In this document: one piece after another, positions 1 through 64,000 of the stretch | Numbering within the stretch: the stretch's first letter is position 1 | Layout: every line of letters begins with the position of its first letter | Assembly (NCBI RefSeq): GCF_003018235.1 | Contig: NZ_CP027437.1 | Origin: Escherichia coli | GTDB taxonomy: Bacteria; Pseudomonadota; Gammaproteobacteria; Enterobacterales; Enterobacteriaceae | Reading direction: 5' to 3' (one strand) | DNA: 64,000 bases | Made by a program: the position numbers and the translations under genes | The notes under the pieces: generated by a model | What the model saw: the letters and a program-made list of their open reading frames with translations, nothing else | What the model was told of the DNA's origin: nothing | Database searches by the model: none

Positions 1-863
1 TGTAACCACAGGCTGACTGCGGGTGGCACCAGCGCGGTGACGTTCACCTGATGTTTTTCAATCAATGGGAAACAGAGCGTGGCGCTGGGATCGGCCGCCA
101 GAACGACCGTTCCTCCGGCAAGAAAGACGCCCAGCGATCCCGGCGAACTCATGGCGTAGTTGTGCGCCGCCGGAATCGCGCATAAATAGCGCGTCTGTTG
201 TGTGAACTGACAAATCTCGACGCTACGACGCACGCTGTAGTAGTAGTCATTATGAGTGCGCGGGATCAGCTTCGGTGTGCCGGTGGTGCCGCCGGAAAGC
301 TGGAAATAGGCCACTTCATCAGCAGGTGACGGCGTGGCAGTAAAATCCTCAGCCGGATGGTTAATCGCATCCTGCAAGTTATGCTCACCGCTGTCGTTGT
401 GCAGTTGCACCACGCGAATGGAGGAATGCTCTGCAACAAATGTATTGAGGAAATCATCTCCGCTAAACAGCGCATGCTGGCGATCGGCAATCAGTAACGC
501 CGGTTCAATCTGGCTGGCATAGGCGTTCAGTTCACTACGCTGATGGCTGAACAGCGCCAGCACCGGCGCAACGCCCAGTTTCAGCAGCGCGAAAAAGGTA
601 ATATACAATTCAGCGACGTTACCCAGCTGTACCAGCGCGGTTTCACCAGGTTTAATGCCCTGACGGCGCAAACTACACGCGAGGTTATCCGCCGCCTGAT
701 TCAGCTCCCGATAACTCAACTGCCTCTCGCCGTCGATAACCGCGATGCTGTCACTCGCAGCATGTCGCGTCAGAATGTCGGTCAGCGGCAAATCCTGCCA
801 GTAGCCTTTTTCCCGATAGCGACGGGTAAACTCTTCCGGCCAGCGGGTAAATGGAATGCTCAT
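1..863 (-). CDS. entE: 2,3-dihydroxybenzoate-AMP ligase EntE, N-terminal portion; gene continues past the window start
   Basis: Minus-strand ATG at 861-863, translation begins [12 protein letters not shown]; sits 9 bp downstream of the entC stop as in the entCEBA operon. Not in the ORF track because it runs off the edge. Confidence 0.8.
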
Positions 864-872
864 CCTCGCTCC

Positions 873-2048
<1,176 letters not shown>

Positions 2049-2061
2049 ATCATCCTCCACA

Positions 2062-2097
2062 AAATGATAAAGGCTTTAATAATGATTATCATTTATA
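2062..2097. promoter_or_regulatory. Fur box-like AT-rich dyad in the entC/fepB divergent promoter region
   Basis: Sequence aaaatgataa...ataatgattatcatt resembles the Fur consensus GATAATGATAATCATTATC; lies between divergent iron-regulated genes. Confidence 0.5.
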
Positions 2098-2236
2098 TTT
2101 TCGGTCGCTAACCTAAAAGCAAACGCGCACTATGTCAACTCTTGAGGTAACGCAATCTGCAACTCGGGGTTGCATCTGGTTGTGGTTACAATGAAAATGA
2201 GAAGCATTAACTTCATTAATAACAGGAAGCTGATTT

Positions 2237-3193
2237 GTGAGACTCGTCCCGCTCTACCGCAACGCCCTTCTATTAACAGGACTTTTGCTTTCAGGAATAG
2301 TCGCAGTTCAGGCCGCCGACTGGCCGCGTCAGATTACTGACAGCCGTGGCACTCATTCCCTGGAAAGCCAGCCGCAGCGTATTGTTTCCACCAGCGTCAC
2401 CCTGACCGGCTCACTGCTGGCGATTGACGCTCCAGTGATTGCCAGCGGCGCGACCACGCCAAATAACCGCGTCGCGGATGACCAGGGCTTTTTACGCCAG
2501 TGGAGCAAGGTAGCGAAAGAACGCAAATTGCAACGACTCTATATCGGTGAACCAAGTGCCGAAGCCGTTGCCGCGCAAATGCCGGATCTGATTTTAATTA
2601 GCGCGACCGGCGGCGATTCGGCGCTGGCGCTGTATGATCAGCTTTCCACCATCGCCCCGACGTTAATCATCAATTACGACGACAAAAGCTGGCAGTCGCT
2701 GTTAACGCAACTTGGCGAAATTACCGGGCATGAGAAACAAGCGGCAGAGCGGATTGCACAGTTTGATAAGCAACTGGCGGCGGCGAAAGAGCAAATCAAA
2801 TTACCGCCGCAGCCGGTCACTGCCATTGTCTATACCGCCGCTGCACACAGTGCCAATCTCTGGACGCCGGAATCAGCACAAGGGCAGATGCTGGAACAAC
2901 TCGGCTTTACGTTGGCGAAATTGCCCGCAGGGTTAAATGCCAGCCAAAGCCAGGGTAAGCGTCATGACATCATTCAGCTTGGTGGGGAAAATCTGGCTGC
3001 AGGGTTAAATGGCGAGTCACTATTCCTGTTCGCCGGTGATCAGAAAGATGCCGATGCGATTTATGCTAATCCGCTGCTCGCGCACCTGCCTGCAGTACAA
3101 AACAAGCAGGTTTATGCGCTGGGAACCGAGACGTTCCGTCTGGATTACTACAGCGCCATGCAAGTGCTGGAACGGCTTAAGGCGCTGTTTTAA
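2237..3193 (+). CDS. fepB: ferric enterobactin periplasmic binding protein FepB
   Basis: 318-aa ORF with GTG start and signal peptide; recognised as FepB. Confidence 0.9.
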
Positions 3194-3196
3194 GCA

Positions 3197-4447
3197 TTAA
3201 CTGTCGGACGCTGTCACCTGCGGCGGCGTCTGGCGAAAACGCCGCAACTCCACCAGCACCAGCAATAACAATACGCCGATAATCAACAAACCAAAACCGC
3301 TTGCGCTTGCGGAAGCAACCGGTGTCATCATCGCGCCCAAACCGCCCAGCAGCGCCGCGCCTATGGCATCGCCCGTCACGTTTTGTGCCGTCCACAAACC
3401 GTTAATCCGCCCTAACATCGCTTCCGGGGTTTGCGTTTGCAGCATTGTATATTGCAGCAACGAACTAACCGCGCTCAGCCAGCCGAATAGCGCCAGACAA
3501 ATCACGCCTAAAATCCACATCGGCATCAGGCCAAACAGCCCAATGGCGAGGAACGATCCCAGCGTGGAGAGCAGCATCAATAACCCTGGTCGCGCGCTAT
3601 GTGCCAGCTTCCCGCTGGTTAACGCGCCAATAGCCGCGCCGAGCGGGATCGCCGCATAGAGAAAACCAATCTGTGCCGCCGACATCTGCCAGTTGTCAGC
3701 CAGCGCCGGATACAGTACCCGCACCGCACTCGCCATCGTCAATAAACCACCCAGCAGCGCAATCCCTCCCACCAGCGGGCTGGCGAGCAGAAAACGAAAT
3801 CCTGCCAGTAATGATTTCAACGGATGCTCACGCGGCTGCGGTGGCGGTGGCAACGCCGGAAGGCTTAATAACGGCAGCAAGGTAATAAACGTGCCCGCCG
3901 CCGCCAGCCCGTAGTTCCAGGCTACGCCGCCGGTCGCCAGCAATAAACCGCCAATCATAGGCGAAATCACCGACCCCAGACGCACGGTCAACATGGTGAT
4001 CGCCCCGGCCTGCATTAAGTTTTCACGCCCTACCAGTGCAGGTGTCGCCGCCAGTAGCGCCGTAACGCCAAGCGATGCGAAAAAACCATCCCATAAACCG
4101 AGTAAATAGATTGCCAATAGAGATGGCTCCGGCAGCAGCGCGTTCAGGCACAGTCCAATGAAGCCAATGCCACAGGTGCCGCGCGCCAGCAAAATCACTT
4201 TTTTGCGCTCATAGCGATCCGCCAGCACACCGCCGACCATCAGGCCAACAAACATCGCGCCGCCGGTCAGCGTCACCGAAAGCCCCACCTGCCAGGTAGA
4301 ATGCGTCATCATCTGGATCTGCACTGGTACCGCGACGCCGAGCAAACCCAGAGACACAATTGAGATAAAACGAGCGAGGAATACTGCGCGAAACGCCGGG
4401 TGCGTTTTCAACAGGCTGAGGTTAAGCAGCCAGGATTGTTTATTCAT
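3197..4447 (-). CDS. entS: enterobactin exporter EntS (MFS transporter)
   Basis: 416-aa highly hydrophobic ORF, convergent with fepB and divergent from fepD; recognised as EntS/YbdA. Confidence 0.9.
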
Positions 4448-4520
4448 TACAATGCCTTGCCATCAAATATTTTAAATACCTATTCTTAGGCTGCACATGC
4501 TAACATATCCAAATAAGATC

Positions 4521-4545
4521 GATAACGATAATTAATTTCATTATC
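4521..4545. promoter_or_regulatory. Fur box-like site in the entS/fepD divergent promoter
   Basis: gataacgataattaatttcattatc close to the Fur consensus, just upstream of the fepD start. Confidence 0.5.
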
Positions 4546-4557
4546 ATGGAAGTTCGT

Positions 4558-5562
4558 ATGTCTGGTTCTGTTGCCGTGACACGCGCCATTGCCGTGCCCG
4601 GATTGCTGTTATTACTGATTATCGCGACGGCATTAAGCCTGCTCATTGGGGCAAAATCACTCCCCGCTTCCGTAGTGCTGGAGGCCCTCTCCGGCACCTG
4701 CCAGAGCGCCGACTGCACCATCGTGCTCGACGCGCGGCTGCCGCGCACCCTTGCCGGTTTACTGGCAGGCGGCGCGCTTGGGCTTGCCGGGGCGTTAATG
4801 CAAACCCTCACCCGAAACCCACTTGCCGACCCCGGCTTGCTTGGTGTGAACGCCGGAGCCAGCTTTGCCATTGTGCTGGGTGCGGCGCTGTTTGGTTACT
4901 CATCCGCGCAGGAACAACTGGCGATGGCCTTCGCCGGGGCGCTGGTGGCCTCATTGATTGTTGCCTTTACCGGCAGCCAGGGCGGCGGGCAGTTAAGTCC
5001 GGTGCGTTTAACCCTGGCGGGCGTGGCGCTGGCGGCGGTGCTGGAAGGGCTGACCAGCGGCATCGCCCTGCTTAATCCTGACGTCTACGATCAACTGCGT
5101 TTCTGGCAAGCCGGTTCGCTGGATATTCGCAATCTACATACCTTAAAAGTTGTGCTGATCCCGGTGCTGATCGCCGGAGCAACCGCGCTATTACTGAGCC
5201 GCGCGCTGAACAGTTTAAGCCTCGGCAGTGACACCGCGACGGCGCTGGGCAGTCGCGTGGCGCGCACACAGTTGATTGGTCTGCTGGCGATTACCGTGCT
5301 TTGTGGTAGTGCAACGGCGGTAGTTGGCCCGATTGCCTTTATTGGCCTGATGATGCCGCATATGGCGCGTTGGCTGGTGGGTGCCGATCATCGCTGGTCG
5401 CTGCCCGTCACGCTGCTTGCTACCCCTGCCCTGCTGCTGTTTGCCGATATCATCGGGCGGGTGATTGTGCCCGGCGAACTGCGAGTTTCCGTGGTCAGTG
5501 CGTTTATTGGTGCACCGGTGCTGATCTTCCTCGTGCGACGTAAAACGCGAGGTGGCGCATGA
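4558..5562 (+). CDS. fepD: ferric enterobactin ABC transporter permease FepD
   Basis: Track ORF 4546..5562; start placed at MSGSVAVT by recognition of FepD; polytopic membrane protein. Confidence 0.85.
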   Translation: MSGSVAVTRAIAVPGLLLLLIIATALSLLIGAKSLPASVVLEALSGTCQSADCTIVLDARLPRTLAGLLAGGALGLAGALMQTLTRNPLADPGLLGVNAGASFAIVLGAALFGYSSAQEQLAMAFAGALVASLIVAFTGSQGGGQLSPVRLTLAGVALAAVLEGLTSGIALLNPDVYDQLRFWQAGSLDIRNLHTLKVVLIPVLIAGATALLLSRALNSLSLGSDTATALGSRVARTQLIGLLAITVLCGSATAVVGPIAFIGLMMPHMARWLVGADHRWSLPVTLLATPALLLFADIIGRVIVPGELRVSVVSAFIGAPVLIFLVRRKTRGGA

Positions 5563-6551
5563 TTTACGTCTCTCGCCGATTAATTATCACCTGTTTGCTG
5601 CTGGTTTCCGCCTGTGTGGTTGCAGGTATCTGGGGATTACGCAGCGGTACCATCACGCTGGAAACCTCGCAGATATTCGCCGCGCTGATGGGCGATGCGC
5701 CGCGCAGTATGACGATGGTGGTCACCGAATGGCGTTTACCACGCGTGCTGATGGCGCTGTTGATTGGCGCGGCACTGGGCGTCAGCGGCGCGATTTTTCA
5801 GTCGCTGATGCGTAACCCGCTCGGTAGTCCTGACGTAATGGGCTTTAACACCGGGGCGTGGAGCGGCGTGCTGGTGGCGATGGTGCTGTTTGGTCAGGAC
5901 CTGACGGCTATTGCCCTGGCAGCAATTGTGGGCGGCATTGTCACTTCGCTGCTGGTCTGGCTGCTCGCCTGGCGTAACGGCATCGACACCTTTCGGTTGA
6001 TTATTATTGGTATCGGCATTCGCGCCATGCTGGTGGCCTTTAATACCTGGCTGTTGCTGAAAGCGTCTTTAGAAACGGCGCTAACAGCGGGTTTGTGGAA
6101 TGCCGGATCGCTCAACGGCCTGACGTGGGCAAAAACCTCGCCTTCCGCACCCATCATTATATTGATGCTAATTGCCGCCGCCTTACTGGTACGCCGGATG
6201 CGCTTGCTGGAAATGGGCGATGATACCGCGTGTGCGCTGGGCGTCAGCGTCGAACGTTCGCGTCTGTTAATGATGCTGGTTGCCGTAGTGCTTACCGCTG
6301 CGGCAACAGCGCTTGCCGGGCCGATTTCCTTTATTGCTTTAGTCGCGCCACACATTGCCCGCCGCATTAGCAGCACCGCTCGCTGGGGGCTGACCCAGGC
6401 GGCGCTGTGCGGGGCGTTGTTACTGCTGGCGGCCGATCTCTGCGCCCAACAACTGTTTATGCCGTATCAACTTCCGGTTGGCGTCGTTACCGTCAGCCTC
6501 GGTGGTATTTACCTTATCGTCTTGTTAATTCAGGAGTCTCGCAAAAAATGA
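5559..6551 (+). CDS. fepG: ferric enterobactin ABC transporter permease FepG
   Basis: 330-aa ORF whose start overlaps the fepD stop by 4 nt; recognised as FepG. Confidence 0.9.
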   Translation: MIYVSRRLIITCLLLVSACVVAGIWGLRSGTITLETSQIFAALMGDAPRSMTMVVTEWRLPRVLMALLIGAALGVSGAIFQSLMRNPLGSPDVMGFNTGAWSGVLVAMVLFGQDLTAIALAAIVGGIVTSLLVWLLAWRNGIDTFRLIIIGIGIRAMLVAFNTWLLLKASLETALTAGLWNAGSLNGLTWAKTSPSAPIIILMLIAAALLVRRMRLLEMGDDTACALGVSVERSRLLMMLVAVVLTAAATALAGPISFIALVAPHIARRISSTARWGLTQAALCGALLLLAADLCAQQLFMPYQLPVGVVTVSLGGIYLIVLLIQESRKK

Positions 6552-7363
6552 CCGAATCAGTAGCCCGTTTGCGTGGCGAACAGTTAACCCTCGGATATGG
6601 CAAATATACCGTTGCGGAAAATCTGACTGTAGAAATTCCTGATGGTCACTTCACGGCAATTATCGGGCCAAATGGCTGCGGTAAATCCACGTTACTGCGT
6701 ACTTTAAGCCGCCTGATGACGCCTGCTCACGGGCATGTCTGGCTGGATGGTGAGCACATTCAACATTACGCCAGTAAAGAGGTTGCACGCCGGATTGGCC
6801 TGTTGGCGCAAAATGCTACCACGCCGGGCGATATCACCGTGCAGGAGCTGGTGGCGCGTGGACGTTACCCGCATCAACCGCTGTTTACCCGCTGGCGCAA
6901 AGAGGATGAAGAAGCGGTAACGAAAGCGATGCAGGCCACGGGAATCACTCATCTGGCAGATCAAAGCGTGGATACCCTTTCTGGCGGACAACGCCAGCGA
7001 GCGTGGATAGCAATGGTGCTGGCCCAGGAAACGGCAATTATGCTGCTCGATGAACCAACGACCTGGCTGGATATCAGTCATCAGATTGATTTGCTGGAAC
7101 TGTTAAGCGAACTGAACCGCGAGAAAGGCTATACCCTGGCGGCGGTGCTGCACGATCTTAATCAGGCCTGTCGTTACGCCAGCCATTTGATTGCATTGCG
7201 GGAAGGGAAAATTGTTGCTCAGGGAGCGCCGAAGGAGATTGTCACTGCTGAATTGATCGAGCGCATTTATGGTCTGCGCTGCATGATTATTGACGACCCG
7301 GTTGCCGGAACGCCGCTCGTGGTGCCGCTCGGACGAACGGCACCTTCAACCGCAAATAGTTAA
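6548..7363 (+). CDS. fepC: ferric enterobactin ABC transporter ATPase FepC
   Basis: ATG at 6548 overlaps the fepG stop; Walker A motif GPNGCGKST and ABC signature LSGGQRQR in the translation. Confidence 0.9.
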   Translation: MTESVARLRGEQLTLGYGKYTVAENLTVEIPDGHFTAIIGPNGCGKSTLLRTLSRLMTPAHGHVWLDGEHIQHYASKEVARRIGLLAQNATTPGDITVQELVARGRYPHQPLFTRWRKEDEEAVTKAMQATGITHLADQSVDTLSGGQRQRAWIAMVLAQETAIMLLDEPTTWLDISHQIDLLELLSELNREKGYTLAAVLHDLNQACRYASHLIALREGKIVAQGAPKEIVTAELIERIYGLRCMIIDDPVAGTPLVVPLGRTAPSTANS

Positions 7364-8493
7364 ACTAAGTGGTCTGCTATCATGGCATCCTGTTTTCTGG
7401 ATGCCATCGCATAGCGCAACAGCACGCCACCACAAGCCACCATCCCGCCGATCATCGCAGAAAGGATCACAATAATCGCCTTACCCGGACCGTCTTTTTT
7501 CACTGGCAATGACGGGCTTAACTGATATTTAAACGGCGTAAAATTCACATCGTTGATATTTGCTTTTGTTAACTGCTCAACAAGATACTGACGATTACGT
7601 AATTCACCGTTCAGTTCCGCAACGTTAGTAACCGCTTTTTCAATTTCCAGTTTGCGTTCAATACCGTCTGCGCCGAGAGAAATAGAGAAATCGGGGTCAT
7701 CTTTAACGGCCTGACCATTACTGTAAACGGGCTTTTTAATTCCTGCCGCGTTGGCAATGTCGAGTGAATAATTGAGGCGCTGAATGTTTGCATCAAGTTG
7801 ATTTTTCGTTTTAATGCGATCCTGAGCCAGTTTTTCTTTTTCAAACTGGGTTTTGATCTCCAGTTTATTACGGACGTTTTCTATCGACTCTTTCACCACC
7901 AACGCAGAGATATAATCGATATACCCGCTCAAAACGGTCTGCGCCTCTTCACTGGTTGGCGCGGTAAAACTTAGCGTCCAGGAGTTATACAGTGACGGTT
8001 CATCTTTTTTCTTACTGGCATTGTCATCAACCGCTTTCATTTTTTCGCTCAATGCGACAATTGCGCGATGCAAATCCAGCTCGTCGATTTTCGCCTCTTT
8101 TAATTGGTCCATCACATAAGGTGTTGAGCGCAGGTACTCTTCCAGCAAGCTAACCGACTGAAACTTCTTGATAAACAGGTTAAATGCTTCTGTACGATCA
8201 ATTTTGATATCCAGATCCAGCACACGAAGCTTAGTGAATGTTTTCTCAAGCGCCTGCCACTGAACAGGTTCTGGAGGCGTGACAACCGCCGCGCTGGTCC
8301 ATTTTTGCGGCAGGATGAAAGAGATCAGTAAACCTGCGCAGGCAAACGCAAAAACGACCGCCATGACCGTTTTTTTGGCCCGCCATAAAACTTCGATTAG
8401 ATTAAGTAAATCAATTTCATTATTACTGGGCGACGCCAGAGGATACTCGGGAAAATGAGTGTCACTTCCCTGTTTAATATTCAGTGATGACAT
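7360..8493 (-). CDS. fepE: polysaccharide co-polymerase family protein FepE
   Basis: Track ORF 7360..8613; start trimmed to MSSLNIKQG (ATG complement at 8491-8493) by recognition of FepE; stop overlaps the fepC stop (convergent). Confidence 0.85.
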   Translation of the reverse strand: MSSLNIKQGSDTHFPEYPLASPSNNEIDLLNLIEVLWRAKKTVMAVVFAFACAGLLISFILPQKWTSAAVVTPPEPVQWQALEKTFTKLRVLDLDIKIDRTEAFNLFIKKFQSVSLLEEYLRSTPYVMDQLKEAKIDELDLHRAIVALSEKMKAVDDNASKKKDEPSLYNSWTLSFTAPTSEEAQTVLSGYIDYISALVVKESIENVRNKLEIKTQFEKEKLAQDRIKTKNQLDANIQRLNYSLDIANAAGIKKPVYSNGQAVKDDPDFSISLGADGIERKLEIEKAVTNVAELNGELRNRQYLVEQLTKANINDVNFTPFKYQLSPSLPVKKDGPGKAIIVILSAMIGGMVACGGVLLRYAMASRKQDAMIADHLV

Positions 8494-8663
8494 GGGGTAT
8501 AACCTGAAAATGAGTCCAATAAGAGTAAATCTCCACGGCCCCCACTCTACCAGTTGGTGAGATTTATCCGAAGCTGAAGTTTGTAAATTACTCCCACTGA
8601 ATGCAACATTCACTCTATTTCAGAGAAACACCCACCAAATTTATAAATTAAACAAATGATAAA

Positions 8664-8690
8664 CCCATAATTATTTTCTGTAATTATGGG
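8664..8690 (-). terminator. perfect AT-rich palindrome downstream of entF (possible terminator or operator)
   Basis: cccataatta ttttctg taattatggg is a 10-bp perfect inverted repeat followed by a T-rich run on the minus strand. Confidence 0.3.
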
Positions 8691-8708
8691 TTTATAGATA
8701 ATATAAAT

Positions 8709-11700
8709 TTACTTATTTAGCGTCGCACGAATAATCGGCCCAATTTTTTCAAACGCCACCGGAGAGATAATATCCACATGCGCACAATCCTGACGATAGA
8801 TATCCAGCTCAGCAATCCACGGTGCCCAGGCCTGTTCAGGACTCATACCTTCCTGAAGCGTGCGTTCGGCAACAAATAGCGTCGCTTTACCATCAAACGG
8901 TACGCTATGAGCTGTCGTCAGCAGGCGCACAGCATCAGCGTAGTTGCCTTCAATGGTGGTAAACAACTCCGTTGAAGTACTTCCCTGCTGTGCCGCCAGG
9001 AAGGCTTCGCGCTCGCGGTTAATCTCCGCCAGCACTTCCGGGTCCAGACCATTAGCCTCTTTTTCCTGCCAGTTTTGCGTTTCTGGCGGCCAGGTATCCA
9101 GCAAGCCAAGAAATGCCACCTGTTCGCCACGGGCACGCAGTCGCGCCGCAATGCCCTGCGCCAGCGTACCGCCCAGCGAATACCCCAGCAGGTAATAAGG
9201 GCCGTGCGGTTGTTGTTCAAGTAACGTTGCCAGATGCGCTTCGCAGACTTCATCCAGGTTTGCCGCGGTCTGCATGGGGCCATGAGGGCGCGGCGACTGA
9301 ATGCCAATAATCGACCATTGTGGATCGAGATAACGCGAAAGCACGCTAAACTGCCAGGCAAAACCGGAGGCCGGATGGAAACAAAACAGCGTCGGGCCAT
9401 TACCTTCACGCAACGGCAGAATGGTTTCGAATCCCATGCGCTGGGTGCTGTCTTCTTCACCATCAATAATCGTTGCCAGTTTGGCGACAGTTGACGCGAC
9501 CATCACCTGCCCCGGCGTCACCTGGCGGGTAAACTGCCGACTTAACTGCGCAGCCAGTTTCATTGCCAGTAGCGAATGACCGCCAAGCGCAAAGAAATCA
9601 GCATCGGCATCCTGCACGTCACAACCCAGCAACGACGAGAATGCCGCGGCGATAATCGTTTCACTGCCCGCTTTCGGCGCACGCCCCGGCGCTTGTGCCT
9701 TCAGTTCAGGCAACGGTAAGGCTTTGCGATCCAGCTTGCCGTTGGCGCTAAGCGGCAACTGCGGAAGTTGCAGCAGAACCACGGGCACCATATGCGGTGG
9801 CAATGTTTCGCGCAACTGCGCCTGCAATGCAGTGGTATCCAGCGGCAGGCCTGATTGCGACACCAGATACCCAACCAACTGACGCGCATCGCCTCCCGTT
9901 GCGGCAGCCTGGTTAATGACGCAGGCGTGGGTAACGGCCTGTTCGACATCCGGCAGTGCCTGCATCACGCGATCGATTTCGCCCAGTTCAATACGCTGCC
10001 CGCGAATTTTTAGCTGATCGTCACTGCGCCCGAGGTACTCCACCGCGCCGTTATCCAGCCAGCGGGCAACGTCTCCGGTACGGTACATCCGTTCGCCAGG
10101 GGCAAAAGGATCGGCAATAAAGCGGCTGGCGGTCAGATCGGGTCGTCCAAGATACCCCTGCGCCAGTTGAATACCGGTGAGATAGAGATCTCCCGCCACA
10201 CCCGGCGGCACCGGATGCATCATCGCATCAAGAATACGCAGGCCCGTATTCCACACCGGATAACCAATCGGCACACTGCTGCCGCGCACCTGTGCCAGTT
10301 CCTCGCCAAAAGCCGGATACCAGCTGACATCTACCGCCGCTTCCGTCGGGCCATATAAATTATGCAACGGCGCGCTGGTTAACTGTTGCCATTCGCGGCA
10401 TAAATCAGCGGGTAAGGCCTCACCACTACAGAAAACCTGTTTCAACGTCGCGCAATTCTGACGAGCGGTTTGCGGAGTCAGCGATGCAACAAATGCCGCC
10501 AGCATCGACGGCACAAAGTGCGTGGTCGTTACACCATATTCGGCAAAGAATTGCTGCATAGCGAGCGGGTCGCGGTGCGCTTCCGGTTCAGCCATCACCA
10601 GTTTAGCCCCGGCAATAAACGGCCAGAAAAACTCCCACACCGAGACATCAAAACTGCACGGCGTTTTTTGGGCAACGACATCTTCGCCTGTAAGCGGGTA
10701 GTGGTTTTGCATCCAAAGCAGGCGGTTAACGATAGCCGTCTGCCCGACCATTACCCCTTTTGGTCTGCCGGTGGAACCTGAGGTGAAGATGATATAAGCC
10801 GTGTGGTGCGGTTGTGAAAGCTGCAGCGGCGCACTGCCCTGCGGTGTAAGCGGGGCGTTATAGCAAAGGTTGGTTAAATCTGGAACATCGGCAAAGCGCG
10901 GCAGTTGATCGTCGGTGGTGATTAACAGCGACGGACGCGCATCTTCCAGCATCATTTTCAAGCGATCGTCCGGATAACCGGTATCCAGCGGTAGCCAGGC
11001 CGCGCCAGCTTCAACTATCGCATGTAGCGCCAGGGTCAAAAAGACCGAGCGCGGTAGCGCCACCGCCACGCTGTCCCCTGGTTTAACGCCGCGCTCACGC
11101 AGCAGATTCGCCAGCGCCACCACCTGCTCGCGCATTTCCCGATAGCTGAACTGGTAACGCGCATCTGCCAGCGCCGGAGCATGCGGCGTTTTTGCCGCTT
11201 GTTCTGCCACCAGCGCGCTAAGCGTGGTTTCTGGAATCTCAACCTGAGTGGCGTTGATCTGCGCCAGCTGCGCATACTCACCTGGCAGCATAATATCGAC
11301 ATCGCCGCACAACAGCGCCGGATCCGCGGCGAACTGGGCAATCAGCATTTTCAGGCGTTCAGCATGCTGGATTAACGTTGGCTCATCGTAACGCTGTTTA
11401 TTGGCGAGGATCTCAATACTCAAATCACCGTGTTCATCCGGGAACAGTGCCAGTTCAAGGTCATTAACCGGACCGGTTGCTAGTGTATGGGTTTGCGCCT
11501 GAACACCAGGAATATCCAGTTGGTAATCAAATACCTTGATATTGAGTACCGGACCAAACAGCGGTTCATCACCTGCCGCTCGCCCGCTGTCACGGACAAT
11601 TTGTTCGGCATCGTAACGTTGATGACGACGCATTTTTTTCAGTTGTGCTGCCAGTCGGGTTGCCAGTTGCGGCAGCGTTTCTTGCGCCGCAATGTGAATA

Positions 11701-12590
11701 CCCAACGGTAAAACGTTGAGCACGGGTCCGGTAGCCGTCAGCGCCGCCGAGCCCAGTCGACGCATAAAGATAAATCCGGCAGCGTAGTCCATGCGGTTGC
11801 ACAATCGCCCCAGCCACAAAGCCGTCAGCGCAAGGGCTAAATCGGTACGCTGCACACCTGAAAGTTGCGTAGCCAGCTGGCGGAATTCCCCGTCGGTAAA
11901 TTCCAGTTTCAGGCGCAAAATATCTGCCGAAGCGCTGCGCCCCGGTAAAGGTGCCGGAGAAAGTGACGCGGGCGGTGGCAGTTGACGACGCTGTTCCGCC
12001 CAGAATGCCGCATCACGCTGCCAGGCTTCGCTTTCGCGGTATTGCTGGTACTCTTCCACTACATCAGCGAAAGGCGTAAACGGCGAAGCAGGCGTTGGTT
12101 CGCCACGCAGCAATGCGCAGTAAATATTGGCGATCTGGCGTGTAATGGCCGGGAAACTGAAGCCATCGACCAGCAAATGGTGATAACGCTGATACCAGTA
12201 CCAGCGGTTATCCGCCACCTGTATCAGTTGATGAAAGACCAGTGGTTTACCACTATCGACGCGCAGATCTTGTTGCAAATCCGCCTGCATTAATGCCCGC
12301 GCAGTACCGTGCGGATCAATGTTGGTTCGCAGGTCGATAATTTCTGGCAGTTCGAACGTCTGCGCATCATCGACCCACTGCCAGACTTCGCCGTTATCTT
12401 CCGTAAAACGCATCCGCAACGTATCTGCTTGCGCTAGTCCGGCAACCACCGCGCGGGCCAGTAATGGCGCATCAACCTCTCCGGTTAACTCAACGTAATG
12501 CGCCACGCTCCAGGCGGAGGGTAAATCCGACAGTTTTTCTGCCATCCAGATGCCGGGCTGTGCGGCGACCAAAGGTAAATGCTGGCTCAT
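8709..12590 (-). CDS. entF: enterobactin non-ribosomal peptide synthetase EntF
   Basis: 1293-aa ORF with adenylation-domain motifs (YIIFTSGSTGRPKGV) and a C-terminal thioesterase GYSLGG motif. Confidence 0.95.
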   Translation of the reverse strand: MSQHLPLVAAQPGIWMAEKLSDLPSAWSVAHYVELTGEVDAPLLARAVVAGLAQADTLRMRFTEDNGEVWQWVDDAQTFELPEIIDLRTNIDPHGTARALMQADLQQDLRVDSGKPLVFHQLIQVADNRWYWYQRYHHLLVDGFSFPAITRQIANIYCALLRGEPTPASPFTPFADVVEEYQQYRESEAWQRDAAFWAEQRRQLPPPASLSPAPLPGRSASADILRLKLEFTDGEFRQLATQLSGVQRTDLALALTALWLGRLCNRMDYAAGFIFMRRLGSAALTATGPVLNVLPLGIHIAAQETLPQLATRLAAQLKKMRRHQRYDAEQIVRDSGRAAGDEPLFGPVLNIKVFDYQLDIPGVQAQTHTLATGPVNDLELALFPDEHGDLSIEILANKQRYDEPTLIQHAERLKMLIAQFAADPALLCGDVDIMLPGEYAQLAQINATQVEIPETTLSALVAEQAAKTPHAPALADARYQFSYREMREQVVALANLLRERGVKPGDSVAVALPRSVFLTLALHAIVEAGAAWLPLDTGYPDDRLKMMLEDARPSLLITTDDQLPRFADVPDLTNLCYNAPLTPQGSAPLQLSQPHHTAYIIFTSGSTGRPKGVMVGQTAIVNRLLWMQNHYPLTGEDVVAQKTPCSFDVSVWEFFWPFIAGAKLVMAEPEAHRDPLAMQQFFAEYGVTTTHFVPSMLAAFVASLTPQTARQNCATLKQVFCSGEALPADLCREWQQLTSAPLHNLYGPTEAAVDVSWYPAFGEELAQVRGSSVPIGYPVWNTGLRILDAMMHPVPPGVAGDLYLTGIQLAQGYLGRPDLTASRFIADPFAPGERMYRTGDVARWLDNGAVEYLGRSDDQLKIRGQRIELGEIDRVMQALPDVEQAVTHACVINQAAATGGDARQLVGYLVSQSGLPLDTTALQAQLRETLPPHMVPVVLLQLPQLPLSANGKLDRKALPLPELKAQAPGRAPKAGSETIIAAAFSSLLGCDVQDADADFFALGGHSLLAMKLAAQLSRQFTRQVTPGQVMVASTVAKLATIIDGEEDSTQRMGFETILPLREGNGPTLFCFHPASGFAWQFSVLSRYLDPQWSIIGIQSPRPHGPMQTAANLDEVCEAHLATLLEQQPHGPYYLLGYSLGGTLAQGIAARLRARGEQVAFLGLLDTWPPETQNWQEKEANGLDPEVLAEINREREAFLAAQQGSTSTELFTTIEGNYADAVRLLTTAHSVPFDGKATLFVAERTLQEGMSPEQAWAPWIAELDIYRQDCAHVDIISPVAFEKIGPIIRATLNK

Positions 12591-12805
12591 TGTGCCTCCT
12601 GCAACTGGGTGAAATTCGCCGGTGTCAGAGTACGCCAGTGGGCTTCAAGCCACTGCTGGCAGGACGCCTGTGACTGCGGCTGACACACAACGTCCCAGCC
12701 TGCCGGTAAGGCGCATTGTTGCGGCCACAGACTGAATTGCCCCTGCGCATTGCGCAAAATGTAAAACACGCCCTGCGGATCATCGAAGGGATTACTGAAT
12801 GCCAT
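12587..12805 (-). CDS. ybdZ: MbtH-like protein YbdZ
   Basis: Small ORF overlapping the entF start; translation MAFSNPFDDPQG with conserved tryptophans; start taken at the second Met of the track ORF. Confidence 0.8.
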   Translation of the reverse strand: MAFSNPFDDPQGVFYILRNAQGQFSLWPQQCALPAGWDVVCQPQSQASCQQWLEAHWRTLTPANFTQLQEAQ

Positions 12806-12807
12806 AT

Positions 12808-14010
12808 TCAACTCCTGTCATGGAAAAGTGGTTGCCAGAGGTCGATTAGCCCCTGCATCAAGCCACCGCGCCAACAAAGCGCATCATGTCCGCCGTCAAC
12901 CTGACGCCAGAAAATGGATTCTTTTATGGGGTGTAATTGCGCATACAGCGCCTGATTGGCCCGCATGATCATCGGCTCGCGAATACCCGCTTCCAGCACA
13001 ATGCGCAGACCTTCGGCGCTAACTTCACCAGCTTTAAGTTGCTCAAGTAAAACACCTTCTTGCTGCCCGCCCCGATGCGGCCACCAGTACGATCCTGACT
13101 GGCTTAATACACAGCCAAAGCGTTCAGGCCAGTGCAGTCCGGCATACAGCGCGGAAAGCCCACCAAAACTCTGCCCGGCGACCACGGTGCGATCGGCGCG
13201 ATCGCTAAAAGGGGCAATAGCTTTCACCAGGGGTAATAACTCTTGCTGTACTGCCAGCCAGAAATCCGCATTACACGGCAGTTCGTGGGCGCGGTGCGTG
13301 GTGTCGATAGCGTCGATCAACACATACACGGCGGGAGGAAGTTGCCGACGATGGGTCAGCGAAGTCAGCACAGGCCAGACGGGCATACTTTGCGCCCAAA
13401 ATTCGCCATCGAGCAAAACTGCCAGCGGGCGTTCTTCTGCTGTTACATCGCCGGTGGTAAAAATCCATACACGACGTGAATTTTTCAGCCGTTCACTTTT
13501 CCAGATAATTTCTTTGACAGGTATTTCTGGCGCTTGCGGACAATCCCATCCCGGTTGCAGAGGCGCTTGCGGCATTTCGAGTGCAGAAACAGCGTGCCCT
13601 CGCCCGCCTTTCCAGCTTTGTGGATTCAGCGGATCGGCTATCGCCTGGGGTAATAGTTTTCGCCAGCCTTCGCGTAATTCGAGGCGATCAGGGGATGGTG
13701 CAGAAAAAATGTCATCGCGTTCGGTGGGAATAAAGCAGTAGCTGCCGCGCCAGTTGGCATTGAGTTGTGTCGTCCACTGCCAGACATCAGTACCTGCAAT
13801 TCGCTGCATCGACTGGGGCTGGCTGTTCTGATGGTGATCGGTCACACCAGTGATGTAGACCCATACCCGCTTTATCGTCGAGTATTCTTCAGAACCTTGG
13901 GGATCACGCCACCAGAAAGTGACCTCAAACATTTCGTCATTCAGACGCTGCCATTCCGGGCCATGTTTCGACTGCCACCAGCTCTCACTTCCTACTTTTA
14001 ACGCCGTCAC
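12808..14010 (-). CDS. fes: enterochelin esterase Fes
   Basis: 400-aa ORF with esterase GQSFGG motif, first gene of the fes-ybdZ-entF-fepE transcription unit. Confidence 0.9.
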   Translation of the reverse strand: MTALKVGSESWWQSKHGPEWQRLNDEMFEVTFWWRDPQGSEEYSTIKRVWVYITGVTDHHQNSQPQSMQRIAGTDVWQWTTQLNANWRGSYCFIPTERDDIFSAPSPDRLELREGWRKLLPQAIADPLNPQSWKGGRGHAVSALEMPQAPLQPGWDCPQAPEIPVKEIIWKSERLKNSRRVWIFTTGDVTAEERPLAVLLDGEFWAQSMPVWPVLTSLTHRRQLPPAVYVLIDAIDTTHRAHELPCNADFWLAVQQELLPLVKAIAPFSDRADRTVVAGQSFGGLSALYAGLHWPERFGCVLSQSGSYWWPHRGGQQEGVLLEQLKAGEVSAEGLRIVLEAGIREPMIMRANQALYAQLHPIKESIFWRQVDGGHDALCWRGGLMQGLIDLWQPLFHDRS

Positions 14011-14062
14011 ACCATAACCCCATGTTTACTGTGCAATTTTTCATTGATTGCAGAAATATATT

Positions 14063-14096
14063 GATAATATTATTGATAACTATTTGCATTTGCAAT
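14063..14096. promoter_or_regulatory. Fur box-like sites in the fes/fepA divergent promoter
   Basis: gataatattattgataactatttgcatttgcaatag contains overlapping Fur-consensus-like hexamers. Confidence 0.5.
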
Positions 14097-14252
14097 AGCG
14101 TAATGGCGCGCCGTGGGAAGCGCGGACATTAATTAACCAACTGCACTGCGTGTCTTTCAGGATCAAAGGTTTTCGCGGTAGCGGGGTGCGTCGTATTGAT
14201 GACGACCATGCCTGACAGTTGCAATTCGTGGCAAAAATGCAGGAATAAAACA

Positions 14253-16493
14253 ATGAACAAGAAGATTCATTCCCTGGCCTTGTTGGTCAATCTGGGGATT
14301 TATGGGGTAGCACAGGCACAAGAGCCAACCGATACTCCTGTTTCACATGACGATACCATTGTCGTTACCGCCGCCGAGCAGAACTTGCAGGCGCCTGGCG
14401 TTTCGACCATCACCGCAGATGAAATCCGCAAAAACCCCGTTGCCCGCGATGTCTCGGAGATCATCCGTACCATGCCAGGCGTTAACCTGACCGGTAACTC
14501 CACCAGTGGTCAGCGTGGGAATAACCGACAGATTGATATTCGCGGTATGGGTCCGGAAAACACGCTGATTTTGATTGACGGCAAGCCGGTAAGCAGCCGT
14601 AACTCGGTGCGTCAGGGCTGGCGTGGCGAGCGCGATACCCGTGGTGATACCTCCTGGGTGCCACCTGAAATGATTGAACGTATTGAAGTTCTGCGTGGTC
14701 CGGCAGCTGCGCGTTATGGCAACGGCGCGGCGGGCGGCGTGGTTAACATCATTACCAAAAAAGGCAGTGGTGAGTGGCACGGCTCCTGGGACGCATATTT
14801 CAATGCGCCAGAACATAAAGAGGAAGGTGCCACTAAACGCACCAACTTCAGCCTGACCGGTCCGCTGGGCGACGAATTCAGCTTCCGCTTGTATGGCAAC
14901 CTCGACAAAACCCAGGCTGACGCGTGGGATATCAACCAGGGCCATCAGTCCGCGCGTGCCGGAACGTATGCCACGACGTTACCAGCCGGGCGCGAAGGGG
15001 TAATTAACAAAGATATTAATGGCGTGGTGCGCTGGGACTTCGCGCCATTGCAATCGCTGGAACTGGAAGCAGGTTACAGCCGCCAGGGCAACCTGTATGC
15101 GGGCGACACCCAGAACACCAACTCCGATTCCTATACCCGCTCGAAATATGGCGATGAAACCAACCGTCTGTATCGCCAGAACTACTCGCTGACCTGGAAC
15201 GGCGGCTGGGATAACGGAGTGACCACCAGCAACTGGGTGCAGTACGAACACACCCGTAACTCGCGTATTCCGGAAGGTCTGGCGGGCGGTACCGAAGGGA
15301 AATTTAACGAAAAAGCGACACAGGATTTCGTCGATATCGATCTTGATGACGTGATGCTGCACAGCGAAGTTAACCTGCCGATTGATTTCCTCGTTAACCA
15401 GACGCTGACGCTGGGTACGGAGTGGAATCAGCAGCGGATGAAGGATTTAAGTTCCAACACCCAGGCGCTCACTGGGACGAATACCGGCGGTGCTATTGAT
15501 GGTGTGAGTGCGACAGACCGTAGCCCATATTCAAAAGCAGAAATTTTCTCGCTGTTTGCCGAAAACAATATGGAGCTGACTGACAGCACCATCGTAACGC
15601 CTGGGCTGCGTTTCGATCATCACAGCATTGTTGGCAATAACTGGAGTCCGGCGCTGAACATCTCGCAAGGTTTAGGTGATGACTTCACTCTGAAAATGGG
15701 CATTGCCCGTGCTTATAAAGCGCCGAGTCTGTACCAGACTAACCCAAACTACATTCTCTATAGTAAAGGTCAGGGCTGCTATGCCAGCGCGGGCGGCTGC
15801 TATCTGCAAGGTAATGATGACCTGAAAGCGGAAACCAGTATTAACAAAGAGATTGGTCTGGAGTTCAAGCGCGACGGCTGGCTGGCGGGCGTCACCTGGT
15901 TCCGTAACGATTATCGCAATAAGATTGAAGCGGGCTATGTGGCTGTAGGGCAAAACGCAGTCGGCACCGATCTCTATCAGTGGGATAACGTACCGAAAGC
16001 GGTGGTTGAAGGTCTGGAAGGATCGCTAAACGTACCGGTTAGCGAAACGGTGATGTGGACCAATAACATCACTTATATGCTGAAGAGTGAAAACAAAACC
16101 ACGGGCGACCGTTTGTCGATCATCCCGGAGTATACGTTGAACTCAACGCTGAGCTGGCAGGCACGGGAAGATTTGTCGATGCAAACAACCTTCACCTGGT
16201 ACGGCAAGCAGCAGCCGAAGAAGTACAACTATAAAGGTCAGCCAGCGGTTGGACCGGAAACCAAAGAAATCAGCCCGTACAGCATTGTTGGCCTGAGCGC
16301 GACCTGGGATGTGACGAAGAATGTCAGTCTGACCGGCGGCGTGGACAACCTGTTCGACAAACGTTTGTGGCGTGCGGGTAATGCCCAGACCACGGGCGAT
16401 CTGGCAGGAGCCAACTATATCGCCGGTGCCGGGGCGTATACCTATAACGAGCCGGGACGTACGTGGTATATGAGCATTAATACTCACTTCTGA
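14253..16493 (+). CDS. fepA: TonB-dependent ferric enterobactin outer membrane receptor FepA
   Basis: Track ORF 14196..16493; start trimmed to MNKKIHSLALL (ATG 14253); TonB box DTIVVTA; C-terminal F as in beta-barrel proteins. Confidence 0.9.
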   Translation: MNKKIHSLALLVNLGIYGVAQAQEPTDTPVSHDDTIVVTAAEQNLQAPGVSTITADEIRKNPVARDVSEIIRTMPGVNLTGNSTSGQRGNNRQIDIRGMGPENTLILIDGKPVSSRNSVRQGWRGERDTRGDTSWVPPEMIERIEVLRGPAAARYGNGAAGGVVNIITKKGSGEWHGSWDAYFNAPEHKEEGATKRTNFSLTGPLGDEFSFRLYGNLDKTQADAWDINQGHQSARAGTYATTLPAGREGVINKDINGVVRWDFAPLQSLELEAGYSRQGNLYAGDTQNTNSDSYTRSKYGDETNRLYRQNYSLTWNGGWDNGVTTSNWVQYEHTRNSRIPEGLAGGTEGKFNEKATQDFVDIDLDDVMLHSEVNLPIDFLVNQTLTLGTEWNQQRMKDLSSNTQALTGTNTGGAIDGVSATDRSPYSKAEIFSLFAENNMELTDSTIVTPGLRFDHHSIVGNNWSPALNISQGLGDDFTLKMGIARAYKAPSLYQTNPNYILYSKGQGCYASAGGCYLQGNDDLKAETSINKEIGLEFKRDGWLAGVTWFRNDYRNKIEAGYVAVGQNAVGTDLYQWDNVPKAVVEGLEGSLNVPVSETVMWTNNITYMLKSENKTTGDRLSIIPEYTLNSTLSWQAREDLSMQTTFTWYGKQQPKKYNYKGQPAVGPETKEISPYSIVGLSATWDVTKNVSLTGGVDNLFDKRLWRAGNAQTTGDLAGANYIAGAGAYTYNEPGRTWYMSINTHF

Positions 16494-16530
16494 TGCTAAC
16501 GTCAGATTGTTGACAAAGTGCGCGTAGTTC

Positions 16531-16630
16531 ATGCCGGATGCGGCGTGAACGCCTTATCCGGCCTACAAAAATCTTGCCAATTCAATATATTGCAGGACCA
16601 CGTAGGCCTGATAAGCGTAGCGCATCAGGC
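16531..16630. repeat. pair of REP-like palindromic units between fepA and entD
   Basis: gccggatgcggcgtgaacgccttatccggcctac and gtaggcctgataagcgtagcgcatcaggc are classic enterobacterial REP sequences in opposite orientation. Confidence 0.5.
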
Positions 16631-16667
16631 AGTTTTGCGTTTGTCAACATTCTCTAATATGGTCGAC

Positions 16668-17288
16668 ATGAAAACTACGCATACCGCCCTCCCCTTTGCC
16701 GGAAATACGCTGCATTTTGTTAAGTTCGATCCGGCGAGTTTTCGCGAGCAGGATTTACTCTGGCTGCCACACTACGCACAACTGCAACACGCTGGACGTA
16801 AACGTAAAACAGAGCATTTAGCTGGACGAATCGCTGCTGTTTATGCCTTGCGGGAATATGACTATAAATATGTGCCCGCTATCGGCGAGCTACGCCAACC
16901 TGTGTGGCCTGCGGAGGTATACGGCAGTATTAGCCACTGCGGGACTACGGCATTAGCCGTGGTATCTCGTCAACCGATTGGCATTGATATCGAAGAGATT
17001 TTCTCTGTACAAACCGCAAGAGAATTGACAGACAACATTATTACACCAGCAGAACACGAGCGACTCGCAGAATGCGGTTTAACCTTTTCTCTGGCGCTAA
17101 CACTGGCATTTTCCGCCAAAGAGAGCGCATTTAAGGCATCGGAGAGACAAACTGATGCAGGATTTCTGGATTATCAGATAATTAGCTTGAATAAACAGCA
17201 GATCATCATTCGACTAGAGGATGAGCAGTTTGCTGTGCACTGGCAGATAAAAGAAAAGATAGTCATAACGCTGTGCCAACACGATTAA
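16668..17288 (+). CDS. entD: phosphopantetheinyl transferase EntD
   Basis: Track ORF 16518..17288 reads through the REP units; start trimmed to MKTTHTALPF (ATG 16668) by recognition of EntD. Confidence 0.85.
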   Translation: MKTTHTALPFAGNTLHFVKFDPASFREQDLLWLPHYAQLQHAGRKRKTEHLAGRIAAVYALREYDYKYVPAIGELRQPVWPAEVYGSISHCGTTALAVVSRQPIGIDIEEIFSVQTARELTDNIITPAEHERLAECGLTFSLALTLAFSAKESAFKASERQTDAGFLDYQIISLNKQQIIIRLEDEQFAVHWQIKEKIVITLCQHD

Positions 17289-17437
17289 TTGACAATACCC
17301 GGAGCGATTCGCCCGCAGCCAATGCTGACTGCGGGCGAAAGTGTAAAGCAGGTGCCTTACTACTCTGACCTGACAACCGGATATGCGGGGATTACTCCCA
17401 TAAGCGCTAACTTAAGGGATTACTCCCCGCACAACGG

Positions 17438-17590
17438 CTACTTCTTCGGTTCGTAAGCGAGAACAGCCTTAAACTCAATATTACGTTCCTTCACCGTAAA
17501 CTCACACAGCGAGTCGCGGACCAGAAGCGTAAATCCCAGCACCGTTAAACACAGCACTATGACTGCCACAAGGGCATATTTCGTCAGCAT
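17438..17590 (-). CDS. hokE: Hok-family membrane toxin, copy 1 (one substitution versus HokE: G25R)
   Basis: 50 codons [50 protein letters not shown]; overlapped out of frame by the mok-like ORF 17502..17735. Confidence 0.8.
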
Positions 17591-17735
17591 GTTTATATTG
17601 CCTCCATGCGAAGAAGGGACTACCATCCGAGTTGTTGAGGTTCGGAGTGGCAGCCCCAGGATTGATAGAAATATCTCCTGGGGCTTCATCTTTCCAGATC
17701 TCAGAGTTAACCTGAAACCGGAAAGCTTCAGGCAC
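17502..17735 (-). CDS. Mok-like overlapping reading frame of hok copy 1
   Basis: 77-aa ORF in a different frame covering most of hok, the arrangement known for hok/sok loci. Confidence 0.5.
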
Positions 17736-17940
17736 CCGCAGCTATCTTACCTTTCCTCAACAAAATAGCTGTTTATTTATACAGCAAATCCTGTTTCGGA
17801 CTTCTGTTGGCAAAACTGATCATTGCCCTTAAAACGACATCGCCCGCAGCCATTGCTGACCGCGGGCGAAAGTGTAAAACAGGTGCCTTACCACCCTGAC
17901 CTGACAACCGGATATGCGGGGATTGCTCCCCGCACAACGG

Positions 17941-18093
17941 CTACTTCTTCGGTTCGTAAGCGAGAACAGCCCTGAACTCAATATTACGTTCGTTCACCGT
18001 AAACTCACACAGCGAGTCTCCGACCAGAAGCGTAAATCCCAGCACCGTTAAACACAGCACTATGACTGCCACAAGGGCATATTTCGTCAGCAT
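17941..18093 (-). CDS. Hok-family toxin, copy 2 (K34N and K41R versus HokE)
   Basis: [50 protein letters not shown]; mok-like ORF 18005..18193 overlaps. Confidence 0.75.
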
Positions 18094-18193
18094 GTTTATA
18101 TTGCCTCCATGCGAAGAAGGGACTACCATCCAAATTGTTCAGGTTTGGGTAGGTAGCCCCAGGGTTGATAGAAATATCGTCCTGGGGCTTCAT
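18005..18193 (-). CDS. Mok-like overlapping frame of hok copy 2 (N-terminus differs from copy 1)
   Basis: 62-aa overlapping [16 protein letters not shown]... Confidence 0.4.
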
Positions 18194-18444
18194 CTTTCCA
18201 GACCTCAGAGTTAACCTGAAACCGGAAAGCTTCAGGCACCCGCTGTTATCTTACCCTTCCTCAGCAAAATAGCTGTTTATTTATACAGTGAATCCTGTTT
18301 CGGACTTCTGTTGGCAAAACTGATCATTGCCCTTAAAACGACATCGCCCGCAGCCATTGCTGACCGCGGGCGAAAGTGTAAAACAGGTGCCTTACCACCC
18401 TGACCTGACAACCGGATATGCGGGGATTACTCCCCGCACAACGG

Positions 18445-18597
18445 CTACTTCTTCGGTTCGTAAGCGAGAACAGCCTTAAACTCAATATTACGTTCCTTCA
18501 CCGTAAACTCACACAGCGAGTCTCCGACCAGAAGCGTAAATCCCAGTACCGTCAAACACAGCACTATGACTGCCACAAGGGCATATTTCGTCAGCAT
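18445..18597 (-). CDS. Hok-family toxin, copy 3 (identical to the HokE sequence I recall)
   Basis: [50 protein letters not shown]; here the hok frame stays open upstream to 18741 and begins with the Mok N-terminus (MPEAFRFQV...), i.e. the mok and hok frames are fused. Confidence 0.75.
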
Positions 18598-19028
18598 GTT
18601 TATATTGCCTCCATGCGAAGAAGGGACTACCATCCAAATTGTCTGGTTTGGAGTGGCAGCCCCAGGGTTGATAGAAATATCTCCTGGGGCTTCATCTTTC
18701 CAGACCTCAGAGTAAACCTGAAACCGGAAAGCTTCAGGCACCCGCCGTTATCTTACCCTTCCTCAGCAAAATAGCTGTTTATTTATACAGTGAGTCCTGT
18801 TTCGGACTTCTCACTCCTCATTTGATCAACTGAAGCTGAACCCGTTTTTTTCTGCATGCCTCAATCGTCAAAATTCTTCGCCACCAGCCAGCTCTGCCAT
18901 AACTTGTCACATTGCAAAAGTAGCCAAATTGCTTCAGTCACCATCACCAAAAAAAAGAAACATTCCAGAACTTCCGCATCTCGCCCAGCCGCTCCGACTT
19001 CTATACTGAATAGAAAACGCCAACATAA

Positions 19029-20156
<1,128 letters not shown>

Positions 20157-20221
20157 GCCGGGAATTGCCTTACAGAAGAATATCCCTGACAATGGTGTTT
20201 TAACTTACATTTAACAATGTT

Positions 20222-20470
20222 ATGAAACACCCTTTAGAAACCTTGACCACCGCAGCAGGCATTTTGCTGATGGCTTTCCTTTCTTGCCTGCTGCTACCCG
20301 CCCCCGCACTGGGGCTGACGCTGGCACAAAAACTGGTGACCATGTTCCATCTGATGGATCTTAGCCAGCTTTACACTTTATTGTTTTGTCTGTGGTTTTT
20401 AGTGCTGGGCGCTATTGAGTATTTTGTTCTGCGCTTTATCTGGCGACGCTGGTTCTCGCTGGCGGATTAA
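20222..20470 (+). CDS. ybdJ: small inner membrane protein YbdJ
   Basis: 82-aa ORF with two hydrophobic segments; recognised as YbdJ. Confidence 0.8.
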
Positions 20471-20535
20471 ACGTCGATTATCGCCGAACTTCGCGGCATA
20501 CTTTGCTTATTCTCCTTCGCCTAAAGGAACGTTTA

Positions 20536-20903
20536 TGGATAAGCAATCACTGCACGAAACGGCGAAACGCCTGGCCCTTGAGTTACCCTTTGTCGAGCTT
20601 TGCTGGCCTTTTGGCCCGGAGTTCGATGTTTTTAAAATTGGCGGCAAGATTTTTATGCTGTCGTCGGAGCTGCGCGGCGTCCCCTTTATCAATCTGAAGT
20701 CCGATCCACAAAAATCCCTGTTAAATCAGCAAATATACCCGAGCATCAAGCCAGGGTATCACATGAATAAAAAGCACTGGATTTCAGTGTATCCCGGCGA
20801 GGAAATCTCCGAAGCGTTACTTCGCGATCTGATCAACGATTCGTGGAATCTGGTGGTTGATGGTCTGGCTAAACGCGATCAAAAAAGAGTGCGTCCAGGC
20901 TAA
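20536..20903 (+). CDS. ybdF: uncharacterised protein YbdF
   Basis: Track ORF 20415..20903; start trimmed to [13 protein letters not shown] (ATG 20536). Confidence 0.8.
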
Positions 20904-20996
20904 AGCGGAAATCTATAGCGCATTTTTCTCGCTTACCATTTCTCGTTGAACCTTGTAATCTGCTGGCACGCAAAATTACTTTCACATGGAGTCTTT

Positions 20997-21650
20997 ATGG
21001 ATATCATTTCTGTCGCCTTAAAGCGTCATTCCACTAAGGCATTTGATGCCAGCAAAAAACTAACCCCGGAACAGGCCGAGCAGATCAAAACTCTACTGCA
21101 ATACAGCCCATCCAGCACCAACTCCCAGCCGTGGCATTTTATTGTTGCCAGCACGGAAGAAGGTAAAGCGCGTGTTGCCAAATCCGCTGCCGATAATTAC
21201 GTGTTTAACGAGCGTAAAATGCTTGATGCCTCGCACGTCGTGGTGTTCTGTGCAAAAACCGCGATGGACGATGCCTGGCTGAAGCTGGTTGTTGACCAGG
21301 AAGATGCCGATGGCCGTTTTGCCACGCCGGAAGCGAAAGCCGCGAACGATAAAGGTCGCAAGTTCTTCGCCGATATGCACCGTAAAGATCTGCATGATGA
21401 TGCGCAGTGGATGGCAAAACAGGTTTATCTCAACGTCGGTAACTTCCTGCTCGGCGTTGCAGCGCTGGGTCTGGACGCGGTACCCATCGAAGGTTTTGAC
21501 GCCGCCATCCTCGATGCAGAATTTGGTCTGAAAGAGAAAGGCTACACCAGTCTGGTGGTTGTTCCGGTAGGACATCACAGCGTTGAAGATTTTAACGCTA
21601 CGCTGCCGAAATCTCGTCTGCCGCAAAACATCACCTTAACCGAAGTGTAA
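20997..21650 (+). CDS. nfsB: oxygen-insensitive NAD(P)H nitroreductase NfsB
   Basis: Track ORF 20946..21650; start trimmed to [17 protein letters not shown] (ATG 20997). Confidence 0.9.
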
Positions 21651-21659
21651 TTCTCTCTT

Positions 21660-21686
21660 GCCGGGCATCTGCCCGGCTATTTCCCC
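21660..21686 (+). terminator. hairpin after nfsB
   Basis: gccgggc atct gcccggc stem followed by tatttcccc. Confidence 0.35.
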
Positions 21687-21709
21687 TCAGATTCTCCTGA
21701 TTTGCATAA

Positions 21710-23005
<1,296 letters not shown>

Positions 23006-23013
23006 TTAAAAAA

Positions 23014-23041
23014 ACCGCTCTTATCGAATGGATGAGAGCGG
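23014..23041 (-). terminator. rho-independent terminator for pheP, possibly bidirectional with ybdG
   Basis: accgctct / agagcggt 8-bp stem; on the minus strand it is followed by a 7-T run (the a-run at 23008-23014). Confidence 0.55.
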
Positions 23042-23085
23042 TTTCGGATGGTTGACATCATTTTGTCGGATACGGCGTGAATACC

Positions 23086-24462
23086 TTATTTCCGACGCAG
23101 CGTTTTAAACGCTACAAACAGGAATACAATCCACACCGGTAGCAGAATCGCTGACAAGCGCATATCATCCATCGTGCACATCAGCAGCAAAATCATGCCG
23201 AGGAAGGCGATGCAAAGATAGTTGCCGAACGGATAGAGCAGCGCCTTAAACTGTGTTTCACGTCCCTGACGTCGCATCGCCGCGCGAAAACGCAGATGCG
23301 CCAGGCAGATCATAATCCAGTTCAACAGCAGCGTTGCTACCACCAGCGCCATCAGCAGACCAAACGCTTTTTGCGGCAGCAGATAGTTGATTAACACCAC
23401 CAGCGAAGTGATGGCTCCGGAAAGCATCAGCGAGTTAATCGGCACGCCGCGACGGCTGACGCGAGTCAAAAACTTCGGTGCATTACCCTGCACAGAAAGG
23501 CCAAACAGCATCCGGCTGTTAGAGTAAACCCCGCTGTTATACACCGATAACGATGCTACCAGAATGACGAAGTTCAGCGCAGAAGCTACCACGTTGCTGT
23601 CGAGATTATGGAAAATCATCACAAACGGGCTACTGTTGGATTTCACTTCCACCCACGGATAGAGTGCCAGTAAAACCACCAGTGAACCGATGTAAAACAG
23701 CAGGATGCGATAAACCACCTGATTCACTGCTTTAGGGATGCTTTTTTCCGGATCGCGCGCTTCAGCGGCAGTAATCCCAATCAGCTCCAGACCGCCGAAG
23801 GAGAACATAATTACCGCCAGCGACAAAATCAGCCCATTCCAGCCGGTGGCAAAAAAACCACCGTAACGCCAGAGGTTGTCGATACTGGCTTTCTCGCCGC
23901 CGTGACCAGAAAACAGCAGCCACAGACCAAAGCCGATCATGCCGATGATCGCCAGCACTTTAATCAGCGCAAACCAGAACTCAGTTTCGCCATATAAGCG
24001 CACGTTCACCAGGTTAACGGCGTTGATGATAATAAAGAAGGCGGCTGCCCAAATCCACGTTGGAACATCCGGGAACCAGTACTGCATATAGATGCCCGCA
24101 GCGGTCAACTCTGCCATTCCCACCAGCACGAACATCACCCAGTAGTTCCAGCCAGAGAGGAAGCCCGCAAACGGTCCCCAGTATTTATAGGCAAAGTGGG
24201 CAAATGAACCGGATACCGGCTCTTCGACCACCATCTCGCCGAGCTGGCGCATAATCAGGAAAGCGATGATCCCAGCGACGCCGTAGCCCAGCAATACAGC
24301 CGGACCCGCCATCTGAATCGCCGGGCCAATGCCAAGAAACAGACCAGTACCAATTGCGCCACCCAGCGCAATCAGTTGAATATGACGGTTATGTAATCCG
24401 CGATGAAGCGTCGGCTCTTGATTCGACGCAGTATCTTCCGATACGGTTGACGCGTTTTTCAC
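23086..24462 (-). CDS. pheP: phenylalanine-specific APC-family permease PheP
   Basis: Track ORF 23086..24498; start placed at the in-frame GTG giving (V/M)KNASTVSEDTASNQ; the choice of start is uncertain. Confidence 0.85.
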   Translation of the reverse strand: MKNASTVSEDTASNQEPTLHRGLHNRHIQLIALGGAIGTGLFLGIGPAIQMAGPAVLLGYGVAGIIAFLIMRQLGEMVVEEPVSGSFAHFAYKYWGPFAGFLSGWNYWVMFVLVGMAELTAAGIYMQYWFPDVPTWIWAAAFFIIINAVNLVNVRLYGETEFWFALIKVLAIIGMIGFGLWLLFSGHGGEKASIDNLWRYGGFFATGWNGLILSLAVIMFSFGGLELIGITAAEARDPEKSIPKAVNQVVYRILLFYIGSLVVLLALYPWVEVKSNSSPFVMIFHNLDSNVVASALNFVILVASLSVYNSGVYSNSRMLFGLSVQGNAPKFLTRVSRRGVPINSLMLSGAITSLVVLINYLLPQKAFGLLMALVVATLLLNWIMICLAHLRFRAAMRRQGRETQFKALLYPFGNYLCIAFLGMILLLMCTMDDMRLSAILLPVWIVFLFVAFKTLRRK

Positions 24463-24563
24463 GCCTTTCCCCTGTGTGTCTTTTTTGTTGAGGGGCACCT
24501 TTTAACATTTAGTGCCCATCGTCGCAAGACACAATCCACACGGTTAAACCGGGTATCCTGCTT

Positions 24564-27500
24564 TTATTTCCGTACCCGATGTCGGTGCAGCCACATCAGC
24601 TTATACGCCGCCGGGATAATAAACAGCGACAGCAAAGGCGCGGTGATCATGCCGCCAATCATCGGCGCGGCAATCCGGCTCATCACCTCTGAACCTGCTC
24701 CCGTTCCCCACAGAATCGGCAGCAGACCAGCGATAATCACCGCCACCGTCATCGCTTTCGGGCGCACGCGCAGGACCGCGCCGTGATACAACGCCTCATC
24801 CAGCTTCTGCTCGCTGAATGTTTGCGGATTATTCAACGACGGCTCGGCCTCTATGGCGTGACGTAAATACATCAGCATCACCACGCCAAATTCGGCGGCG
24901 ACCCCGGCAAGGGCAATAAAACCGGTGCCCGTCGCCACGGAAAGATGAAAGCCCATCCACCACAGCAACCAGATGCCACCCACCAGCGCAAACGGTACGC
25001 TGCTGATAATCAGCAACGCTTCGCCCACCCGACGGAACGCCAAATACAACAGCACGAAGATGATCATCAACGTCATCGGCACCATGAGTTTCAGCTTATG
25101 GTTGGCGCGTTCCAGTAGCTCGAACTGCCCGGAGAATGCCACGCTGGTGCCCGGTTTTAACTGTACTTTTTCAGCTATCGCTTTTTGCAGATCGTGAACC
25201 ACCGACACCATGTCACGATCGCGGGCATCGATATAAATCCAGCTCGTCGGGCGCGCATTCTCGGTTTTCAGCATCGACGGTCCGGTAGAGACTTTAACGT
25301 CGGCCACGTCTGCCAGGGTGATTTGCTGCTTCATCGGCGTCAGGATCGGCAACTGGCGCAGCGCCTGCGGACTATCGCGCCAGCTTTGCGGATAACGCAG
25401 ATTAATTGGATAACGGGCAATCCCTTCCACCGTTTCGCCAACCATCGCCCCGCCCACCGCAGAAGTCACAAACAACTGCACATCCGCCACCGTCATACCG
25501 TAACGTGCGGCTTTTTCACGGTTAATCTCAACGTTGATATAGCGCCCACCTTCCAGCCGCTCGGCAAGCGCAGAAGCTACGCCTGGCACCGTTCGCGCCA
25601 CTTCTTCAATTTGCTCAGCCATCGCGTCGATATCCGCCAGCACAGTGCCGGAAACTTTAATGCCGATAGGGCTTTTAATGCCGGTTGAGAGCATATCGAT
25701 ACGGTTACGAATTGGCGGCACCCACAGATTCGCCAGCCCCGGCAGACGCACGGTGTTATCCAGTTCCTCAATGATTTTGTCCATCGTCATGCCTGGCCGC
25801 CACTGATCTTGTGGCTTAAGCTGGATGGTCGTTTCTACCATCTCCAGCGGAGCAGAATCGGTGGCGGTTTCCGCTTTCCCGGTTTTGCCAAATACCCGCG
25901 CCACTTCAGGTACGCTCATAATCAGCTTGTCGGTTTTTTGCAGCATACTCGCCGCCTCTGCTGCGGAAATCCCCGGCAGCGTCGATGGCATATACAACAA
26001 GTCGCCTTCATTGATCTGCGGTAAAAATTCCCCGCCAACTTTATTGAGCGGCCAGAGAACCGTCAGCACCGAAAGCGCTGCCACCAACAGCGTGGTTTTC
26101 GGCCAGTGCAGTACTTTCAGCAACAGCGGATGATAAACACGAATCAAAAAGCGATTGAGCGGGTTACTGCTTTCCGGCGGAATTTTGCCACGGATCCAGT
26201 AGCCCATCAGGATCGGGATCACTACGATCGCCAGTAGCGCCGCGCCCGCCATCGCATAGGTTTTGGTGAACGCCAGCGGGCCAAACAGACGCCCTTCCTG
26301 CCCTTCCAGGGTGAAGATCGGGATAAACGACAACGTGATAATCAGCAGACTGATAAACAGCGCCGGCCCCACTTCAACAGATGCATCGGTGATCACCTGC
26401 CAGCGCGTTTTATTATCCAGCGTGGCGTCAGGATGCTGGTGCTGCCACTCTTCCAGCCGTTTATGTGCATTCTCGATCATGACGATAGCGGCATCGACCA
26501 TCGCCCCGACGGCAATAGCAATACCGCCCAGCGACATAATATTGGCGTTCAGTCCCTGAAAGTGCATGACAATAAAAGCAATACACAACCCCAGCGGCAA
26601 CGAAATAATCGCCACCAGCGCCGAGCGCACATGCCAGAGAAACAGCGCACAGACTACCGCCACCACAATAAACTCTTCCAGCAACTTGCCGCTGAGGTTG
26701 TCGATGGCGCGGTCAATGAGCTGGCTGCGATCGTATGTTGTAACTATCTCCACGCCTTCCGGCAGACTACTTTTCAGCGTTTCCAGTTTGTCTTTCACGG
26801 CGGCGATCACTTCTCGGGCGTTTTTGCCGGAGCGCAGGATCACCACCCCGCCCGCCACTTCGCCTTCGCCGTTCAGTTCGGCAATGCCCCGGCGCATCTC
26901 CGGGCCAATCTGGACCTTCGCAACATCGCGCAGATAAACGGGCACGCCATTTTCACTGGCTTTTAAAACGATGTGATTAAAGTCGTCGAGCGTTTGCAGA
27001 TAGCCGCTGGCGCGCACCATATATTCCGCTTCCGCCAGTTCGATCGACGAACCGCCCGCTTCCTGGTTTGAAGCATCCAGCGCGCTTTTTACTTCGGCGA
27101 GACTGATGCCATATTGCGCCAGGCGCTGAGGATCGATAACCACCTGATACTCTTTCACCACACCGCCTACCGACGCCACTTCCGCAACGTCAGGAATGGT
27201 TTTCAGCTCATATTTGAGAAACCAGTCCTGCAATGAGCGTAAATCGGCAAGATCGTGCTTACCGCTGCGATCCACCAGTGCATATTCATAGATCCAGCCA
27301 ACACCCGTGGCATCTGGCCCCAGCTCGGCGCTGACTCCCGCAGGGAGCTTACCCTGTACCTGGTTGAGGTACTCCAGCACCCGCGAACGCGCCCAGTACG
27401 GATCGGTGCCATCTTCGAAAATGACATACACATAAGAGTCGCCAAACTGCGAGAAACCGCGCACAGTCTTCGCGCCAGGCACCGACAACATGGTGGTGGT

Positions 27501-27707
27501 TAGCGGATAAGTCACCTGATTTTCAACGATTTGCGGTGCCTGACCGGGATAGCTGGTTTTAATAATCACCTGCACATCGGAGAGATCCGGCAGCGCATCC
27601 ACTGGCGTGTTAATGATGGTCCAGGTGCCCCAGATACTCAGAAACAACGCGCCCATCAGTACCAGAAAACGGTTCGCCACCGAGCGACGAATAATCCATT
27701 CAATCAT
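24564..27707 (-). CDS. cusA: RND copper/silver efflux pump CusA
   Basis: 1047-aa ORF with twelve predicted membrane spans and RND architecture. Confidence 0.95.
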
Positions 27708-27718
27708 TGGTTATTCCC

Positions 27719-28942
27719 TCAATGCGCATGGGTAGCACTTTCAGAGCGCATCCGCTCCAGTGCGCCAGAAATATTGGCTTCGGAATCAATCAGGAACAAG
27801 CCGCTGGACACCACCTTTTCACCTTCCGCCAGACCAGAGCGTAACGCGGTGACGCCTTGCGATGCCTGGAAAACGGCAACGCGTTTCGGTACAAAGCGCC
27901 CGTCGGCATCAACGGTAATCACCCGCTGTTCGTTGCCGGTATCAATCAGCGCCTGTGACGGAATGAGCAGCATCGGTTCGCTGGCGGTGTTGAGTTGCAA
28001 CCAGGCGTTCATGCCCGGTTTTAGCGCCTCGTCGGCGTTGTCGACTTCCAGACGCAGTTGCAGCGTGCGGGTCGCGGCATCCACGCCGGGTAGCAGGGTC
28101 CATTTGCGAATGGTGAGTGTTTTATCAGGTCGCGCCGGAACGGTGAGCGTAAACTGCGAGGCATCTTTCACCAGCCAGGCGATGGACTCCGGGATCGCGG
28201 CAGTGATCCACACCGGGTCCATACCCTGAATTTTCGCTACCACATTATCTTTGGCGATATTCATTCCCGCGCGCAGATCAAACGCGGTGATCACGCCATC
28301 AATGGGCGCTTTGAGCGTAAAGCGAGTCTGGATTTTTTGCGTAGCGATCAGGCGGCGAATATCCGCCTCCGGCATTCCCGCCAGTCGCAGCCGCTCAAGA
28401 ATGCCTTCAGTCTGGGTCGCCGTACCGCCGGTTTCGCGCAGCAGTAAATACTCACTCTGCGCTTCCACCCAGTCGGGAATGGTCAGGTCGAGAAGCGGTG
28501 TGCCCTTTTGCACTTTATCGCCCACGGTAAGCGGATACACCTTGTCGATAAACCCGGCAGCGCGAGCCTGCACAATGGCATACTGATACTCGTTGTAACT
28601 GACATTCGCCGGGAAACTCTGGGCAAAAGTCAGCGGCCCGCGCGTGACGGTAGCCGTTTTCACCCCCAGATTCTGCGTCTGGGTCGGGTCAATGCGTACA
28701 CCAGACGCAGAACTCTCTTCATCGGCATATTTCGGCACCAGATCCATATCCATAAACGGCGATTTACCTGGTTTATCGAACCGCGTATTGGGATACATCG
28801 GGTCGTACCAGAATAAGATTTTACGTTCTGCGGTCGGCGTTTTTTCTGCGGGCGGTTCAGCCTTTGCAAACCAGGTAAAACCTGCCGCAGAAATAATACC
28901 GCCCGCGATCATGCTGCCGATAATAAGCGCGATTTTTTTCAT
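27719..28942 (-). CDS. cusB: membrane fusion protein CusB
   Basis: 407-aa ORF with an N-terminal signal/anchor; recognised as CusB. Confidence 0.9.
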   Translation of the reverse strand: MKKIALIIGSMIAGGIISAAGFTWFAKAEPPAEKTPTAERKILFWYDPMYPNTRFDKPGKSPFMDMDLVPKYADEESSASGVRIDPTQTQNLGVKTATVTRGPLTFAQSFPANVSYNEYQYAIVQARAAGFIDKVYPLTVGDKVQKGTPLLDLTIPDWVEAQSEYLLLRETGGTATQTEGILERLRLAGMPEADIRRLIATQKIQTRFTLKAPIDGVITAFDLRAGMNIAKDNVVAKIQGMDPVWITAAIPESIAWLVKDASQFTLTVPARPDKTLTIRKWTLLPGVDAATRTLQLRLEVDNADEALKPGMNAWLQLNTASEPMLLIPSQALIDTGNEQRVITVDADGRFVPKRVAVFQASQGVTALRSGLAEGEKVVSSGLFLIDSEANISGALERMRSESATHAH

Positions 28943-28957
28943 CTCATTAAACCTGGG

Positions 28958-29290
28958 TTACTGGCTGACTTTAATATCCTGTAATAAAGAAAGGTTGCCC
29001 TGCTGGACAAAATTAAACGCCACTTTGTCGCCGGTTTTAATTTCACTCATTTTCGTCTGCGGGGTTATAGTAAAGCGCATGGTCATCTCCGGCCATTTCA
29101 CGGCAGCAATCGGATCGTGATGGATGGTGATTTTTTTGCTTTCCAGATCAATACCTTTTACCACGCCAGTGGCGCTAATAACCTGCGGTTGTACTTCGCT
29201 CATGGTTTCATGATGATGTTCGTTAGCCTGGGTATTAAAGCCAATAACGGTAAACAGACTGAACATTGCGACTTGCAGTGCTTTTTTCAT
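28958..29290 (-). CDS. cusF: periplasmic copper/silver chaperone CusF
   Basis: 110-aa ORF with a signal peptide and the MTMRF metal-site region. Confidence 0.9.
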   Translation of the reverse strand: MKKALQVAMFSLFTVIGFNTQANEHHHETMSEVQPQVISATGVVKGIDLESKKITIHHDPIAAVKWPEMTMRFTITPQTKMSEIKTGDKVAFNFVQQGNLSLLQDIKVSQ

Positions 29291-29313
29291 TTATTCTCTC
29301 CTGGAGTTAAAAA

Positions 29314-30696
29314 TTATTGCTGCCAACCGCCACCAAGTGCGGTATATAAAGAAATTTCGTTCACCTGACGGGCATAATTCAGGTCAAGTAAAGTTTGTCG
29401 GGTTGCAAATAAAGAACGTTCGGCATCCAGCACTTCCAGATAACTTACTGCGCCGTGCTGATATAATGCCCGCGCCCGTTGCAGAGTAATTTGTAGCGAC
29501 GCCAGATAACGCTGCTGGGCGCTAATTTGATCGTTCAGGCTTTGACGTAATGCCAGCGCATCTGCCACTTCTTTAAAGGCGTTCTGGATTTTCTGTTCAT
29601 AATTCACCACCGACTGCTGCTGGCGAATTTCGGCGATATCCAGATTGGCCTGGTTACGTCCGGCATTAAAAATGGGGATCTCAATTTTGGGTATAAAATT
29701 CCACATCCCGCTGCTGGCGTTAAATAATGACGACAGATCGCTGCTGGCGGTTGATATTCCGCTGGTCAGGCTGATAGACGGGAAAAATGCCGCGCGTGCA
29801 GCACCAATATTGGCATTAGCCGCTATTAACGCATGTTCAGCTTCCATAATATCCGGGCGCTGCAATAAGATTTGCGACGACAAGCCCGCCGGTAATTTAA
29901 CGCTTTGCAGGCTGTCGCTGTTTACTGTCTGCGCTTGCGGCAGCTTGCCGTAGCTTCCCAATAACAGTTGCAATGCATTATTCGCCTGCGCCAGTTCCCC
30001 CTGACGTTTAGCGATGTCGCCGCGGGTACTTTCAATCACCCCGCGAGCCTGTTCCAGCGCCAGAACATTGCTGCTACCGGTCAACAGTTGTTTTTCGACA
30101 AACGCATATGACTGCTGATAATTACGCAGCGTTTCTTCGGCGATTTGCAATTGCGCATACGCCAGCTGCTGATTGAAATAGCTTTGCGCGACATTAGAAA
30201 CCAGCAGAATATGCACCGCGCGCTGGGCTTCCTCAGTGGCTAAATAATTTTGGCGCTCGGCTTCGCTCATGTTCTTTAAGCGACCGAAAAAATCGAGATC
30301 AAAGCTGGCGTTAAGGCCAGTCGAGAACTCCCGCGTCGTGGCTGAATCGCCTTTAAGATTGCCGCTCCAGCTGCCGCTGCCCTTGCCATTGAGCTGTGGG
30401 TAGCGGTCGGCATCGGTCAGACGATATTGCGCCCGCGCTTCCTGCACTTTCAGCGTCGCCATGCGCAAATCCCGGTTATTCACCAGCGCCTCGCTAATCA
30501 GCGTCTTCACCTGATTATCAACAAAAAAGGTGCGCCAGCCCGCGTTCTGGTAGTTATCTGCTGCGTTAACCAGGCCGTTCTGGTTGAGTGAGAACTGCGG
30601 CGGCACGGGCATTGCCGGGCGCTGATAAACCGGTGCTAGTGAACAACCGGTTAGCGCAAGGGCCACACAAAATGGCAGAAGTTTACAAGAAAACAT
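29314..30696 (-). CDS. cusC: outer membrane factor CusC (lipoprotein)
   Basis: 460-aa ORF with the lipobox LTGCSL; TolC-like. Confidence 0.9.
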   Translation of the reverse strand: MFSCKLLPFCVALALTGCSLAPVYQRPAMPVPPQFSLNQNGLVNAADNYQNAGWRTFFVDNQVKTLISEALVNNRDLRMATLKVQEARAQYRLTDADRYPQLNGKGSGSWSGNLKGDSATTREFSTGLNASFDLDFFGRLKNMSEAERQNYLATEEAQRAVHILLVSNVAQSYFNQQLAYAQLQIAEETLRNYQQSYAFVEKQLLTGSSNVLALEQARGVIESTRGDIAKRQGELAQANNALQLLLGSYGKLPQAQTVNSDSLQSVKLPAGLSSQILLQRPDIMEAEHALIAANANIGAARAAFFPSISLTSGISTASSDLSSLFNASSGMWNFIPKIEIPIFNAGRNQANLDIAEIRQQQSVVNYEQKIQNAFKEVADALALRQSLNDQISAQQRYLASLQITLQRARALYQHGAVSYLEVLDAERSLFATRQTLLDLNYARQVNEISLYTALGGGWQQ

Positions 30697-30765
30697 AGGC
30701 TCATAATTTCTGGTGATTTTATGCCGCCAACTTTACTCGCCAGGCTCTGATTTTCCGGTGACAGG

Positions 30766-30787
30766 AAAATGACAAAATTGTCATTTT
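30766..30787. promoter_or_regulatory. CusR box: perfect 22-bp palindrome between divergent cusC and cusR
   Basis: AAAATGACAA AA TTGTCATTTT is a perfect inverted repeat in the cusC/cusR intergenic region. Confidence 0.7.
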
Positions 30788-30852
30788 GCCAATAAGCGAT
30801 TGCCATCTGATCCCGCTACTCTAGAATTGCCCGGGCAACATGCGGAGGAAAT

Positions 30853-31536
30853 ATGAAACTGTTGATTGTCGAAGATGAAAAGAAAACCGGAGAATACTTG
30901 ACCAAAGGGTTAACCGAAGCCGGTTTTGTGGTCGATTTGGCCGACAACGGGCTGAATGGCTACCATCTGGCGATGACCGGTGATTATGACCTGATAATCC
31001 TCGATATTATGCTGCCAGACGTGAACGGCTGGGATATCGTGCGTATGTTGCGTTCCGCCAATAAAGGGATGCCGATTCTGTTGCTTACCGCGCTTGGCAC
31101 CATTGAACATCGCGTCAAGGGGCTGGAGTTGGGGGCAGATGACTACCTGGTGAAGCCATTCGCTTTTGCTGAACTGCTGGCACGGGTGCGCACATTACTG
31201 CGGCGCGGGGCGGCGGTGATTATCGAAAGTCAGTTTCAGGTTGCCGATTTGATGGTCGATCTCGTCAGCCGCAAAGTCACCCGCAGCGGTACGCGCATCA
31301 CTCTGACCAGTAAAGAGTTTACACTGCTGGAGTTTTTCCTTCGCCATCAGGGCGAAGTGCTGCCCCGCTCGCTTATCGCCTCGCAGGTGTGGGACATGAA
31401 TTTCGACAGCGACACTAACGCCATTGATGTGGCGGTGAAGCGGCTGCGTGGCAAAATCGACAACGACTTTGAGCCGAAGCTGATTCAAACCGTGCGCGGC
31501 GTGGGCTATATGCTTGAGGTGCCGGATGGTCAGTAA
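30853..31536 (+). CDS. cusR: OmpR-family response regulator CusR
   Basis: 227-aa ORF with a receiver domain (conserved Asp in LIILDIMLP) and a winged-helix C-terminus. Confidence 0.9.
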
Positions 31537-32968
31537 GCCATTTCAGCGCCCGTTTTCGCTGGCAACCCGCCTGACCTTTTTTATCAGCCTGGCCACCATC
31601 GCGGCGTTTTTCGCCTTTGCCTGGATCATGATTCACTCGGTAAAAGTGCATTTTGCTGAGCAGGATATTAATGATTTAAAAGAGATTAGCGCCACACTCA
31701 AGCGCGTTCTTAATCATCCCGAAGAGACACAAGCCCGACGCTTAATGACGCTGGAAGATATCGTCAGTGGTTATTCCAATGTGTTGATTTCCCTGGCAGA
31801 TAGCCAGGGTAAAACGGTGTATCACTCCCCCGGTGCGCCGGATATCCGCGAGTTTACGCGTGACGCCATACCCGATAAAGACACGCGGGGCGGCGAGGTG
31901 TATCTCCTTTCCGGCCCGACGATTATGATGCCGGGCCACGGTCACGGGCATATGGAACACAGCAACTGGCGGATGATTAACTTGCCGGTTGGCCCGTTGG
32001 TGGACGGCAAACCGATTTATACGCTCTACATCGCGCTTTCGATCGATTTTCATCTTCATTACATAAATGATTTGATGAATAAACTTATTATGACCGCATC
32101 GATCATCAGCATCCTGATCGTCTTTATCGTGCTGTTGGCGGTACATAAAGGTCACGCACCGATCCGCAGCGTCAGCCGTCAAATCCAGAACATTACCTCG
32201 AAAGATCTCGACGTTCGCCTTGACCCGCAGACCGTGCCGATTGAGCTGGAACAGCTGGTACTGTCGTTCAACCATATGATCGAGCGTATTGAGGATGTCT
32301 TTACCCGCCAGTCCAATTTCTCAGCGGATATCGCCCACGAAATTCGTACACCAATTACGAATCTCATAACGCAAACGGAAATCGCCCTCAGCCAGTCGCG
32401 CAGCCAGAAGGAGCTGGAAGATGTGCTCTACTCTAATCTCGAAGAGCTGACGCGAATGGCGAAAATGGTCAGCGATATGCTGTTTCTCGCCCAGGCCGAT
32501 AACAACCAGTTAATCCCCGAAAAGAAAATGCTCAACCTGGCGGATGAAGTCGGCAAAGTGTTCGATTTTTTCGAGGCATTAGCGGAAGATCGCGGCGTGG
32601 AGTTGCGGTTTGTTGGTGACGAGTGTCAGGTTGCGGGCGATCCGCTGATGCTGCGTCGGGCGTTAAGCAACCTGCTTTCGAACGCCCTGCGTTATACGCC
32701 GCCCGGAGAGGCGATTGTAGTGCGCTGCCAGACGGTCGATCACCAGGTGCAAGTTTCCGTCGAAAACCCCGGTACGCCCATTGCGCCCGAGCACTTACCG
32801 CGATTGTTTGACCGTTTCTACCGCGTTGACCCCTCCCGCCAGCGAAAAGGCGAAGGTAGCGGCATTGGTCTGGCGATAGTGAAATCGATTGTTGTCGCGC
32901 ATAAAGGCACGGTTGCAGTAACGTCAGATGCTCGGGGGACAAGGTTTGTTATCACATTACCCGCTTAA
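31526..32968 (+). CDS. cusS: sensor histidine kinase CusS
   Basis: Start ATG 31526 ([10 protein letters not shown]) overlaps the cusR stop; H-box [11 protein letters not shown]. Confidence 0.9.
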
Positions 32969-33117
32969 TTATTCAGCAAACGGCAACTTTTATAACCAGT
33001 GTAAAAATAACGTGCCGCAATAGTCATACCTATTAATGGTAAAAAGCTGTCACAATTCATAAAAAACCTTAATATACGCCACCCTAAACATAACCAGCGT
33101 TAATGTAAGGTTTTTGT

Positions 33118-35355
33118 GTGGACTGGCTTCTTGATGTTTTTGCTACCTGGCTCTACGGCTTAAAAGTAATCGCGATAACGTTAGCGGTCATCATGTTCAT
33201 CAGCGGGCTGGACGATTTTTTTATTGATGTCGTCTACTGGGTACGCCGCATTAAACGCAAGTTGAGTGTTTATCGCCGCTACCCGCGAATGAGTTACCGC
33301 GAACTGTATAAACCAGATGAAAAACCGTTAGCGATTATGGTTCCGGCGTGGAATGAAACGGGCGTCATCGGCAATATGGCCGAGCTGGCGGCGACCACGC
33401 TCGACTATGAAAACTATCATATCTTTGTTGGCACCTACCCCAACGACCCCGATACTCAGCGTGATGTTGACGAAGTGTGCGCTCGCTTCCCAAACGTGCA
33501 TAAGGTAGTCTGCGCGCGTCCTGGCCCCACCAGCAAAGCCGACTGCCTGAACAACGTGCTGGACGCCATCACCCAGTTTGAGCGTAGCGCCAATTTCGCA
33601 TTTGCTGGTTTTATTCTGCATGACGCCGAAGATGTGATTTCACCGATGGAATTGCGTCTGTTCAACTATCTGGTCGAGCGTAAAGATCTGATTCAGATCC
33701 CGGTGTACCCATTCGAACGCGAATGGACGCACTTCACCAGCATGACTTACATTGATGAGTTTTCAGAACTGCATGGCAAAGATGTTCCGGTGCGTGAAGC
33801 CCTCGCCGGACAGGTGCCCAGCGCAGGCGTCGGCACCTGTTTCAGCCGCCGCGCCGTGACCGCACTGTTAGCTGACGGTGACGGTATTGCTTTCGACGTG
33901 CAGAGTCTTACTGAAGATTACGACATTGGTTTCCGCCTGAAAGAAAAAGGTATGACGGAAATTTTTGTCCGTTTTCCGGTGGTGGACGAAGCCAAAGAAC
34001 GCGAGCAGCGTAAATTTTTACAGCACGCGCGGACGTCAAACATGATCTGCGTGCGCGAATATTTCCCCGATACCTTTTCGACTGCGGTTCGACAAAAATC
34101 TCGCTGGATCATCGGCATTGTTTTCCAGGGCTTTAAAACCCACAAATGGACCTCCAGCCTGACGCTGAACTACTTTCTCTGGCGCGACCGCAAAGGGGCA
34201 ATCAGTAACTTTGTCAGCTTCCTCGCGATGCTGGTGATGATCCAGCTTTTGCTGTTGCTGGCGTATGAAAGTTTGTGGCCCGATGCCTGGCATTTCCTTT
34301 CTATTTTCAGCGGCAGCGCATGGTTAATGACTCTGCTGTGGCTAAACTTTGGCTTGATGATTAACCGCATCGTGCAGCGGGTGATTTTCGTTACTGGCTA
34401 CTACGGCCTGACGCAGGGGCTGCTATCTGTCCTGCGTCTTTTCTGGGGCAACCTGATTAACTTCATGGCCAACTGGCGCGCGTTAAAACAGGTACTTCAA
34501 CACGGCGATCCACGTCGTGTCGCGTGGGATAAAACAACGCATGACTTCCCCAGCGTGACTGGCGATACCCGCTCGTTGCGTCCGTTAGGTCAAATCCTGC
34601 TGGAAAATCAGGTCATCACTGAAGAACAACTCGATACAGCACTGCGTAATCGCGTCGAAGGTCTACGCCTGGGCGGTTCAATGCTGATGCAGGGGCTGAT
34701 TAGCGCCGAACAGCTGGCACAGGCGCTGGCAGAGCAAAACGGCGTGGCGTGGGAGTCGATCGACGCCTGGCAGATCCCTTCATCACTGATTGCCGAAATG
34801 CCGGCCTCCGTGGCGCTGCATTATGCAGTACTGCCGCTGCGTCTGGAAAATGATGAGTTAATTGTCGGCAGTGAAGATGGTATTGACCCGGTTTCGCTGG
34901 CGGCCCTGACGCGTAAAGTCGGACGCAAAGTGCGTTACGTCATTGTTCTGCGGGGACAAATTGTCACGGGGTTACGCCACTGGTATGCGCGCCGACGCGG
35001 TCACGATCCGCGGGCAATGTTGTACAATGCGGTTCAGCATCAGTGGCTCACGGAACAGCAGGCCGGTGAAATCTGGCGGCAATATGTGCCGCATCAGTTC
35101 CTGTTCGCCGAAATACTGACCACGCTCGGTCATATTAATCGTTCAGCAATTAACGTGTTGTTATTGCGCCATGAACGCAGTTCTCTGCCGCTCGGCAAGT
35201 TTTTGGTCACCGAAGGCGTTATCAGCCAGGAAACGTTGGATCGCGTCCTGACAATTCAACGCGAATTACAAGTTTCGATGCAATCACTATTACTCAAAGC
35301 AGGTTTAAACACAGAACAGGTTGCGCAACTGGAGTCCGAAAATGAAGGAGAATAA
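33118..35355 (+). CDS. nfrB: glycosyltransferase family 2 membrane protein NfrB (phage N4 adsorption protein B)
   Basis: 745-aa ORF with GTG start; recognised as NfrB. Confidence 0.9.
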   Translation: MDWLLDVFATWLYGLKVIAITLAVIMFISGLDDFFIDVVYWVRRIKRKLSVYRRYPRMSYRELYKPDEKPLAIMVPAWNETGVIGNMAELAATTLDYENYHIFVGTYPNDPDTQRDVDEVCARFPNVHKVVCARPGPTSKADCLNNVLDAITQFERSANFAFAGFILHDAEDVISPMELRLFNYLVERKDLIQIPVYPFEREWTHFTSMTYIDEFSELHGKDVPVREALAGQVPSAGVGTCFSRRAVTALLADGDGIAFDVQSLTEDYDIGFRLKEKGMTEIFVRFPVVDEAKEREQRKFLQHARTSNMICVREYFPDTFSTAVRQKSRWIIGIVFQGFKTHKWTSSLTLNYFLWRDRKGAISNFVSFLAMLVMIQLLLLLAYESLWPDAWHFLSIFSGSAWLMTLLWLNFGLMINRIVQRVIFVTGYYGLTQGLLSVLRLFWGNLINFMANWRALKQVLQHGDPRRVAWDKTTHDFPSVTGDTRSLRPLGQILLENQVITEEQLDTALRNRVEGLRLGGSMLMQGLISAEQLAQALAEQNGVAWESIDAWQIPSSLIAEMPASVALHYAVLPLRLENDELIVGSEDGIDPVSLAALTRKVGRKVRYVIVLRGQIVTGLRHWYARRRGHDPRAMLYNAVQHQWLTEQQAGEIWRQYVPHQFLFAEILTTLGHINRSAINVLLLRHERSSLPLGKFLVTEGVISQETLDRVLTIQRELQVSMQSLLLKAGLNTEQVAQLESENEGE

Positions 35356-38314
35356 CCTTAATCGCGTCATCGGATGGTCTGGTTTACTGCTGACGTCTTT
35401 ATTGAGTACCAGCGCACTCGCAGACAATATCGGCACCAGCGCAGAAGAGCTGGGGCTGAGCGATTATCGCCATTTTGTTATTTATCCCCGTCTCGACAAG
35501 GCGCTGAAGGTACAGAAAAATAACGACGAAGCAACCGCCATCCGCGAATTTGAATATATACACCAGCAGGTGCCGGATAATATTCCGCTAACTTTATACC
35601 TTGCGGAAGCCTATCGCCATTTTGGTCATGATGACCGGGCGCGGCTGTTGCTTGAGGATCAACTGAAACGTCACCCAGGAGATGCCCGACTTGAGCGCAG
35701 TCTGGCGGCTATTCCAGTTGAAGTGAAAAGCGTTACGACTGTTGAAGAACTGCTTGCCCAGCAAAAAGCGTGCGATGCTGCGCCGACCCTGCGTTGTCGC
35801 AGTGAAGTTGGGCAGAATGCCCTGCGGCTGGCACAATTACCTGTCGCCAGAGCGCAACTGAACGATGCGACGTTTGCTGCATCGCCGGAAGGAAAAACGC
35901 TGCGAACCGATCTGCTGCAACGGGCAATCTACCTGAAGCAATGGTCCCAGGCAGATACGCTATACAATGAAGCACGCCAGCAGAACACATTAAGCGCGGC
36001 AGAACGCCGCCAGTGGTTTGATGTGCTTCTTGCCGGGCAGCTGGACGATCGGATCCTGGCGCTGCAATCACAGGGGATCTTCACCGATCCGCAGTCATAT
36101 ATTACTTACGCGACCGCGCTGGCTTATCGTGACGAAAAAGCACGCCTCCAGCGTTATCTCATTGAAAATACTCCGCTATTTACCACGGACGCACAAGAGA
36201 AAAGTTGGCTCTATCTGTTATCTAAATACAGCGGCAACCCCGTTCAGGCGTTGGCGAATTATACGGTACAGTTTGCCGACAACCGCCAGTATGTTGTTGG
36301 CGCGACGCTACCGGTGCTGTTAAAAGAAGGTCAGTACGACGCAGCGCAAAAACTGCTCGCCACCCTCCCCGCCAATGAAATGCTTGAGGAGCGTTATACC
36401 GTTAGCGTAGCGACCCATAACAAGGCTGAAGCTCTGCGTCTGGCACGATTGCTGTATCAGCAAGAACCGGCAAATCTTACCCGCCTGGATCAACTGACCT
36501 GGCAACTGATGCAGAACGAGCAGTCACGCGAAGCTGCCGATTTATTGCTGCAACGCTATCCTTTCCAGGGCGATGCGCGTGTCAGCCAGACTTTAATGGC
36601 GCGACTGGCGTCTCTGCTGGAAAGTCATCCTTACCTGGCAACTCCGGCGAAGGTGGCGATTTTATCGAAACCCTTACCGCTGGCGGAGCAACGTCAGTGG
36701 CAAAGTCAGTTGCCGGGTATTGCAGATAATTGCCCGGCAATAGTTCGCTTGCTGGGCGATATGTCGCCTTCCTACGATGCCGCCGCCTGGAACCGTCTGG
36801 CAAAGTGTTATCGGGACACGCTACCCGGTGTGGCGTTGTATGCATGGCTTCAGGCCGAACAACGACAACCGAACGCCTGGCAACATCGTGCGGTAGCCTA
36901 TCAGGCGTATCAGGTTGAGGACTACGCCACCGCACTGGCGGCCTGGCAGAAAATCAGTCTTCACGACATGAGCAATGAGGATCTGCTTGCTGCTGCCAAT
37001 ACCGCCCAGGCGGCAGGAAATGGTGCGGCTCGCGATCGCTGGCTTCAGCAGGCAGAACAACGTGGGCTGGGAAACAATGCCCTCTACTGGTGGCTGCATG
37101 CGCAACGTTACATTCCTGGTCAGCCGGAACTCGCACTGAACGATCTCACGCGCTCAATCAATATTGCGCCTTCTGCCAACGCTTACGTTGCGCGGGCGAC
37201 AATTTATCGCCAACGTCATAATGTCCCGGCGGCGGTGAGTGATTTGCGCGCCGCGCTGGAACTGGAACCGAATAATAGCAACACCCAGGCAGCGCTCGGT
37301 TACGCCTTGTGGGATAGCGGTGATATCGCACAGTCGCGGGAAATGCTCGAACAGGCGCATAAAGGGCTACCGGACGATCCGGCACTTATCCGACAACTGG
37401 CCTACGTGAACCAGCGTCTGGATAACATGCCTGCGACGCAGCACTACGCCCGGCTGGTGATTGATGACATTGATAATCAGGCGCTGATAACCCCACTGAC
37501 CCCAGAGCAAAATCAGCAACGCTTCAATTTCCGCCGTCTGCATGAGGAGGTCGGTCGCCGCTGGACGTTCAGTTTCGATTCTTCCATCGGCTTGCGTTCC
37601 GGCGCAATGAGTACCGCTAACAATAATGTCGGCGGCGCAGCGCCAGGGAAAAGCTATCGTAGCTACGGGCAACTGGAAGCCGAGTACCGCATCGGACGCA
37701 ATATGCTGCTGGAAGGCGACCTGCTCTCGGTTTACAGCCGTGTATTTGCCGATACCGGAGAAAACGGGGTGATGATGCCGGTGAAAAATCCGATGTCCGG
37801 CACCGGTCTGCGCTGGAAGCCGCTACGCGATCAGATCTTTTTCCTCGCCGTCGAACAGCAGTTGCCGCTGAACGGGCAAAATGGCGCATCCGATACCATG
37901 CTGCGCGCCAGCGCCTCATTCTTTAATGGCGGCAAATACAGCGACGAATGGCACCCGAACGGTTCAGGCTGGTTTGCCCAAAACCTGTACCTCGATGCGG
38001 CGCAATATATCCGCCAGGATATTCAGGCGTGGACGGCAGATTATCGCGTCAGCTGGCATCAGAAGGTAGCTAACGGACAGACTATTGAGCCTTACGCTCA
38101 CGTTCAGGACAACGGCTATCGTGATAAAGGCACTCAGGGCGCGCAGCTTGGCGGTGTCGGGGTCCGCTGGAATATCTGGACCGGCGAGACGCACTACGAC
38201 GCCTGGCCGCACAAAGTCAGTCTCGGCGTCGAGTATCAACATACCTTTAAGGCGATTAATCAACGTAACGGAGAGCGCAACAACGCGTTTCTCACCATTG
38301 GAGTGCACTGGTAA
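35342..38314 (+). CDS. nfrA: outer membrane protein NfrA (phage N4 receptor / exporter), TPR-rich
   Basis: Track ORF 35321..38314; start at MKENNLNRVIGW (ATG 35342), overlapping the nfrB stop; signal peptide. Confidence 0.85.
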   Translation: MKENNLNRVIGWSGLLLTSLLSTSALADNIGTSAEELGLSDYRHFVIYPRLDKALKVQKNNDEATAIREFEYIHQQVPDNIPLTLYLAEAYRHFGHDDRARLLLEDQLKRHPGDARLERSLAAIPVEVKSVTTVEELLAQQKACDAAPTLRCRSEVGQNALRLAQLPVARAQLNDATFAASPEGKTLRTDLLQRAIYLKQWSQADTLYNEARQQNTLSAAERRQWFDVLLAGQLDDRILALQSQGIFTDPQSYITYATALAYRDEKARLQRYLIENTPLFTTDAQEKSWLYLLSKYSGNPVQALANYTVQFADNRQYVVGATLPVLLKEGQYDAAQKLLATLPANEMLEERYTVSVATHNKAEALRLARLLYQQEPANLTRLDQLTWQLMQNEQSREAADLLLQRYPFQGDARVSQTLMARLASLLESHPYLATPAKVAILSKPLPLAEQRQWQSQLPGIADNCPAIVRLLGDMSPSYDAAAWNRLAKCYRDTLPGVALYAWLQAEQRQPNAWQHRAVAYQAYQVEDYATALAAWQKISLHDMSNEDLLAAANTAQAAGNGAARDRWLQQAEQRGLGNNALYWWLHAQRYIPGQPELALNDLTRSINIAPSANAYVARATIYRQRHNVPAAVSDLRAALELEPNNSNTQAALGYALWDSGDIAQSREMLEQAHKGLPDDPALIRQLAYVNQRLDNMPATQHYARLVIDDIDNQALITPLTPEQNQQRFNFRRLHEEVGRRWTFSFDSSIGLRSGAMSTANNNVGGAAPGKSYRSYGQLEAEYRIGRNMLLEGDLLSVYSRVFADTGENGVMMPVKNPMSGTGLRWKPLRDQIFFLAVEQQLPLNGQNGASDTMLRASASFFNGGKYSDEWHPNGSGWFAQNLYLDAAQYIRQDIQAWTADYRVSWHQKVANGQTIEPYAHVQDNGYRDKGTQGAQLGGVGVRWNIWTGETHYDAWPHKVSLGVEYQHTFKAINQRNGERNNAFLTIGVHW

Positions 38315-39205
38315 ATGCGTAAGTTCATTTTCGTATTGCTGACACTGCTTTTGGTCAGCCCTTTTTCCTTTGCGATGAAAGGTATTATCTGGCAACCACA
38401 AAACCGTGATAGTCAGGTTACCGATACCCAGTGGCAGGGGCTGATGAGTCAGTTACGTTTGCAAGGCTTCGATACCCTGGTTTTGCAATGGACCCGTTAC
38501 GGCGATGCATTCACCCAGCCAGAACAGCGCGCGTTATTGTTTAAGCGTGCCGCAGCTGCGCAACAGGCTGGCCTGAAGCTGATTGTCGGGCTGAATGCCG
38601 ATCCGGAATTTTTTATGCACCAGAAACAGTCATCCGCGGCGCTGGAAAGCTATCTTAATCGCCTGCTGGCTGCCGATCTCCAGCAAGCCAGATTATGGAG
38701 CGCCGCGCCTGGCGTAACGCCGGATGGCTGGTACATCAGCGCGGAAATTGACGACCTGAACTGGCGCAGCGAAGCCGCCCGTCAGCCTTTGCTAACATGG
38801 TTAAACAACGCGCAGCGGCTGATTAGCGATGTTTCAGCAAAACCGGTTTATATCAGTAGTTTTTTCGCCGGAAACATGTCGCCAGATGGCTATCGCCAAC
38901 TGCTGGAACAAGTTAAAGCAACCGGCGTTGATGTCTGGGTACAGGATGGCAGCGGCGTGGATAAACTTACCGCTGAACAGCGTGAACGTTATCTACAGGC
39001 CAGCGCCGATTGCCAAAGTTCCGCCCCTGCCAGCGGCATTGTTTATGAACTGTTTGTCGCCGGCAAAGGTAAAACCTTTACAGCGAAACCGAAACCGGAT
39101 GCAGAGATCGCCTCGCTGTTAGCGAAACGTTCCTCTTGCGGTAAAGACACGCTCTATTTCTCTCTGCGCTATTTGCCCGTTGCGCACGACATTCTCGAGT
39201 ATTAA
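38315..39205 (+). CDS. ybcH: uncharacterised exported protein YbcH
   Basis: 296-aa ORF whose ATG abuts the nfrA stop (taaATG); signal peptide. Confidence 0.8.
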   Translation: MRKFIFVLLTLLLVSPFSFAMKGIIWQPQNRDSQVTDTQWQGLMSQLRLQGFDTLVLQWTRYGDAFTQPEQRALLFKRAAAAQQAGLKLIVGLNADPEFFMHQKQSSAALESYLNRLLAADLQQARLWSAAPGVTPDGWYISAEIDDLNWRSEAARQPLLTWLNNAQRLISDVSAKPVYISSFFAGNMSPDGYRQLLEQVKATGVDVWVQDGSGVDKLTAEQRERYLQASADCQSSAPASGIVYELFVAGKGKTFTAKPKPDAEIASLLAKRSSCGKDTLYFSLRYLPVAHDILEY

Positions 39206-39739
39206 ATCTCCTCCAGGTAAGTCGGGTACGACCTGGCTTACCTCTTTCGCTCTCGTCAGAATTCCATCAAGATTAATTGCTAAAAAGCGTGCTAAAGAAA
39301 GAAGATCGTTATCGGCGAACGGGCCGATCACTCATGCAGGAAGCATAGATCCTTTGAGCGGAGTTTCTGATATCTGAGGAGTGCGAAATGCAATTGAGCA
39401 GCAGTGAACCTTGCGTGGTGATCCTGACCGAAAAAGAGGTAGAGGTAAGCGTTAATAACCATGCCACGTTTACCCTTCCGAAAAACTACCTGGCCGCCTT
39501 CGCGTGCAACAATAACGTCATTGAACTCTCAACGTTAAATCACGTATTAATCACCCACATCAACCGCAACATCATCAACGATTATCTGTTGTTTTTAAAT
39601 AAGAACTTAACCTGCGTAAAGCCCTGGTCGCGGCTGGCTACCCCGGTTATCGCTTGTCATAGCCGTACACCGGAAGTGTTCCGGCTAGCCGCCAACCACA
39701 GCAAGCAGCAACCCAGCAAACCCTGCGAAGCGGAGTTGA

Positions 39740-41810
<2,071 letters not shown>

Positions 41811-42153
41811 TCAAAGCGATATTCAGCATTACTGGAATCTGCGAATTGTCGCCAGTTCGCTATGTTTAAGCCCCAGCCTGCTCAAAAAGAAATTAAAAAA
41901 CGAAAATACCAGCTATAGCCAGATTGTCACAGAGTGTCGTATGCGTTACGCCGTACAGATATTATTGATGGATAACAAAAATATCACTCAGGTAGCGCAA
42001 TTATGTGGCTATAGCAGCACGTCGTACTTTATCTCTGTTTTTAAGGCGTTTTACGGCCTGACACCGTTGAATTATCTCGCCAAACAGCGACAAAAAGTGA
42101 TGTGGTGAAGGGCAAAGCGGAAACAGATAAGACGGGCATAAATGAAGAAGAAA

Positions 42154-42198
42154 TGGCGCGCCCTGCAGGATTCGAACCTGCGGCCCACGACTTAGAAG
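42154..42198 (-). other. 45-nt 3-prime fragment of tRNA-Arg (argU-like), probable prophage attachment-site remnant
   Basis: tggcgcgccctgcaggattcgaacctgcggcccacgacttagaag is the reverse complement of the 3-prime half of argU (acceptor stem, T-arm and anticodon stem) as I recall it; similarity stops abruptly at the anticodon. Confidence 0.6.
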
Positions 42199-42620
42199 TT
42201 CCTAGAACGACATTTTAAGTCAACAAATTACCGCGCCATCTCTGCGCTCACACGTCCCACTACCTCAAAACATGTAAAGCCTTGCAAGCCATTGTGAGGC
42301 CTTATGTGTCTCAGTTTTGTCCCTCTTTTTTGTACTAAAAAACATAGTAATTGAGGATAAACCTCATGCTATTTTCGCTTATATGCCTCTAAAGGCATGG
42401 CACTTAAATAGATAAAAGCACCACAAAAGCATAAAAAACCACACAGTAAAACCGCAATATGAAACAATAACAGATAATTAAACCAAAAACAGATAGCGCA
42501 TTGTGATAATCATTCAATACTAAACAAAATATAAACAGTGGAGCAATATGTAATTGACTCATTAAGTTAGATATAAAAAATACATATTCAATCATTAAAA
42601 CGATTGAATGGAGAACTTTT

Positions 42621-43574
42621 ATGCGGGCGAAACTTCTGGGAATAGTCCTGACAACCCCTATTGCGATCAGCTCTTTTGCTTCTACCGAGACTATATCGTT
42701 TACTCCTGACAACATAAATGCGGACATTAGTCTTGGAACTCTGAGCGGAAAAACAAAAGAGCGCGTTTATCTAGCTGAAGAAGGAGGCCGAAAAGTCAGT
42801 CAACTCGACTGGAAATTCAATAACGCTGCAATTATTAAAGGTGCAATTAATTGGGATTTGATGCCCCAGATATCTATTGGGGCTGCGGGCTGGACTACTC
42901 TCGGCAGCCGGGGTGGCAATATGGTCGATCAGGACTGGATGGATTCCAGTAACCCCGGAACCTGGACAGATGAAAGTAGGCACCCTGATACACAACTCAA
43001 TTATGCCAACGAATTTGATCTGAATATCAAAGGCTGGCTCCTCAACGAACCCAATTACCGCCTGGGACTCATGGCCGGATATCAGGAAAGCCGTTATAGC
43101 TTTACAGCCAGAGGTGGTTCCTATATCTACAGTTCTGAGGAGGGATTCAGAGATGATATCGGCTCCTTCCCGAATGGAGAAAGAGCAATCGGCTACAAAC
43201 AACGTTTTAAAATGCCCTACATTGGCTTGACTGGAAGTTATCGTTATGAAGATTTTGAACTCGGTGGCACATTTAAATACAGCGGCTGGGTGGAATCATC
43301 TGATAACGATGAACACTATGACCCGGGAAAAAGAATCACTTATCGCAGTAAGGTCAAAGACCAAAATTACTATTCTGTTGCAGTCAATGCAGGTTATTAC
43401 GTAACACCTAACGCAAAAGTTTATGTTGAAGGCGCATGGAATCGGGTTACGAATAAAAAAGGTAATACTTCACTTTATGATCACAATGATAACACTTCAG
43501 ACTACAGCAAAAATGGTGCAGGCATAGAAAACTATAACTTCATCACTACTGCTGGTCTTAAGTACACCTTTTAA
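42621..43574 (+). CDS. ompT: omptin outer membrane protease OmpT
   Basis: 317-aa ORF with a signal peptide and C-terminal F; recognised as OmpT. Confidence 0.9.
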   Translation: MRAKLLGIVLTTPIAISSFASTETISFTPDNINADISLGTLSGKTKERVYLAEEGGRKVSQLDWKFNNAAIIKGAINWDLMPQISIGAAGWTTLGSRGGNMVDQDWMDSSNPGTWTDESRHPDTQLNYANEFDLNIKGWLLNEPNYRLGLMAGYQESRYSFTARGGSYIYSSEEGFRDDIGSFPNGERAIGYKQRFKMPYIGLTGSYRYEDFELGGTFKYSGWVESSDNDEHYDPGKRITYRSKVKDQNYYSVAVNAGYYVTPNAKVYVEGAWNRVTNKKGNTSLYDHNDNTSDYSKNGAGIENYNFITTAGLKYTF

Positions 43575-43823
43575 GAACGCCAACTAAAATTTCCCCGAGG
43601 TGAAAATCGCCCCGGGGAATAACTAGCCATATCAATGTAACAATTAACCCTTAAAATAAACCCAGAAGGTTATTAACTGAATCACATAGAAAACCATCAA
43701 TTATAGTGTGTATAAAATGGGCGACAGCAACCCAATTACAAATTAATGGTTCCAGAATATCACATCAAAAAACACGCTATATAATATTATAATTAATATG
43801 TAGACAACTTGTAATAAACATTA

Positions 43824-44573
43824 TCAGTCAATTGTTTTGTTTATTCCATCTGTGACGCCGATTACTTTCTCAAAATAATGAGATGGCGTGACACCATAAT
43901 AATCTTTAAATGCACATATGAAATATGAAGTACTGTTATAGCCACATTTCTGGGCTACAACATTGATAGAATAAGAGTTTGAAGTTATGAGTTTTTTTGC
44001 ATACCTCATCCTAGTGTCTCTCAATACTTCAGTAAATGACGTTCCTTCATCCCTTAATCTTTTTTTTATTAAACTTTCACTCGTATAAATCAATTCCGCA
44101 ATATCTTTTAAATGCCATTGCCGCTCAATATTAAAACTGATTATTCCAGTAATTTTACAGGTAAATGTATTTATATTTGTTAGTATAAATGAATTTACAC
44201 TTTCGCGTTTTTTGAACATGGCAAGTAAGGATATACATAGTCGTTCTTTTAACCAAAGGGAGTGTGAGTCTGCTATTTTAATCCCTTCAAACAGAGAAAA
44301 AACAAGCGATAATGGAGGTTCCTCTTCAGCAATATAGTCATTCTTATCAAGAGTAAATTTGCCAGGCAGCTCATTATTCACGTCGATAAAAAAGGATAAA
44401 CATGTTTTCTTATCTATATCAACAATTCTTAGTTTAGAGGGGCATACTGGTAACTCCCTTCTAATTTTGTCGCTTACAATAAACAATGAATTTTTTTTGA
44501 ACGAGATAACTCTCCTGTTTATAATTAAATCAAATGATTGACAGATGAAAACTACGGAGCAAACATAATCCAT
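43824..44573 (-). CDS. appY: AraC-family transcriptional activator AppY
   Basis: 249-aa AT-rich ORF with a C-terminal AraC helix-turn-helix; recognised as AppY. Confidence 0.9.
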
Positions 44574-45237
44574 CTTGCACCTATCATAAAATTAAAACAA
44601 GTTGATAATAGTCAAATAACAACCAATTAAATACACAATCATAATCAGGATGATGTGCATTTATATTTTTATACACAAAATTATAGTTTGCAAATTTTAA
44701 TAAATTTCATTTAAGATTAAATTATTATATGTATATTATTTTTTATTCTAACGTATTTCAAAGTTACATTTTTCAACGCTTACTATGCTTTTTATTAACA
44801 TAAACTCACTACAACGCACCTGAAACCTCTTGCTATATATATGTCAACCGTTTGAATTTAAAATAAAAAGAGTATCATTTTTACTTGCATTTCTTATCAA
44901 GTCACATTCAACAACAGTAACAAAACATTATTAGAACCATTCAATTAACAAAAAACCAACATCCGGATTGCTTAACTTTTCTTTATTAAACGATATTGAA
45001 AATCAATTGATAAAATACATCTAAACAACTTTTTGGGGCGCAAAAGCATAACATCAAACCAACAAATAACACACCGAAAAAACTCACAATTAATAACCTA
45101 TGATATACATACTGTTTATTATGGTTGAATAAGCCACTCGATATCTGGCGTAACGGAAGTGTCTACACTGTTCAGCAGCACCCGATACTTCCATGCCTCT
45201 AGCAACAATCTTTCCTCCTCCGTTGTAATTTCCAGAT

Positions 45238-45378
45238 CTACAGCATGCTGAAGTGGCGCAATATGCTCACTCTCATTTTACCCTCAAAAATCCGGTCACA
45301 TTCTGCACAGTTCAACGCATTACGTTGTAGATCGGTGTTCTGGTCATTTGTTGATACACGTACATAGCCAATAAGCAT
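45238..45378 (-). pseudogene. remnant of a Gin/Pin/Cin-family serine DNA invertase (46 codons)
   Basis: Minus-strand [37 protein letters not shown]..., whose first 30 or so residues match the invertase N-terminus including the catalytic-Ser region; then it diverges and stops. Below the ORF-track size cutoff. Confidence 0.6.
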
Positions 45379-45440
45379 GTTAAATCCCCTTGGTAAAAGC
45401 AGGAATGATGCCATTTGCTTGTTATTTCTTCATTTTCATA

Positions 45441-45460
45441 AACGTTGGTTTGGGAGAAGG
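45441..45460. other. gix/cix-like recombination site (distal), inverted repeat of the site at 47279..47298
   Basis: aacgttggtttgggagaagg; its reverse complement matches gcttctcccaaaccaaggtt at 18 of 20 positions. Confidence 0.5.
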
Positions 45461-45926
45461 CTCTGCATTACCTGTTGGTGTGCCTGTTCCATGGCCTTCA
45501 GCCACACCGCCAACAGGCTGGCTGAAATGCAACGGTGCGGCATTTTCTGCTGAAGAATACCCGGAACTGGCAAAGGCTTATCCAACAAATAAATTACCTG
45601 ATTTACGCGGTGAGTTTATTCGTGGCTGGGATGACGGGCGCGGTATTGATGCAGGACGTGTTTTATTGAGTATTCAGGCCGGAATGCTGGAAAAGCACCG
45701 TCATCCTGTTGTCGCCAACGATGAGTATGACTCAAAAGAGGAATGGGAACTAGCGACAATCTTCAGAAGAGCATATAAGCAAGGCAGGGGGCTTGATGCT
45801 GCCGCTGCCGGAGGGAGTCTGATCCCATCACCGACACTTCATTCACGAGGGAGTATCGGTAATACTGGCGGGAGTGAAACCCGTCCACGAAATATTGCAT
45901 TTAACTATATCGTGAGGGCTGCATAA
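45441..45926 (+). CDS. alternative tail-fibre C-terminal segment in the currently unexpressed orientation
   Basis: C-terminal part of track ORF 45390..45926 with tail-fibre motifs (LPDLRGEFIRGWDDGRGID, NIAFNYIVRAA); there is no plausible start of its own, and the region upstream of the crossover site is not fibre-like. Confidence 0.55.
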   Translation, partial: NVGLGEGSALPVGVPVPWPSATPPTGWLKCNGAAFSAEEYPELAKAYPTNKLPDLRGEFIRGWDDGRGIDAGRVLLSIQAGMLEKHRHPVVANDEYDSKEEWELATIFRRAYKQGRGLDAAAAGGSLIPSPTLHSRGSIGNTGGSETRPRNIAFNYIVRAA

Positions 45927-46528
45927 TGGATAACGCCGTATTAAATAGCGAGCTTATTACCACGAAGGCGGGGAATATTACCGTCTATAACTATGATGGT
46001 GAGACGCGGGAATATATTTCTGCATCAACTGAATATCTTGCAGTGGGTGTCGGTATTCCAGCATATTCCTGTTTAGACGCTCCTGGTACATCTAAGGCTG
46101 GTTATACAATTTGCCGTTCTGTGGATTTAAAATCATGGGAATATGTGTCAGACCATCGCGGTGAAATCGTCTATAACACCGAAACGGGAGATGCCAAAGA
46201 AATCACAGCACTAGGCGACTATCCCGAAAATACAACCACTATCGCCCCGTTAACGCCATACGATAAATGGGATGGTGAAAAATGGGTGACAGATACTGAG
46301 GCACAACACGGTGCCGCAGTAGAAGCGGCAGAAGCACAGCGCCAGTCACTGATTGATGCAGCAATGGCTTCCATCAGTCTGATTCAACTGAAATTGCAGG
46401 CCGGACGTAAACCGACGCAGGCAGAAACAACCAGACTTAACGCTGTGCTGGATTACATTGACGCGGTGACGGCAACAGATACCAGCACCGCGCCGGATGT
46501 CATCTGGCCTGAACTGCCGGAGGCGTAG
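45926..46528 (+). CDS. tail fibre assembly chaperone (Tfa), partner of the alternative fibre segment
   Basis: 200-aa ORF whose start overlaps the preceding stop; conserved Tfa C-terminus. Confidence 0.7.
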   Translation: MDNAVLNSELITTKAGNITVYNYDGETREYISASTEYLAVGVGIPAYSCLDAPGTSKAGYTICRSVDLKSWEYVSDHRGEIVYNTETGDAKEITALGDYPENTTTIAPLTPYDKWDGEKWVTDTEAQHGAAVEAAEAQRQSLIDAAMASISLIQLKLQAGRKPTQAETTRLNAVLDYIDAVTATDTSTAPDVIWPELPEA

Positions 46529-46943
46529 GCCATTCAATATCTGGCGCACTGGAGGTATCAACCAGCTCCAGTGCATCCAGATAATCCAGCCACAAATTAT
46601 ATTGCGCCAGTTCCTCACCTTTCAGACGACCAATAGCGGCTTTACCGGGCCATTGTTTACTGTTCATGTATTCGTTGGCCTGGTTAATCAATAATTGCCT
46701 CTCTGATTCGGCCTGTTCAATAAGTTCCTCATGTGATGGTGGAGGTATTTCAGCCCATGTGGGAAAACCATTTTCCCCTGCAACTCGGATTTTCCCTTGT
46801 GGCGGTTCCGCCATATATTTTACAGAAATATCATCAGGAATATCTAATGCATTAGCAGGCCATGTTCCATTTACTTCATAAGTGTTTTTTAAATTAACAG
46901 CATAAAAAGCATTTTCCGAAGGGGAATAAATATATTGATTCAT
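46500..46943 (-). CDS. tail fibre assembly chaperone (Tfa), expressed orientation
   Basis: 147-aa ORF convergent with the other tfa and overlapping it by 29 bp; conserved C-terminus SSAPDIEWPTPP. Confidence 0.7.
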   Translation of the reverse strand: MNQYIYSPSENAFYAVNLKNTYEVNGTWPANALDIPDDISVKYMAEPPQGKIRVAGENGFPTWAEIPPPSHEELIEQAESERQLLINQANEYMNSKQWPGKAAIGRLKGEELAQYNLWLDYLDALELVDTSSAPDIEWPTPPAVQAR

Positions 46944-46944
46944 A

Positions 46945-47583
46945 TTATCTTCCTATTGCGATAATCATAGTTCCATACAAACCATTTCCGGTTGATACTT
47001 TTAAGGTTACTGATGTCCTTGTTGTCGTGTACCCCATAAGTTTAAAGGTCGGAGCAGCCGTTAATGTGCCATCTGACCATAAGGCACTAACAGCCAGTGC
47101 GCCTGAAGGAAATGCAATAGGGAAATTACCTGTAGTTCCGTTAGTGTCCGCCCCATAAACATTCATCGAAAACATTTGGACAATATGACCACTTGGTAAC
47201 TGAAACCAGTTTTTGCCAGATGGAAATGCAGACATATCTGGTATCTGATTTTCCCCTGTTCCCACATTCCGTTTTGCCGCTTCTCCCAAACCAAGGTTTT
47301 CGAGAGCCGTTTTCACCGTGCCGTCCGATTTGATATCGCCAAACGGATTTTTGCGGCTTAACAGCAGCGCACGAAGCGCGGTAAGCAGCTGGTCATGCCG
47401 CCCCTTCTCCAGGCTGGCACCGGATGCCTCCACCACGCTGCAGAGTTCTTCCTGCAACATGTCAAAGTAGTCATCATCCAGATCGGTGGCAGGTGTGCCG
47501 GTCTGGGGGTTACCACGGGTAAAACCGTTCTTACCCGCGCCGAACTTATCCTTCTGCGCGGTTTTCGTGTCTATACGATGCAT
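46945..47583 (-). CDS. tail fibre protein (constant N-terminus plus variable C-terminus)
   Basis: 212-aa ORF; the crossover site lies inside the gene near codon 95. Confidence 0.7.
47279..47298. other. gix/cix-like recombination site (proximal, inside the tail fibre gene)
   Basis: gcttctcccaaaccaaggtt, inverted relative to 45441..45460. Confidence 0.5.
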
Positions 47584-47586
47584 GGA

Positions 47587-58047: not shown

Positions 58048-58432
58048 TGCTGCCTCCGTGACTCTGCCTACATTCGCCCAGCTCCGTACACTCCAGCAGC
58101 AGAAAGCGCCGCGCCCCGTTCAGATCGCGCTGACGTTTCACCCGGTACACACTGTCACCGCAGACCACCTCATAATCAGCGGTGATCCCCCGGCGGTAAC
58201 GAATGGTGATGTAATGGGTGATGGCGTCCCCTGTCTGCGCGGTTTCCTGCCAGGTGGTGGCACTGGTCTGGATAACCTTCGCCCATGTCCGGAACGTAAC
58301 CGGGTATTGAGGCTCCACGCCAAAGTTATCCGCGGGCATATCCACCCGCAGGCGGATCAGGACGCGTTTATTCAGTTCACCGGGGTCCGGCAGAATGTAG
58401 GTTGCGCTGGTCTGCGCCTGACGAATTTTCAT
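58022..58432 (-). CDS. head closure / head-tail adaptor protein
   Basis: 136-aa ORF between connector and tail-completion genes. Confidence 0.5.
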   Translation of the reverse strand: MKIRQAQTSATYILPDPGELNKRVLIRLRVDMPADNFGVEPQYPVTFRTWAKVIQTSATTWQETAQTGDAITHYITIRYRRGITADYEVVCGDSVYRVKRQRDLNGARRFLLLECTELGECRQSHGGSNGDSLFSR

Positions 58433-58752
58433 TGCGGAAAGTACCTGTACGGGCCGACAAGCCAGCCAAAACTCTGCGGCATGTCGAGTTTCTCCACTTC
58501 CGTAACCGACGAGCGGTTTTCGTAAAAATGGCTGATAAGCATCAGCATCCCCAGACGAATATCATCCGGCAGGTGCAGCCCGTCCGGATCGCTCTCCGGA
58601 ATGGTTTCATCCGGTGCATAGAGCTTCCGGTTCAGATACGTTTCCGTCCGCTTTTGCGCCGCACAGGCCAGCAGTTGCAGATGGCGGTCATCAGCATCGA
58701 AATCCTCATCCAGCCGGAGTTGGGCTTTAATCTCTTCCATTGTCAGAAGCAT
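58429..58752 (-). CDS. head-tail connector protein (gp6-like)
   Basis: 107-aa ORF immediately downstream of the capsid module. Confidence 0.5.
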   Translation of the reverse strand: MLLTMEEIKAQLRLDEDFDADDRHLQLLACAAQKRTETYLNRKLYAPDETIPESDPDGLHLPDDIRLGMLMLISHFYENRSSVTEVEKLDMPQSFGWLVGPYRYFPQ

Positions 58753-58754
58753 AC

Positions 58755-58955
58755 TCAGCCCTCTTTACTGGTCGTGGCTTTTTTCTCTTTTGCCGCTTTA
58801 CTGCTTTTTGCACTGGTTCCGCGCTCTGCTAACCCGGCCTGAAGTGCAATCTCCTGCACCCGGGCAGGAAGCGCCCCATCGTCATACTCACCGGCCCGAA
58901 TGACCTCAACACGCATACCGTCCGGTGACCATTTCAGATCTTGTTTCAGGATCAT
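58755..58955 (-). CDS. hypothetical small phage protein
   Basis: 66-aa ORF with a Lys/Ala-rich tail, between capsid and connector; function unknown. Confidence 0.35.
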   Translation of the reverse strand: MILKQDLKWSPDGMRVEVIRAGEYDDGALPARVQEIALQAGLAERGTSAKSSKAAKEKKATTSKEG

Positions 58956-59004
58956 GATTCTTCACCCGTCAGAACAGGGGGCGCGGTTCCGCGCCCCTGA
59001 GTGA

Positions 59005-60210
59005 TTACGCCGCTGCAATCTTCAGCAGTTTGATGGCCTGCGAATCGACCAGCATCCCGCCGGTGCGCTTGGTGGTATAAAAACCGACAAACGGTTTATT
59101 GGTGTACGGGTCACGCAGAATGCGGGTGCCGATACGGTCAACGATGGTGTAACCCCGTTTGAAGTTACCAAATGCAATGGCTTTCGCATCAGCGGCGATA
59201 TCCGGCATCTGTTCGTTTTCAGCGATACCGTAACCCGCCAGAGAGGACGGCTGCCCCAGTTCCAGCCCCGGACGCCACAGATAGTTACCCTCGCTGTCTT
59301 TAAGCAGACGGATGGCAAACAGGCTGTTGTTGTTCATCATGAACTTCGCGCCAGTGCGGTGTGCCTTACGCAGCGTGTAAATCAGTTTGATAATGGCGTC
59401 TGCGGTCACCGCGGTCGCTTCGCCGGATACAATATGCTGAAGTTTGCCGAACGCCCGGACCTTGTCGGTTTCATCAGTGGATTCATACGCCAGGAACCCT
59501 TTCGGCTTCTTGGTGCCATCGCCTGAGGTAAAGGCAATTTCTTCCTGTTCGGCAAATTCGGTTGCCAGCTCGCTGTTGATCCAGGCCTCCACGTTGAAGA
59601 AGGCATCGTCCAGCATTTTCTGGGTAGCCTGCGGGTTGCCGTAGATTTCCCCCATGAGAGGTTCAATCAGCTCCAGTCTGGAGGTGGCAGTCTGGGATCG
59701 CGTATCCGTTTCCCCCACCCATCCGGAAGCCGTACCGCCCAGATTCACCAGTTTTTTGTAGTCGGAACCGCCAACGGTGATCACCGTGGCTTCCTGACGC
59801 ATCACCACTTCATCTTTCAGCAGGTTAAGAATGTTGCGATCCAGTTCTTCCGGCACGGCGTAGCCACCGTCTTCATCGGTACCCACCTGCAATGCCTTAC
59901 GCTCCAGATCGCGCAGACCGTCTTCACGGCCTTTACGTAGAAAGCCCACAAACGCCTCTTTATGCTCGGTGGCCAGTTTATTTTGCGCTCCACCTGCCGG
60001 ACGTTTCAGCTCAAGCAGCTCTTTTTCAAGGTCGCTTTTGAGATTTTCCAGCTCGCTGAGTTTCCCGTTCAGGGTTTCCACCTGCCCGGCAAGCTTGCCT
60101 TTTTCCTGCTCAATCGCATCCACGCGCTTGTCGTTCTTTGCTTTGAAGTCGTCAAACTTCTGCTGCAGCTCCTGCGCGACCTGTTCGACATCTTTAATAT
60201 CAACCGCCAT
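59005..60210 (-). CDS. major capsid protein, HK97 family
   Basis: 401-aa ORF with an N-terminal coiled-coil delta domain followed by an HK97-like fold region. Confidence 0.85.
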   Translation of the reverse strand: MAVDIKDVEQVAQELQQKFDDFKAKNDKRVDAIEQEKGKLAGQVETLNGKLSELENLKSDLEKELLELKRPAGGAQNKLATEHKEAFVGFLRKGREDGLRDLERKALQVGTDEDGGYAVPEELDRNILNLLKDEVVMRQEATVITVGGSDYKKLVNLGGTASGWVGETDTRSQTATSRLELIEPLMGEIYGNPQATQKMLDDAFFNVEAWINSELATEFAEQEEIAFTSGDGTKKPKGFLAYESTDETDKVRAFGKLQHIVSGEATAVTADAIIKLIYTLRKAHRTGAKFMMNNNSLFAIRLLKDSEGNYLWRPGLELGQPSSLAGYGIAENEQMPDIAADAKAIAFGNFKRGYTIVDRIGTRILRDPYTNKPFVGFYTTKRTGGMLVDSQAIKLLKIAAA

Positions 60211-60224
60211 CGTATTTCTCCTGA

Positions 60225-60911
60225 TTAGAAGTTCAGATTTTTCAGTGCATTCAGTGCAGAGCCCACATCCTCAGCGTCGCGCAGGGACAGTGCGCCATAG
60301 CCCCCGGCCATGAATGCTTTGGCCTGGGTACGGGAGAGTCCGACATCACGCAGGACTCTTTCGATTTTTTTCTGTTCGGGGATTTCCCCGCGGGCCAGCG
60401 CGTTCTTGACGTCGCTGATCCGCGCCTCGTCGTTAGACGGAAACGTCACCAGACTGACTTCCCAGAGGTCGATTTCTTTCAACAGAAAGGCTTCTTTGCT
60501 CCGGTCGTATTCCCAGTCTTTCAGGACGTACCCAATAGAAAGGCCGGTTAACGAACCGGCCTTCATGTGTGCATGTGCGCGTTTTGCGAGGGGATCATCA
60601 TCAATAAGCAACCGTCCCCTGACGTAAAGCCCGACATCGTCTTCCTTCATTTCGGTGTAAACACCGATGGGTTCATCCATGCGGTGCTGCCAGAGCAGCG
60701 CAGGTAACGCTTTTCTGTCACTCCACGCCCGCAGGGAAGCAGCAAATGCCCCGGACATCACCACATCATCGTGGCTGTCCTTTACACCAAAGACGGAGCC
60801 ATACCCTTCAAACTCACCGGAGTCACTGACAGATTTCAGACTCAGCGGTACATCAAGACGTTGTTTCGTCTGCATTGGCGTTATCCTTCTGCTTACCGGC
60901 TTTACTGCCAT
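60225..60911 (-). CDS. prohead maturation protease, HK97 family
   Basis: 228-aa ORF between portal and capsid; the true start may lie at an internal Met, since the track ORF overlaps the portal end by 59 nt. Confidence 0.75.
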   Translation of the reverse strand: MAVKPVSRRITPMQTKQRLDVPLSLKSVSDSGEFEGYGSVFGVKDSHDDVVMSGAFAASLRAWSDRKALPALLWQHRMDEPIGVYTEMKEDDVGLYVRGRLLIDDDPLAKRAHAHMKAGSLTGLSIGYVLKDWEYDRSKEAFLLKEIDLWEVSLVTFPSNDEARISDVKNALARGEIPEQKKIERVLRDVGLSRTQAKAFMAGGYGALSLRDAEDVGSALNALKNLNF

Positions 60912-62094
60912 CGGAGGGTTTCGTGGTCATGTTCATCGGTGTGAGATAGACATCCCCACCGGGACGCGGATTCATATCTTCCAGGTCGCGGCAGTCATTG
61001 GGAGAGTAAATTCCCCAGTTAATCCCGGTGGCGTAGGCTTCAAAACGGGACTTCATATCCCCGCGCAGTAACGCCCCGGCGTTAAATTTGGCGTAATAAA
61101 CGCCCTGCTTACTTTTTCGTACCAGTCCGGTGTTGATCCGCTGCTCAATGCGGGTCAGATACGGCACCAGTGAATAGTTGATAAATCCCAGCCCCAGCTC
61201 TTCGATATTGTTGAAGGTGGCGCGATCGGTGTTCTGCACCATGTGCAATGGCACACGGAACAGACGACAGATTTCTTCAAGCTGAAACTTGCGGGTTTCC
61301 AGGAACTGGCTGTCCTCGGCGTTCAGCGCCATCGACTTCCAGTCCAGCCCCATCTCAAGGATCATCGGGCGGTGAGCATTACCAAGCCCGGTGTGACGCT
61401 CCTCAAAATCTTTCTTCAGACGCTCATAAGCCTGATCCGACAGCGTCTGCTCTGTACGCAACACACCGGACGTCACCGCACCATTGCTGAACAGTCTGGC
61501 CCCGTGCTCTTCGGTCGCAGCTGCCAGCGATATTGCCTCGCGGGCATAGGCGATGGGATTCAGTCCCACCAGACCGTCCAGCGTCAGCGTGCGCACATGC
61601 CAGATATCTTCCTGGCTCAGTACATCCGTGGAGCCGTCCGGGAATGTGACCTGGTAAACCGGTTCCCAGCTACTGTTAAGCTTCGGTACCACACAACCTG
61701 GGTCGACGGGCAGCAGTTCAGCCACTTCGCCAAATGCTTTCACTTTGTAGGCGTAAAAGTTTCCCCGCAGGCACAGACAGGTGATCACCAGCTCCCAGAA
61801 CTCCTGCGGCGTCATATAGCCATTGGGATGCGTGGAGATCAGCTTATGCAGACGTTCGCCGGTGGCTCTCTGTTTCAGGCTGCCGTTCAGGTGATACAGG
61901 TTGCAGGGCAACATCCCGACCGACTCCGCCAGCACCCTGACGCAGGAAAAAACCGCCGTCAGTCGCATGGCCCGCTGGCTGCTGATCTGCTTTCCGGTAT
62001 AGGTGTCATATGACAGCCCGATAGCATCCGCCAGCTCTGCTGGCGTGGTCACCGGTGCGTCACTTTTTCGTTGAAATAATCCCGAAAAGAACAC
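60853..62094 (-). CDS. portal protein, HK97 family
   Basis: 413-aa ORF upstream of the protease/capsid genes. Confidence 0.85.
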   Translation of the reverse strand: MFFSGLFQRKSDAPVTTPAELADAIGLSYDTYTGKQISSQRAMRLTAVFSCVRVLAESVGMLPCNLYHLNGSLKQRATGERLHKLISTHPNGYMTPQEFWELVITCLCLRGNFYAYKVKAFGEVAELLPVDPGCVVPKLNSSWEPVYQVTFPDGSTDVLSQEDIWHVRTLTLDGLVGLNPIAYAREAISLAAATEEHGARLFSNGAVTSGVLRTEQTLSDQAYERLKKDFEERHTGLGNAHRPMILEMGLDWKSMALNAEDSQFLETRKFQLEEICRLFRVPLHMVQNTDRATFNNIEELGLGFINYSLVPYLTRIEQRINTGLVRKSKQGVYYAKFNAGALLRGDMKSRFEAYATGINWGIYSPNDCRDLEDMNPRPGGDVYLTPMNMTTKPSDGSKAGKQKDNANADETTS

Positions 62095-62276
62095 TATTTA
62101 CCTCCGCCGACAGACGGCTGTGTACGGTCGAGATATCGCGCCACCAGCCACGACCAGAACAGGCACAGCGCCCCGGCAACAACAAACCCCGCCGGGGGAT
62201 AAATCAGCCAGGCACCATACGCCAGCAAAAGCGCACCCAGCACGCCCACCAGAGGCGCGAGAATCAGCATGATCAT
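62094..62276 (-). CDS. small two-span membrane protein of unknown function
   Basis: 60-aa hydrophobic ORF wedged between terminase and portal, start/stop-coupled to the portal gene. Confidence 0.4.
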
Positions 62277-62287
62277 AATTACCTCAG

Positions 62288-63949
62288 TTAAAGCGAGCGG
62301 ATCCCGTAGGACTCAATGTGATCAGACAGCGTGTCTTCTTTCTCGTACAGCATGGCTCTGCCAACCGCCATAATCAGCGCAACTGCACCATCAATTTTGT
62401 TTTCCGCCTGCTCCTTGACGGGCTTCACCACATCATCGTTACCCGGAATGGTTTTGCCGACCACGTTGCCGATACACCAGGTCATGATGGGATTGCCGTC
62501 ATGATGAAAACGCCCCGATTCAATTGCCGCTTCCAGCTCTTTCAGCGGGTCGGACATGTTGGTGTAGTTCTGAATGATGGTGATGGGGTTCAGGTCTTCA
62601 TCCGCAAGGTCATGCGACAGCCCGGTCGCCCCGAAGGGGTCGATGGGTGACTCACTGACCGGGCTGATTTTGTTCGCCGCTTTGGCCTCCTCGAGGATGT
62701 AGCGATAATCCACCTCCGCACCATCGGTAACGGTCAGAACGCCCATTTCCACCCATTTCTGAAAGCGCTCGGCTGTCCGGCGATCTTCATTTTTCTCGAC
62801 GCTGTACACCGTGTCATACGGTACCCAGAAGCGCGGAGCCACACTGTAGTAATGCGTTTTACCGTCAATCTCGCGGGTATAAAGTCGCGCCATACTGTTC
62901 ATATCCAGCTTACGCGCCAGGTCAAAGGCCAGAATGCACGGCTGCCCCTCAAACTGCTCAAGGGTCAGTGATTTATCCTCGCAGCTCTGCCAGCTCACCA
63001 GGTTGAAATACGCCGAACGCGCCGACACCCAGATATTGAGGTGTTTTGTTTTAAAGACGTTTGCCAGACGGGCGTTATTTTTCGCACGCTGCTGCTGACT
63101 TAACAAAAATTCGCGATAAACCGACACGCCAATATTTGGATTGGCTTTTTCCAGCACCTGCGGGTCGGTCCAGTCGTCACCTTCATCAACGGTATAGATG
63201 ATCCCGAACAGTTCATCGTTGGGCACCGAGCCGTTGAGCATCTCGATGACTTCCCGCCGCTTGTCGTAGCACGGCCCCTCAATGTTGTACCCGGCAGTAG
63301 TAATGGCCCACATCAGTGGCTGACGTCGCGCCCCCATCCCGGTAAGCATCGTGGTGTAAAGCGCATCGGTGGCGTGCTCGTGATATTCATCCACCACCGC
63401 ACAGTGGGGTGATGATCCATCACCGGGGTTACCGATCAGCGGTTCAAAACGCGCACCATCCTCCGGACGGTTCATGTTTGAGGCGTTAACCTCAATCCCG
63501 AACGCTTCCGTCAGCATGGGTGTGCGTTTACACATCAGTCGCGCCGGGCGAAAGACTTCCCACGCCTGTTTCTCTGTCGTGGCACCGGAATACACTTCCG
63601 CGCCAAACTCGTTATCACAGGCAAAACAATACAGGGCGACACCGGCAGAGATTGCCGATTTGCCGTTCTTACGGGGGATTTCGGTATACACCTCACGGAA
63701 GCGGCGCAGCCGGGAGCCTTTATTGACCCAGCCAAACGCGCAGCAGATCACAAAGAGCTGCCACGGCTCCAGCGTGATGGGCATCCTCTTGAATGCCCAC
63801 TCACCCTTGGTGTGCGGCAACAGCTGAATAAATTTGGCGGCCCGTTCAGCCAGGTCCTTGTCGAAGCGGTAACGAAACGACTTACTTTTTTCCGCCATCA
63901 GGTCATCAAGATGGCGCTGGCAGGCCTGAATCACAAACTGGCAGGCCAC
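62288..63949 (-). CDS. terminase large subunit
   Basis: 553-aa ORF at the head of the structural module. Confidence 0.85.
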
Positions 63950-64000
63950 AATCTTTCCGCGAACGACATCCCGGGCATACTGATTGGCAGCATTTACGTT

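Follow-up and report, generated by a model that had tools for sequence, protein, structure and literature searches.

Fur operators of the enterobactin cluster and the fepB leader in a divergent Escherichia coli lineage

Does the enterobactin (ent-fep-fes) cluster of a divergent E. coli lineage keep the Fur operators footprinted in K-12, or is the AT-rich DNA between its divergent genes Fur-like by composition only? The sites examined here are almost certainly, on sequence grounds, the canonical Fur operators of the E. coli enterobactin regulon. They are already known from a well-studied system, and as they are base-for-base identical to the footprinted K-12 sites, the sequence-only reading that pointed to them was correct but ordinary.

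Gene content and gene junctions

Positions 1–17288 of the window (the whole 64,000-nt stretch of DNA analysed) hold the ent/fep cluster of E. coli, recognised because they are 98% identical to annotated E. coli genomes and have their genes in the same order; with respect to K-12 the orientation is inverted. From entC to entD there are twelve genes, all colinear and intact and each as long as in K-12. The first, entC (873–2048, minus strand), was placed from the ORF list, the sequence and the K-12 and O169:H41 annotations; position 2049 is the first base beyond its start codon, i.e., the place where the stretch singled out earlier begins. The others agree with K-12 in length, start and stop: fepB (2237–3193, plus), entS (3197–4447, minus), fepD, fepG and fepC (4558–5562, 5559–6551 and 6548–7363, plus), fepE, entF, ybdZ and fes (7360–8493, 8709–12590, 12587–12805 and 12808–14010, minus), and fepA and entD (14253–16493 and 16668–17288, plus). 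Their nucleotide identity to K-12 is 96.6–97.9% from fepB to fepE and 93.9–97.8% from entF to entD, with zero internal stops in either group, and coding regions overall differ from K-12 by 2–6%. The cluster had been said to appear complete; the window can bear this out for these twelve genes only, as entE begins at 863 and is truncated by the 5' end of the window, and entB, entA and entH lie beyond it. An Rfam search of 2049–14252 returned zero RNA families.

Within the operons, fepD/fepG, fepG/fepC, entF/ybdZ and ybdZ/fes had been described as overlapping or nearly abutting, and so they are, exactly as in the K-12 annotation: three junctions are ATGA overlaps (fepD stop/fepG start at 5559–5562 and fepG stop/fepC start at 6548–6551 on the plus strand, ybdZ stop/entF start at 12587–12590 on the minus strand), and in the fourth (12803–12810, minus strand) a 2-nt gap separates the fes stop TGA (12810–12808) from the ybdZ ATG (12805–12803). 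Every downstream start has a Shine-Dalgarno-like AGGAG/GAGG 6–11 nt upstream, inside the preceding gene, and all four junctions thereby combine the two sequence features expected of coupled genes, an overlap or few-nt gap and an internal ribosome-binding site. Translational coupling can reasonably be inferred from the ATGA overlaps: terminating ribosomes would probably reinitiate at them and at the 2-nt gap, which would help to keep the FepDGC transporter subunits, and likewise YbdZ and EntF, in proportion. It is quite possible, though not the reading we favour, that the overlaps reflect neutral genome compaction and that each downstream gene is translated independently; each start does possess a Shine-Dalgarno motif of its own, and no junction class is commoner in bacterial operons than the 4-bp ATGA overlap, so that an overlap by itself is no sign of coupling. 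However, the junctions are exactly kept between the window and K-12 despite 2–4% gene divergence, and it is established that the proteins act together at fixed ratios, FepD, FepG and FepC as an ABC transporter and the MbtH-like YbdZ with EntF; both points speak for coupling.

Fur boxes in the divergent control regions

K-12 Fur DNase I footprints are compiled in Table 3 of Chen et al. 2007 (PMC2189734), where the bidirectional Fur regions are credited to Brickman et al. 1990 (fepB-entC), Hunt et al. 1994 and Escolar et al. 1998 (fepA-fes) and Christoffersen et al. 2001 (fepD-entS/ybdA). Fur-like AT-rich dyads had been reported at 2062..2097, 4521..4545 and 14063..14096, with a matrix scan and a comparison with these footprints proposed as checks. 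We ran both. For the scan, a 19-bp palindromic matrix was trained on eight non-ent K-12 footprints only (fur, tonB, cir, sodA, fecA, fecI, fhuF1 and fhuF2); footprint coordinates were carried from NC_000913.2 to.3 by offsets whose one check was that 12/12 regions fell on Fur-box-like sequence. Training sites score 13.7–22.8 bits, or 8.3–20.4 when each is left out in turn.

The dyads are where they had been placed, and they exceed chance by both matrix and shuffles. The three best matches of the 64 kb are 4521–4539 (19.3 bits), 2078–2096 (18.6) and 2193–2211 (18.6), and the seventh is 14069–14087 in fes/fepA (13.8). The ent sites score equal to or above training sites from other E. coli iron genes. 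Whole-window dinucleotide shuffles lead one to expect 0.02 matches of at least 18 bits and 0.75 of at least 13.7 bits, against three and seven observed; when each region was shuffled by itself, its observed maximum was reached in 0/2000 (entC-fepB), 0.15% (entS-fepD) and 1.3% (fes-fepA) of shuffles. Only four 19-mers of the window lie within four mismatches of GATAATGATWATCATTATC, and 4/4 are in these control regions, with three operators at 3–4 mismatches and fes/fepA at 6–7. The matches are phased by 6 bp (2060/2072/2078/2084, 2187/2193, 4515/4521/4527/4533 and 14057/14063/14069/14075), and their numbers (entC four, fepB two, entS-fepD four, fes-fepA four) equal the walker counts in Table 3 of PMC2189734. 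All four operators therefore reach known-site level by consensus or matrix score and form overlapping 6-bp-phased arrays, like the Fur boxes of fhuF, fecI, sodA, fur, cirA, tonB and fecA, which share the 19-bp palindromic GATAATGATWATCATTATC-type motif in overlapping arrays; unlike those, the entS/fepD and fes/fepA arrays are each single and serve two divergent promoters. Two further matches were set aside as Fur operators: 8451–8469 (15.2 bits, 5' end of fepE) is at chance level, with 0.27 matches of at least 15 bits expected per window, and 8660–8678 (12.0 bits) lies inside the 3' arm of a terminator-like hairpin of entF.

The footprint comparison places the three dyads inside exact K-12 matches, and three of the four K-12 ent footprints are matched at 100%, the fourth (fepB) over 23/31 bp. 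The shared entS/fepD (fepDGC) operator (4508–4576) is identical to the 69-bp K-12 fepD-entS footprint; its core (4521–4545, GATAACGATAATTAATTTCATTATC) holds two strong boxes 6 bp apart that score 19.3 and 14.2 bits, the second of which (4527–4545) has three mismatches to the consensus. Among 15 sequences from Escherichia, Citrobacter and Pluralibacter, 4512–4534 and 4538–4546 are invariant and 4452–4490 is variable, and the entS/fepD region is at least 99% identical in 5278/5416 E. coli genomes. The shared fes/fepA operator (14055–14102) is identical to the 48-bp K-12 fepA-fes footprint, and its phased boxes at 14057, 14063, 14069 and 14075 score 9.0, 5.4, 13.8 and 10.7 bits. Since 64 kb would by chance hold 0.75 matches at the 13.8-bit level, this site rests mainly on footprint identity and on clustering, three matches of at least 9 bits occurring in 0.15% of local shuffles. 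Sequence identity to K-12 extends over 14011–14196; three substitutions in the fepA leader (14197, 14207 and 14225) lie downstream of the operator.

The entC (entCEBAH) operator (2054–2102) is an exact match to the 49-bp K-12 entC footprint. Its core box (2078–2096, AATAATGATTATCATTTAT) has 6-bp-phased neighbours at 2060, 2072 and 2084, the four scoring 18.6/13.7/9.7/7.0 bits. The 20-mer 2077–2096 recurs exactly in the entC-fepB regions of Escherichia, Citrobacter, Enterobacter, Yokenella and Pluralibacter, an invariance that follows from its use as the search pattern. A single site had been proposed for entC/fepB, and while the entC site stands, a second, separately footprinted operator that ties the second-best score had been missed: the fepB operator (2187–2217, core 2193–2211, GAAAATGAGAAGCATTAAC), supported by K-12 footprint match and matrix. 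Its counterpart in PMC5020551 is 'Fur box 1', and conservation of ATGAAAATGAGAAGCATTA within it is 90% or more in five genera.

Could such sites be mere AT-rich promoter DNA, e.g., UP-element/-10-like or H-NS-type tracts that look Fur-like by composition and have no Fur function? The intergenic regions are 58–69% A+T, and the matrix does give 12–15-bit matches in other AT-rich parts (e.g., 44864, 44992, 46931 and 8451). Yet shuffles that keep the composition of each intergenic region almost never match the observed scores, Fur footprints exist in K-12 for the very same sequences, and cross-genus conservation is limited to the boxes and the promoter hexamers; we consider this explanation extremely improbable, and retain that of genuine Fur operators.

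The putative entC and fepB promoters and the fepB leader

Scanned for a simple sigma-70 consensus, the three intergenic regions gave weak matches only, no commoner than in shuffles, and these did not include the promoters described here. The scan being uninformative, the entC and fepB hexamers were placed by cross-genus conservation in an entC-fepB alignment of 21 sequences (the window and 20 from five genera). The putative entC promoter (2110–2138, minus strand) consists of a -35 TTGACA (2138–2133), a 17-nt spacer and a -10 TAGGTT (2115–2110); both hexamers lie within blocks at least 90% conserved in the 21 sequences, and the sequence between them is variable. Transcription would start near 2103, which would put the Fur operator just downstream of +1, and Fur box 2 of K-12 is likewise downstream of its +1/-10/-35 (PMC5020551). 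The putative fepB promoter (2170–2198, plus strand) has a -35 TTGCAT (2170–2175), a 17-nt spacer and a -10 GAAAAT (2193–2198), within blocks conserved in five genera (2169–2176 and 2191–2209), and we infer a start near 2205; the consensus scan passed over it because its -35 matches at only 3/6 positions. Relative to starts predicted from the conserved hexamers, the boxes would span +1..+50 of entC and -13..+7 of fepB. In Citrobacter, Enterobacter, Yokenella, Pluralibacter, E. albertii and E. whittamii, the entC-fepB and entS-fepD regions keep the Fur boxes, the predicted -35/-10 hexamers and a short fepB leader, whereas the spacer DNA between these elements is divergent.

In K-12, a 187-bp repeat-element insertion that the window lacks directly follows the base equivalent to 2209, in the fepB leader. 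It begins inside the fepB footprint (31 bp), the first 23 bp of which are exact in the window (2187–2209) and the last 8 bp of which differ because of it, and the entire fepB 5' leader thus differs from that of the window. Of complete E. coli genomes, about 49% have the short leader and 51% the insertion; the insertion is absent from most other Enterobacteriaceae examined, although at this point of the leader insertions are also seen in E. whittamii and in one genome of C. amalonaticus. The short leader is the ancestral form, and the long leader of K-12 is a derived repeat-element insertion. The element is MITE-like, contains a GC-rich imperfect palindrome with 41-nt arms, and may resemble BoxC, a family documented as 56 bp in 32 copies.

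It might be argued that fepB regulation here is materially unlike that of K-12, the short leader altering Fur occupancy, mRNA stability or translation, as the 5' UTR is shorter by about 187 nt of structured sequence and the Fur-protected DNA differs in its distal 8 bp. The insertion junction would lie at about +4/+5 of the transcript, within the K-12 footprint, and the insertion contains the long-armed palindrome; we nevertheless find the proposal doubtful, given that the fepB core box has a predicted score of 18.6 bits in both alleles, that the putative -35 and -10 are both in sequence common to the two, and that, the short leader being ancestral and common, K-12 would be the variant and not this strain. 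That the element itself may alter the stability or translation of fepB mRNA or the distal contacts of Fur, and so split fepB regulation within the species, is a suggestion that we regard as rather unlikely.

Predicted iron regulation and conservation of the operators

In K-12, expression from the fepB/entC region is bidirectional and controlled by iron (PMC5020551). Under iron sufficiency, Fe2+-Fur dimers would bind the arrays of overlapping, 6-bp-phased GATAAT-like hexamers, which are predicted to overlap or directly follow the -35/-10/+1 of four control units, i.e., entCEBAH, fepB, the back-to-back entS/fepDGC and the back-to-back fes-ybdZ-entF(-fepE)/fepA(-entD). Bound Fur would exclude RNA polymerase; under iron scarcity it would depart and all four units would be derepressed together. 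Fur occupancy and an iron response in this strain are thus expected from its DNA. The cluster had been described as regulated as in K-12, and this holds insofar as the operators are identical to footprinted K-12 DNA and the control regions agree in gene order, phased-box numbers and gene junctions, but not for the leader and footprint edge of fepB, where the 187-bp insertion makes the difference.

Among matching E. coli genomes, 98% have the 161-bp control region and 97% the 110-bp one at 99% identity or more, whereas none reaches 99% over the 12.6-kb cluster. Over the cluster, no complete E. coli genome is more than about 98% identical to this lineage, yet its Fur operators are unchanged, which makes the region a reliable conserved anchor beside the variable hok/sok locus. 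Operators that are 100% identical to K-12 next to genes at 94–98% point to strong purifying selection on operator DNA. The significance beyond annotation is small, and the polymorphism of the fepB leader is the one useful by-product and the only non-textbook element. The long K-12 leader is found in only about half of E. coli, which calls for caution in extrapolating K-12 fepB regulation. If the insertion does affect fepB, the classic K-12 account with its long structured leader would hold for no more than half of the species, and the periplasmic capacity to bind ferric enterobactin would be a heritable difference between strains.

The enterobactin cluster and its surroundings

An ORF list and a megablast search of 5,426 complete E. 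coli genomes placed the enterobactin cluster at positions 1-17288 of the window, colinear with annotated genomes and inverted with respect to the reference strain K-12. It comprises a partial entE (start at 863, running past the window start), entC (873-2048, minus strand), fepB (2237-3193, plus), entS (3197-4447, minus), fepD, fepG and fepC (4558-5562, 5559-6551 and 6548-7363, all plus), fepE, entF, ybdZ and fes (7360-8493, 8709-12590, 12587-12805 and 12808-14010, all minus), fepA (14253-16493, plus) and entD (16668-17288, plus). All 12 complete genes (entC to entD) match K-12 in length and in start and stop codons, are free of internal stops and share 93.9-97.9% nucleotide identity with it. 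Cluster identity was at most 98.1% to any complete E. coli genome (<99% in all) and that of the adjoining 24 kb was 97.4-98.4% among the matches listed; since complete E. coli genomes reach only ~98.1-98.4% identity over window positions 1-41000, the source is a somewhat divergent Escherichia lineage.

Just beyond entD, three tandem sok antitoxin RNA matches on the minus strand (17582-17737, 18085-18241 and 18589-18743; Rfam RF01794, 84 bits each) mark a triplicated hok/sok locus, where K-12 instead carries hokE plus IS186. The fepA-entD intergenic region consists of REP-like palindromes and holds a CssrF sRNA match (Rfam ES036, 42 bits, 16568-16609, plus strand).

Fur operators of the divergent promoters

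Between the base next to the entC start codon and the base preceding the fepA start codon (2049-14252), the sequence-only reading had placed sites resembling the box of the iron repressor Fur at 2062-2097 (entC/fepB), 4521-4545 (entS/fepD) and 14063-14096 (fes/fepA). To compare them with DNA protected by Fur in K-12, published footprint coordinates were converted to NC_000913.3 by fixed offsets, the only check on these being that every region falls on Fur-box-like sequence. Each of the three intervals lies within one footprint that is an exact string match to K-12, i.e., entC (2054-2102), fepD-entS (4508-4576) and fepA-fes (14055-14102), and the fepB footprint (2187-2217) is the same as in K-12 over its first 23 bp; the DNase I footprints measure 49, 69, 48 and 31 bp, respectively (Chen et al. 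2007, PMC2189734, Table 3). The single site proposed for entC/fepB is thus real but incomplete, as K-12 has two separate Fur operators there (PMC2189734, PMC5020551), and the second, that of fepB (core 2193-2211), is also present in the window with an equal second-best matrix score. Alignment with K-12 and the best genome match showed 100% identity throughout the entS-fepD intergenic region, over aligned columns 1-181 of entC-fepB and as far as 14196 in fes-fepA, followed by three substitutions in the fepA leader. The operator regions are 100% identical to K-12, despite 94-98% identity in neighbouring genes.

A 19-bp palindromic Fur matrix was trained on non-ent sites only, namely eight K-12 footprints (fur, tonB, cir, sodA, fecA, fecI and two fhuF sites), a choice made against circularity. 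The three best matches of the 64-kb window were 4521-4539 (19.3 bits), 2193-2211 and 2078-2096 (18.6 bits each), and the best in fes/fepA, 14069-14087, ranked seventh (13.8 bits). Three matches of at least 18 bits were observed vs 0.02 from dinucleotide shuffles of the whole window, and the observed maximum was reached in 0% (entC-fepB), 0.15% (entS-fepD) and 1.3% (fes-fepA) of 2000 per-region shuffles. Only four 19-mers in the window lie within four mismatches of the classical consensus, all of them in these control regions, and every region carries a 6-bp-phased matrix series (entC 4, fepB 2, entS-fepD 4, fes-fepA 4), the same numbers, region by region, as the sequence walkers of Chen et al. 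(PMC2189734). Given these scores, shuffles, consensus matches and phasing, the sites cannot be regarded as falling below threshold.

Elsewhere, a 15.2-bit match in the 5' part of fepE (8451-8469) was rejected as being at chance level (0.27 matches of at least 15 bits expected per window), and two sites with six mismatches, 6 bp apart, at 8400-8424 are not separable from chance. Moderate matches (12-15 bits) clustered at ~43300-47000 (43782, 44690, 44864, 44992 and 46931) probably reflect the base composition of an AT-rich segment.

Conservation, putative promoters and the fepB leader

Among matching E. coli genomes, identity of at least 99% was found in 5322 of 5416 for the entC-fepB core (161 bp), in 5278 of 5416 for entS-fepD (110 bp) and in 4199 of 5414 for the operator half of fes-fepA. 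Scanning one genome per species with the 20-mer TAATAATGATTATCATTTAT yielded entC-fepB regions of Escherichia albertii, E. whittamii, many Citrobacter, Enterobacter, Yokenella and Pluralibacter. In an alignment of 21 sequences, conservation of at least 90% was confined to seven elements: the start and ribosome-binding site of entC (2044-2058), the operator of that gene (2066-2071 and 2077-2101, where the 20-mer used for the search is necessarily invariant), GCTAACCTAA (2107-2116), TGTCAAC (2133-2139), GTTGCATC (2169-2176), ATGAAAATGAGAAGCATTA (2191-2209) and the fepB ribosome-binding site (2222-2227). Among 15 entS-fepD sequences from three genera, 4493-4499, 4501-4507, 4512-4534 and 4538-4546 are invariant and 4452-4490 is variable.

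We read a putative entC promoter (TTGACA, 17-nt spacer, TAGGTT, minus strand) with +1 near 2103 and a putative fepB promoter (TTGCAT, 17-nt spacer, GAAAAT) with +1 near 2205. These predicted start sites, ~102 bp apart, agree with the separation of 103 bp that Brickman et al. reportedly found in 1990. The fepB box would then span -10 to +7 and the entC box would lie directly downstream of +1, a position that fits PMC5020551. Sigma-70 scans of the entS/fepD and fes/fepA intergenic regions did not resolve promoters.

The regulation as in K-12 that was also proposed from the sequence is matched by the operator sequences, but not by the fepB leader, which in K-12 (L002, the K-12 locus, ~16538-16724) has an extra 187 bp immediately after window position 2209. 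This MITE-like insertion ends in imperfect 24-nt inverted repeats and contains a GC-rich palindrome with 41-nt arms, and the median E. coli genome has parts of it at six places; presumably it resembles the BoxC repeats. The existence of that family is documented in the literature. Of 5426 complete E. coli genomes, 2755 carry the long allele; the short one, that of the window, is ancestral, since E. albertii, Citrobacter and Enterobacter also have it. The insertion junction lies in the final 8 bp of the fepB footprint of K-12, at a predicted ~+4/+5 of the mRNA, giving a predicted leader of ~31 nt in the window vs ~218 nt in K-12, and the core Fur-box scores 18.6 bits in both alleles. E. whittamii (locus L034, from ~5430) and one C. 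amalonaticus genome (locus L041, from ~3015) have insertions at the same point, directly after GAGAAGCATTA; these may be independent of that in K-12 or related to it, and the position suggests an insertion hotspot.

Gene junctions and the probable iron-dependent control

The overlapping or nearly abutting genes described within the operons were borne out: ATGA overlaps join fepD/fepG (5559-5562), fepG/fepC (6548-6551) and ybdZ/entF (12587-12590), fes and ybdZ are 2 nt apart, and all four junctions are as in K-12, each with a Shine-Dalgarno-like motif for the downstream start within the upstream gene. No other type of junction is as common in bacterial operons, and translational coupling is plausible both between subunits of a single transporter and between YbdZ, which is MbtH-like, and EntF. 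The convergent stop regions of fepC/fepE overlap by 4 bp (7360-7363) and the fepB/entS stops are 3 nt apart (3193-3197), both as in K-12, so there is no space for separate terminators. Directly after the entF stop, a minus-strand hairpin (8650-8695) with a perfect 15-bp AT-rich stem (ATAAACCCATAATTA ... TAATTATGGGTTTAT, then CATTTGTTT) resembles a terminator separating entF from fepE; a 12-bit Fur match in its 3' arm (8660-8678) is probably spurious.

The initial observation is confirmed, and its interpretation is correct in its core, subject to three changes: there are four operators, the fepB leader differs from that of K-12, and the completeness proposed for the cluster holds in the window for the genes from entC to entD, entE being cut by the window start. 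The Fur operators of the enterobactin cluster are a known, textbook example, and by sequence those of the window are identical to footprinted operators, matrix-matched, phased and conserved; nothing in the window suggests a departure from the standard model. Following established knowledge of Fur, Fe2+-Fur dimers would polymerise along the hexamer arrays of the ent operators and keep RNA polymerase off the divergent promoters, and iron starvation would release them.

Follow-up and report, generated by a model that had tools for sequence, protein, structure and literature searches.

The spacer between entF and fepE in this E. coli genome carries a hairpin that very likely acts as a Rho-independent terminator, ending the Fur-regulated fes-ybdZ-entF transcript and leaving fepE to be expressed mainly from a promoter of its own. 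The element lies within a window of 64 kb (the whole stretch of DNA that was analysed), in which both genes are encoded on the minus strand, as a preliminary description of this DNA had recognized in calling them co-directional, so that the minus strand is the RNA-like strand throughout. The two genes are:

8709..12590, minus strand: entF coding sequence, 1293 aa, taken from the list of open reading frames, with its TAA stop codon at 8711-8709
7360..8493, minus strand: fepE, i.e., wzz(fepE), the O-antigen chain-length regulator, 377 aa, with its ATG at 8493, assigned from the translation and the RefSeq annotation of matching loci

The last 249 amino acids of entF are 97% identical to RefSeq-annotated EntF loci. 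In RefSeq, wzz(fepE) starts 215 nt past the entF stop codon (in E. coli 118UI, whose spacer is identical, and in the K-12 and O157 loci), which places the fepE ATG at position 8493 (MSSLNIKQGSD...) rather than at the GTG at 8613, from where the preliminary description had started the gene and which had limited its interval to 8614-8708. The true entF-fepE spacer is therefore 8494-8708 (34% GC), with the hairpin at its entF-proximal end. We rejected the extension of fepE to GTG-8613, which is not in the RefSeq annotation and spans a stretch with a 1-nt indel in Escherichia sp. MOD1-EC7003; the small open reading frames of the spacer (20–33 aa) were likewise unsupported, and none of them overlaps the hairpin. 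In E. coli 118UI (locus L002, 1716-2834), where the spacer is 100% identical to that of the window, wzz(fepE) is annotated with 1119 bp (372 aa), whereas the gene of the window and of K-12 has 1134 bp (377 aa), so that either the window stems from a different strain or the two genes differ at their 3' ends.

The palindrome first reported at this site, cccataattattttctgtaattatggg, is found at 8664-8690 with the letters as given, but the 10-bp stem ascribed to it was too short: the inverted repeat comprises 15 nt per arm. The arms, 8659-8673 and 8681-8695, are 100% complementary, and the complete element consists of the following parts:

8659..8695, minus strand: candidate terminator hairpin, a 15-nt perfect inverted repeat with a 7-nt loop
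8695-8681, minus strand: 5' arm of the hairpin, AUAAACCCAUAAUUA
8680-8674, minus strand: loop of the hairpin, CAGAAAA, 7 nt
8673-8659, minus strand: 3' arm of the hairpin, UAAUUAUGGGUUUAU
8643..8658, minus strand: U-rich tail, CAUUUGUUUAAUUUAU, 10 U in 16 nt, flagged by a simple terminator-like scan

Read along the sense strand, the order is UAA, 13 nt, AUAAACCCAUAAUUA, CAGAAAA, UAAUUAUGGGUUUAU and CAUUUGUUUAAUUUAU, with the stem starting 14 nt past the entF stop. Three of the 15 stem pairs are G-C, and these are consecutive (CCC/GGG) at the base adjoining the U-run (orthologues have 2–5 G-C pairs), while the upstream AUAAA pairs with the first U residues to form outer A-U pairs that lengthen the stem. 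The hairpin alone has a ΔG of −15.3 kcal/mol, and a 69-nt RNA around it folds with −16.4 kcal/mol versus −6.9 ± 2.5 kcal/mol in shuffled sequences (z = −3.8). The fold of the whole spacer reaches z = −4.1, with long-range helices 3' of the hairpin that span the fepE promoter and the predicted transcription start site (TSS).

Perfect hairpins with arms of at least 10 nt occur at three distinct loci in the window. The one described here is the longest, and the sole one with arms of at least 13 nt. Dinucleotide-preserving shuffles of the window (n = 100) contained on average 0.79 hairpins with arms of at least 10 nt and 0 with arms of at least 13 nt. When only the spacer was shuffled (n = 20,000), an arm of at least 10 nt was obtained in 0.4% of cases and an arm of at least 15 nt in none. 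The palindrome is thus confirmed to be real and not an artefact of base composition. That it arose by chance, or is the relic of a mobile or repeat element (REP/BIME, MITE, or IS end), could be argued from the ease with which AT-rich spacers yield short palindromes and from an IS1 insertion found in the spacer of one strain. We regard such an origin as next to impossible: besides the outcome of the local shuffles, the hairpin has a single copy in the window at up to three mismatches, is found at a median of one location per genome among 4831 E. coli genomes, keeps the same position across genera, and has no Rfam family match. In the Rfam 15 scan of positions 8300-8900 at E ≤ 10, no family reached its gathering threshold, the best scores being 13–22 bits against thresholds of 47–195 and belonging to unrelated eukaryotic and Staphylococcus families. 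Another of the three loci with perfect hairpins, at 60540-60563, consists of AAGGCCGGTT-AACG-AACCGGCCTT with 10-bp arms. Elsewhere in the window, between entD and ybdK (17309-18811), we observed three tandem copies of a hok/sok-type toxin locus of ~504 bp each, 82–97% identical to one another, each with a Hok-like peptide of ~50 aa on the minus strand and a GC-rich hairpin, TCGCCCGCGGTCAGCAATGGCTGCGGGCGA; the CFT073 RefSeq annotation has only one hokE between entD and ybdK.

To follow the element across species, we searched 100,044 species genomes (one genome per species) with FepE as the anchor, which yielded 77 loci. In Escherichia, Citrobacter, Salmonella, and Intestinirhabdus, entF directly precedes fepE; the two genes are 1.5 kb apart in two Pseudocitrobacter, and they are not adjacent in Enterobacter, Lelliottia, Buttiauxella, Cedecea and others. 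Twenty-three adjacent spacers, including three E. coli alleles, were compared, and in 22 of them the strongest local structure just past the entF stop is a hairpin that aligns with that of the window, is evidently orthologous to it, and precedes a T-run. Only Citrobacter sp. MGH106 deviates: its spacer is longer and forms another, GC-rich hairpin, and it is not part of the covariation set (n = 22). Across these 22 spacers, hairpin and T-tail persist although the surrounding sequence has diverged, and the distance from the stop codon to the hairpin ranges from 14–18 nt in Escherichia to about 30–40 nt in Citrobacter and Salmonella.

The RNAalifold consensus of the 22 segments (MAFFT alignment) contains 13 pairs, 9 of them with double changes. 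In a 14-pair structure, 94.1% of the alignment cells are paired, compared to 78.7 ± 1.4% in shuffled alignments and 34–51% when the 3' partners are slid by 1–3 columns, bearing in mind that the sequences are related and the cells do not represent independent events. Compensatory double changes affect 10 of the 14 pairs, and none of 500 shuffles attained the covariation score of 0.472 (0.206 in shuffles). The sequences themselves reveal at least eight separate compensations. At the base of the stem, CCC/GGG is replaced by GCC/GGC in Escherichia sp. MOD1, by UCC/GGA in Escherichia sp. E1V33, and by CUC/GAG in S. arizonae, and AAACCC stands against AACCCC or AACUCC in Citrobacter. CAUAA/UUAUG becomes CGUAA/UUACG in the C. 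amalonaticus group and CUUAA/UUAAG in Intestinirhabdus. Two further compensations are found within E. coli, namely AUAAA/UUUAU to AUUAA/UUAAU (strains 19KM1778 and WP5-S17) and AAACCC/GGGUUU to AAAACC/GGUUUU (CFT073).

The structure is also strand-specific. U·G or G·U pairs are present at two stem positions in 8–9 of the 22 sequences, and all 22 sense-strand hairpins fold with −11.5 to −17.8 kcal/mol, whereas the reverse complements weaken to −3.2, −5.1, and −5.8 kcal/mol in several Citrobacter. On the sense strand, the tail is T-rich in all 22 orthologues and contains 7.6 T per 12 nt on average, compared to a mean of 2.4 T in the 6–10 nt available on the antisense side. Together, the G·U pairs and the sense-only T-tail argue for selection on an RNA read in the direction of entF and not on the symmetry of duplex DNA. 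The conservation of structure rather than sequence across four genera indicates an RNA element and not a DNA operator, and with selection acting on RNA, the main function cannot be that of a palindromic operator.

Such an operator, serving an internal promoter, had been one of the two functions proposed in the preliminary description. In its broader form, the proposal is that the palindrome binds a dimeric regulator (Fur or another) of fepE or entF. Its dyad symmetry is perfect, the AT-rich region is near an H-NS-bound segment, and ATAAT/ATTAT within the arms resembles Fur half-sites; like a Fur box (19-bp GATAATGATAATCATTATC), it is an AT-rich dyad with these motifs inside the Fur-controlled enterobactin cluster. 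Yet it matches the 19-bp Fur consensus at no more than 12/19 positions, a score shared by over 100 further sites of the window, whereas the positive controls, the known Fur boxes of fepD-entS and fepB-entC located in this window, score 15–16/19. The half-site spacing is wrong for a Fur box, and the arm sequence changes freely between species with pairing kept, so that the half-sites are not conserved, and the G·U pairs break the DNA symmetry. The dyad centre precedes the predicted fepE TSS by ~140 bp, and the conserved fepE promoter (8571-8544) is about 90–140 bp downstream of the hairpin. We consequently consider an operator role highly improbable. A sigma-70-like promoter within the hairpin (ATTACA-17-TATCAT, 8684-8656) was rejected as well, since such matches occur at a chance-level count and this one is lost in K-12 (TATCAT to TTTTAT).

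In the proposed terminator, the tail and the closing UUUAU of the stem combine into the run GGGUUUAUCAUUUGUUU, and the sequence after the stem is CAUUUGUUUAAUUU. In the window, T accounts for 6 of the first 10 and 10 of the first 16 nucleotides after the stem (8 of 10 in K-12), and the U-run beside the stem is broken by A, C, and A (UUUAUCAUUU, compared to UUUUUUAUUU in K-12). The K-12 type allele combines a 13-bp stem with UUUUUUAUUU, and the window allele a 15-bp stem with UUUAUCAUUU. Given the AT-rich stem (3/15 G-C pairs) and the interrupted U-run, the termination efficiency of the window allele could be modest. Canonical runs of U6–U8 are found in K-12, CFT073, and several other species; in CFT073, with its very divergent 246-bp spacer, a compensated hairpin of 12 bp is still followed by U7. 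A generic terminator scan returned 37 matches in 20 kb versus 26 ± 6 expected, close enough to chance that its terminator-like call alone weighs little.

Stable 3' hairpins protect mRNAs, and the element could in principle be no more than a stabilizer or processing barrier at the 3' end, with transcription ending elsewhere, e.g., by Rho-dependent termination in the untranslated spacer. The AT-rich stem and the imperfect proximal U-run of the window allele would fit this reading. A pure exonuclease barrier, however, has no need for the T-rich tail that follows the stem in 22 of 22 orthologues, or for the canonical U6–U8 runs just mentioned, and we judge it very unlikely that the hairpin serves as a barrier only.

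Within E. coli, the entF-fepE spacer is unusually variable. Among 5,426 complete genomes searched by megablast, identity to the window spacer is at least 99% in 678, 90–95% in 1,418, and 80–90% in 2,719, and a match is missing in ~595. This variability suggests that the spacer undergoes allelic exchange together with fepE. A more speculative idea, which we hold to be unlikely, is that the alleles constitute a lineage-tunable leak valve, in which differences in stem and U-tract could determine how much of the strongly iron-induced entF transcript continues into fepE in each lineage. If true, allele-dependent read-through would link iron starvation to O-antigen length. A related and equally tentative notion is that the released entF 3' end would act as an Hfq-binding 3'-UTR RNA; our full-text search found no literature on an entF-fepE terminator or stem-loop, or on entF in connection with RIL-seq or Hfq.

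The remainder of the spacer contains the following candidate regulatory elements of fepE:

8558..8571, minus strand: RcsB box, TCGGATAAATCTCA, fitting TN(G/A)GAN4TC(T/C)NA, at −78 to −65 from the fepE ATG
8544..8552, minus strand: extended −10 element of the fepE promoter, TGGTAGAGT, with CTGnTAGAnT kept in Escherichia, Citrobacter, and Salmonella
8627..8639, minus strand: equivalent of an H-NS footprint, TTTGGTGGGTGTT, placed by alignment with O157 and homologous in position only

The RcsB box and the −10 element fall in the best-conserved block of the spacer, TTTCGGATAAnTCTnA-N5-CTGnTAGAnT. Even the CFT073 spacer, which aligns with that of the window only at the hairpin, at the RcsB box and −10 element, and at the ribosome-binding region, retains both. 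In Salmonella SL1344, the same RcsB box (TCGGATAATTCTGA), located at −79 from the ATG, is bound by phospho-RcsB according to EMSA and DNase I protection, and corresponds to −36 to −22 relative to the SalCom TSS, which lies 43 nt upstream of the fepE ATG (PMC7913699). The position of the −10 element identified here fits this TSS, and by homology the fepE TSS in the window would be at ~8535-8537. In EHEC, H-NS protects TTTGCTGGTTATT from DNase I in the fepE promoter region, and a plasmid-borne fusion of the fepE promoter to gfp is active (PMC8669466); the footprint aligns with positions 8639-8627 of the window, just past the terminator tail. A further E. coli fepE fusion responds to SdiA (PMC11619404). 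The conserved block and the published fusions and TSS thus argue that fepE has its own regulated promoter.

Two natural variants of this promoter are worth recording. In K-12, the allele TCGGATAATTATCA (equivalent to 8544-8571 of the window) breaks the RcsB consensus by changing TC(T/C) to TAT, while the consensus is intact in the window, in O157, in CFT073, and in the other genera; as K-12 is without O-antigen, relaxed selection on the control of fepE is plausible. In E. coli 19KM1778 (locus L004, 2248-2945), an IS1 element is inserted in the spacer at CAACTGG (equivalent to ~8552), immediately 5' of the −10 hexamer of fepE. It parts this −10 from both the RcsB box and the entF terminator, and probably alters fepE expression.

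Published expression data show how strongly the iron response declines across the site, although databases and papers give fes-ybdZ-entF-fepE as one operon. Upon deletion of fur in the UPEC strain CFT073, RNA-seq shows that transcripts of fes, ybdZ, and entF rise 388-fold, 158-fold, and 294-fold, respectively, and that of fepE 4.9-fold (PMC7157518, Table S1). Exposure of an ExPEC O78 strain to serum induces fes, ybdZ, and entF but not fepE, which responds to complement instead (PMC4145685). In MG1655 under mild pressure, which elicits an iron-starvation signature, entF is 13.7-fold up and fepE is missing from the list of induced genes (PMC6049941). An efficient but leaky terminator predicts such step-downs from entF to fepE, but these are fold changes and not absolute levels, and if the fepE promoter had a high basal activity, this alone would make the fold change of fepE smaller. 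The ~5-fold Fur dependence of fepE in CFT073 implies that termination is incomplete. The E. coli Term-seq (Adams et al. 2021) and SMRT-Cappable-seq supplements contain no entries for entF or fepE; since the iron-replete media of these studies keep the ent genes repressed, missing 3' ends say little either way.

Of the other function proposed earlier, an internal attenuator or terminator that would reduce the expression of fepE compared to entF, we retain one half. The terminator is supported by the sense-strand anatomy, the covariation, and the Fur- and iron-dependent induction that largely ends before fepE; rather than an attenuator acting as a regulated switch, the data suggest a simple terminator at the end of the operon that allows some read-through. 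A conditional attenuator, whose efficiency would be modulated by the terminating ribosome, an antiterminator fold, or a factor, would couple O-antigen length to iron starvation. It could account for the ~5-fold Fur dependence that fepE keeps in CFT073, and it would agree with an Escherichia stem only 14 nt past the stop, near the footprint of a terminating ribosome, and with a U-tract whose quality varies between E. coli alleles. However, we saw no conserved alternative pairing, and the variable distance from stop to hairpin (14 to about 40 nt between genera) argues against obligatory coupling to the ribosome. Moreover, a transcript induced ~300-fold would need to leak through at only a few per cent to give a 5-fold response. 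Overall, a conditional attenuator appears quite unlikely.

An ordinary intrinsic terminator, slightly leaky, is probably the best description of the element, and we infer both termination at the hairpin and its efficiency from the lines of evidence given above. Like the Rho-independent terminators of other enterobacterial operons, it has a sense-strand hairpin near the stop codon with its G-C base next to a U-tract, it shows compensatory changes, and its stem is lengthened by pairing between A residues on the 5' side and the first Us of the tract. It differs from them in that the long 15-bp stem is very AT-rich and the proximal U-run is interrupted (UUUAUCAUUU). With partial terminators inside operons it shares the location between co-directional genes of one database operon and a sharp drop in expression with residual read-through. 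Here, however, the gene that follows is unrelated in function (LPS O-antigen length) and has a conserved promoter of its own, and the element is better seen as the end of the operon than as an internal tuning device.

According to the mechanism we propose, RNA polymerase would pass the entF stop codon and transcribe the 15-bp hairpin with its three G-C pairs at the base, followed by the U-rich tail. The hairpin would fold in the exit channel over a weak rU:dA hybrid, releasing most transcripts ~60–70 nt past the stop, and may also cap the 3' end of the entF mRNA against exonucleases. FepE would thereby be largely insulated from iron regulation, with its own promoter, located about 120 bp downstream of the hairpin and comprising the RcsB box and the extended −10 element, dominating, and a minority of read-through transcripts would supply the small Fur-dependent component of its expression. 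The fepE promoter responds to H-NS (PMC8669466), RcsB (PMC7913699), and SdiA (PMC11619404).

For the annotation of this locus, these findings would mean that the iron-regulated unit effectively ends after entF, consistent with a response of fepE to fur deletion that is ~60 times weaker than that of entF, and that fepE is best treated as a separate unit under H-NS, RcsB, and SdiA with minor read-through from upstream. Iron regulation of O-antigen length should accordingly not be inferred from operon membership.

Follow-up and report, generated by a model that had tools for sequence, protein, structure and literature searches.

The closest described relatives of the locus analysed here are hok/mok/sok of plasmid R1 and the chromosomal hokE/sokE locus of E. 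coli K-12. In the R1 system a Hok_Gef peptide is encoded by an mRNA with a leader of the Rfam model type, a fold-back between 5′ tac and 3′ fbi elements and a stem-loop after the hok stop codon, and the cis-antisense RNA Sok carries a single-stranded 5′ tail and a terminator hairpin. The upstream frame, mok, matters through its translation and not through its product (PMC9841398). Post-segregational killing is not known for chromosomal hok homologs. K-12 hokE/sokE (b4415/b4835) lies between ybdK and entD as a single copy, in which IS186B inserted in the 3′ hairpin cuts fbi and the terminator off the gene; K-12 HokE is reported to be toxic upon expression (preprint). Tandem duplication is typical of type I toxin-antitoxin loci, as in the arrays of Ibs/Sib and of Ldr/Rdl, where several near-identical toxin/antisense units share one intergenic region (PMC2887945). 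For hok itself, local groups of 2-6 duplicates, termed "islets", hold 10% of the genes, and among chromosomal hok genes of Escherichia the share in islets is 13.5% (bioRxiv 10.1101/2025.08.07.668861).

The window (the whole 64,000-nt stretch of E. coli contig NZ_CP027437.1 that was analysed) carries three such units at the K-12 position. Its ORF listing places entD at 16518-17288 and ybdK at 19038-20156, and a repeat search between them identified three head-to-tail direct repeats, 503/504 nt from start to start and spanning 17309-18811. This bore out the original prediction of three direct repeats of about 0.5 kb, and the ORF listing likewise agreed with the predicted hok stops at 17438, 17941 and 18445. 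The units and the spacers joining them are:

17309-17839, minus strand: hokE/sokE unit 1, entD-proximal, 531 nt including a 28-nt IS186 scar (repeat search and alignment)
17840-18343, minus strand: hokE/sokE unit 2, 504 nt (repeat search and alignment)
18344-18811, minus strand: hokE/sokE unit 3, ybdK-proximal (repeat search and alignment)
17806-17839, unstranded: inter-unit spacer of type "Ja" at junction 1-2 (sequence comparison)
18310-18343, unstranded: inter-unit spacer of type "Ja" at junction 2-3, identical to that at junction 1-2

In every unit a 50-codon hok gene lies intact on the minus strand, accompanied by a terminator and by a hok/sok leader that exceeds the Rfam threshold; the plus strand holds a putative antisense gene resembling SokE. 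The alignment proposed with the original prediction showed each unit to differ from the other two (mean column identity 93%), with diverged similarity running about 35 nt past 18811, to about 18847. TRF reported no repeat here because the period of 503-504 nt exceeds its 500-nt ceiling. Comparing the inter-unit spacer with the 3′ end of entD, with a view to the original duplication endpoints, gave no significant alignment (161 and 112 of 2000 shuffles scored at least as high). A 118-aa ORF antisense to hok (18418-18774, plus strand), which PGAP calls a hypothetical protein elsewhere and mostly flags as frameshifted, is regarded as spurious.

The three toxin genes are:

17438-17590, minus strand: hok copy 1, 50 aa with R25 (ORF; PF01848 recorded for L006, a locus of identical sequence; match to the NCBIfam Hok family at E = 8.5e-12)
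17941-18093, minus strand: hok copy 2, 50 aa with N34 and R41 (ORF; Hok family profile match)
18445-18597, minus strand: hok copy 3, 50 aa, identical to WP_000956465.1 (ORF; Hok family profile match)

L006, a contig from an independent NCBI assembly, is 100% identical to window positions 14941-21093, and each of its three hok genes is on record as a member of Pfam family PF01848 (Hok_Gef). The three window peptides matched NCBIfam Hok family/HokA models with E values of about 1e-9 to 1e-14, below the curated equivalog cut-offs, and this search returned no HokE model passing its cut-off. Orthology to hokE was indicated by entD-ybdK synteny together with near-identity to RefSeq HokE (WP_000956465.1), from which copy 1 departs at one residue and copy 2 at two. 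Translation reproduced the substitutions originally read in them, G25R in copy 1 and K34N plus K41R in copy 2. Copy 3 had been said to have the HokE sequence, which is true of the RefSeq entry, but K-12 HokE itself has A8 and not V8, the only residue at which the two peptides differ. PGAP applies the label hokE to copies in strains E371, AF39, C4, 7/2, EDL933, XH988, N96 and 3347558. Purifying selection acts on the Hok peptides: in the sampled Escherichia genomes pN/pS was 0.22 and 25/25 Hok ORFs were intact.

At the RNA level the following elements were located:

17582-17737, minus strand: hok mRNA 5′ leader of copy 1, with tac (17730-17737), metastable hairpin, Sok target and hok SD (Rfam RF01794, 83.6 bits)
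18085-18241, minus strand: 5′ leader of copy 2, tac at 18234-18241 (RF01794, 84.1 bits)
18589-18743, minus strand: 5′ leader of copy 3, tac at 18736-18743 (RF01794, 83.7 bits)
17351-17358, minus strand: fbi element of copy 1, AAGGCACC in the mRNA (tac pairing predicted at P about 0.5)
17882-17889, minus strand: fbi element of copy 2 (tac pairing predicted at P about 1.0)
18386-18393, minus strand: fbi element of copy 3 (tac pairing predicted at P about 1.0)
17309-17338, minus strand: terminal hairpin of hok mRNA copy 1, a 13-bp stem with no T tract, abutting the entD end
17840-17869, minus strand: intrinsic terminator of copy 2, a 13-bp stem followed by TGTCGTTTT (terminator prediction)
18344-18373, minus strand: intrinsic terminator of copy 3 (terminator prediction)
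17634-17695, plus strand: predicted Sok1 antisense RNA, promoter TTGCCT (17598-17603) and TACCAT (17621-17626), homologous to K-12 sokE (b4835)
18137-18199, plus strand: predicted Sok2 antisense RNA, promoter at 18101-18106 and 18124-18129, homologous to K-12 sokE
18641-18701, plus strand: predicted Sok3 antisense RNA, promoter at 18605-18610 and 18628-18633, homologous to K-12 sokE

All three units matched RF01794 along the entire model and scored 83.6-84.1 bits, where the gathering score is 59, confirming that they are hok/sok-related. In the folding suggested alongside the original prediction, tac-fbi pairing was present in the predicted MFE structure (with P about 1.0 also for an IS-free K-12 reconstruction). 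The 3′-trimmed mRNAs folded with three different 5′ pairings and displayed no clear tac-ucb switch, and these folds are given no weight here. The Sok-target stem includes one compensatory A-U to G-C pair. A sigma-70 scan of the region found no consensus promoter; the hok -35 element is poor, and the predicted Sok promoter (TTGCCT-17-TACCAT), present with a terminator hairpin in all copies, has 8/12 consensus matches and falls under the scanner threshold. The promoter positions given here were placed from homology to K-12 sokE and from the point at which the Rfam model begins.

If the units work like their homologs R1 hok/sok and K-12 hokE/sokE, a weak promoter in each unit would produce an hok mRNA of about 405-435 nt from the minus strand, which would stay inert while the 5′ tac GGGUGCCU pairs with the 3′ fbi AAGGCACC. 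Slow 3′ trimming to a GGGG-N6-CCCC hairpin just past the stop codon would open the leader; Sok (about 61-63 nt, plus strand) would then pair with the leader stem-loop, single-stranded 5′ tail first, and block expression, and loss of Sok would allow translation of the 50-aa membrane toxin. Whereas the repeats, intact ORFs, Rfam leaders, predicted tac-fbi pairing, sokE homology, synteny and distribution among strains and species come directly from the analysis, we infer transcription, processing, toxicity and Sok control in the window strain by analogy. The likeness to R1 extends over the peptide family, the leader and the stem-loop after the stop codon and, as predictions, over the fold-back and the architecture of Sok, whereas the window locus is chromosomal and not plasmid-borne and has no mok start codon at the R1 position. 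Relative to K-12, the unit is about 97% identical with the same 3′ hairpin, and K-12 Sok is nearly identical to Sok3; the window differs in having three copies and only a 28-bp scar of IS186.

The upstream frame varies between the copies. The sole upstream AUG (+49) is in frame with hok in copy 1, opens an ORF that overlaps hok out of frame in copy 2 and, in copy 3, opens an ORF ending 27 nt ahead of the hok AUG. Copy 3 had been described as a fusion of mok and hok; the 98-codon ORF concerned (18445-18741) is present, but it depends on a GTG at mRNA nt +3 inside the tac element, an unlikely start, and we regard the fusion as an ORF-finder artefact. In K-12, mokC and hokC share a stop coordinate, and an in-frame mok is normal there. 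Across Escherichia, two 1-nt indels throw the upstream ORF into every possible frame, in keeping with the idea that mok matters only by being translated.

Copy 1 differs from its neighbours at the 3′ hairpin, where the relevant elements are:

17399-17426, unstranded: IS186 scar within the copy 1 3′ hairpin, comprising 18 nt of IS186 terminal inverted repeat (17399-17416) and, at 17417-17426, the repeat occurrence of the duplicated 10-bp target GGATTACTCC, which first occurs at 17389-17398, by comparison with the K-12 IS186B junctions
17918-17931, unstranded: intact IS186 target motif GGGG(N6)CCCC, coinciding with the 3′ protective hairpin of copy 2 (motif search; motif from PMC5009759)
18422-18435, unstranded: intact IS186 target motif GGGG(N6)CCCC, coinciding with the 3′ protective hairpin of copy 3 (motif search; IS421/IS186 at the corresponding hairpin in N96 and 3347558)

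The inserted CTTAAGTTAGCGCTTATG equals the last 18 nt of K-12 IS186B and is flanked on both sides by GGAGTAATCC, duplicated as in K-12, and the scar occupies the site at which K-12 carries IS186. The statement that no IS is present is therefore literally true, but it overlooked this 28-bp remnant. An identical scar was found in AF39, in NZ_CP148331.1 and in one metagenome scaffold; only single-piece BLAST hits were trusted here (AF39 and NZ_CP148331.1), as unscarred arrays give two joined half-matches. The reported IS186 target motif is GGGG(N6/7)CCCC (PMC5009759); the 3′ hairpin of every unit is a canonical IS186 target, and the scar in copy 1 is what is left of an IS186 later almost wholly deleted. 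That the hairpin is such a target accounts for strains differing in which copy holds IS186 and for the scar in the window. The protective 3′ hairpin of hokC is likewise a canonical IS186 target.

Tandem hokE is widespread. Of 60 complete E. coli genomes sampled at an even spread, 27 (about 45%) had two hokE places and 0 had three copies; three copies are rarer than two, with E371 and N96 as complete-genome examples, and the maximum was four places per genome. Two tandem copies occur in O157:H7 EDL933, C4, 7/2, AF39 and XH988, and tandem pairs were also found outside E. coli, in E. whittamii, Escherichia sp. MOD1-EC7003 and strain SCPM-O-B-8794. The Ja junction was detected in 760/5426 complete genomes and a second type, Jb, in 434/5426. 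Other E. coli arrays share with the window the locus, the period of about 504 nt, homologous junction spacers and copies that are orthologous by position. They differ in composition: the window has two Ja junctions, E371 one Jb, one Ja and IS421, and N96 two IS421 insertions. At least one independent draft assembly carries an array identical to that of the window.

These comparisons bear on the origin of the array. The original prediction had proposed recent amplification of a single hokE by unequal crossing-over, with the copies diverging for dosage or new function. The two junction spacers are indeed identical over 34 nt, the 300-nt segments across them are 97% identical, and two Ja-type junctions together occurred in none of the 5426 complete E. 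coli genomes searched, so a later crossover or gene conversion inside an existing array did occur in the window lineage. Recent amplification is nonetheless improbable. Compared with its same-position counterpart in E371, copy 2 had 7/504 differences, copy 3 had 13 and the copy 1 leader had 0, whereas neighbouring copies within the window differed at 46-82 positions (4-7% outside the scar). Because each copy is nearer to the same-position E371 copy than to its own neighbours, the paralogues appear to predate the split of the two strains, a position-wise grouping drawn from a small sample of arrays. Nor are the mutations private to the copies: G25R, a change toward the Hok family consensus that raises the NCBIfam scores, recurs in strain 7/2 and in E. 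whittamii, there in both copies; the loss of 1 nt seen in copy 3 is shared by 7/2, by E. whittamii and by representatives of two further Escherichia species; and the K34N/K41R allele of copy 2, although limited to a minority lineage, was found in 42 index blocks of public assemblies. The tandem pairs of other Escherichia species and the purifying selection on Hok also argue against it. That the array is an assembly artefact, a one- or two-copy locus expanded, is scarcely credible. The repeat is hard for short reads, since several draft assemblies (L008-L011) break inside it, and TRF was silent; however, dozens of positions, among them indels and the 28-nt insert, distinguish the copies, which an artefactual expansion would not produce, the independent contig L006 is identical over the whole array, 14 further places collapsed into the L006 entry mostly have the same neighbour genes, and the E371 and N96 chromosomes carry three copies.

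Two further explanations concern what the copies do. They may be decaying, non-functional hok/sok remnants that persist by chance, as suggested by reports that chromosomal hok loci are inactive in killing assays, by the unconserved frame of the upstream ORF, by IS186 interrupting hokE copies in many strains and by the state of copy 1, where tac-fbi pairing is predicted to be weaker than in copies 2 and 3, the 3′ hairpin is scarred and the terminal hairpin lacks a T tract. We consider this unlikely in view of the intact hok ORFs and their low pN/pS, the toxicity of K-12 HokE, a leader diversity of 0.02 against 0.085 in the promoter-upstream region, and the retention in every copy of tac and fbi, of the hok SD, of both promoter and terminator of Sok, and of the UACG context around codon Y46. 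Alternatively, the recognition elements may have diverged to the point where a Sok acts chiefly on the mRNA of its own unit, making every copy individually "addictive" and resistant to recombinational loss. In the window, 8/22 sites of the Sok-tail target were variable versus 14/297 elsewhere in the mRNA (Fisher p = 2e-5); the same excess was seen over 23 units (p = 0.004), with diversity of 0.17-0.26 in the target segment versus 0.02-0.03 elsewhere. This clustering of the differences in the Sok tail and target loop hints that the Sok antitoxins are partly copy-specific. Targets differed among members in 8/9 arrays with all copies recovered, predicted tail duplexes were -44 to -49 kcal/mol for cognate and -23 to -39 kcal/mol for non-cognate pairs, and there is a precedent in the tandem Sib/Ibs array, where only cognate pairs repress, ibsA excepted (PMC2943612). 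However, the toxin families and RNA architectures of Ibs/Sib and of Ldr/Rdl are unrelated to hokE, for which copy specificity is a prediction, as are the duplex energies. Moreover, full Sok duplexes would still be possible across copies because the copies hardly differ over the other ~40 nt of Sok, Sok1/Sok3 cross-pairing is still strong (-34 and -39 kcal/mol), two leaders are identical in one array (L007), and the target segment, a largely unpaired loop, may simply be under less constraint. Independent control of each copy is accordingly a tentative reading, possible but doubtful.

Taken together, the data favour a three-copy allele of the chromosomal E. coli hokE/sokE type I toxin-antitoxin locus, whose units are paralogues of old date, maintained and rearranged through unequal crossing-over and gene conversion and not freshly amplified, a reading to which we assign a probability of roughly 80%. 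With the differences between copies concentrated in the Sok tail and target loop, the three Sok RNAs are probably only partly interchangeable. Judged from the genome comparisons, tandem hokE appears to be an old and common copy-number polymorphism of E. coli. The array is also an ordinary, already annotated feature: tandem hokE is annotated in hundreds of RefSeq E. coli genomes, EDL933 among them, and hok islets have been described. What may be of use to the type I toxin-antitoxin field is that array members differ at the Sok contact, that their 3′ hairpins are IS186 targets and that the mok frame is free to shift. Since members differ mainly at the first target contact of Sok, antitoxin cross-talk within the array is directly testable. 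A wider picture, which we offer as speculative and rather doubtful, is that hokE units evolve as mutually insulated Sok/hok pairs, with diversifying change concentrated on the ~22-nt tail/target loop while the rest of the mRNA is frozen, and with the IS186 hot spot in each 3′ hairpin serving as a recurrent, sometimes reversible off switch for single copies. Were the pairs insulated in this way, each copy would be addictive in its own right and hard to lose through unequal crossing-over.

A repeat search of the entD-ybdK interval revealed three direct repeats with start-to-start distances of 503/504 nt, and alignment of the units gave a mean column identity of 93%. TRF did not report the array because the repeat period exceeds its maximum of 500 nt. 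The flanking genes, the units defined by alignment (numbered from the entD side) and the hok genes identified by ORF search are:

16518..17288, plus strand: entD, flanking the array on one side
17309-17839, hok sense on the minus strand: unit 1, including a 28-nt insert
17840-18343, hok sense on the minus strand: unit 2
18344-18811, hok sense on the minus strand: unit 3, with weak similarity on to ~18847
19038..20156, plus strand: ybdK, flanking the array on the other side
17438..17590, minus strand: hok copy 1, 50 codons, intact
17941..18093, minus strand: hok copy 2, 50 codons, intact
18445..18597, minus strand: hok copy 3, 50 codons, intact

All three units produced a full-length match to RF01794, the Rfam sok/hok leader (83.6-84.1 bits; gathering score 59), confirming that they are related to hok/sok, and the translated ORFs agreed exactly with the Hok substitutions named in the original prediction. 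The triplication of a hok unit that it had described was thereby borne out. Every copy retains the hok SD (GGAGG), both cysteines and UACG around the Y46 codon, which in hokE is reportedly recoded through TadA editing (preprint). R25, carried by copy 1, is the residue preferred by family profiles, since the R25 variant scores higher with them. Plus-strand ORFs antisense to hok/mok (18418-18774, 17559-17768 and 18062-18214) are probably spurious; in other genomes PGAP calls their equivalents 'hypothetical protein', mostly flagged as frameshifted or containing internal stops.

An assembly artefact is a very unlikely source of the array, given an independent identical contig and copies that differ from one another by substitutions, indels and the 28-nt insert. 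The 130-kb contig of GCA_025590685.1 matches window 14941-21093 at 100% identity and has three called PF01848 genes; 14 more places, mostly sharing the neighbouring genes, were collapsed into this match by the look-up, and two other assemblies match at 100% and 99.97% until a contig break within the array. Identity of the array flanks is 96-98.5% with E. coli chromosomes, 95-96% with Escherichia sp. MOD1-EC7003 and 87-95% with E. whittamii, SCPM-O-B-8794, Escherichia sp. E1V33 and E. albertii; these values place the window in E. coli, in a lineage outside the 5426 complete genomes. Elsewhere in the window, the fepA-entD spacer (16503-16609) holds REP-type elements, where Rfam placed ES036 above its gathering score and naRNA4 matches below theirs. 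On the minus strand, ~46500-64000 encodes a structural module of a myovirus-type prophage (tail fibre, baseplate, hub, tape measure, sheath, major head, portal and large terminase), which adjoins ompT and an AraC-type regulator and continues past the window end.

The original prediction had suggested recent unequal-crossover amplification for the triplication, with each copy mutated differently. This is contradicted by position-wise comparison with E371, a complete E. coli genome with three annotated hokE copies, as the window copies match their same-position counterparts better than their neighbours and the mutations are shared alleles. Copies 2 and 3 differ from E371 copies 2 and 3 at 7/504 and 13 positions, respectively, and the copy 1 leaders are identical, whereas adjacent copies inside the window differ at 46-82 positions. 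R25 is also found in strain 7/2 and both E. whittamii copies, and N34/R41 of copy 2 in public assemblies (42 index blocks). Strain 7/2, E. whittamii, MOD1-EC7003 and SCPM-O-B-8794 share the 1-nt deletion seen in copy 3. Two inter-unit spacer families, Ja and Jb, occur in 760 and 434 of the 5426 complete genomes; both window junctions are Ja, a state found in none of the 5426. The double Ja shows that conversion or crossover did occur later, within a pre-existing array. Segments of 300 nt spanning the two junctions are still 3% different. Judged by sequence, two-copy arrays resemble recombinants of the three copy types; in strain 7/2, for instance, the copy next to entD joins a copy-2 leader to a copy-1 3' part.

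Copy 1 carries a scar within the 3' hairpin of hok. Its 28-nt insert (17399-17426) joins the final 18 nt of the IS186 inverted repeat to another copy of the 10-bp target duplication GGATTACTCC; K-12 IS186B has precisely this site and this duplication. AF39, NZ_CP148331.1 and one metagenome scaffold have the same scar, and near-complete IS186 deletion with such a footprint appears common to several E. coli strains. The hairpin directly after the hok stop reads GGGG-AGUAAU-CCCC and the canonical IS186 target is GGGG(N6/7)CCCC (PMC5009759), so by motif IS186 has a canonical target in the protective 3' stem-loop of hokE. Motif matching located intact GGGG(N6)CCCC targets in the other copies:

17918-17931: copy 2
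18422-18435: copy 3

IS186/IS421 elements lie at the hairpins of differing array copies in E371, N96 and 3347558, and in K-12 also 20 bp beyond the end of hokC (locus L017), a position equivalent to the hokE hairpin and likewise a canonical IS186 target. The window also has an IS21-family element (istA/istB) at 39862-41663, between ybcH and ompT.

Elements within the units were assigned by homology with K-12 hokE/sokE and by the R1 paradigm (PMC9841398). The Rfam model placed the hok mRNA starts, at GGGUGCC, at 17737, 18241 and 18743. The mRNA opens with eight nucleotides (tac) whose complement, fbi (AAGGCACC), lies ~350-380 nt 3', and pairing of the two is present in the MFE structure of the full-length folds and of an IS-free K-12 hokE reconstruction; its predicted ensemble probability is ~1.0 in copies 2 and 3 and ~0.5 in copy 1. 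Every unit closes with a 13-bp terminator hairpin; in units 2 and 3 a T tract comes after it, whereas unit 1, which adjoins entD, lacks one. A small conserved hairpin, GCTGTATAAATAAACAGC, with a T-rich run after it, sits at 17768-17785 (minus strand) and at equivalent positions in units 2 and 3, directly upstream of each hok -10 box; it could shield the unit against read-through or belong to the promoter. Homology to K-12 sokE places a candidate plus-strand Sok promoter, TTGCCT-17 nt-TACCAT, 5' of Sok in the units. The predicted antisense RNAs (61-63 nt), homologous to the annotated K-12 SokE, would fold into a ~9-10-nt single-stranded 5' tail and a terminator hairpin:

17634-17695, plus strand: Sok1
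18137-18199, plus strand: Sok2
18641-18701, plus strand: Sok3

The mok-hok fusion originally proposed for copy 3 was not sustained, as the 98-codon ORF begins at a GTG at mRNA nt +3, within tac, an implausible start. The sole AUG upstream of hok, at +49, is a candidate mok start. Its frame depends on a pair of 1-nt indels (GGA[C]GAUAU and AAACC[N]): the ORF is in the hok frame in copy 1 and K-12 (83 aa), overlaps hok out of frame in copy 2 (62 aa), as in R1, and ends in copy 3 (22 aa) at a UAG 27 nt ahead of the hok AUG. An in-frame mok is usual for K-12, whose mokC and hokC have a common stop coordinate. All three states recur across Escherichia, consistent with the published role of mok, in which translation up to the hok SD counts and the product does not (PMC9841398).

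Divergence is concentrated in a ~22-nt stretch with complementarity to the Sok 5' tail, where diversity is 0.26 among the window copies and 0.17 among 23 units, compared with 0.02-0.03 in the remaining leader and CDS. Among the window copies 8/22 sites vary in this target versus 14/297 elsewhere in the mRNA (Fisher p = 2e-5), and the excess holds across the 23 units (p = 0.004). One stem pair beside the target loop shows a compensatory A-U to G-C change. Tail duplexes are predicted at -44 to -49 kcal/mol between cognate partners and at -23 to -39 kcal/mol between non-cognate ones, Sok2 being the most isolated, and in 8/9 arrays with all copies recovered the members' targets differ, L007 alone having identical ones. 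Sib/Ibs tandem loci are known for cognate-only repression (PMC2943612), which the hokE array resembles by prediction. Mutual insulation of the Sok/hok pairs within the array is possible, though not the likelier reading; the other ~40 nt of Sok are near-identical among copies, and the target, lying in an unpaired loop, may merely be less constrained.

All 25 of 25 Hok ORFs sampled across Escherichia genomes are intact (pN/pS 0.22) and the hok leader is strongly conserved, both in favour of function; against it, the hok and Sok promoters are poor by consensus, and killing assays of chromosomal hok loci are negative in the literature. From their sequences the three units are probably expressible modules, with copy 1, whose hairpin is scarred and fold-back weaker, most likely to be impaired.

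A hok CDS query returned 7976 places across 5374 genomes, no genome having more than 4; of 60 genomes sampled at even spread, 27 had two places and none had three. E371 and N96 have three hokE copies, O157:H7 EDL933 a tandem pair (annotated hokE x2), and E. albertii and E1V33 one copy each, of the copy-1 type by Sok target. The species representatives of E. whittamii, Escherichia sp. MOD1-EC7003 and SCPM-O-B-8794 likewise have tandem pairs (loci L013, L014 and L016), and therefore the duplication seems to predate E. coli as a species, or to have recurred. Tandem hokE was already known, as 10% of hok genes, and 13.5% of Escherichia chromosomal ones, lie in 'islets' of 2-6 local duplicates (bioRxiv 10.1101/2025.08.07.668861), and Fozo et al. 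described tandem duplication as typical for type I loci (PMC2887945). Thus, the observation behind the original prediction stands and its interpretation does so in part, without the recent amplification: the window locus is the known hokE/sokE, whose copy number is an old, common and recombining polymorphism, here in the rarer state of three copies.

Follow-up and report, generated by a model that had tools for sequence, protein, structure and literature searches.

Organisation of the hokE array

The window, the whole stretch of 64,000 nt from the Escherichia coli contig NZ_CP027437.1 that was analysed, displays the gene order of an E. coli-type chromosome (entE...fepA-entD, the hokE array, ybdK-nfsB-cus) and is collinear with strain CFSAN018748. 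Between entD and ybdK, three hokE/sokE units are arranged head to tail on the minus strand with a period of 504 nt. The entD gene is located on the plus strand, ends at about position 17288 and is convergent with hokE copy 1. The tandem array was established by repeat finding combined with alignment; Tandem Repeats Finder returned nothing for it, probably because the 504-nt period lies beyond the limit of the program. One full-length match to Rfam RF01794 is present per unit (83.6-84.1 bits, gathering score 59), and the three reading frames encode Hok proteins of 50 aa that are 96-98% identical to K-12 HokE; the same gene is annotated as hokE in homologous genomes. Most E. coli genomes contain one or two hokE units, with a median of 2 places per genome. 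The main features of the array are the following:

17309-17338, minus strand: terminal 13-bp stem-loop of copy 1, common to the convergent entD 3' end (inverted repeat and fold; no T-run after it)
17351-17357, minus strand: fbi-like element AGGCACC (mRNA sense), complementary to the mRNA 5' end, GGUGCCU at 17730-17736
17438-17590, minus strand: hokE copy 1 coding region, 50 aa, G25R (translation; hokE annotation in homologous genomes)
17730-17737, minus strand: tac-like 5' end of the hokE copy-1 mRNA, GGGUGCCU, first position of the RF01794 match; pairs with fbi in the folds
17941-18093, minus strand: hokE copy 2 coding region (translation)
18445-18597, minus strand: hokE copy 3 coding region (translation)

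The G25R substitution of copy-1 Hok (codon 25, window 17516-17518) results from two base changes, GGA to CGC, and is found neither in copies 2 and 3 nor in K-12 and four other genomes compared. Copy-2 Hok carries K34N and K41R. The RF01794 'sok' matches (window 17582-17737, 18085-18241 and 18589-18743) are located on the hok-sense (minus) strand and end at the hok AUG. What they represent is therefore the leader of the hok mRNA and not the antisense Sok RNA; in K-12, the sokE annotation is on the strand opposite to hok. In a terminator scan, the stem-loops of copies 2 and 3 (17830-17870 and 18334-18374) scored as terminator-like with TGTCGTTTTA and that of copy 1 (17300-17340) was not found; the copy-1 stem-loop directly adjoins the 3' end of the convergent entD and for this reason has no T-run.

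Three further observations concern the surroundings of the array. The fepA-entD spacer contains a match to the small RNA ES036 (CssrF) of Rfam (16568-16609, 42.2 bits, gathering score 37.6). At about 32949-32971, between cusS and nfrB, the window lacks an island of approximately 10 kb that is present in CFSAN018748 and comprises vgrG, a DcrB-related protein, a metallopeptidase-toxin protein and ISEc1. An element of the IS21 family at 39800-41750 (istA, 340 aa, 39862-40884; istB, 260 aa, 40881-41663) splits a gene for an AraC-type regulator resembling envY (halves at 39388-39795 and 41764-42108); this insertion is not found in CFSAN018748.

An additional segment downstream of hokE copy 1

Alignment of the three 504-nt hokE units leaves copies 2 and 3 gapped over 28 columns opposite copy 1, and repeat finding gives a repeat spacing of 531 versus 504 nt across this site. 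The extra 28 nt occupy positions 17400-17427 and read ataagcgctaacttaagggattactccc on the plus strand. They consist of a 16-nt core, ATAAGCGCTAACTTAA, and a second copy of the 12-nt sequence GGGATTACTCCC. Since GGGATTACTCCC stands on both sides, at 17388-17399 and 17416-17427, the gap can be shifted by up to 12 nt. In mRNA sense, copies 2 and 3 read UAG-CCGUUGU-GCGGGGA-GUAA-UCCCCGC-AUAUCC, and copy 1 reads ...GCGGGGAGUAAUCCC-UUAAGUUAGCGCUUAU-GGGAGUAAUCCC-CGC..., so that GGGAGTAATCCC-TTAAGTTAGCGCTTAT-GGGAGTAATCCC is the product in copy 1.

The site follows the stop codon of hokE copy 1 (17438-17440, minus strand) at a distance of 10 nt and, in mRNA sense, is upstream of the fbi-like element and the terminal stem-loop. 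The initial annotation had reported an extra segment in the hok 3' untranslated region, situated between the stop codon and the terminal stem-loop, partly duplicating the adjacent sequence and missing from copies 2 and 3. Its sequence, its position, the duplication and its restriction to copy 1 are borne out by the alignment, and a comparison of positions with R1 hok, where the stop codon is followed by a GC hairpin, fbi and the terminator, would place the segment inside the transcript.

Similarity to the terminus of IS186

The 16-nt core agrees at 16 out of 16 positions with the terminus of IS186, both in IS186B (hokE) and in IS186A (hokC) of K-12. When the flanking C and GGG, which are common to the duplication, are counted, the match to the IS186 end extends to 20/20. 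The corresponding 20-mer, CATAAGCGCTAACTTAAGGG, occurs once in the window, as compared to 0.00 expected, so that a chance occurrence is excluded. Only a part of the 23-nt terminal inverted repeat of IS186, CATAAGCGCTAACTTAAGGGTTG, is present, namely its first 16 nt or 20 nt with the shared flanks. The two copies of GGGATTACTCCC are the same target-site duplication that surrounds IS186B in K-12. The transposase gene and the second inverted repeat are absent, and since only 16 nt lie between the duplications and no other IS186 end is found in the window, the segment is a remnant and not an element. The relevant features are:

17382-17433, minus strand: extended post-stop hairpin of the hokE copy-1 mRNA, with a 10-bp outer stem UGUGCGGGGA/UCCCCGCAUA predicted by folding around an extra helix
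17388-17399: target-site duplication GGGATTACTCCC, entD/fbi side; junction with the IS end intact
17400-17415, minus strand: 16-nt remnant of the IS186 terminal inverted repeat, very probably, matching IS186A and IS186B of K-12
17416-17427: target-site duplication GGGATTACTCCC, hok side, a direct repeat of 17388-17399; abuts the putative deletion junction TTAA/GGG (plus strand)
17918-17931: intact IS186 target GGGG(N6)CCCC, coinciding with the copy-2 post-stop hairpin; empty site (motif scan)
18422-18435: intact IS186 target GGGG(N6)CCCC, coinciding with the copy-3 post-stop hairpin; empty site (motif scan and alignment)

The annotated IS186B of K-12 MG1655 lies between hokE and entD; its insertion point agrees with that in the window to the nucleotide, and so does its 12-bp duplication. 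The junction sequences are ...gcgGGGAGTAATCCC/ATAAGCGCTAACTTAAGGGTTG... on the left and ...CAACCCTTAAGTTAGCGCTTAT/GGGAGTAATCCCcgcatatcc... on the right (the slash marks the boundary). Read directly on the K-12 sequence, the element is located 22 bp after the hok stop codon if the duplication is counted. Pedersen and Gerdes reportedly described in 1999 that IS elements lie next to chromosomal hok genes, with IS186 at 22 bp past the reading frame. The window shares with IS186B of K-12 the insertion position, the 12-bp GGGAGTAATCCC and the hairpin with its GGGG(N6)CCCC, and IS186A downstream of hokC is a homologous case. In contrast to K-12, the window keeps the terminal 16 nt only, without the transposase gene and the other inverted repeat, and its hok coding region is rejoined to fbi and the terminal stem-loop.

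The insertion preference of IS186 fits this position. In mutation-accumulation data, its target was identified as GGGG(N6/N7)CCCC, a motif with only 54 occurrences per genome (PMC5009759). The hokE hairpin GCGGGGAGTAATCCCCGC conforms to it, and the unoccupied paralogous sites read GGGGATTGCTCCCC (copy 2) and GGGGATTACTCCCC (copy 3); these two hairpins hold the only GGGG(N6)CCCC motifs in the 64-kb window. In K-12, IS186A sits in the homologous hairpin of hokC, GGCGGGGAGTGATCCCCGCC, and the register of its duplication is the same. Strain 98232, which has a two-copy hokE array, carries IS186 in the same hairpin of the ybdK-proximal copy with the same 12-bp duplication (L003, 1262-2600); the hot spot has been used independently there. 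Copy 1, with its scar, has GGGGAGTAATCCCT and TGGGAGTAATCCCC instead; as neither half fits GGGG(N6)CCCC, the IS186 target of this copy is lost.

Taken together, the 28 nt very probably go back to an IS186 element (IS4 family) which formerly resided in the 3' untranslated region of hokE copy 1, was lost by deletion and left this scar as a passive relic. The initial annotation described the segment correctly but missed this identity. Features of this kind, in which an IS remnant is accompanied by its target duplication, are known; the scar of the window itself seems not to have been reported before.

Distribution in E. coli genomes

A 58-nt probe spanning the scar finds a full match in 2 of 5,426 complete E. 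coli genomes, NZ_CP148331 (Korea) and NZ_OZ547136 (UK). Each of them contains an array of two units, of which the entD-proximal one bears the scar. The identity of these 58 nt in two independent complete genomes rules out an assembly artefact. The first 36 nt of the probe find a match with 100% identity in about 1,420 genomes of the same set; they represent the junction of a complete IS186 at the hokE site. Nearly all other hokE loci are without the segment. The empty site on the window's own flank allele is represented by CFSAN018748, which is identical over 110/110 nt downstream of the scar and does not have the 28 nt.

Probing of the complete E. coli genomes revealed only intact IS186 junctions where a mirror-image scar at hokE or a scar of either orientation at hokC was sought, and the absence of both indicates that the scar is not a frequent outcome. 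Pattern scans of species-representative genomes and metagenome contigs gave no short inserts (1-31 nt) between two copies of the duplication, and the scar was not traced outside complete E. coli genomes.

The flanks of the scar differ by two SNPs within 30 nt between the window and the loci L002 and L007, and over kilobases the window flanks are 1.5-3% diverged from all compared genomes. Presence of the scar on such differing backgrounds suggests age and recombination or gene conversion between copies, or else recurrence. Over 25 kb (window 19000-43999), identity to the nearest of the 5,426 genomes reaches no more than about 98.5%, and the lineage of the window is therefore not represented among them.

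A deletion model for the loss of IS186

The two 12-nt repeats around IS186B of K-12 are 1,337 bp apart. Joining CCC/ATAAG to CCC/TTAAG in this sequence reproduces the window base for base. The left-hand CCC ends the left duplication, the right-hand CCC is located inside the right inverted repeat (caaCCCttaag), and 1,321 bp are deleted. Of the two octamers that meet at the join, CCCATAAG belongs to the left junction and CCCTTAAG to the interior of the distal inverted repeat; they agree in 7 of 8 nucleotides. As in nearly precise excision, the deletion begins and ends in short direct repeats that lie at the inverted ends or inside them.

A scenario of two steps can be proposed. IS186 would have inserted into the GGGG(N6)CCCC of the copy-1 hairpin GCGGGGA-GUAA-UCCCCGC, 10 nt past the stop codon, an insertion that is directly visible in other genomes, and would thereby have duplicated GGGAGTAATCCC. 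A deletion of 1,321 bp between the near-identical octamers may then have followed, the first octamer being formed by the end of the left duplication and the first bases of the element. It would have removed the transposase gene and the whole element save its last 16 nt, which were left with the second copy of the duplication. The most likely route is slipped mispairing or microhomology-mediated deletion rather than transposase cutting; we infer this route from the product. As a consequence, the 10-bp stem would re-form from one arm of each duplication copy and enclose an extra helix, the hok coding region would again be contiguous with the fbi element and the terminal stem-loop, and the fold-back pairing is predicted by folding to be unchanged. 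The parent state is a reconstruction because a complete IS186 on a window-type flank is not found in the collection, where a synthetic parent junction is matched at 95.6% at best.

In transposons such as Tn10, nearly precise excision does not depend on transposase: the sequence between short direct repeats close to the inverted ends is deleted, and a small remnant stays behind. The scar resembles this process in the placement of its end points, which fall into a short direct repeat at the boundary of IS and flank and within the opposite inverted repeat, and in the survival of a small remnant with both copies of the duplication. It differs in the much shorter repeat (3 nt exact, 7/8 extended) and in the rarity of the IS186 event in natural genomes. 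A strict microhomology of 3 nt is short for slippage and counts against the model. Excision of IS elements is a rare event also in mutation-accumulation experiments, with one event in 520 lines (PMC5009759).

Two other origins of the 28 nt have to be weighed against slippage or microhomology. The studied members of the IS4 family, to which IS186 belongs, move by cut-and-paste, and it is conceivable that the scar is the footprint of a transposase-mediated excision followed by joining of the donor ends. Cleavage at the element ends, however, cannot have given the window product: it would leave two copies of the duplication with no bases of the inverted repeat between them, and such a duplication-only footprint was detected by probe in none of the 5,426 genomes. 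E. coli, moreover, is not known to possess a classical end-joining pathway. The scar retains an intact IS/flank junction on one side and 16 nt of the inverted repeat, so that microhomology or slippage deletion is the better model, and cut-and-paste is improbable. Replication errors, on the other hand, can yield a direct repeat flanking a short insert, and the segment might accordingly be of local origin, with a slipped 12-nt duplication, a 16-nt filler and a coincidental likeness to IS186; alternatively, it might be an ancestral sequence lost from copies 2 and 3. The 16/16 (20/20) match stands precisely at the nucleotide at which the complete element, flanked by the same duplication, is inserted in about 1,420 genomes, and local origin is thereby effectively refuted. 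Ancestral loss is opposed, like local origin, by the nearly universal lack of the segment at other hokE loci, the closest flank allele included. Either variant has next to no probability.

The post-stop hairpin and its predicted folding

An R1-type hok locus, retrieved by protein search, was compared with hokE by layout and not by alignment. It is composed of the stop codon, about 10 nt, the GC hairpin GGCGGGC-GCAG-GCCCGCC, about 30 nt, the fbi element GAAGCGCC and a terminator hairpin, the fbi being complementary to the 5' GGCGCUU. A search for plasmid hok homologues of hokE at the DNA level returned only hokE itself. As DNA, hokE and R1 hok cannot be aligned, and it is from position that we infer that the hokE hairpin may be the counterpart of the terminal stem of the truncated R1 hok mRNA. 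Both are GC-rich hairpins right after the stop codon and upstream of fbi; the correspondence is one of position and layout only. In R1 hok, the stem is required for the stability of the truncated mRNA, and the substitutions G345A and C358A, which break C-G pairs, abolish this mRNA, an effect that the authors attribute to 3'-5' exonucleases (PMC9841398). The tac/fbi model is summarised in the same study (PMC9841398). Stability of the mRNA is a relevant question for hokE copy 1 because the counterpart of its hairpin in R1 controls the truncated hok mRNA. A complete IS186 splits this stem and parts the coding region from fbi; the scar rejoins both.

Local folding gives -38.1 kcal/mol with the scar versus -25.9 kcal/mol for the intact hairpin, the new inner helix being formed by UCCC/GGGA and the partly palindromic remnant of the inverted repeat. 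The scar adds exactly -12.2 kcal/mol (ddG) in every construct, that is, in the full-length mRNA with two 3' ends and in the truncated mRNA. Outside the 28 nt, the minimum-energy structure is identical with and without the scar, and the pair probabilities of the outer stem are 0.98-1.0 with and 0.96-1.0 without it. The complementary tac and fbi sequences, GGUGCCU and AGGCACC, pair with a probability of 0.99 in copies 2 and 3 and of 0.19-0.985 in copy 1, depending on the 3' end. For three 3' ends of copy 1, the mean probability of the seven tac-fbi pairs with and without the scar is 0.985/0.985, 0.279/0.279 and 0.194/0.194, and in copies 2 and 3 it stays at 0.99/0.99 when the scar is transplanted into them. 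The lower values of copy 1 with long 3' ends (0.19-0.28 versus 0.99) are due to SNPs in the flank, for example CCUGCUUUAC versus CCUGUUUUAC. These SNPs are common to the entD-proximal copy of K-12 and other genomes, and the low tac-fbi pairing is therefore not caused by the scar.

The initial annotation had proposed that the indel could alter mRNA activation or stability through the fold-back inhibition of hok mRNAs. A more general form of this proposal holds that the 28 nt are a regulatory change in which the longer 3' untranslated region affects fold-back inhibition, 3' processing or stability and, by this means, the toxin activity of copy 1. The stability part retains some substance, since the segment lies inside the stem-loop whose R1 counterpart controls the truncated mRNA, and the predicted gain of 12.2 kcal/mol in hairpin stability could slow down 3' exonucleases or shift the folding kinetics. 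The fold-back part receives no support: tac-fbi pairing is equally probable with and without the 28 nt in every construct, including the transplants, the minimum-energy fold outside them does not change and the outer stem is kept. A regulatory change is on balance unlikely and, whatever its effect, the origin of the segment would still be an IS186 remnant. A more far-reaching idea arises because IS186 targets, in several paralogues, the very hairpin that hok mRNAs need for the active truncated form. The hairpin might act as an IS186 off-switch for chromosomal hok genes and the scar might be a selected reversion by which copy 1 was switched on again. If so, the deletion would have rebuilt the stem from two duplication halves, and loss of the motif would bar renewed silencing of copy 1 by IS186; we regard such a reversion as very unlikely. 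The passive relic of IS186 remains the preferred reading. Judged solely by thermodynamic prediction, with chosen 3' ends that are models, the scar is probably neutral or slightly stabilising for the hokE copy-1 mRNA, its predicted effect being a longer and stronger hairpin with unchanged fold-back inhibition.

Implications

The main value of the finding lies in the correct annotation of the indel, which is very probably an IS186 footprint and not a regulatory innovation; the understanding of hok/sok or of IS186 is not changed by it. Visible scars are very rare (2/5,426), and IS186 is either seldom lost at this site or usually lost precisely and without a trace. The hairpin that is conserved after the stop codon of hok mRNAs is at the same time a hot spot for IS186, which occupies it at hokE in about a quarter of the complete E. 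coli genomes and also at hokC. The scar of the window very probably illustrates that IS186 can be lost in nature, and that the remaining 16 nt and 12 nt then rebuild the hairpin and remove the target motif.

Follow-up and report, generated by a model that had tools for sequence, protein, structure and literature searches.

The inverted repeat at positions 30766-30787 of the analyzed Escherichia coli DNA (a stretch of 64 000 nucleotides, referred to as the window) is almost certainly the operator of the CusS/CusR system, to which phosphorylated CusR binds, activating both flanking divergent operons, and which HprR also occupies according to the published cross-talk. This is a textbook CusR operator, intact, in its usual location and already known, and the CusR box of this strain raises no new question. 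In this strain, the chromosomal copper/silver efflux regulon is of the standard kind and its operator is intact, which helps annotation and prediction of Cu/Ag tolerance. The sequence, the genomic context, the identity to K-12, the conservation across genera and the geometry come from the present analysis; binding, copper dependence and the cross-talk with HprR are taken from published papers.

The repeat lies in a 156-bp spacer that separates cusCFBA, on the minus strand, from cusRS, on the plus strand:

24564-27707, minus strand: cusA, RND permease
27719-28942, minus strand: cusB, periplasmic adaptor
28958-29290, minus strand: cusF, periplasmic metallochaperone
29314-30696, minus strand: cusC, outer-membrane channel, 460 amino acids
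30766-30787, no strand: CusR box, arms AAAATGACAA (30766-75) and TTGTCATTTT (30778-87), centre AA (30776-77)
30853-31536, plus strand: cusR, OmpR/PhoB-family response regulator, 227 amino acids, D51 present
31526-32968, plus strand: cusS, Cu(I)/Ag(I) sensor histidine kinase, 480 amino acids, H271 present

The full 22-nt sequence is AAAATGACAAAATTGTCATTTT and its reverse complement is AAAATGACAATTTTGTCATTTT, with positions 11-12 (AA) failing self-complementarity, so that 20 of the 22 positions are symmetric and the site is a 10+2+10 inverted repeat in which both arms are perfect. A preliminary description of this DNA had presented the site as a perfect 22-bp palindrome; the two perfect 10-nt arms stand, but the central AA is not self-complementary and, therefore, the 22 bp as a whole do not form a perfect palindrome. 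In the outward direction, the symmetry stops at the arm ends. The same description had the repeat centered between the two divergent operons, which is correct: its centre (30776.5) is separated by 80.5 nt from the cusC start codon and by 76.5 nt from that of cusR. In the 6-4-6 notation, the box reads ATGACA-AAAT-TGTCAT (ATGACAAAATTGTCAT) and occupies positions 30769-84.

This inverted repeat is clearly non-random. The pattern AAAATGACAANNTTGTCATTTT, with up to three mismatches allowed, has a single match in the 64-kb window and none in 100 dinucleotide-preserving shuffles, and a search of the 64 kb for inverted repeats whose perfect arms measure 10 nt or more and whose spacer does not exceed 6 nt yields just three, the chance expectation for such repeats being, by our own arithmetic, about 0.4 per window and about 0.001 per 156-bp spacer. 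A chance palindrome, or a hairpin or terminator that involves no regulatory protein, is accordingly an extremely improbable explanation. The repeat does fold as single-stranded DNA (-7.7 kcal/mol, z-score -3.1), but the shuffles yield no match, a terminator scan of the spacer detects no terminator-like site, the stem is A+T-rich and located upstream of both predicted transcript starts, and the conservation across genera (see below) tracks the identity of the arm bases, not merely their pairing, with the bases between the arms varying freely. An intrinsic terminator or hairpin was rejected also on its defining features: the combination of a G+C-rich stem and a T-run within the transcript is not found at 30766-30787.

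The identity of the site as a CusR operator follows from several lines of evidence. According to the passage in PMC11195947 that cites Yamamoto & Ishihama 2005, E. coli CusR prefers the palindrome AAAATGACAAnnTTGTCATTTT between cusRS and cusC(F)BA; positions 30766-30787 agree with this published box at 20 of the 20 specified positions, and the match is unique in the window. In K-12, ChIP-chip across the chromosome in the presence of 2 mM CuSO4 yields a single strong CusR peak, in the cusC-cusR spacer; gSELEX with unphosphorylated CusR likewise yields a single peak in this spacer, where a peak of HprR is found as well; in the Reg-Seq analysis, cusC is activated in a copper-dependent manner; and the copper induction of cusC requires CusRS. 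The label of CusR box in the preliminary description is thus upheld by the complete match to the published sequence, the cusC and cusR flanks, and the K-12 ChIP-chip and gSELEX peaks in the same spacer. Furthermore, work on AgrR has produced a family consensus, the 6-4-6 inverted repeat ATKACANNNNTGTMAT (PMC7380067), which ATGACAAAATTGTCAT matches without a mismatch. Another sequence in the window, ATGACGGTTATGTAAT at 24382-24397, in the 5' part of pheP and near the end of cusA, has one mismatch to ATKACANNNNTGTMAT, but this is probably a chance match because 0.48 such matches are expected per window.

The gSELEX data also bear on the possibility that the site is mainly an operator of HprR (YedW; the peroxide/HOCl-responsive paralogue) and not of CusR, which appears very unlikely. 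In the K-12 genome, HprR has its strongest peak in the cusC-cusR spacer, HprR is reported to recognize the CusR sequence with a different affinity, and the hiuH/hprR box, CATTACAAAATTGTAATG, is likewise organized as 6-4-6; however, it is CusRS that is needed for the copper induction of cusC, the half-sites of the box are TGACA as opposed to TTACA in the HprR/PcoR-type sites, and hprRS is absent from the 64-kb window. HprR is an additional user of the CusR box, not a replacement for CusR.

All six cus genes score far above the NCBIfam cut-offs of equivalog or subfamily models across their full length, and in the RefSeq annotation of syntenic E. coli chromosomes, the same six genes are annotated as cus. 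CusR is identical to K-12 CusR over all 227 residues, CusS differs from its K-12 counterpart by 11 substitutions, and CusC differs by 10 residues and a 3-aa C-terminal extension. The spacer is identical to that of K-12 MG1655 at 155 of the 156 positions; the sole difference, G30765 (A in K-12), is outside the box. The 'fully functional circuit' of the preliminary description is consistent with the sequence, given six intact, full-length open reading frames, a CusR with the K-12 sequence and the presence of D51 in CusR and H271 in CusS. The 460-aa CusC ends with WQQ (29314-29322), which is absent from the 457-aa K-12 protein, and its signal peptide begins with MFSC (codons 30688-30693) compared with MSPC in K-12, two codons being changed. 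Identity to the best E. coli match is about 97.5% in the cus region, compared with 99.2% at 32-39.8 kb.

The spacer is found in 5333 of the 5426 complete E. coli genomes, 4652 of 5334 E. coli records match it at 99% identity or more, and a 40-mer that includes the box and 18 nt on its right is exactly conserved in 5145 records. The difference between 5150 genomes for the 40-mer and 5333 for the spacer is not evidence of broken boxes because the 40-mer misses genomes with G30788A, a substitution directly to the right of the box (as in SCU-109) that accounts for most of the genomes missed in that search. The six variant spacers that were sampled, K-12 included, show no changes within the box. 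The whole spacer is nearly invariant in the species and, therefore, a perfect box in a single genome says little about selection. The preliminary description had read strong purifying selection from that perfection; the actual evidence for constraint is the conservation between genera.

In E. coli O19:H7 730V1 (locus L005, 1976-3000, corresponding to about position 30744 of the window), a copy of IS903B is inserted in the cusC-cusR spacer, splitting the box, the TGACA and the CTCTG (both described below) from the cusC -10 element and leaving the box and the cusR side intact; cusC itself is interrupted by ISKpn26 in this strain. Elsewhere in the window, a copy of IS100 (IS21 family, istA/istB) at 39777-41728 disrupts envY, with collinearity to E. 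coli VCSW7 lost at 39776 and regained at 41729; a 21-nt inverted repeat at 39839-39859 is located within this copy, just upstream of istA. Positions 42199-64000 belong to a myovirus-type prophage that is about 97% identical to the Shigella phages SfIV/SfII and the Escherichia phage vB_EcoM-720R4, and its start coincides with the end of the VCSW7 homology, in the middle of a tRNA-Arg gene of VCSW7; ARAGORN detects no intact tRNA in the whole window. Another inverted repeat with perfect 10-nt arms, AAGGCCGGTT-AACG-AACCGGCCTT at 60540-60563, lies inside the prophage. Three tandem copies of the sok antitoxin RNA (Rfam; hok/sok type I toxin-antitoxin) occupy 17582-18743, where VCSW7 has two annotated hokE genes, and a match to the ES036 sRNA is found at 16568-16609.

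Conservation between genera was assessed by comparing the pattern AATGACAANNTTGTCATTTT with 100 044 species genomes (one per species), which yielded at least 120 loci, an incomplete and biased sample. Among the matches listed, 11 are linked to cus or sil genes, and most of the others are unrelated A+T-rich or LacI-type palindromes. The latter suggest a different reading, namely, that the site is the operator of a LacI-family repressor: AAAATGACAACGTTGTCATTTT, with the same 10-nt arms and a CG centre, is found beside LacI/GalR-like genes (assigned by eye from the N-terminal sequences) in a Comamonadaceae metagenome-assembled genome, Xylophilus and Klebsiella spallanzanii (L032 1529-1550, L044 3299-3320 and L120 4221-4242). 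Sequence alone is, thus, not diagnostic, but those sites have a central CG whereas the cus site has AA, no LacI-type gene adjoins 30766-30787, and this site stands in the cusC-cusR context with family-specific extra blocks, which leaves a LacI-type operator with a negligible probability. The AAAATGACAACGTTGTCATTTT sites probably are unrelated LacI-type operators that mimic the CusR box.

Among the matches listed, the CusR box is located between homologues of cusR and cusC in E. whittamii, Citrobacter koseri, Kosakonia, Pseudocitrobacter, Budvicia and four species of Providencia. In Budvicia and Providencia, the arms are kept while the surrounding spacer has diverged, with CusR 70-81% and CusC 41-61% identical. 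The scan pattern demanded 18 of the 20 arm bases, so that the invariance of the arms is in part by construction, but the flanking blocks and the geometry are free of this bias. The two central bases differ among the loci (AA, AG, TG, TT, AT and CG). The sil and pco loci on plasmids were reached through a CusR protein search; a blastn search of plasmids with the 156-bp spacer retrieved E. coli chromosomal-type copies only and no sil or pco. A non-divergent layout is seen in Shimwellia pseudoproteus (L028 5520-5541), where the box, with the extra TGACAGG, closely follows cusS and precedes a co-directional open reading frame for a Met/His-rich, periplasmic-looking protein of 113 amino acids, which is followed by efflux genes.

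A gapless alignment of 12 promoters anchored on the box (cusC of nine taxa together with silC, silE and pcoE) provides a comparative map in which, on the cusC side, the conserved control region reaches about 20 bp past the 22-bp box. The elements on the two sides of the box are:

30759-30763, no strand: extra TGACA half-site, in direct-repeat orientation, one helical turn (11 bp) cusC-ward of the left-arm TGACA
30745-30751, no strand: CTCTGaT block, at about -22 to -28, with the extra half-site on one side and the cusC -10 element on the other
30735-30730, minus strand: predicted cusC -10 element TAAAGT (TAnnnT), with T1, A2 and T6 conserved at a gapless fixed distance
30800-30827, plus strand: sigma-70-like cusR promoter, -35 TTGCCA (30800-05), 16 nt, -10 TAGAAT (30822-27)

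The extra TGACA, which was outside the search pattern, is invariant in 5 independent lineages and recurs at silC, in mirrored form at silE and as an imperfect TGACT at pcoE. The CTCTG block (30745-49) is invariant in the 5 lineages as well, and its CTG is shared by silE, pcoE and Shimwellia. A30730, T30734 and A30735, which form TAnnnT on the minus strand, are likewise invariant in the 5 lineages; the distance from the box centre to this element is 41.5 bp in all aligned loci, and silE and pcoE have a perfect TATAAT there. The conservation of TAnnnT, along with TATAAT at the identical distance in silE and pcoE, points to 30735-30730 as the cusC -10 element. The cusC transcript would then start near 30723, so that the box centre would fall at about -53.5 and the extra TGACA would cover -40 to -36, a stretch in which no conserved -35-like hexamer is present. 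CTGTCA (30764-30759, minus strand) was considered as the cusC -35 element and ruled out because it would leave a 23-bp spacer to the conserved -10. On the opposite side, the cusR promoter matches the consensus at 10 of the 12 positions in a consensus scan and its TAGAAT is invariant in 11 aligned loci, so that the cusR transcript is predicted to start near 30834, with the box centre at about -57.5; both this position and that of -53.5 depend on the predicted -10 elements. In Providencia and Budvicia, the box lies about 13 bp closer to the promoter on the cusR side.

The cusC promoter has no recognizable -35 element, and RNA polymerase is probably brought to it with the help of the extra blocks. 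There is about an even chance that the operator is larger than the box and asymmetric, extending over approximately 30745-30787, such that the third half-site and the CTCTG, present on the cusC side only, would give it direction, with a PhoB-like, -35-replacing activation of cusCFBA, and cusRS relying on its own -35 geometry. A search of the accessible literature found no test of the extra blocks at E. coli cusC.

In K-12, Cu(I)/Ag(I) activates CusS, CusR is phosphorylated and binds the box, which turns on cusCFBA and cusRS; because the sequence is identical, this mechanism can be transferred to the window. Periplasmic Cu(I) or Ag(I) would cause CusS to phosphorylate CusR at D51, and a symmetric CusR dimer would then occupy the two inverted half-sites in the cusC-cusR spacer. 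Activation to the left would produce the CusCFBA efflux pump, and activation to the right would increase the expression of cusRS, a case of positive autoregulation. On the cusC side, the box, the TGACA at the -35 position, the CTCTG and the TAnnnT -10 element would follow one another at a fixed helical phasing, and CusR might make further contacts at the promoter-proximal TGACA, located where the cusC promoter would have its -35 element. With its own -35/-10 pair, the cusR promoter would represent a separate geometry.

Typical members of the OmpR/PhoB family bind tandem direct repeats, head-to-tail. The core of the cus site is an inverted repeat, and therefore a symmetric dimer on the DNA is implied (discussed in PMC7380067). 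No CusR-DNA structure is present in the copy of the PDB that was searched, where the nearest entries are DrrD, PrrA, MtrA and the PcoR DNA-binding domain.

Compared with the K-12 cus locus, nothing of substance differs in the window: all 22 bases of the CusR box, the flanking genes and the CusR protein are shared, and the differences come down to G30765 and two codons at the start of cusC. The silC-silR region of the plasmid-borne sil system, controlled by SilR, has the same divergent layout, with the box ATAATGACAA-TG-TTGTCATTTT, and shares with cus the extra TGACA and the TAGAAT on the regulator side; one arm base and the spacer between the arms differ. The silE and pcoE promoters also contain the 6-4-6 core, the third half-site 11 bp nearer the promoter and the -10 element at the same 41.5 bp (pcoE carries TGACAAnnTTGTCAT; PMC11195947); unlike cus, each has one mismatch in the core and serves a single gene in a single direction.

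More distant relatives are the sites of PcoR/CopR, HprR, AgrR of C. metallidurans, LciR of Legionella and CusR of P. paraeruginosa, all of which are 6-4-6 repeats that match ATKACANNNNTGTMAT. These regulators are, like CusR, metal-responsive members of the OmpR/PhoB family, orthologues or paralogues with about 50-70% identity, and their half-sites are mostly TTACA compared with TGACA at cus. Additional blocks between the repeat and the -10 element are not new for this regulator family, with LciR and AgrR as the precedents. In the case of AgrR, binding and activation depend in part on an in-phase direct repeat adjacent to the inverted one (PMC7380067). In the case of LciR, short conserved blocks between the repeat and the -10 element are each required for copper induction and have been proposed to steer activation in a single direction (PMC6989116); of the two sides of its spacer, LciR activates only one. 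Linsky et al. (PMC6989116) described 'two shorter conserved sequences' for LciR, and the CTCTG block may correspond to the second. The cus site has the features of a 'copper box', namely, the 6-4-6 repeat and the fixed distance to the -10 element, with blocks or a direct-repeat half-site in between. The Pho box and other operators of the OmpR/PhoB family share with it the regulator fold and the phasing of half-sites by about 11 bp, and in promoters of the PhoB type, which lack a -35 element, the activator site stands in its place, an arrangement that the cusC promoter appears to resemble.

Follow-up and report, generated by a model that had tools for sequence, protein, structure and literature searches.

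A 45-nt argU fragment beside envY as the very probable attR core of a 42-kb mosaic prophage at the DLP12 site of Escherichia coli

Phages whose tyrosine integrases target tRNA genes carry in attP a copy of the 3' end of the tRNA, and the gene is rebuilt at the int end of the integrated element. In the tRNA integrations of P4, P22 and CP4-57, the 3' segment of the gene is duplicated, the tRNA is rebuilt proximal to int, a half-tRNA scar lies distally and empty sites are found. In Escherichia coli K-12, the prophage DLP12 (21,302 bp) is integrated in a tRNA gene, which it reconstitutes, and excises in fewer than 1 per 100,000 cells (PMC3105296). The far end of DLP12 is marked by a 47-bp argU-like attR, and prophages at the DLP12 site are present in 74% of 638 genomes (PMC6379469, which lists Lindsey et al. 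1989, on the DLP12 integrase and argU, among its references). In the annotation of the K-12 reference, cryptic DLP12 begins at nt 33 of argU and stops one base short of a 45-nt copy of the end of that gene, located between ompT and envY, with a period of 21,302 bp. A scar of this kind, and the mechanism that leaves it, are already known, having been described for K-12 DLP12.

The window, by which we mean the whole 64,000-nt stretch of E. coli DNA that was analysed, matches K-12 collinearly between entE and envY, with 96.6–98% identity and in the reverse of the K-12 map orientation. To the right of an IS100 copy that lies within envY, similarity to K-12 is confined to 41729–45271, and a module of phage structural genes extends from there to the right end of the window. 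The features of this region are as follows.

39776–41729, plus strand: IS100 (IS21 family; istA, 340 aa; istB, 260 aa), 1,954 bp with its ORFs, inside envY and outside the prophage.
41730–42108, plus strand: 3' part of envY, the chromosomal gene abutting the attachment site, from K-12 homology; its stop codon is 45 nt from the fragment.
42154–42198, minus strand: 45-nt 3' part of argU (positions 33–77), very probably the attR core and displaced original tRNA 3' end; exact match to argU and direct repeat in the argU of a sibling.
42199–42620, no strand assigned: prophage-side flank of attR and upstream region of ompT, AT-rich and without a long ORF; 98% identical to the DLP12 right end and missing in empty-site genomes.
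42621–43574, plus strand: ompT, for a 317-aa omptin (outer-membrane protease), the element's final gene (ORF and K-12 annotation; 43.7% GC).
43824–44573, minus strand: appY, AraC-type regulator, 249 aa, cargo (ORF and K-12 annotation; 32% GC).
45119–45271, minus strand: tfaX remnant (C-terminal part; tail-fibre assembly), the inner end of the arm shared with DLP12; K-12 homology ends at 45271.
45277–45378, minus strand: pin', a serine invertase gene of the Pin/Gin type reduced to its first 34 codons and fused to tfaX, from translation against full-length PinE.
45440–47299, no strand assigned: invertible tail-fibre segment of 1.86 kb, with assembly genes as well as alternative fibre tips, flanked by 20-nt inverted crossover repeats.
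46945–64000, minus strand: structural module (tail fibre, baseplate, tape measure, tube, sheath, connectors, HK97-type capsid, protease, portal, large terminase), from ORFs and from the annotation and Pfam matches of DNA 98–99% identical to it.

Read on the minus strand, 42154–42198 is CTTCTAAGTCGTGGGCCGCAGGTTCGAATCCTGCAGGGCGCGCCA, and all 45 of its 45 nt are identical to positions 33–77 of K-12 argU, from the anticodon loop to the CCA. The TT that follows the CCA agrees with the bases 3' of argU, so that the identity grows to 47 nt. The 5' half of argU is absent, and the DNA upstream of the fragment (…gtcgttctaggaa) is unrelated to the gene. When both strands of the 64-kb window were searched for argU matches of at least a 14-mer, the copy at 42154–42198 was the only one found. 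An exact match over 45 nt, in a search space of 64 kb, excludes a chance origin.

Across all 64 kb ARAGORN called 0 tRNA genes, and at the gathering score Rfam matched no tRNA in the whole window, its matches being three sok RNAs and ES036 only. A permissive Rfam scan of 42000–42400 gave one sub-threshold tRNA match (19.7 bits against a gathering score of 29), which covers the T-arm only; the complete cloverleaf of a functional tRNA was not recognized in the fragment by the tRNA finders. The preliminary description had reported, between envY and ompT, an exact-looking 45-nt minus-strand copy of the 3' half of argU with no 5' half, and had expected no intact tRNA here. It was accurate in each respect: the alignment to K-12 argU is perfect, the tRNA searches are empty, and the fragment has the 3' end of envY (42108) on its left and ompT on its right. 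A search for promoters and terminators near the fragment returned matches at the consensus level only, with none on the fragment itself, and a role for it as a terminator or promoter element was dropped on these grounds. Since it has neither a 5' half nor a promoter-like site, the fragment is not a gene.

On the chromosomal side, IS100 splits envY and is flanked by a 5-bp CTTTC target duplication. Sibling L075, which has only 3 mismatches against the window in 17.5 kb, is without IS100 and has an intact envY; the insertion is therefore recent. Two sibling draft contigs, ABUMTU010000001.1 and that of L076, start exactly at the IS100 edge. Further to the left, a hok/sok (hokE-type) unit is present at 17411–18811 in three tandem copies of approximately 504 bp that are 82–97% identical, each matched by Rfam sok over its full length; in K-12 the unit is single, and IS186 comes after it. 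The period of this array, at more than 500 nt, escapes Tandem Repeats Finder, and the array was resolved by a direct repeat search. An Rfam match to the ES036 (CssrF) sRNA at 16568–16609 (42.2 bits against a gathering score of 37.6) lies between entD and the array, which is about 1 kb away to its right.

The large terminase gene runs off the right end of the window, and the far end of the element, with argU and intD, was read in sibling assemblies. These were found by exact-protein look-up. The contig of the clone itself was recovered by rare alleles (a 157-aa ORF, ybcK, exo and baseplate J), and was not recovered by the common ones (portal, a 260-aa protein, cI, ren, a 353-aa protein and OmpT). 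This contig, ABUMTU010000001.1 (GCA_041857655.1), has 1 mismatch against the window in 13,148 bp, and its first base corresponds to window position 41732, at the IS100 edge, where the L076 contig also begins. The near-identity and the shared break at IS100 indicate that the contig is essentially from the same clone as the window. In L075 and L076, too, the fragment, ompT, appY and the tail genes are contiguous, at 99.97–99.99% identity to the window.

Beyond the window, the sibling DNA continues with the small terminase, HNH, lysis and Q genes, then ylcG, rusA, ybcO, ninE, ybcN, ybcK, ylcJ and emrE. These are followed by ren, P, O, ydaT, cro, cI, two cargo genes, kil, gam, bet, exo, small ORFs and intD. 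An intact tRNA-Arg(TCT) gene, identical to K-12 argU, lies at 13338–13414 of L064, and fimZ, sfmF/H/D/C/A and folD come after it. The intD orthologue, encoding a tyrosine integrase, occupies 12158–13321 of L064, inside the element, and its 3' end is 15 nt from the 3' end of argU. When the window and the sibling contig are stitched together, all overlaps agree, and the 45-nt core is present in exactly two copies, perfect direct repeats with no third. The span between the repeats, counting both copies, is 41,983 bp (49.2% GC), and the genes between them make up a full lambdoid complement that begins with int and extends to the tail fibres. We infer that the genome from which the window derives has the same far end. 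The expectation that a full argU and an integrase lie beyond the window at the other prophage end is thus borne out in ABUMTU010000001.1.

The first 343 residues of the sibling IntD are those of K-12 IntD save for one substitution. A frameshift near nt 1032 of the L064 intD then replaces …IEMVRRYAHL…, and the product stops at 347 aa. The 347-aa call is also made in the independent Logan read-level assembly L067, and intD is intact, at 387 aa, in L065, L066 and L052. The region lost to the frameshift presumably holds the catalytic tyrosine, and for this reason excision is probably disabled, and the prophage locked in, in the sibling lineage with the frameshifted intD. In related DLP12-type prophages, the slot between P/ren and ybcN holds other cargo in place of emrE and ybcK: KwaA/KwaB (Kiwa defence), a SIR2-domain protein, HEPN proteins, a BstA-like protein and a 1,302-aa invasin-like protein. 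The loci concerned are L039 4884–6467, L043 1908–3491, L058 4515–6488, L037 6409–7205, L055 13120–14049 and L059 2458–6366.

The unoccupied form of the site was sought with a 600-nt query in which K-12 fimZ–argU was joined directly to the envY-side flank of the window. Of 5,426 complete E. coli genomes, 2,532 (47%) have this empty site, with argU and the envY flank contiguous, in alignments of one piece that reach up to 100% coverage at 99.3–99.5% identity. The annotation of one such strain, N3, reads fimZ, tRNA-Arg, envY (45 nt downstream), ybcH and nfrA. Since argU abuts the envY flank in so many genomes, everything between the repeats is inserted DNA, ompT and appY included. The junctions are of the corresponding form. 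At the integrase end, attL consists of the 5' part of argU, the core and ttacaattcaatcag…; towards envY, attR consists of …gtcgttctaggaa, the core and tttcttcttcatttatgcc…; and the empty site consists of argU followed directly by tttcttc…. All three sequences fit a crossover within the stretch of identity.

The direct repeat, the integrase beside the intact tRNA gene inside the element and the unoccupied site in relatives together identify an att pair, and the fragment is very probably the attR core of a lambdoid prophage integrated in the 3' end of argU, at the DLP12 site. What is observed is the repeat, an argU gene intact beside an integrase at the distal end, the contiguity of the DNA and the empty site; the course of integration for this particular element is proposed from the established behaviour of tRNA-targeting tyrosine integrases. 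The phage attP would have contained the final 45 nt of argU in duplicate, and an IntD-mediated crossover within the 45-nt identity would have restored the full gene next to the integrase (attL). What had been the 3' part of argU would then have been left as a promoterless half-tRNA (attR) some 42 kb away, beside its old neighbour envY. In the stitched sequence the gene order is argU, followed by intD, exo-bet-gam, cI-cro, O-P-ren, emrE, ybcK, ninE-rusA, Q and lysis genes. It continues with the P27-type terminase, HK97-type head, Mu/SfV-type contractile tail, invertible tail fibre and pin', and then with tfaX', appY and ompT, the 45-nt copy and envY. The fragment has no tRNA function, and its only plausible activity is as a substrate for excision. 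Compared with the tRNA integrations of P4, P22 and CP4-57, there is no difference of substance, and the locus is a textbook case.

The element resembles DLP12 in its site (fimZ–argU … envY), in having the same 45-nt core (47 nt with the TT) at both ends, and in the position of IntD beside argU. The right arm of tfaX, appY and ompT is shared at 98% identity, and so is the order of the early genes emrE, ylcJ, ybcK, ybcN, ninE, ybcO, rusA and ylcG. In contrast, DLP12 of K-12 is a 21.3-kb remnant that retains lambda-type Nu1/terminase fragments and has no morphogenesis genes. The 41,983-bp element described here has a full recombination, immunity and replication region, a different Q and lysis cassette, a complete P27-type terminase, an HK97-type head and a contractile tail, as well as a truncated pin fused to a shorter tfaX. 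The gene content of DLP12 (nmpC, the essD-rrrD-rzpD lysis genes, nohD and tfaD) was not found in the 42-kb element. The most fitting description of the element is that of a larger, mosaic relative which occupies the DLP12 site.

Between 41729 and 45271, a stretch that takes in the 3' part of envY, then the fragment, ompT and appY, and lastly what remains of tfaX, identity to the DLP12 right end in K-12 is 98.1%. In siblings, the tfaX remnant is called as a 47-aa Caudo_TAP fragment. GC content is 35% in the arm (42199–45271), compared with 52% in the neighbouring chromosome and 55% in the structural genes. The OmpT allele of the window is found in many genomes, and in every context shown its gene is the last before envY. 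The inner neighbours of ompT vary, and include a methyltransferase, an alpha/beta hydrolase and a KGG/DUF892/Mn-catalase cluster, followed by lambda-type tail genes (L069–L074). The low GC content and the variable inner partners of ompT are consistent with cargo status. That ompT and appY are cargo at the prophage end, as had been proposed, is upheld by their position inside the repeats and by their absence from empty-site genomes; they are non-phage cargo in the last 3 kb before attR. In L069–L074, appY is often missing beside ompT, so the attR-proximal cargo arm is itself variable. The spacer between appY and tfaX (44574–45118; 545 bp, 25% GC) contains no ORF and is conserved with K-12.

At the inner end of the arm, a deletion junction lies at about 45272–45280, and tfaX begins 105 nt further in than the remnant in K-12. 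Because pin is cut at 34 codons and joined to the interior of tfaX, one endpoint of the deletion is in pin and the other in tfaX. The junction is common to siblings L008 (99.1% identical), L075, L076 and L077 (99.97–99.99% for the last two). It is absent, as an appY/tail-fibre junction, from all 5,426 complete E. coli genomes, and a 50-mer across it was not found in the viral or species-representative collections.

Immediately beyond pin', the repeats that bound the invertible tail-fibre segment lie at 45440–45459 and 47280–47299 and read AAACGTTGGTTTGGGAGAAG and CTTCTCCCAAACCAAGGTTT, respectively. In the near-identical sibling L076 the segment (11922–13781) is reversed, and L076 also has the truncated pin. 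As both carry the truncation, the inversion presumably took place after the loss of pin, through an invertase encoded elsewhere.

The module at 47228–64000 is 98–99% identical, in the same order, to prophages in other E. coli of the SfV, e14 and phiP27 type, a type of both E. coli and Shigella, with which it shares the HK97-like head, the Mu-like contractile tail and the invertible fibre segment beside pin. Those prophages have other integrases and sites (thrW, beside paoD, intS/gtr, icd), and in them pin is intact and leads on to right-end cargo of their own, whereas here the module lies inside an argU/IntD prophage and pin is reduced to 34 codons. Among the best matches in complete genomes, near-identical structural modules are placed near paoD (a7), at thrW (ECE313) and at the intS/gtr site (O17_K12a). 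The early region and cI allele of the clone recur at icd (there beside a 380-aa integrase), at sbcB and at other sites, and modules are also found at argW-type sites. Similarity of modules, being misleading here, was rejected as evidence for the integration site. Because the same modules sit at other sites elsewhere, it is by contiguity only that the structural genes are tied to argU.

Other explanations of the fragment and its surroundings were weighed against this evidence. Automatic annotations give a tRNA-like pseudogene only, or nothing, at the fragment, and this would agree with a decayed second tRNA-Arg gene, or with a local partial duplication of argU, that has no link to a phage. However, the identity starts at the annotated K-12 prophage boundary and runs for 45 nt without decay, the partner copy, at a distance of 42 kb, is part of an intact argU that adjoins an integrase gene, and empty-site genomes have one copy and nothing between; this explanation is effectively refuted, and we give it next to no credence. 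It is also very unlikely that the structural genes come from a prophage at another site (thrW, icd or similar) and were moved beside ompT by a rearrangement, so that the fragment would bound only an islet of ompT and appY. The near-identical modules at thrW, near paoD and at intS/gtr in other strains, and the illegitimate nature of the junction with the arm, would be expected in that case. Against this, the sibling contig runs unbroken from the structural genes through lysis, Q, replication, immunity and recombination genes to intD, argU and fimZ, in normal prophage orientation and with identical overlaps, and the contiguity is seen in three independent assemblies.

A further explanation concerns the history of the arm, and we rate it just short of an even chance. 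Here the arm would be all that is left of the right end of an older prophage in argU, the ancestor of DLP12, and the 39-kb body a later lambdoid phage that either came into the same site in tandem or recombined with the remnant. The deletion between pin and tfaX would have removed the intervening DNA, including any middle att copy, and ompT and appY would be cargo of the predecessor. Such a history would account for the 34 pin codons joined to the interior of tfaX, and for an arm 98% conserved with K-12 beside a body wholly unlike DLP12 of K-12. It also agrees with the persistence of ompT beside envY while inner neighbours and bodies vary by strain, and with the form of the module elsewhere, where it ends in an intact pin and more genes before its own attR. 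However, no middle att copy or second integrase survives, recombination among lambdoid prophages gives the same result without a second integration, and the empty-site data fit one event or two alike.

The fragment as the attR core of a prophage in argU, the reading preferred above, is common ground to either history of the body, and with it the original proposal that the partial tRNA copy is the att scar of a tRNA-targeting integrase is substantiated by the two-copy direct repeat, the intact argU with its integrase, and the empty site. The accompanying proposal, that ompT, appY and the structural genes all belong to one argU-integrated prophage, holds in so far as there is one pair of repeats and no third copy, but needs amendment, as the element is composite and not a pristine single phage. 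It is a mosaic in which the tfaX-appY-ompT arm is joined to the structural module through the pin-truncating deletion. This junction, the conservation of the arm with K-12 beside a wholly different body, the variable partners of ompT and the intact pin of the module elsewhere suggest that the arm is older than the present body, which could have arrived by tandem integration and deletion or by recombination among lambdoid prophages.

We put forward, tentatively and as somewhat less than an even proposition, a broader view of the site. The scar may anchor a cargo arm next to attR, consisting of ompT and in some cases appY, that has long stayed in place while whole prophage bodies swap behind it, the pin'-tfaX junction being a fossil of one such exchange; and the tail-fibre switch beside the dead pin may still flip in near-identical siblings, driven in trans by an invertase encoded elsewhere.

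Beyond annotation the result matters little. It establishes where, in this strain, the prophage in argU ends on the right. Mildly new are the 42-kb mosaic body, the pin'-tfaX junction, the frameshift in the sibling intD and the flipped fibre segment beside a dead pin. The virulence-associated ompT and the regulator gene appY lie in a mobile element that is missing from about half of complete E. coli genomes, and the DLP12 site is able to accommodate a mosaic phage of 42 kb that is nearly complete, in place of the 21-kb remnant of K-12.

Follow-up and report, generated by a model that had tools for sequence, protein, structure and literature searches.

The AT-rich segment around ompT and appY (42200–45237 of the window, i.e., of the whole 64-kb stretch of Escherichia coli DNA analyzed) is very probably the cargo ("moron") end of a temperate phage at argU, whose non-coding tracts would act as platforms for H-NS and RNA polymerase, keeping appY nearly silent while ompT is expressed. 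The island is real but ordinary, as its K-12 locus is well studied and already known.

The GC content is 0.353 within the island and 0.534 in the rest of the window, where the lowest value for any 3038-bp stretch is 0.479. An earlier note had described the surroundings of ompT and appY as far more AT-rich than the flanks, a description to be dropped should the GC content not differ; it does differ, and the description holds. Tract 2 (44574–45120) falls to 0.250, ~7 sd under the same-size stretches elsewhere in the window (mean 0.534, sd 0.041, minimum 0.397). Tract 1 (42250–42620), at 0.321, lies only slightly under the lowest same-size outside stretch (0.35, at ~8383) and so does not stand out by itself. 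The appY coding sequence (0.32) is as AT-rich as the tracts, ompT only moderately so (0.437), and the convergent ompT/appY intergenic tract has a GC content of 0.325; the cargo stands at 0.32–0.44 against 0.5–0.6 in the adjoining phage genes. A/T runs number 35–38 per kb in the tracts and 8–9 per kb in the flanks, and the TpA frequency is 0.10–0.12 versus 0.04, while AA/TT phasing of the tracts is negligible. An AT content above the neighbourhood mean over hundreds of bp, characteristic of H-NS-silenced xenogeneic DNA, is therefore found in the island.

The left border is an attR site. Its 47-nt core (42152–42198, minus strand) was located by alignment to K-12 argU/attL and to the attP of phage Kati, together with an exact 47-nt match, and corresponds to the 3' end of the tRNA-Arg(UCU) gene argU (positions 33–77 plus 2 nt), a tRNA fragment equivalent to K-12 pauD. 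The island starts one base past this core, at 42199, the position to which the annotated end of the cryptic prophage DLP12 in K-12 (586056) maps; integration at argU with a 47-nt att core is likewise a property of DLP12. The phage-side arm of attR is identical to Kati attP, and the opposite side diverges into envY. No complete tRNA was predicted by ARAGORN anywhere in the window, as expected if it contains just an att fragment; attL and int fall beyond the limits of the window. A search for Int arm-type repeats around Kati attP returned only short two-copy matches, e.g., TCA..CGTCCCA.TA.CT flanking the core on either side, which are too weak to call.

On the right, the island ends with the stop codon (45119) of a tail-fibre-assembly gene remnant. 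This tfaX-like remnant (45119–45271, minus strand) retains, by translation, the C-terminal 50 codons plus stop, is 88.7% identical to K-12 tfaX, and forms the right border of the cargo slot, its homology being likely used for cassette exchange. Next to it lies a truncated Pin-type serine invertase gene (45276–45378, minus strand) reduced to its first 35 codons (by BLASTP, 30/35 residues agree with the product of pinE from locus L006), and the annotation of E. coli A34 includes the same pair of pin'/tfa' remnants. Divergence from K-12 is concentrated from 45149 on, with the preceding difference at 45060, and K-12 homology stops at 45271, with the next 18.7 kb being SfIV-like. The "flanking core genes" of the earlier note were half right: the left flank consists of the attR site and envY, split by an IS21-family element, but the right flank is prophage DNA, in which an SfIV-like myovirus prophage comes after remnants of tail-fibre genes.

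Within these borders, the full tract 1 (42199–42620) would open with ~150 bp of phage-side att arm and continue with the promoter region and leader of ompT; from 42250 to 42620 it is 99.5% identical to K-12 and 100% identical to phage Kati. A consensus scan placed a sigma-70-like −35/−10 pair (42554–42581, plus strand; TTGACT, 16-nt spacer, AAAAAT) ~32–34 nt upstream of the ATG, which by its consensus match is a candidate ompT promoter. The leader contains a perfect 8-bp hairpin (42586–42609, plus strand; ATTCAATC / GATTGAAT), read from the sequence and immediately followed by the Shine–Dalgarno GGAG (42610–42613). Phage Kati has the corresponding inverted repeat, I1, and the hairpin may serve, for example, to stabilize the 5' end of the mRNA. 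The ompT gene (42621–43574, plus strand) encodes an intact omptin outer-membrane protease of 317 aa (NF008222, 707 bits over 1–317 of 317) with two amino-acid differences from K-12 OmpT. An antisense ORF of 107 aa, rich in Phe, Ile, Leu, and Val, spans the ompT start (42404–42727, minus strand). It was rejected as a gene, being without an NCBIfam match and unannotated in the K-12 records, and its C-terminal frame is not conserved because a 1-bp indel at 42432 shifts it relative to K-12 and the phages; we regard it as an artefact of a T-rich strand.

The convergent ompT/appY intergenic tract (43575–43823) holds the boundary of two cargo modules at ~43577 and a terminator-like hairpin for appY at 43734–43718 (minus strand). 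The appY gene (43824–44573, minus strand) encodes an intact AraC/XylS-family transcriptional activator of 249 aa, as identified by AraC-family NCBIfam matches and RefSeq annotation of orthologs, and differs from K-12 AppY at 3 amino acids. Upstream of it, tract 2, the appY regulatory tract (44574–45118, ~545 bp), is 98.2% identical to its K-12 counterpart, the subject of the experiments in PMC2731890, PMC4469952, and PMC7054387. Four published K-12 primers match the window exactly (44428–44445, 44466–44483, 44805–44833, and 44870–44888), and the appY transcription starts published for K-12 correspond to 44598 (−25), 44654–44658 (−81 to −85), and 44686–44687 (−113/−114). In the consensus scan, promoter-like and terminator-like sites flank each cargo gene; their function is suggested by the scan or by the K-12 literature.

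The gene order (tfaX–appY–ompT–pauD) and the att core of the attR-proximal DLP12 end of K-12 are the same as in the window, with 97.2–99.5% identity across tracts and genes. Beyond ~45149, unlike DLP12, the window continues into the pin'/tfa' remnants and the SfIV-like myovirus prophage, and the remaining DLP12 gene content (ybcY, tfaD, nohD, bor, rrrD, etc.) is not in the window, so that only the cargo module is of the DLP12 type. The same module is carried by isolated phages. With 98% identity, Kati and PhiR68_2 contain int, attP, ompT, appY, tfa', and the AT tract, whereas in ~11 other isolated lambdoid phages ompT occurs without appY and homology to the window ends at 43577; in ev243, only attP and ompT are shared and an alpha/beta hydrolase occupies the appY slot. 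Across these lambdoids (Kati, PhiR68_2, ev243, 2G7b, Turner, and the PhiR49/26/30 series), ompT adjoins attP, whether or not appY is present. They have in common with the window, at 98% identity, the layout int, attP (argU fragment), tract 1, ompT, appY with tract 2, and tfa', and in both the cargo occupies the position of the lambda b region. Unlike the window, with its SfIV-like myovirus genes and truncated invertase, these phages are siphoviruses with stf/tfa/lom/J tails and an intact invertase.

These observations agree with the features of a moron: the cargo lies between tail-fibre genes and the att site (order attR, ompT, appY, tfa', pin', tail-fibre genes), some related phages have it while others lack it or have something else in its place, and it has its own predicted promoter and terminator sites and a distinct GC composition. 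Tract 2 was detected in 834 of 5426 complete E. coli genomes (15%), always in 1–2 copies, and the cargo allele in the window differs by ~1.8% from all 834 E. coli copies. With the attR border, the DLP12 end, phage carriage, and this patchy occurrence, the horizontal acquisition of ompT and appY proposed in the earlier note is well founded, and the island has the horizontal origin expected of xenogeneic DNA.

The right flank belongs to a different phage lineage, its packaging, head, and tail genes being ~97% identical to those of the Shigella serotype-converting phages SfIV, SfII, and SfI. In the latter, the stretch from the tail-fibre genes to attP holds gtr genes for O-antigen modification, and integration takes place at thrW; in the window, the gtr slot holds ompT–appY and the att site is argU. 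The hybrid joint maps to 45061–45148, and this junction of the ompT–appY cargo to an SfIV-like prophage had no match among the 5426 complete E. coli genomes searched. We tentatively propose that the cargo block, from the argU att core to the tfa' remnant, is exchangeable and reached an unrelated SfIV-like myovirus prophage from lambda-like siphoviruses through homologous recombination, an account we hold at somewhat less than even odds.

As to the tracts themselves, the relevant K-12 elements are promoter islands (Shavkunov 2009; Panyukov & Ozoline 2013), defined by Shavkunov/Ozoline as regions of at least 300 bp with at least 8 PlatProm-predicted starts per 100-bp running window. All three K-12 intergenic tracts are promoter islands within genomic islands and were H-NS-bound in all ChIP-chip studies (PMC3661553), and in K-12 they are also occupied by RNA polymerase (PMC3661553, PMC2731890). 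The appY tract is the model case of this literature. Tract 1 is the ortholog of PI3, the ompT/appY spacer that of PI2, and tract 2 that of the intergenic part of PI1, with 97–99.5% identity and exact primer matches. PI1, PI2, and PI3 map to 44024–45039, 43553–43875, and approximately 42307–42656, respectively, using a 777-bp offset that we take to separate the K-12 genome versions. For this strain, H-NS occupancy, repression, and start sites would follow from the orthologous K-12 DNA, which is 98–99.5% identical.

Repression of appY by H-NS is attributed to Atlung 1996 in passages of PMC7054387 and PMC10057817, and a passage of PMC7054387 also credits Purtov 2014 with the inhibition. ArcA, H-NS, RpoS, and DpiAB are involved in appY regulation (PMC10057817), and its expression depends strongly on SspA (PMC11228462). 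Relative to the H-NS xenogeneic silencing data sets (Navarre, Oshima, Grainger, Kahramanoglou), the island shares a GC content 18 points below its surroundings and a phage origin, and its K-12 ortholog is H-NS-occupied in all of them. Unlike in classic H-NS silencing, K-12 ompT is expressed despite an occupied tract, and the island has no enriched high-affinity H-NS motif. Since the K-12 ompT tract is H-NS-bound yet transcriptionally active (PMC2731890), "silencing" is doubtful for ompT and fits appY better. The H-NS motif prediction suggested in the earlier note gave a negative answer: the consensus 10-mer TCGATAAATT occurred 5 times in the island at ≤2 mismatches, compared with 7.5 ± 2.6 in dinucleotide shuffles, and the nucleation motif (tCGATAAATT-like) with ≤1 mismatch had no match in the island. 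H-NS can, however, bind without a high-affinity motif. AT-richness is the only feature by which the tracts stand out.

A different account of the low appY expression, which we consider rather unlikely, attributes it mainly to an excess of overlapping promoter-like sites, dozens in number, where RNA polymerase would be trapped in abortive synthesis and interference without productive initiation, with H-NS as a bystander. The K-12 appY tract has 171 predicted start points (PMC2731890, PMC7054387), and RNA polymerase forms multiple open complexes on it although appY mRNA is barely detectable (PMC2731890). Directed evolution of this tract raised expression 8-fold in mutants that had lost excess promoters, with in vitro H-NS binding unchanged; in gel shifts with purified H-NS, binding to the appY fragment was virtually constant across mutant constructs (PMC7054387). 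A simple −35/−10 scan of 38000–50000 agrees in placing 11 of its 15 promoter-like sites within the 3-kb island, ~8-fold the flank density. This number, however, does not exceed that of dinucleotide shuffles of the island (13.1 ± 3.6), giving no sign of selection for promoters. Fuqua and Wagner put the share of such boxes that add to promoter activity at only ~13% and contest the conclusion (PMC11661796); a passage of the same paper cites raised promoter-island transcripts in delta-hns. The promoter-excess mechanism is thus disputed too (PMC11661796), and both it and H-NS stand as candidate silencers of appY.

It is improbable that the composition is passive, i.e., that the AT-richness stems from donor or phage accessory DNA or from AT-biased mutation and the tracts are decayed filler without a selected regulatory role, although appY itself is equally AT-rich and no motif, periodicity, ORF, or RNA structure rises above the expectation from composition. 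The tracts are conserved as well as the genes across the 834 genomes and several phages (97–99.5%), a weak argument as the copies are all very close, and in K-12 the tract includes mapped starts as well as a site for ArcA and is responsive to several regulators. Very improbable, in our estimate, is a hidden gene for a small protein or for an RNA (divergent or antisense), expressed from the spacer between ompT and appY or from tract 2 in the direction leading away from appY. Masulis et al. detected transcripts whose starts lie at −145, −214, and −225 with respect to appY and saw room for a novel gene (PMC4469952), these divergent plus-strand starts mapping to 44718, 44787, and 44798; plus-strand promoter-like sites occur at 44616–44739, and IS021, an sRNA candidate, was proposed to lie in the ompT/appY spacer (PMC2731890). 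Yet the non-coding tracts carry no coding or structured-RNA signal. The absence of ORFs of 60 aa or more asserted in the earlier note is true of tract 2, where a scan down to 20 aa found none longer than 34 aa, and fails for tract 1 owing to the 107-aa antisense frame; conserved coding sequence, which would have counted against that note, was found in neither tract. Rfam searches at E ≤ 1 over 38000–48000 gave no family match inside the tracts. The lone match in that interval, a sub-threshold hit to IS009 (76.7 bits vs. a gathering score of 117, at 45153–45350), was rejected since the region consists of tfa'/pin' coding remnants. The appY leader and the divergent strand of tract 2 fold no more stably than shuffles (z +0.86 and +0.17), no gene is annotated at this place in the curated K-12 record, and tiny ORFs in the phage Kati record are without functional annotation. 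A scan of viral contigs for diverged appY homologs returned only 98–99% identical copies, too close for a substitution-pattern or coding-periodicity test. A weaker possibility is that the divergent RNA seen with plasmid reporters (PMC4469952) is encoded by tract 2.

We therefore favour the reading of the segment as phage cargo with H-NS- and RNA polymerase-binding tracts. The cargo would consist of two separable AT-rich cassettes, one comprising the attP arm, the ompT promoter, and ompT, and the other appY with its ~545-bp upstream tract. Rather than genes, the non-coding tracts would be regulatory DNA, so extremely rich in AT, with numerous A/T runs and TpA steps, that they serve as platforms to which H-NS and RNA polymerase bind. 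In such a scheme, appY may be kept almost silent until host regulators relieve the repression (ArcA, RpoS, DpiA, and SspA-dependent induction being those reported for K-12), and ompT would stay expressed from its own promoter.

As a discovery, the island carries little weight, its K-12 ortholog being the textbook case of H-NS-bound promoter islands and of a regulator, AppY, that is carried by a prophage yet integrated into host physiology. What is gained is a clean structural definition, from the attR core to the tfa' stop codon with two separable cassettes, and the finding that live phages still bear the island beside attP. Its joining here to a different phage lineage points to a cassette-like shuffling of AT-rich cargo among temperate phages.

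Sliding-window composition and exact counts delimit a sharp AT-rich block around ompT and appY, as the earlier note had proposed: the island (42200–45237) has a GC content of 0.353 versus 0.534 in the remainder of the window, and every 3038-bp stretch outside it has a GC content of at least 0.479. The non-coding tract upstream of appY (tract 2, 44574–45120) falls to 0.250, compared with a minimum of 0.397 for same-size stretches outside the island (mean 0.534, sd 0.041). The tract preceding ompT (tract 1, 42250–42620), at 0.321, lies little under the lowest same-size ordinary stretch (0.35, at about 8383). The appY gene matches the tracts in AT-richness (GC 0.32); ompT is milder (0.437). Besides the island, GC below 0.38 occurs in the window only at 8378–8857, adjoining a large 1293-aa ORF (8709–12590), and in the tail-fibre variable region 46649–47139.

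The gene identities were borne out. A full-length omptin (NF008222, 707 bits) is encoded at 42621–43574 on the plus strand and an AraC-family protein at 43824–44573 on the minus strand; RefSeq names the corresponding E. coli genes ompT and appY. Compared with K-12, OmpT differs at 2 residues and AppY at 3, and nucleotide identity is 99.5% in tract 1, 98.5% in ompT, 97.2% in the convergent ompT/appY spacer (43575–43823), 99.2% in appY and 98.2% in tract 2. A perfect hairpin of 8 bp (ATTCAATC, 8-nt loop, GATTGAAT) occupies the predicted 5′ end of the ompT mRNA; it is followed directly by the Shine-Dalgarno sequence GGAG (42586–42613 including the latter) and may act as a 5′ stabiliser. Among the early ompT codons, CUUCUGGG (42633–42640) shows complementarity, one G-U pair included, to what we take to be the 5′ end of OmrA/OmrB.

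Directly left of the island, 42152–42198 matches the 3′ end of the tRNA-Arg(UCU) gene argU exactly over 47 nt; ARAGORN detected no intact tRNA. The ompT-side sequence of this fragment is the same as the attP of phage Kati and the far side diverges into the envY flank, which identifies the fragment, by sequence comparison, as the attR site; the annotated end of the K-12 cryptic prophage DLP12 maps to 42199. On the right, the island is bordered by the stop codon (45119–45121) of tfa′, a tail-fibre-assembly gene remnant comprising the C-terminal 50 codons; beyond it lie codons 1–35 of a Pin-type invertase gene, pin′ (45276–45378, minus strand). The island’s coordinates in the earlier note thus agree nearly exactly with real structural borders. 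A sub-threshold Rfam match to IS009 (45153–45350, minus strand; 76.7 bits against a gathering score of 117) is probably not an RNA gene, because its aligned part consists of tail-fibre-assembly and invertase coding remnants.

A phage-genome search recovered the block in its entirety (98% identity) in Kati and PhiR68_2, both isolated temperate phages; together with the attR site at the border, this upholds the proposed horizontal origin. Both phages have the order int, attP (argU fragment), ompT, appY, AT tract, tfa′, methyltransferase and, further on, invertase, tfa, stf, lom and J, so that the cargo occupies the place of the lambda b region. Another eleven or so phages carry the attP–ompT part alone, with homology ending 3 bases past the ompT stop (window 43577), and phage ev243 encodes an alpha/beta hydrolase in appY’s place; these arrangements indicate that the island is composed of two separable morons. 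Of 5426 complete E. coli genomes, 834 contain tract 2, almost always as a single copy, with 97–98.5% identity. These 834 cargo copies and those of K-12 and the phages are nearly identical among themselves, and the window’s allele (42200–45120) is about 1.8% divergent from practically every one of them; identity to E. coli is 99.5% in the neighbouring core genes nfrB and nfrA. The cassette in the window seems to derive from a separate lineage.

The flanks had been described as core genes, a description that needs correction on the right side only. Clustered substitutions relative to K-12 begin at 45149 (the last one before is at 45060); homology is lost beyond about 45149 and ends altogether at 45271. 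After this junction come the pin′/tfa′ remnant pair, also present in E. coli A34 at a different locus, an invertible-looking tail-fibre segment and about 18 kb of phage DNA. The latter (45926–64000), neither DLP12 nor core genes, covers the packaging, head and tail genes of a myovirus prophage and has 97% identity to Shigella phages SfIV, SfII and SfI and E. coli phage vB_EcoM-720R4. With the cargo/SfIV-like junction absent from the 5426 complete E. coli genomes, the cassette seems to have become attached to another phage lineage via the common tfa remnant. In the tail-fibre segment, a fibre C-terminus and tfa (45390–46528, plus strand) face a second tfa and fibre (46500–47583, minus strand). 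The segment (within 45276–47583) lacks an invertase of its own, the adjoining Pin-type gene being cut to 35 codons, and is presumably frozen.

On the left, a 1952-bp IS21-family element (39777–41728; IstA 39862–40884, IstB 40881–41663) with a 7-bp target duplication splits envY into a 135-aa N-terminal ORF (39388–39795) and a 114-aa C-terminal ORF (41764–42108), which indicates that envY is inactivated in the source strain. Farther away, three tandem hok/sok antitoxin RNA copies (17582–17737, 18085–18241 and 18589–18743, all minus strand) and one ES036 sRNA match (16568–16609, plus strand) score above the Rfam gathering thresholds.

A hidden gene within the tracts is a minor rival to regulatory DNA. 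The claim that ORFs of at least 60 aa are lacking is true of tract 2 (longest 34 aa) and formally wrong for tract 1, where a 107-aa minus-strand ORF (42404–42727) runs antisense to the ompT start. This ORF is a Phe/Ile/Leu/Val-rich reading of a T-rich strand, had no match in an NCBIfam search, and has a C-terminal frame unlike that in K-12 or the phages; we judged it non-coding on the last two grounds. No Rfam family matched within the tracts, and their RNA folds were no more stable than those of shuffled sequences. A search for diverged appY loci, which comparative tests for hidden coding sequence would need, returned near-identical copies only.

A/T runs number 35–38 per kb in the tracts versus 8–9 in the flanks, and TpA steps reach 0.10–0.12 versus 0.04. 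The island holds 11 of the 15 promoter-like sites within 38000–50000, with no excess over its dinucleotide shuffles (13.1 ± 3.6). The suggested H-NS motif check was likewise negative, matches to the 10-mer being no more frequent than in such shuffles (5 versus 7.5 ± 2.6), and AA/TT phasing in the tracts was negligible. Composition is the only sequence property marking the tracts, which is consistent with general H-NS binding to AT-rich DNA and leaves selected motifs unsupported. Passive composition is a minor rival; promoter interference we regard as a contributing one.

The K-12 promoter islands and start sites were projected onto window coordinates with an assumed 777-bp offset between K-12 genome versions, consistent with the gene names in the paper, and the four primers of the K-12 appY-island studies match the window exactly. 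The three non-coding stretches are, in K-12, three of 78 promoter islands (listed as tfaX/appY, appY/ompT and ompT/envY), all within predicted genomic islands and H-NS-bound in every ChIP-chip study (PMC3661553). The appY island is the model system of this literature: RNA polymerase forms several open complexes there, yet appY mRNA is hardly detectable, and active transcription is seen at the ompT island (PMC2731890). Transcripts in the divergent direction begin at positions −145, −214 and −225 with respect to appY (PMC4469952). PMC7054387 reports strong H-NS inhibition of appY and includes gel-shift assays of the appY fragment with the purified protein. Expression of appY depends on ArcA, H-NS, RpoS and DpiAB (PMC10057817) and on SspA (PMC11228462). 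Whether H-NS or promoter excess is the causal silencer is debated (PMC7054387, PMC11661796).

Together, our analysis ranks H-NS-centred silencing of appY first and supports the earlier interpretation, with caveats for ompT and the supposedly core right flank. The feature itself was already known. The block is prophage cargo, and its AT-rich tracts most probably represent regulatory DNA that recruits both H-NS and RNA polymerase; this would hold appY almost silent pending the action of host regulators and leave ompT expressed.

Follow-up and report, generated by a model that had tools for sequence, protein, structure and literature searches.

The tail-fibre segment at positions 45238–47583 of a 64,000-nt stretch of Escherichia coli DNA (hereafter the window) raises the question of whether a host-range switch can still be turned when the invertase gene beside it has been cut short. 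A sequence-only reading had considered the segment probably locked in its current orientation, unless an invertase from another element acted in trans. On the minus strand, the expressed tail-fibre gene (46945–47583) encodes a protein of 212 aa with a constant part, Sc (47295–47583), and a variable gp53-like C-terminus, Sv (46945–47292). The chaperone of the expressed cassette, tfa (46500–46943, minus strand; 147 aa), was assigned by its ORF and PHROG matches. The plus strand carries Sv' (45447–45929), a silent alternative fibre C-terminus of the collar-domain type that comes in frame with the constant part once inverted, and tfa' (45926–46528), the TfaE-like chaperone (200 aa) of the silent cassette, which was assigned by PHROG and by comparison with e14 tfaE (90% identical in nucleotide sequence). 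Sv' and tfa' each form an intact ORF, and the expressed cassette is intact as well. The ORFs and domain assignments thus bore out the two convergent sets of fibre tip plus chaperone described previously, as well as the constant N-terminus of the minus-strand fibre gene up to the site; NCBIfam yielded no informative names for the seven locus proteins. Directly upstream of the fibre gene lies a YmfQ/Mu gp48-like baseplate wedge gene (47587–48171, minus strand), and with it begins a full myovirus structural module, which extends as far as the terminase (62288–63949).

Two inverted 26-bp sites with a 2-bp core were found, matching the crossover sites of the family. The pix site on the pin side (45433–45458) reads TTTTCATAAACG TT GGTTTGGGAGAA, with the crossover dinucleotide at 45445–45446, and the pix site within the fibre gene (47281–47306) reads TTCTCCCAAACC AA GGTTTTCGAGAG, with the dinucleotide at 47293–47294. 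When aligned with the two e14 pix sites of K-12, both were identical at 26 of 26 positions, the fibre-gene site as the reverse complement. They also resemble gix (TTATCCAAAACC TC GGTTTACAGGAA) and cix (cixR, TTCTCTTAAACC AA GGTATTGGATAA), as had been proposed. When the whole window was scanned with a half-site PWM, the two pix sites scored 27.3 and 29.5 bits, the fibre-gene site being the highest of all, and the next best 26-mer reached 14.0 bits; such scores are far beyond chance. Inverted 20-bp sites had been noted before and are present, but the arms given (45441–45460 and 47279–47298, 18 of 20 matching) were slightly off: the actual arms, 45440–45459 and 47280–47299, match at 19 of 20 positions and form the cores of the two 26-bp sites. 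The crossover falls inside the fibre gene and preserves the reading frame, each alternative C-terminus has its own Tfa chaperone, and in-silico flipping turns the present 212-aa fibre into an open 256-aa protein, a fusion that is encoded on 6 public contigs.

With these identical pix sites, the assignment to Gin/Pin-family invertible tail-fibre segments held and could be narrowed to the P-segment type of e14. The e14 P segment with PinE shares the in-frame fusion logic (PMC4272514, PMC12529663) and the gene order ymfQ, fibre (Sc and Sv), tfa, tfa', Sv' and pin, and the shared parts are 90–96% identical in nucleotide sequence. Unlike in e14, pin breaks off after nt 107 and is joined to a tfa remnant, with appY-ompT-envY in addition; the prophage still has its structural module in full, which e14 has lost, and it lies at the DLP12 position, whereas e14 lies at icd. 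The Mu G segment with Gin and the P1 C segment with Cin are switches of the same kind, with the enhancer in the 5' end of the invertase gene; in contrast to these, the cassettes here are much shorter, the fibres belong to other families and no invertase is encoded in cis.

The space in which an adjacent functional serine invertase gene would be expected holds only pin nt 1–107 (45272–45378; ∼36 codons, with the catalytic-serine motif YVRVST), fused out of frame to tfaX' DNA. The resulting 46-codon ORF (45238–45378, minus strand), which was delimited by BLAST and PHROG, runs from 45378 to 45241 with the stop codon at 45238–45240. Residues 1–35 match DNA invertase families (phrog_125, E 1.4e-13), in agreement with the earlier description of a truncated remnant with an invertase-like N-terminus. 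In alignments with cin, gin and pinE the homology stops at nt 107, and BLAST pieces from phage records divide at 45271/45272. Beyond this point, pin sequence is replaced by the tfaX' remnant and cargo DNA, with appY-ompT-envY adjoining. PHROG tail-fibre-assembly matches identify the remnant (45119–45262, minus strand) as the last ∼47 codons, for the C-terminus, of a gene for such an assembly protein, and public contigs annotate it as a Caudo_TAP gene of 47 aa. A functional recombinase is excluded for the 46-codon ORF, and no second invertase homologue was found within the 64-kb window by tblastn. Since pin lost everything beyond nt 107, the element cannot make its own invertase.

A frameshift hiding a full-length pin was ruled out: past nt 107 the DNA resembles tfaX and runs collinear with K-12 DLP12 tfaX-appY (megablast to K-12 reaches window position 45271), and 3' pin sequence is absent from the window. 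The truncation is therefore real, and correcting a frameshift yields no full-length invertase. The same breakpoint in K-12 tfaX was dismissed as well, as that gene extends further 5'. Formation of the junction by Pin at a cryptic site was rejected, given that the PWM found no pix-like sequence in 45260–45285. Downstream of the junction, a weak likeness of "IWKLQRR" to Pin residues 60–65 was judged to be chance because it is an out-of-frame reading of tfaX that also occurs in K-12. Promoter and terminator sites in 44500–45600 were no more numerous than in shuffled sequence, so no claim is made of read-through from the pin promoter into appY.

The pin stub, the promoter-proximal part of the gene, retains the entire counterpart of the recombinational enhancer. 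In the P1 record AF234172 the Cin enhancer is annotated at cin nt 19–90, and the homologous stretch, pin nt 19–90 (45289–45360, minus strand), is identical to e14 pinE at 65 of 72 positions. It includes two G-N13-C 15-mers, at nt 22–36 (45343–45357) and nt 71–85 (45294–45308), both of which are conserved in gin, pinE and the remnants. The center of the first core lies ∼96 bp from the center of the pix site; the Hin enhancer lies ∼100 bp from hixL (PMC3798978). By homology, 45289–45360 is a putative Fis-dependent enhancer in cis. Retention of nt 19–90 is in itself statistically unremarkable, as this stretch would survive ∼84% of the 3'-side breakpoints that could fall in the gene.

Comparison of near-identical genomes revealed the segment both ways round. 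Among draft assemblies that are 99.97–99.99% identical to the window and share its junction, the 1.85-kb segment occurs in either orientation. Assembly L011 (GCA_025095815.1) was 99.965% identical over 8,584 bp to the window flipped in silico, truncated junction included; its differences are confined to the appY region, the inversion ends inside the 20-bp repeats, and the flipped segment mismatches at the two expected repeat positions and nowhere else. L005 has the orientation of the window and is 99.988% identical to it. In L017, as in L011, the pin-side pix site is an inversion end point. Among 24 contigs that encode the exact 47-aa tfaX' product and represent several Sv/tfa allele groups, the gp53-type tip is expressed in 17 and the collar type in 5–6, and a smaller segment is flipped in 3; these arrangement classes are spread over several of the allele groups. 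A further rearrangement in L016 was rejected as invertase-mediated, its extra breakpoint lying inside Sv' and not at a pix site.

The smaller inversion, found in L018, L012 and L020, covers 454 bp (44991–45444) and turns the pin'-tfaX' remnant around. One end is again the pin-side pix site, and its partner is a quasi crossover site in the appY-tfaX' spacer ("site3", 44977–45002; TTTTCTTTATTA AA CGATATTGAAAA), which scored 2.2 bits in the PWM scan (rank 95 of 63,974) and is unchanged in K-12. The junction sequences are exactly those of an in-silico exchange within four shared bases, AACG, which include the core AA. For both segments, the compared assemblies demonstrate the inversion and, at the level of sequence, its exact end points. 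As only 4 bp are shared at the exchange, homologous recombination is very unlikely to be the source of the 454-bp inversion, and the position of the exchange fits site-specific cleavage at the central dinucleotide. This inversion contains the junction itself and therefore postdates the truncation.

A second, different family of prophages, located at yfhH (KOr019, P4, FP4 and A34), has the same pin'-tfa' junction. In this family, the flank of the junction is 100% identical in L027, L029, L033 and L030, which have the corresponding 1,880-bp segment inverted, so that both orientations, with exchange at the sites, are found in both families of loci. A chimeric query of cargo, pinE and pinQ gave 3 matching places in KOr019, P4 and FP4, a count that is no proof of an intact gene. 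The cargo next to the pin stub is appY-ompT-envY here, and prophages of the yfhH family have a defence-like TIR/PDC-M50 pair instead.

The reading that we favor, at a probability of roughly 0.8, is that the locus is a P-segment-type host-range switch of an e14-like myovirus prophage at the DLP12 position, and that it is inverted by a Pin-type invertase in trans. A Pin/Gin-family serine invertase from another prophage in the cell would bind both pix sites and would assemble there with the Fis-bound enhancer; inversion of the 1,846-bp segment would make the fibre tip alternate between the 212-aa gp53-type and the 256-aa collar-type forms. The same enzyme may occasionally pair the pin-side pix site with the quasi-site, which would flip the 454-bp remnant. 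The occurrence of both orientations favors the earlier hedge about an enzyme acting in trans; the enzyme's identity and the enhancer's activity are what we infer. Action in trans is established for the e14 P segment, which PinQ of Qin inverts via the repeat TTGGTTTGGGAGAAGG (PMC12529663), and that repeat is present here as well.

That the switch was frozen by the loss of pin, with orientation differences that predate the truncation or have no bearing on this strain, is considered unlikely. The truncated gene and a window without another invertase speak for it, as do the single orientation of the four complete genomes of the yfhH family and the locked P segment of a K-12 pinE deletion mutant (PMC12529663). 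The Keio pinE deletion, however, removed the enhancer as well and is for this reason not comparable. Against a frozen state, the same junction is found with both orientations in otherwise 99.97–100% identical sequences of two prophage families, the silent cassette has not decayed, and the 454-bp inversion includes the junction and is later than the truncation. The view of the segment as probably locked thus finds no support, given flipped L011, unflipped L005 and the remnant inversion. The polymorphism was seen between isolates, not inside one culture, and this particular strain could be static.

Inversions might also have arisen with no site-specific recombinase, through RecA-dependent recombination of the 20-bp repeats, gene conversion from an e14-like co-resident or an assembly error. 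The ends of the main segment do share 15–20 bp of identical inverted sequence, and e14-like modules are common in E. coli (3,186 of 5,426 genomes matching). Such origins are nevertheless very improbable: the 454-bp inversion shares no more than 4 bp, placed exactly at the core dinucleotide, and its hybrid junctions turn up in three assemblies that represent two different allele backgrounds. The flipped L011 segment, free of mismatches outside the two expected repeat positions, makes a foreign donor unlikely, and most assembly k-mers are longer than 20-bp repeats, which counts against assembly error. Least credible of all is a recurrent junction that arose anew in each lineage once the segment had flipped, for example by recombination at a hotspot, leaving no inversion later than the truncation. 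Its occurrence in two prophage families whose tfa' copies have diverged (∼80% identity) would suit such recurrence. The junction is nonetheless identical for ∼30 nt on either side in all copies, it lacks pix-like sequence, its flanks are 100% identical across orientations within each family, and no record in the phage collection carries it.

Inversion by a Pin-type enzyme in trans has counterparts in known systems. An unlinked segment is flipped by an invertase encoded elsewhere when PinQ acts on e14 and in the case of Hin and Fin in Salmonella; there, the target retains its own invertase gene, whereas the target here would depend wholly on a foreign enzyme. On such cross-acting invertases, PMC4272514 cites Kutsukake et al. 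(2006). Pairing of a third site with a true site is known from the quasi-cix sites of Cin and from Min of p15B. It also yields extra arrangements, as here, in a three-repeat fibre locus (PMC4272514), and matching central dinucleotides mark the exchange point in those systems as in this one. The third site here differs from them in being very weak and in having no alternative coding cassette, so that the locus does not have the three or more bona fide sites bordering coding cassettes of the Min/p15B type; it flips a dead invertase remnant and its enhancer homologue, not a fibre tip.

A more speculative and rather doubtful extension is that selection maintains the pix-pix segment and its 107-nt pin stub as a transferable "dependent switch", which would have shed its invertase, kept two sites and the enhancer, gained cargo and come to rely on the invertases of co-resident prophages. 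If so, the host-range or defence switching of one prophage would be controlled by another. The stub also offers a natural test of the 5' end of an invertase gene doubling as a cis-acting enhancer, as a locus whose stub retains the enhancer would still be invertible. Inversion of the homologous e14 segment has been reported to block adsorption of phage T2 (PMC12529663); if this applies here, a defence phenotype would hang on the foreign enzyme too. Annotation would class the locus as a dead switch, yet the comparative evidence says that it is still flipping, which would make the tail-fibre choice of one prophage depend on the enzyme of another element. The lack of a recombinase nearby is thus an unsafe criterion for calling an invertible locus inactive.

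In the window, E. coli chromosomal genes lead to the envY tail (41764-42108), ompT (42621-43574, plus strand) and appY (43824-44573, minus strand), after which the prophage begins. The stretch 44580-45271 was collinear with the tfaX-appY right end of K-12 DLP12 (96% identity), and from 47587 onward a complete Mu/e14-like myovirus structural module was found, with baseplate gp48/47/46/45 homologues, tape measure, sheath, head, portal and terminase. The K-12 prophage e14 matched the window piecewise, with counterparts of aaaE at 61687-63424, of jayE-ymfQ-stfP at 47265-48949, of tfaE at 45876-46604 and of the 5' part of stfE/pinE at 45284-45678; this piecewise match makes e14 a relative of this phage type that has undergone deletion, and its aaaE-jayE join looks like a deletion within such a complete module. 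The prophage at the DLP12 position is far more complete in the window than in K-12, where DLP12 (L001), with a terminase fragment joined to tfaD, is apparently also a deletion derivative of such a module.

A repeat search returned a single outstanding inverted repeat (45440-45459 and 47280-47299, 19 of 20 positions matching). The two 26-bp crossover (pix) sites, on the pin side at 45433-45458 (TTTTCATAAACG TT GGTTTGGGAGAA) and in the fibre gene at 47281-47306 (TTCTCCCAAACC AA GGTTTTCGAGAG), were each identical at 26 of 26 positions to their e14 counterparts. They also showed a clear relationship to the gix sites of Mu and the cix sites of P1, the resemblance that the sequence-only reading had proposed. 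When all 26-mers of the 64 kb were scored with a half-site matrix made from gix, cix and pix, the two sites reached 27.3 and 29.5 bits, against 14.0 bits for the best other 26-mer. The latter (20516-20541, TTCGCCTAAAGG AA CGTTTATGGATA) is located some 25 kb away from the switch in ordinary chromosomal sequence, and there is no evidence of its use. Between the pix sites are the silent fibre part Sv' (collar type, 45447-45929) and its chaperone gene tfa' (45926-46528) on the plus strand, and tfa (46500-46943) and the expressed variable part Sv (46945-47292) on the minus strand; the constant part Sc follows at 47295-47583 (minus strand). In-silico exchange at the central dinucleotide kept the frame, the present fibre of 212 aa becoming an open 256-aa protein once flipped. 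The anatomy of a G-like segment with two tip/chaperone cassettes was confirmed. Four relatives carrying the same invertase truncation (L012, L014, L015 and L019) had differing Sv/tfa alleles relative to window 45640-47230, with 89-90% identity or none inside the segment versus 95-99% in the flanks, which indicates that cassettes are swapped by recombination independently of the invertase stub.

The invertase remnant is a minus-strand ORF (45378->45238, start MLIGYVRVSTNDQNTDLQRNAL), of which residues 1-35 matched DNA invertase families. In an alignment with cin, gin, e14 pinE and the intact pinE of strain muskdeer13-4, whose prophage is 94-96% identical, pin homology ended at nt 107, with none beyond; BLAST pieces against phage records were likewise split at 45271/45272. 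Past this junction, the reading continues out of frame in tfaX', a tail-fibre assembly gene of which the C-terminal part is present. K-12 tfaX runs further 5' than tfaX', so the breakpoint is not common to K-12. A sequencing frameshift in an intact pin was rejected, because the DNA past nt 107 is tfaX' and neither 3' pin sequence nor another invertase was found within the 64-kb window; the reported truncation is real. Residues 1-35 of the 46-aa stub also matched phrog_8275, a profile of only 51 positions labelled DNA invertase, which suggests that phage genomes repeatedly carry short pieces of invertase N-termini. In L008, pin has decayed in another way, its invertase being shortened to 119 aa. 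Among intact-pinE relatives (L002-L004, L007-L010), highly variable cargo lay directly downstream of pinE, including a LEM-3-like GIY-YIG protein, a retron Ec67-type reverse transcriptase, a RelA/SpoT-domain protein, an M78 peptidase and a 432-aa protein; the pin-distal end resembles a hotspot for cargo or defence genes.

From the truncation, it had been expected that the switch was probably locked, and this expectation did not hold. The predicted post-inversion fibre protein was built, and exact-sequence look-up found six public contigs that encode it. Of these, the listed one (L011, GCA_025095815.1) has tfaX'-ompT neighbours as in the window and was 99.965% identical to the in-silico flipped window over 8,584 bp; all differences (two substitutions and one A-run indel) fell in the appY region, and the tail genes, whole segment, both sites and pin'|tfaX' junction were identical. 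L005 (GCA_023091305.1), with the same junction, was 99.988% identical in the window orientation, and the inversion end points lay within the 20-bp repeats. In the flipped assembly (L011/L017), an appY A-run (window 43992 region) lacks one base, and no appY gene is called there. Exact look-up of the 47-aa tfaX' product gave 24 contigs, all with the junction and in several Sv/tfa allele groups; counting similar places not displayed as arranged like their representative, the tip joined to Sc was of gp53 type in 17 and collar type in 5, one of the other two being flipped with a further deletion and one cut by the contig end. In L016 (GCA_030782065.1, 1-1460), the main segment is flipped and an extra breakpoint inside Sv' connects it to DNA of a YdaT toxin and an integrase, with no other part of the prophage present there; an invertase-mediated origin was rejected for this breakpoint, which is not at a pix site.

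A second, smaller inversion (44991-45444) was found in L018, L012 and L020. It comprises tfaX' and the pin' remnant with the junction inside, and therefore postdates the truncation. For this inversion, the pin-side pix site is paired with a quasi-site in the spacer towards appY (44977-45002, TTTTCTTTATTA AA CGATATTGAAAA). All three junction sequences were those predicted for exchange within four shared bases, AACG, with an AA/TT core, the position at which this invertase family cuts; identity of only four bases makes homologous recombination very unlikely. The quasi-site scored weakly (2.2 bits, rank 95 of 63,974 overall and fourteenth of the 26-mers with an AA/TT core) and was presumably used because it is close. 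The quasi-site is arranged in K-12 as in the window, whose state is therefore ancestral. The flipped piece was 100% identical to the window in L018 and 95.8% in L012 and L020, which points to an old polymorphism or to two or more events.

An identical junction of pin nt 107 with tfa' was present in four complete genomes (KOr019, P4, FP4 and A34), in a different prophage with a DUF2612/wedge-type baseplate at the yfhH-tadA locus. Relatives there (L031, L034) have an intact 184-aa invertase but neither the tfa' remnant nor the two genes that follow it, indicating that the 3' part of pin was replaced by a tfa'-linked cargo block. In KOr019 (NZ_CP091665.1, L021:3518-4799), the two genes beside the junction stand in place of the pin 3' part; in this family they encode a 152-aa protein matching PDC-M50A and a 272-aa TIR-like, ThsB1-type protein (ThsB-like model), a candidate anti-phage pair. 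In L027, L029, L033 and L030, a 2,127-bp flank including the junction was 100% identical to KOr019 and the 1,880-bp segment was inverted; this family's fusion protein in its flipped state is recorded in 414 blocks. The invertase-less module was thus seen in two orientations twice, once at each locus.

The Cin enhancer is annotated at cin nt 19-90 in the P1 GenBank record, and its homologue lies wholly inside the remnant (45289-45360), with 65 of 72 positions identical to e14 pinE (71 of 72 in A34); survival of nt 19-90 in a 3' truncation is not in itself improbable. Two G-N13-C 15-mers (nt 22-36 and 71-85) were kept in gin, pinE and all remnants, the first at a distance of about 96 bp from the centre of the pix site. 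In the Hin system, the enhancer spans 65 bp with a Fis site at either end, about 100 bp from hixL (PMC3798978). Action in trans on this type of segment has been published: the Qin prophage enzyme PinQ inverts the P segment of e14 at the repeat TTGGTTTGGGAGAAGG, the segment being inverted in 33% of 562 E. coli genomes and locked in a pinE deletion mutant (PMC12529663). This repeat occurs in the window at 45445-45460. The pinE deletion also removes the enhancer, so the locked state fits, without proving, a need for the enhancer in cis. A Pin-family invertase from another prophage would invert the segment with host Fis and the retained enhancer; both this source and enhancer activity in the remnant are what we infer. 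A chimeric query of cargo, pinE and pinQ matched 5,067 of 5,426 complete genomes, some matches being resolvase-like, and three places in each of KOr019, P4 and FP4: one the cargo, one presumably the stub and one elsewhere. Supply of an invertase in trans is plausible from these matches.

The switch is of a known kind, that of the e14 P segment, sharing its pix sites but differing in that pin is cut to nt 1-107. Its state is new: it lacks an invertase of its own, keeps the enhancer homologue, flips in nature and shows an extra quasi-site inversion. Its junction is common to two prophage families.
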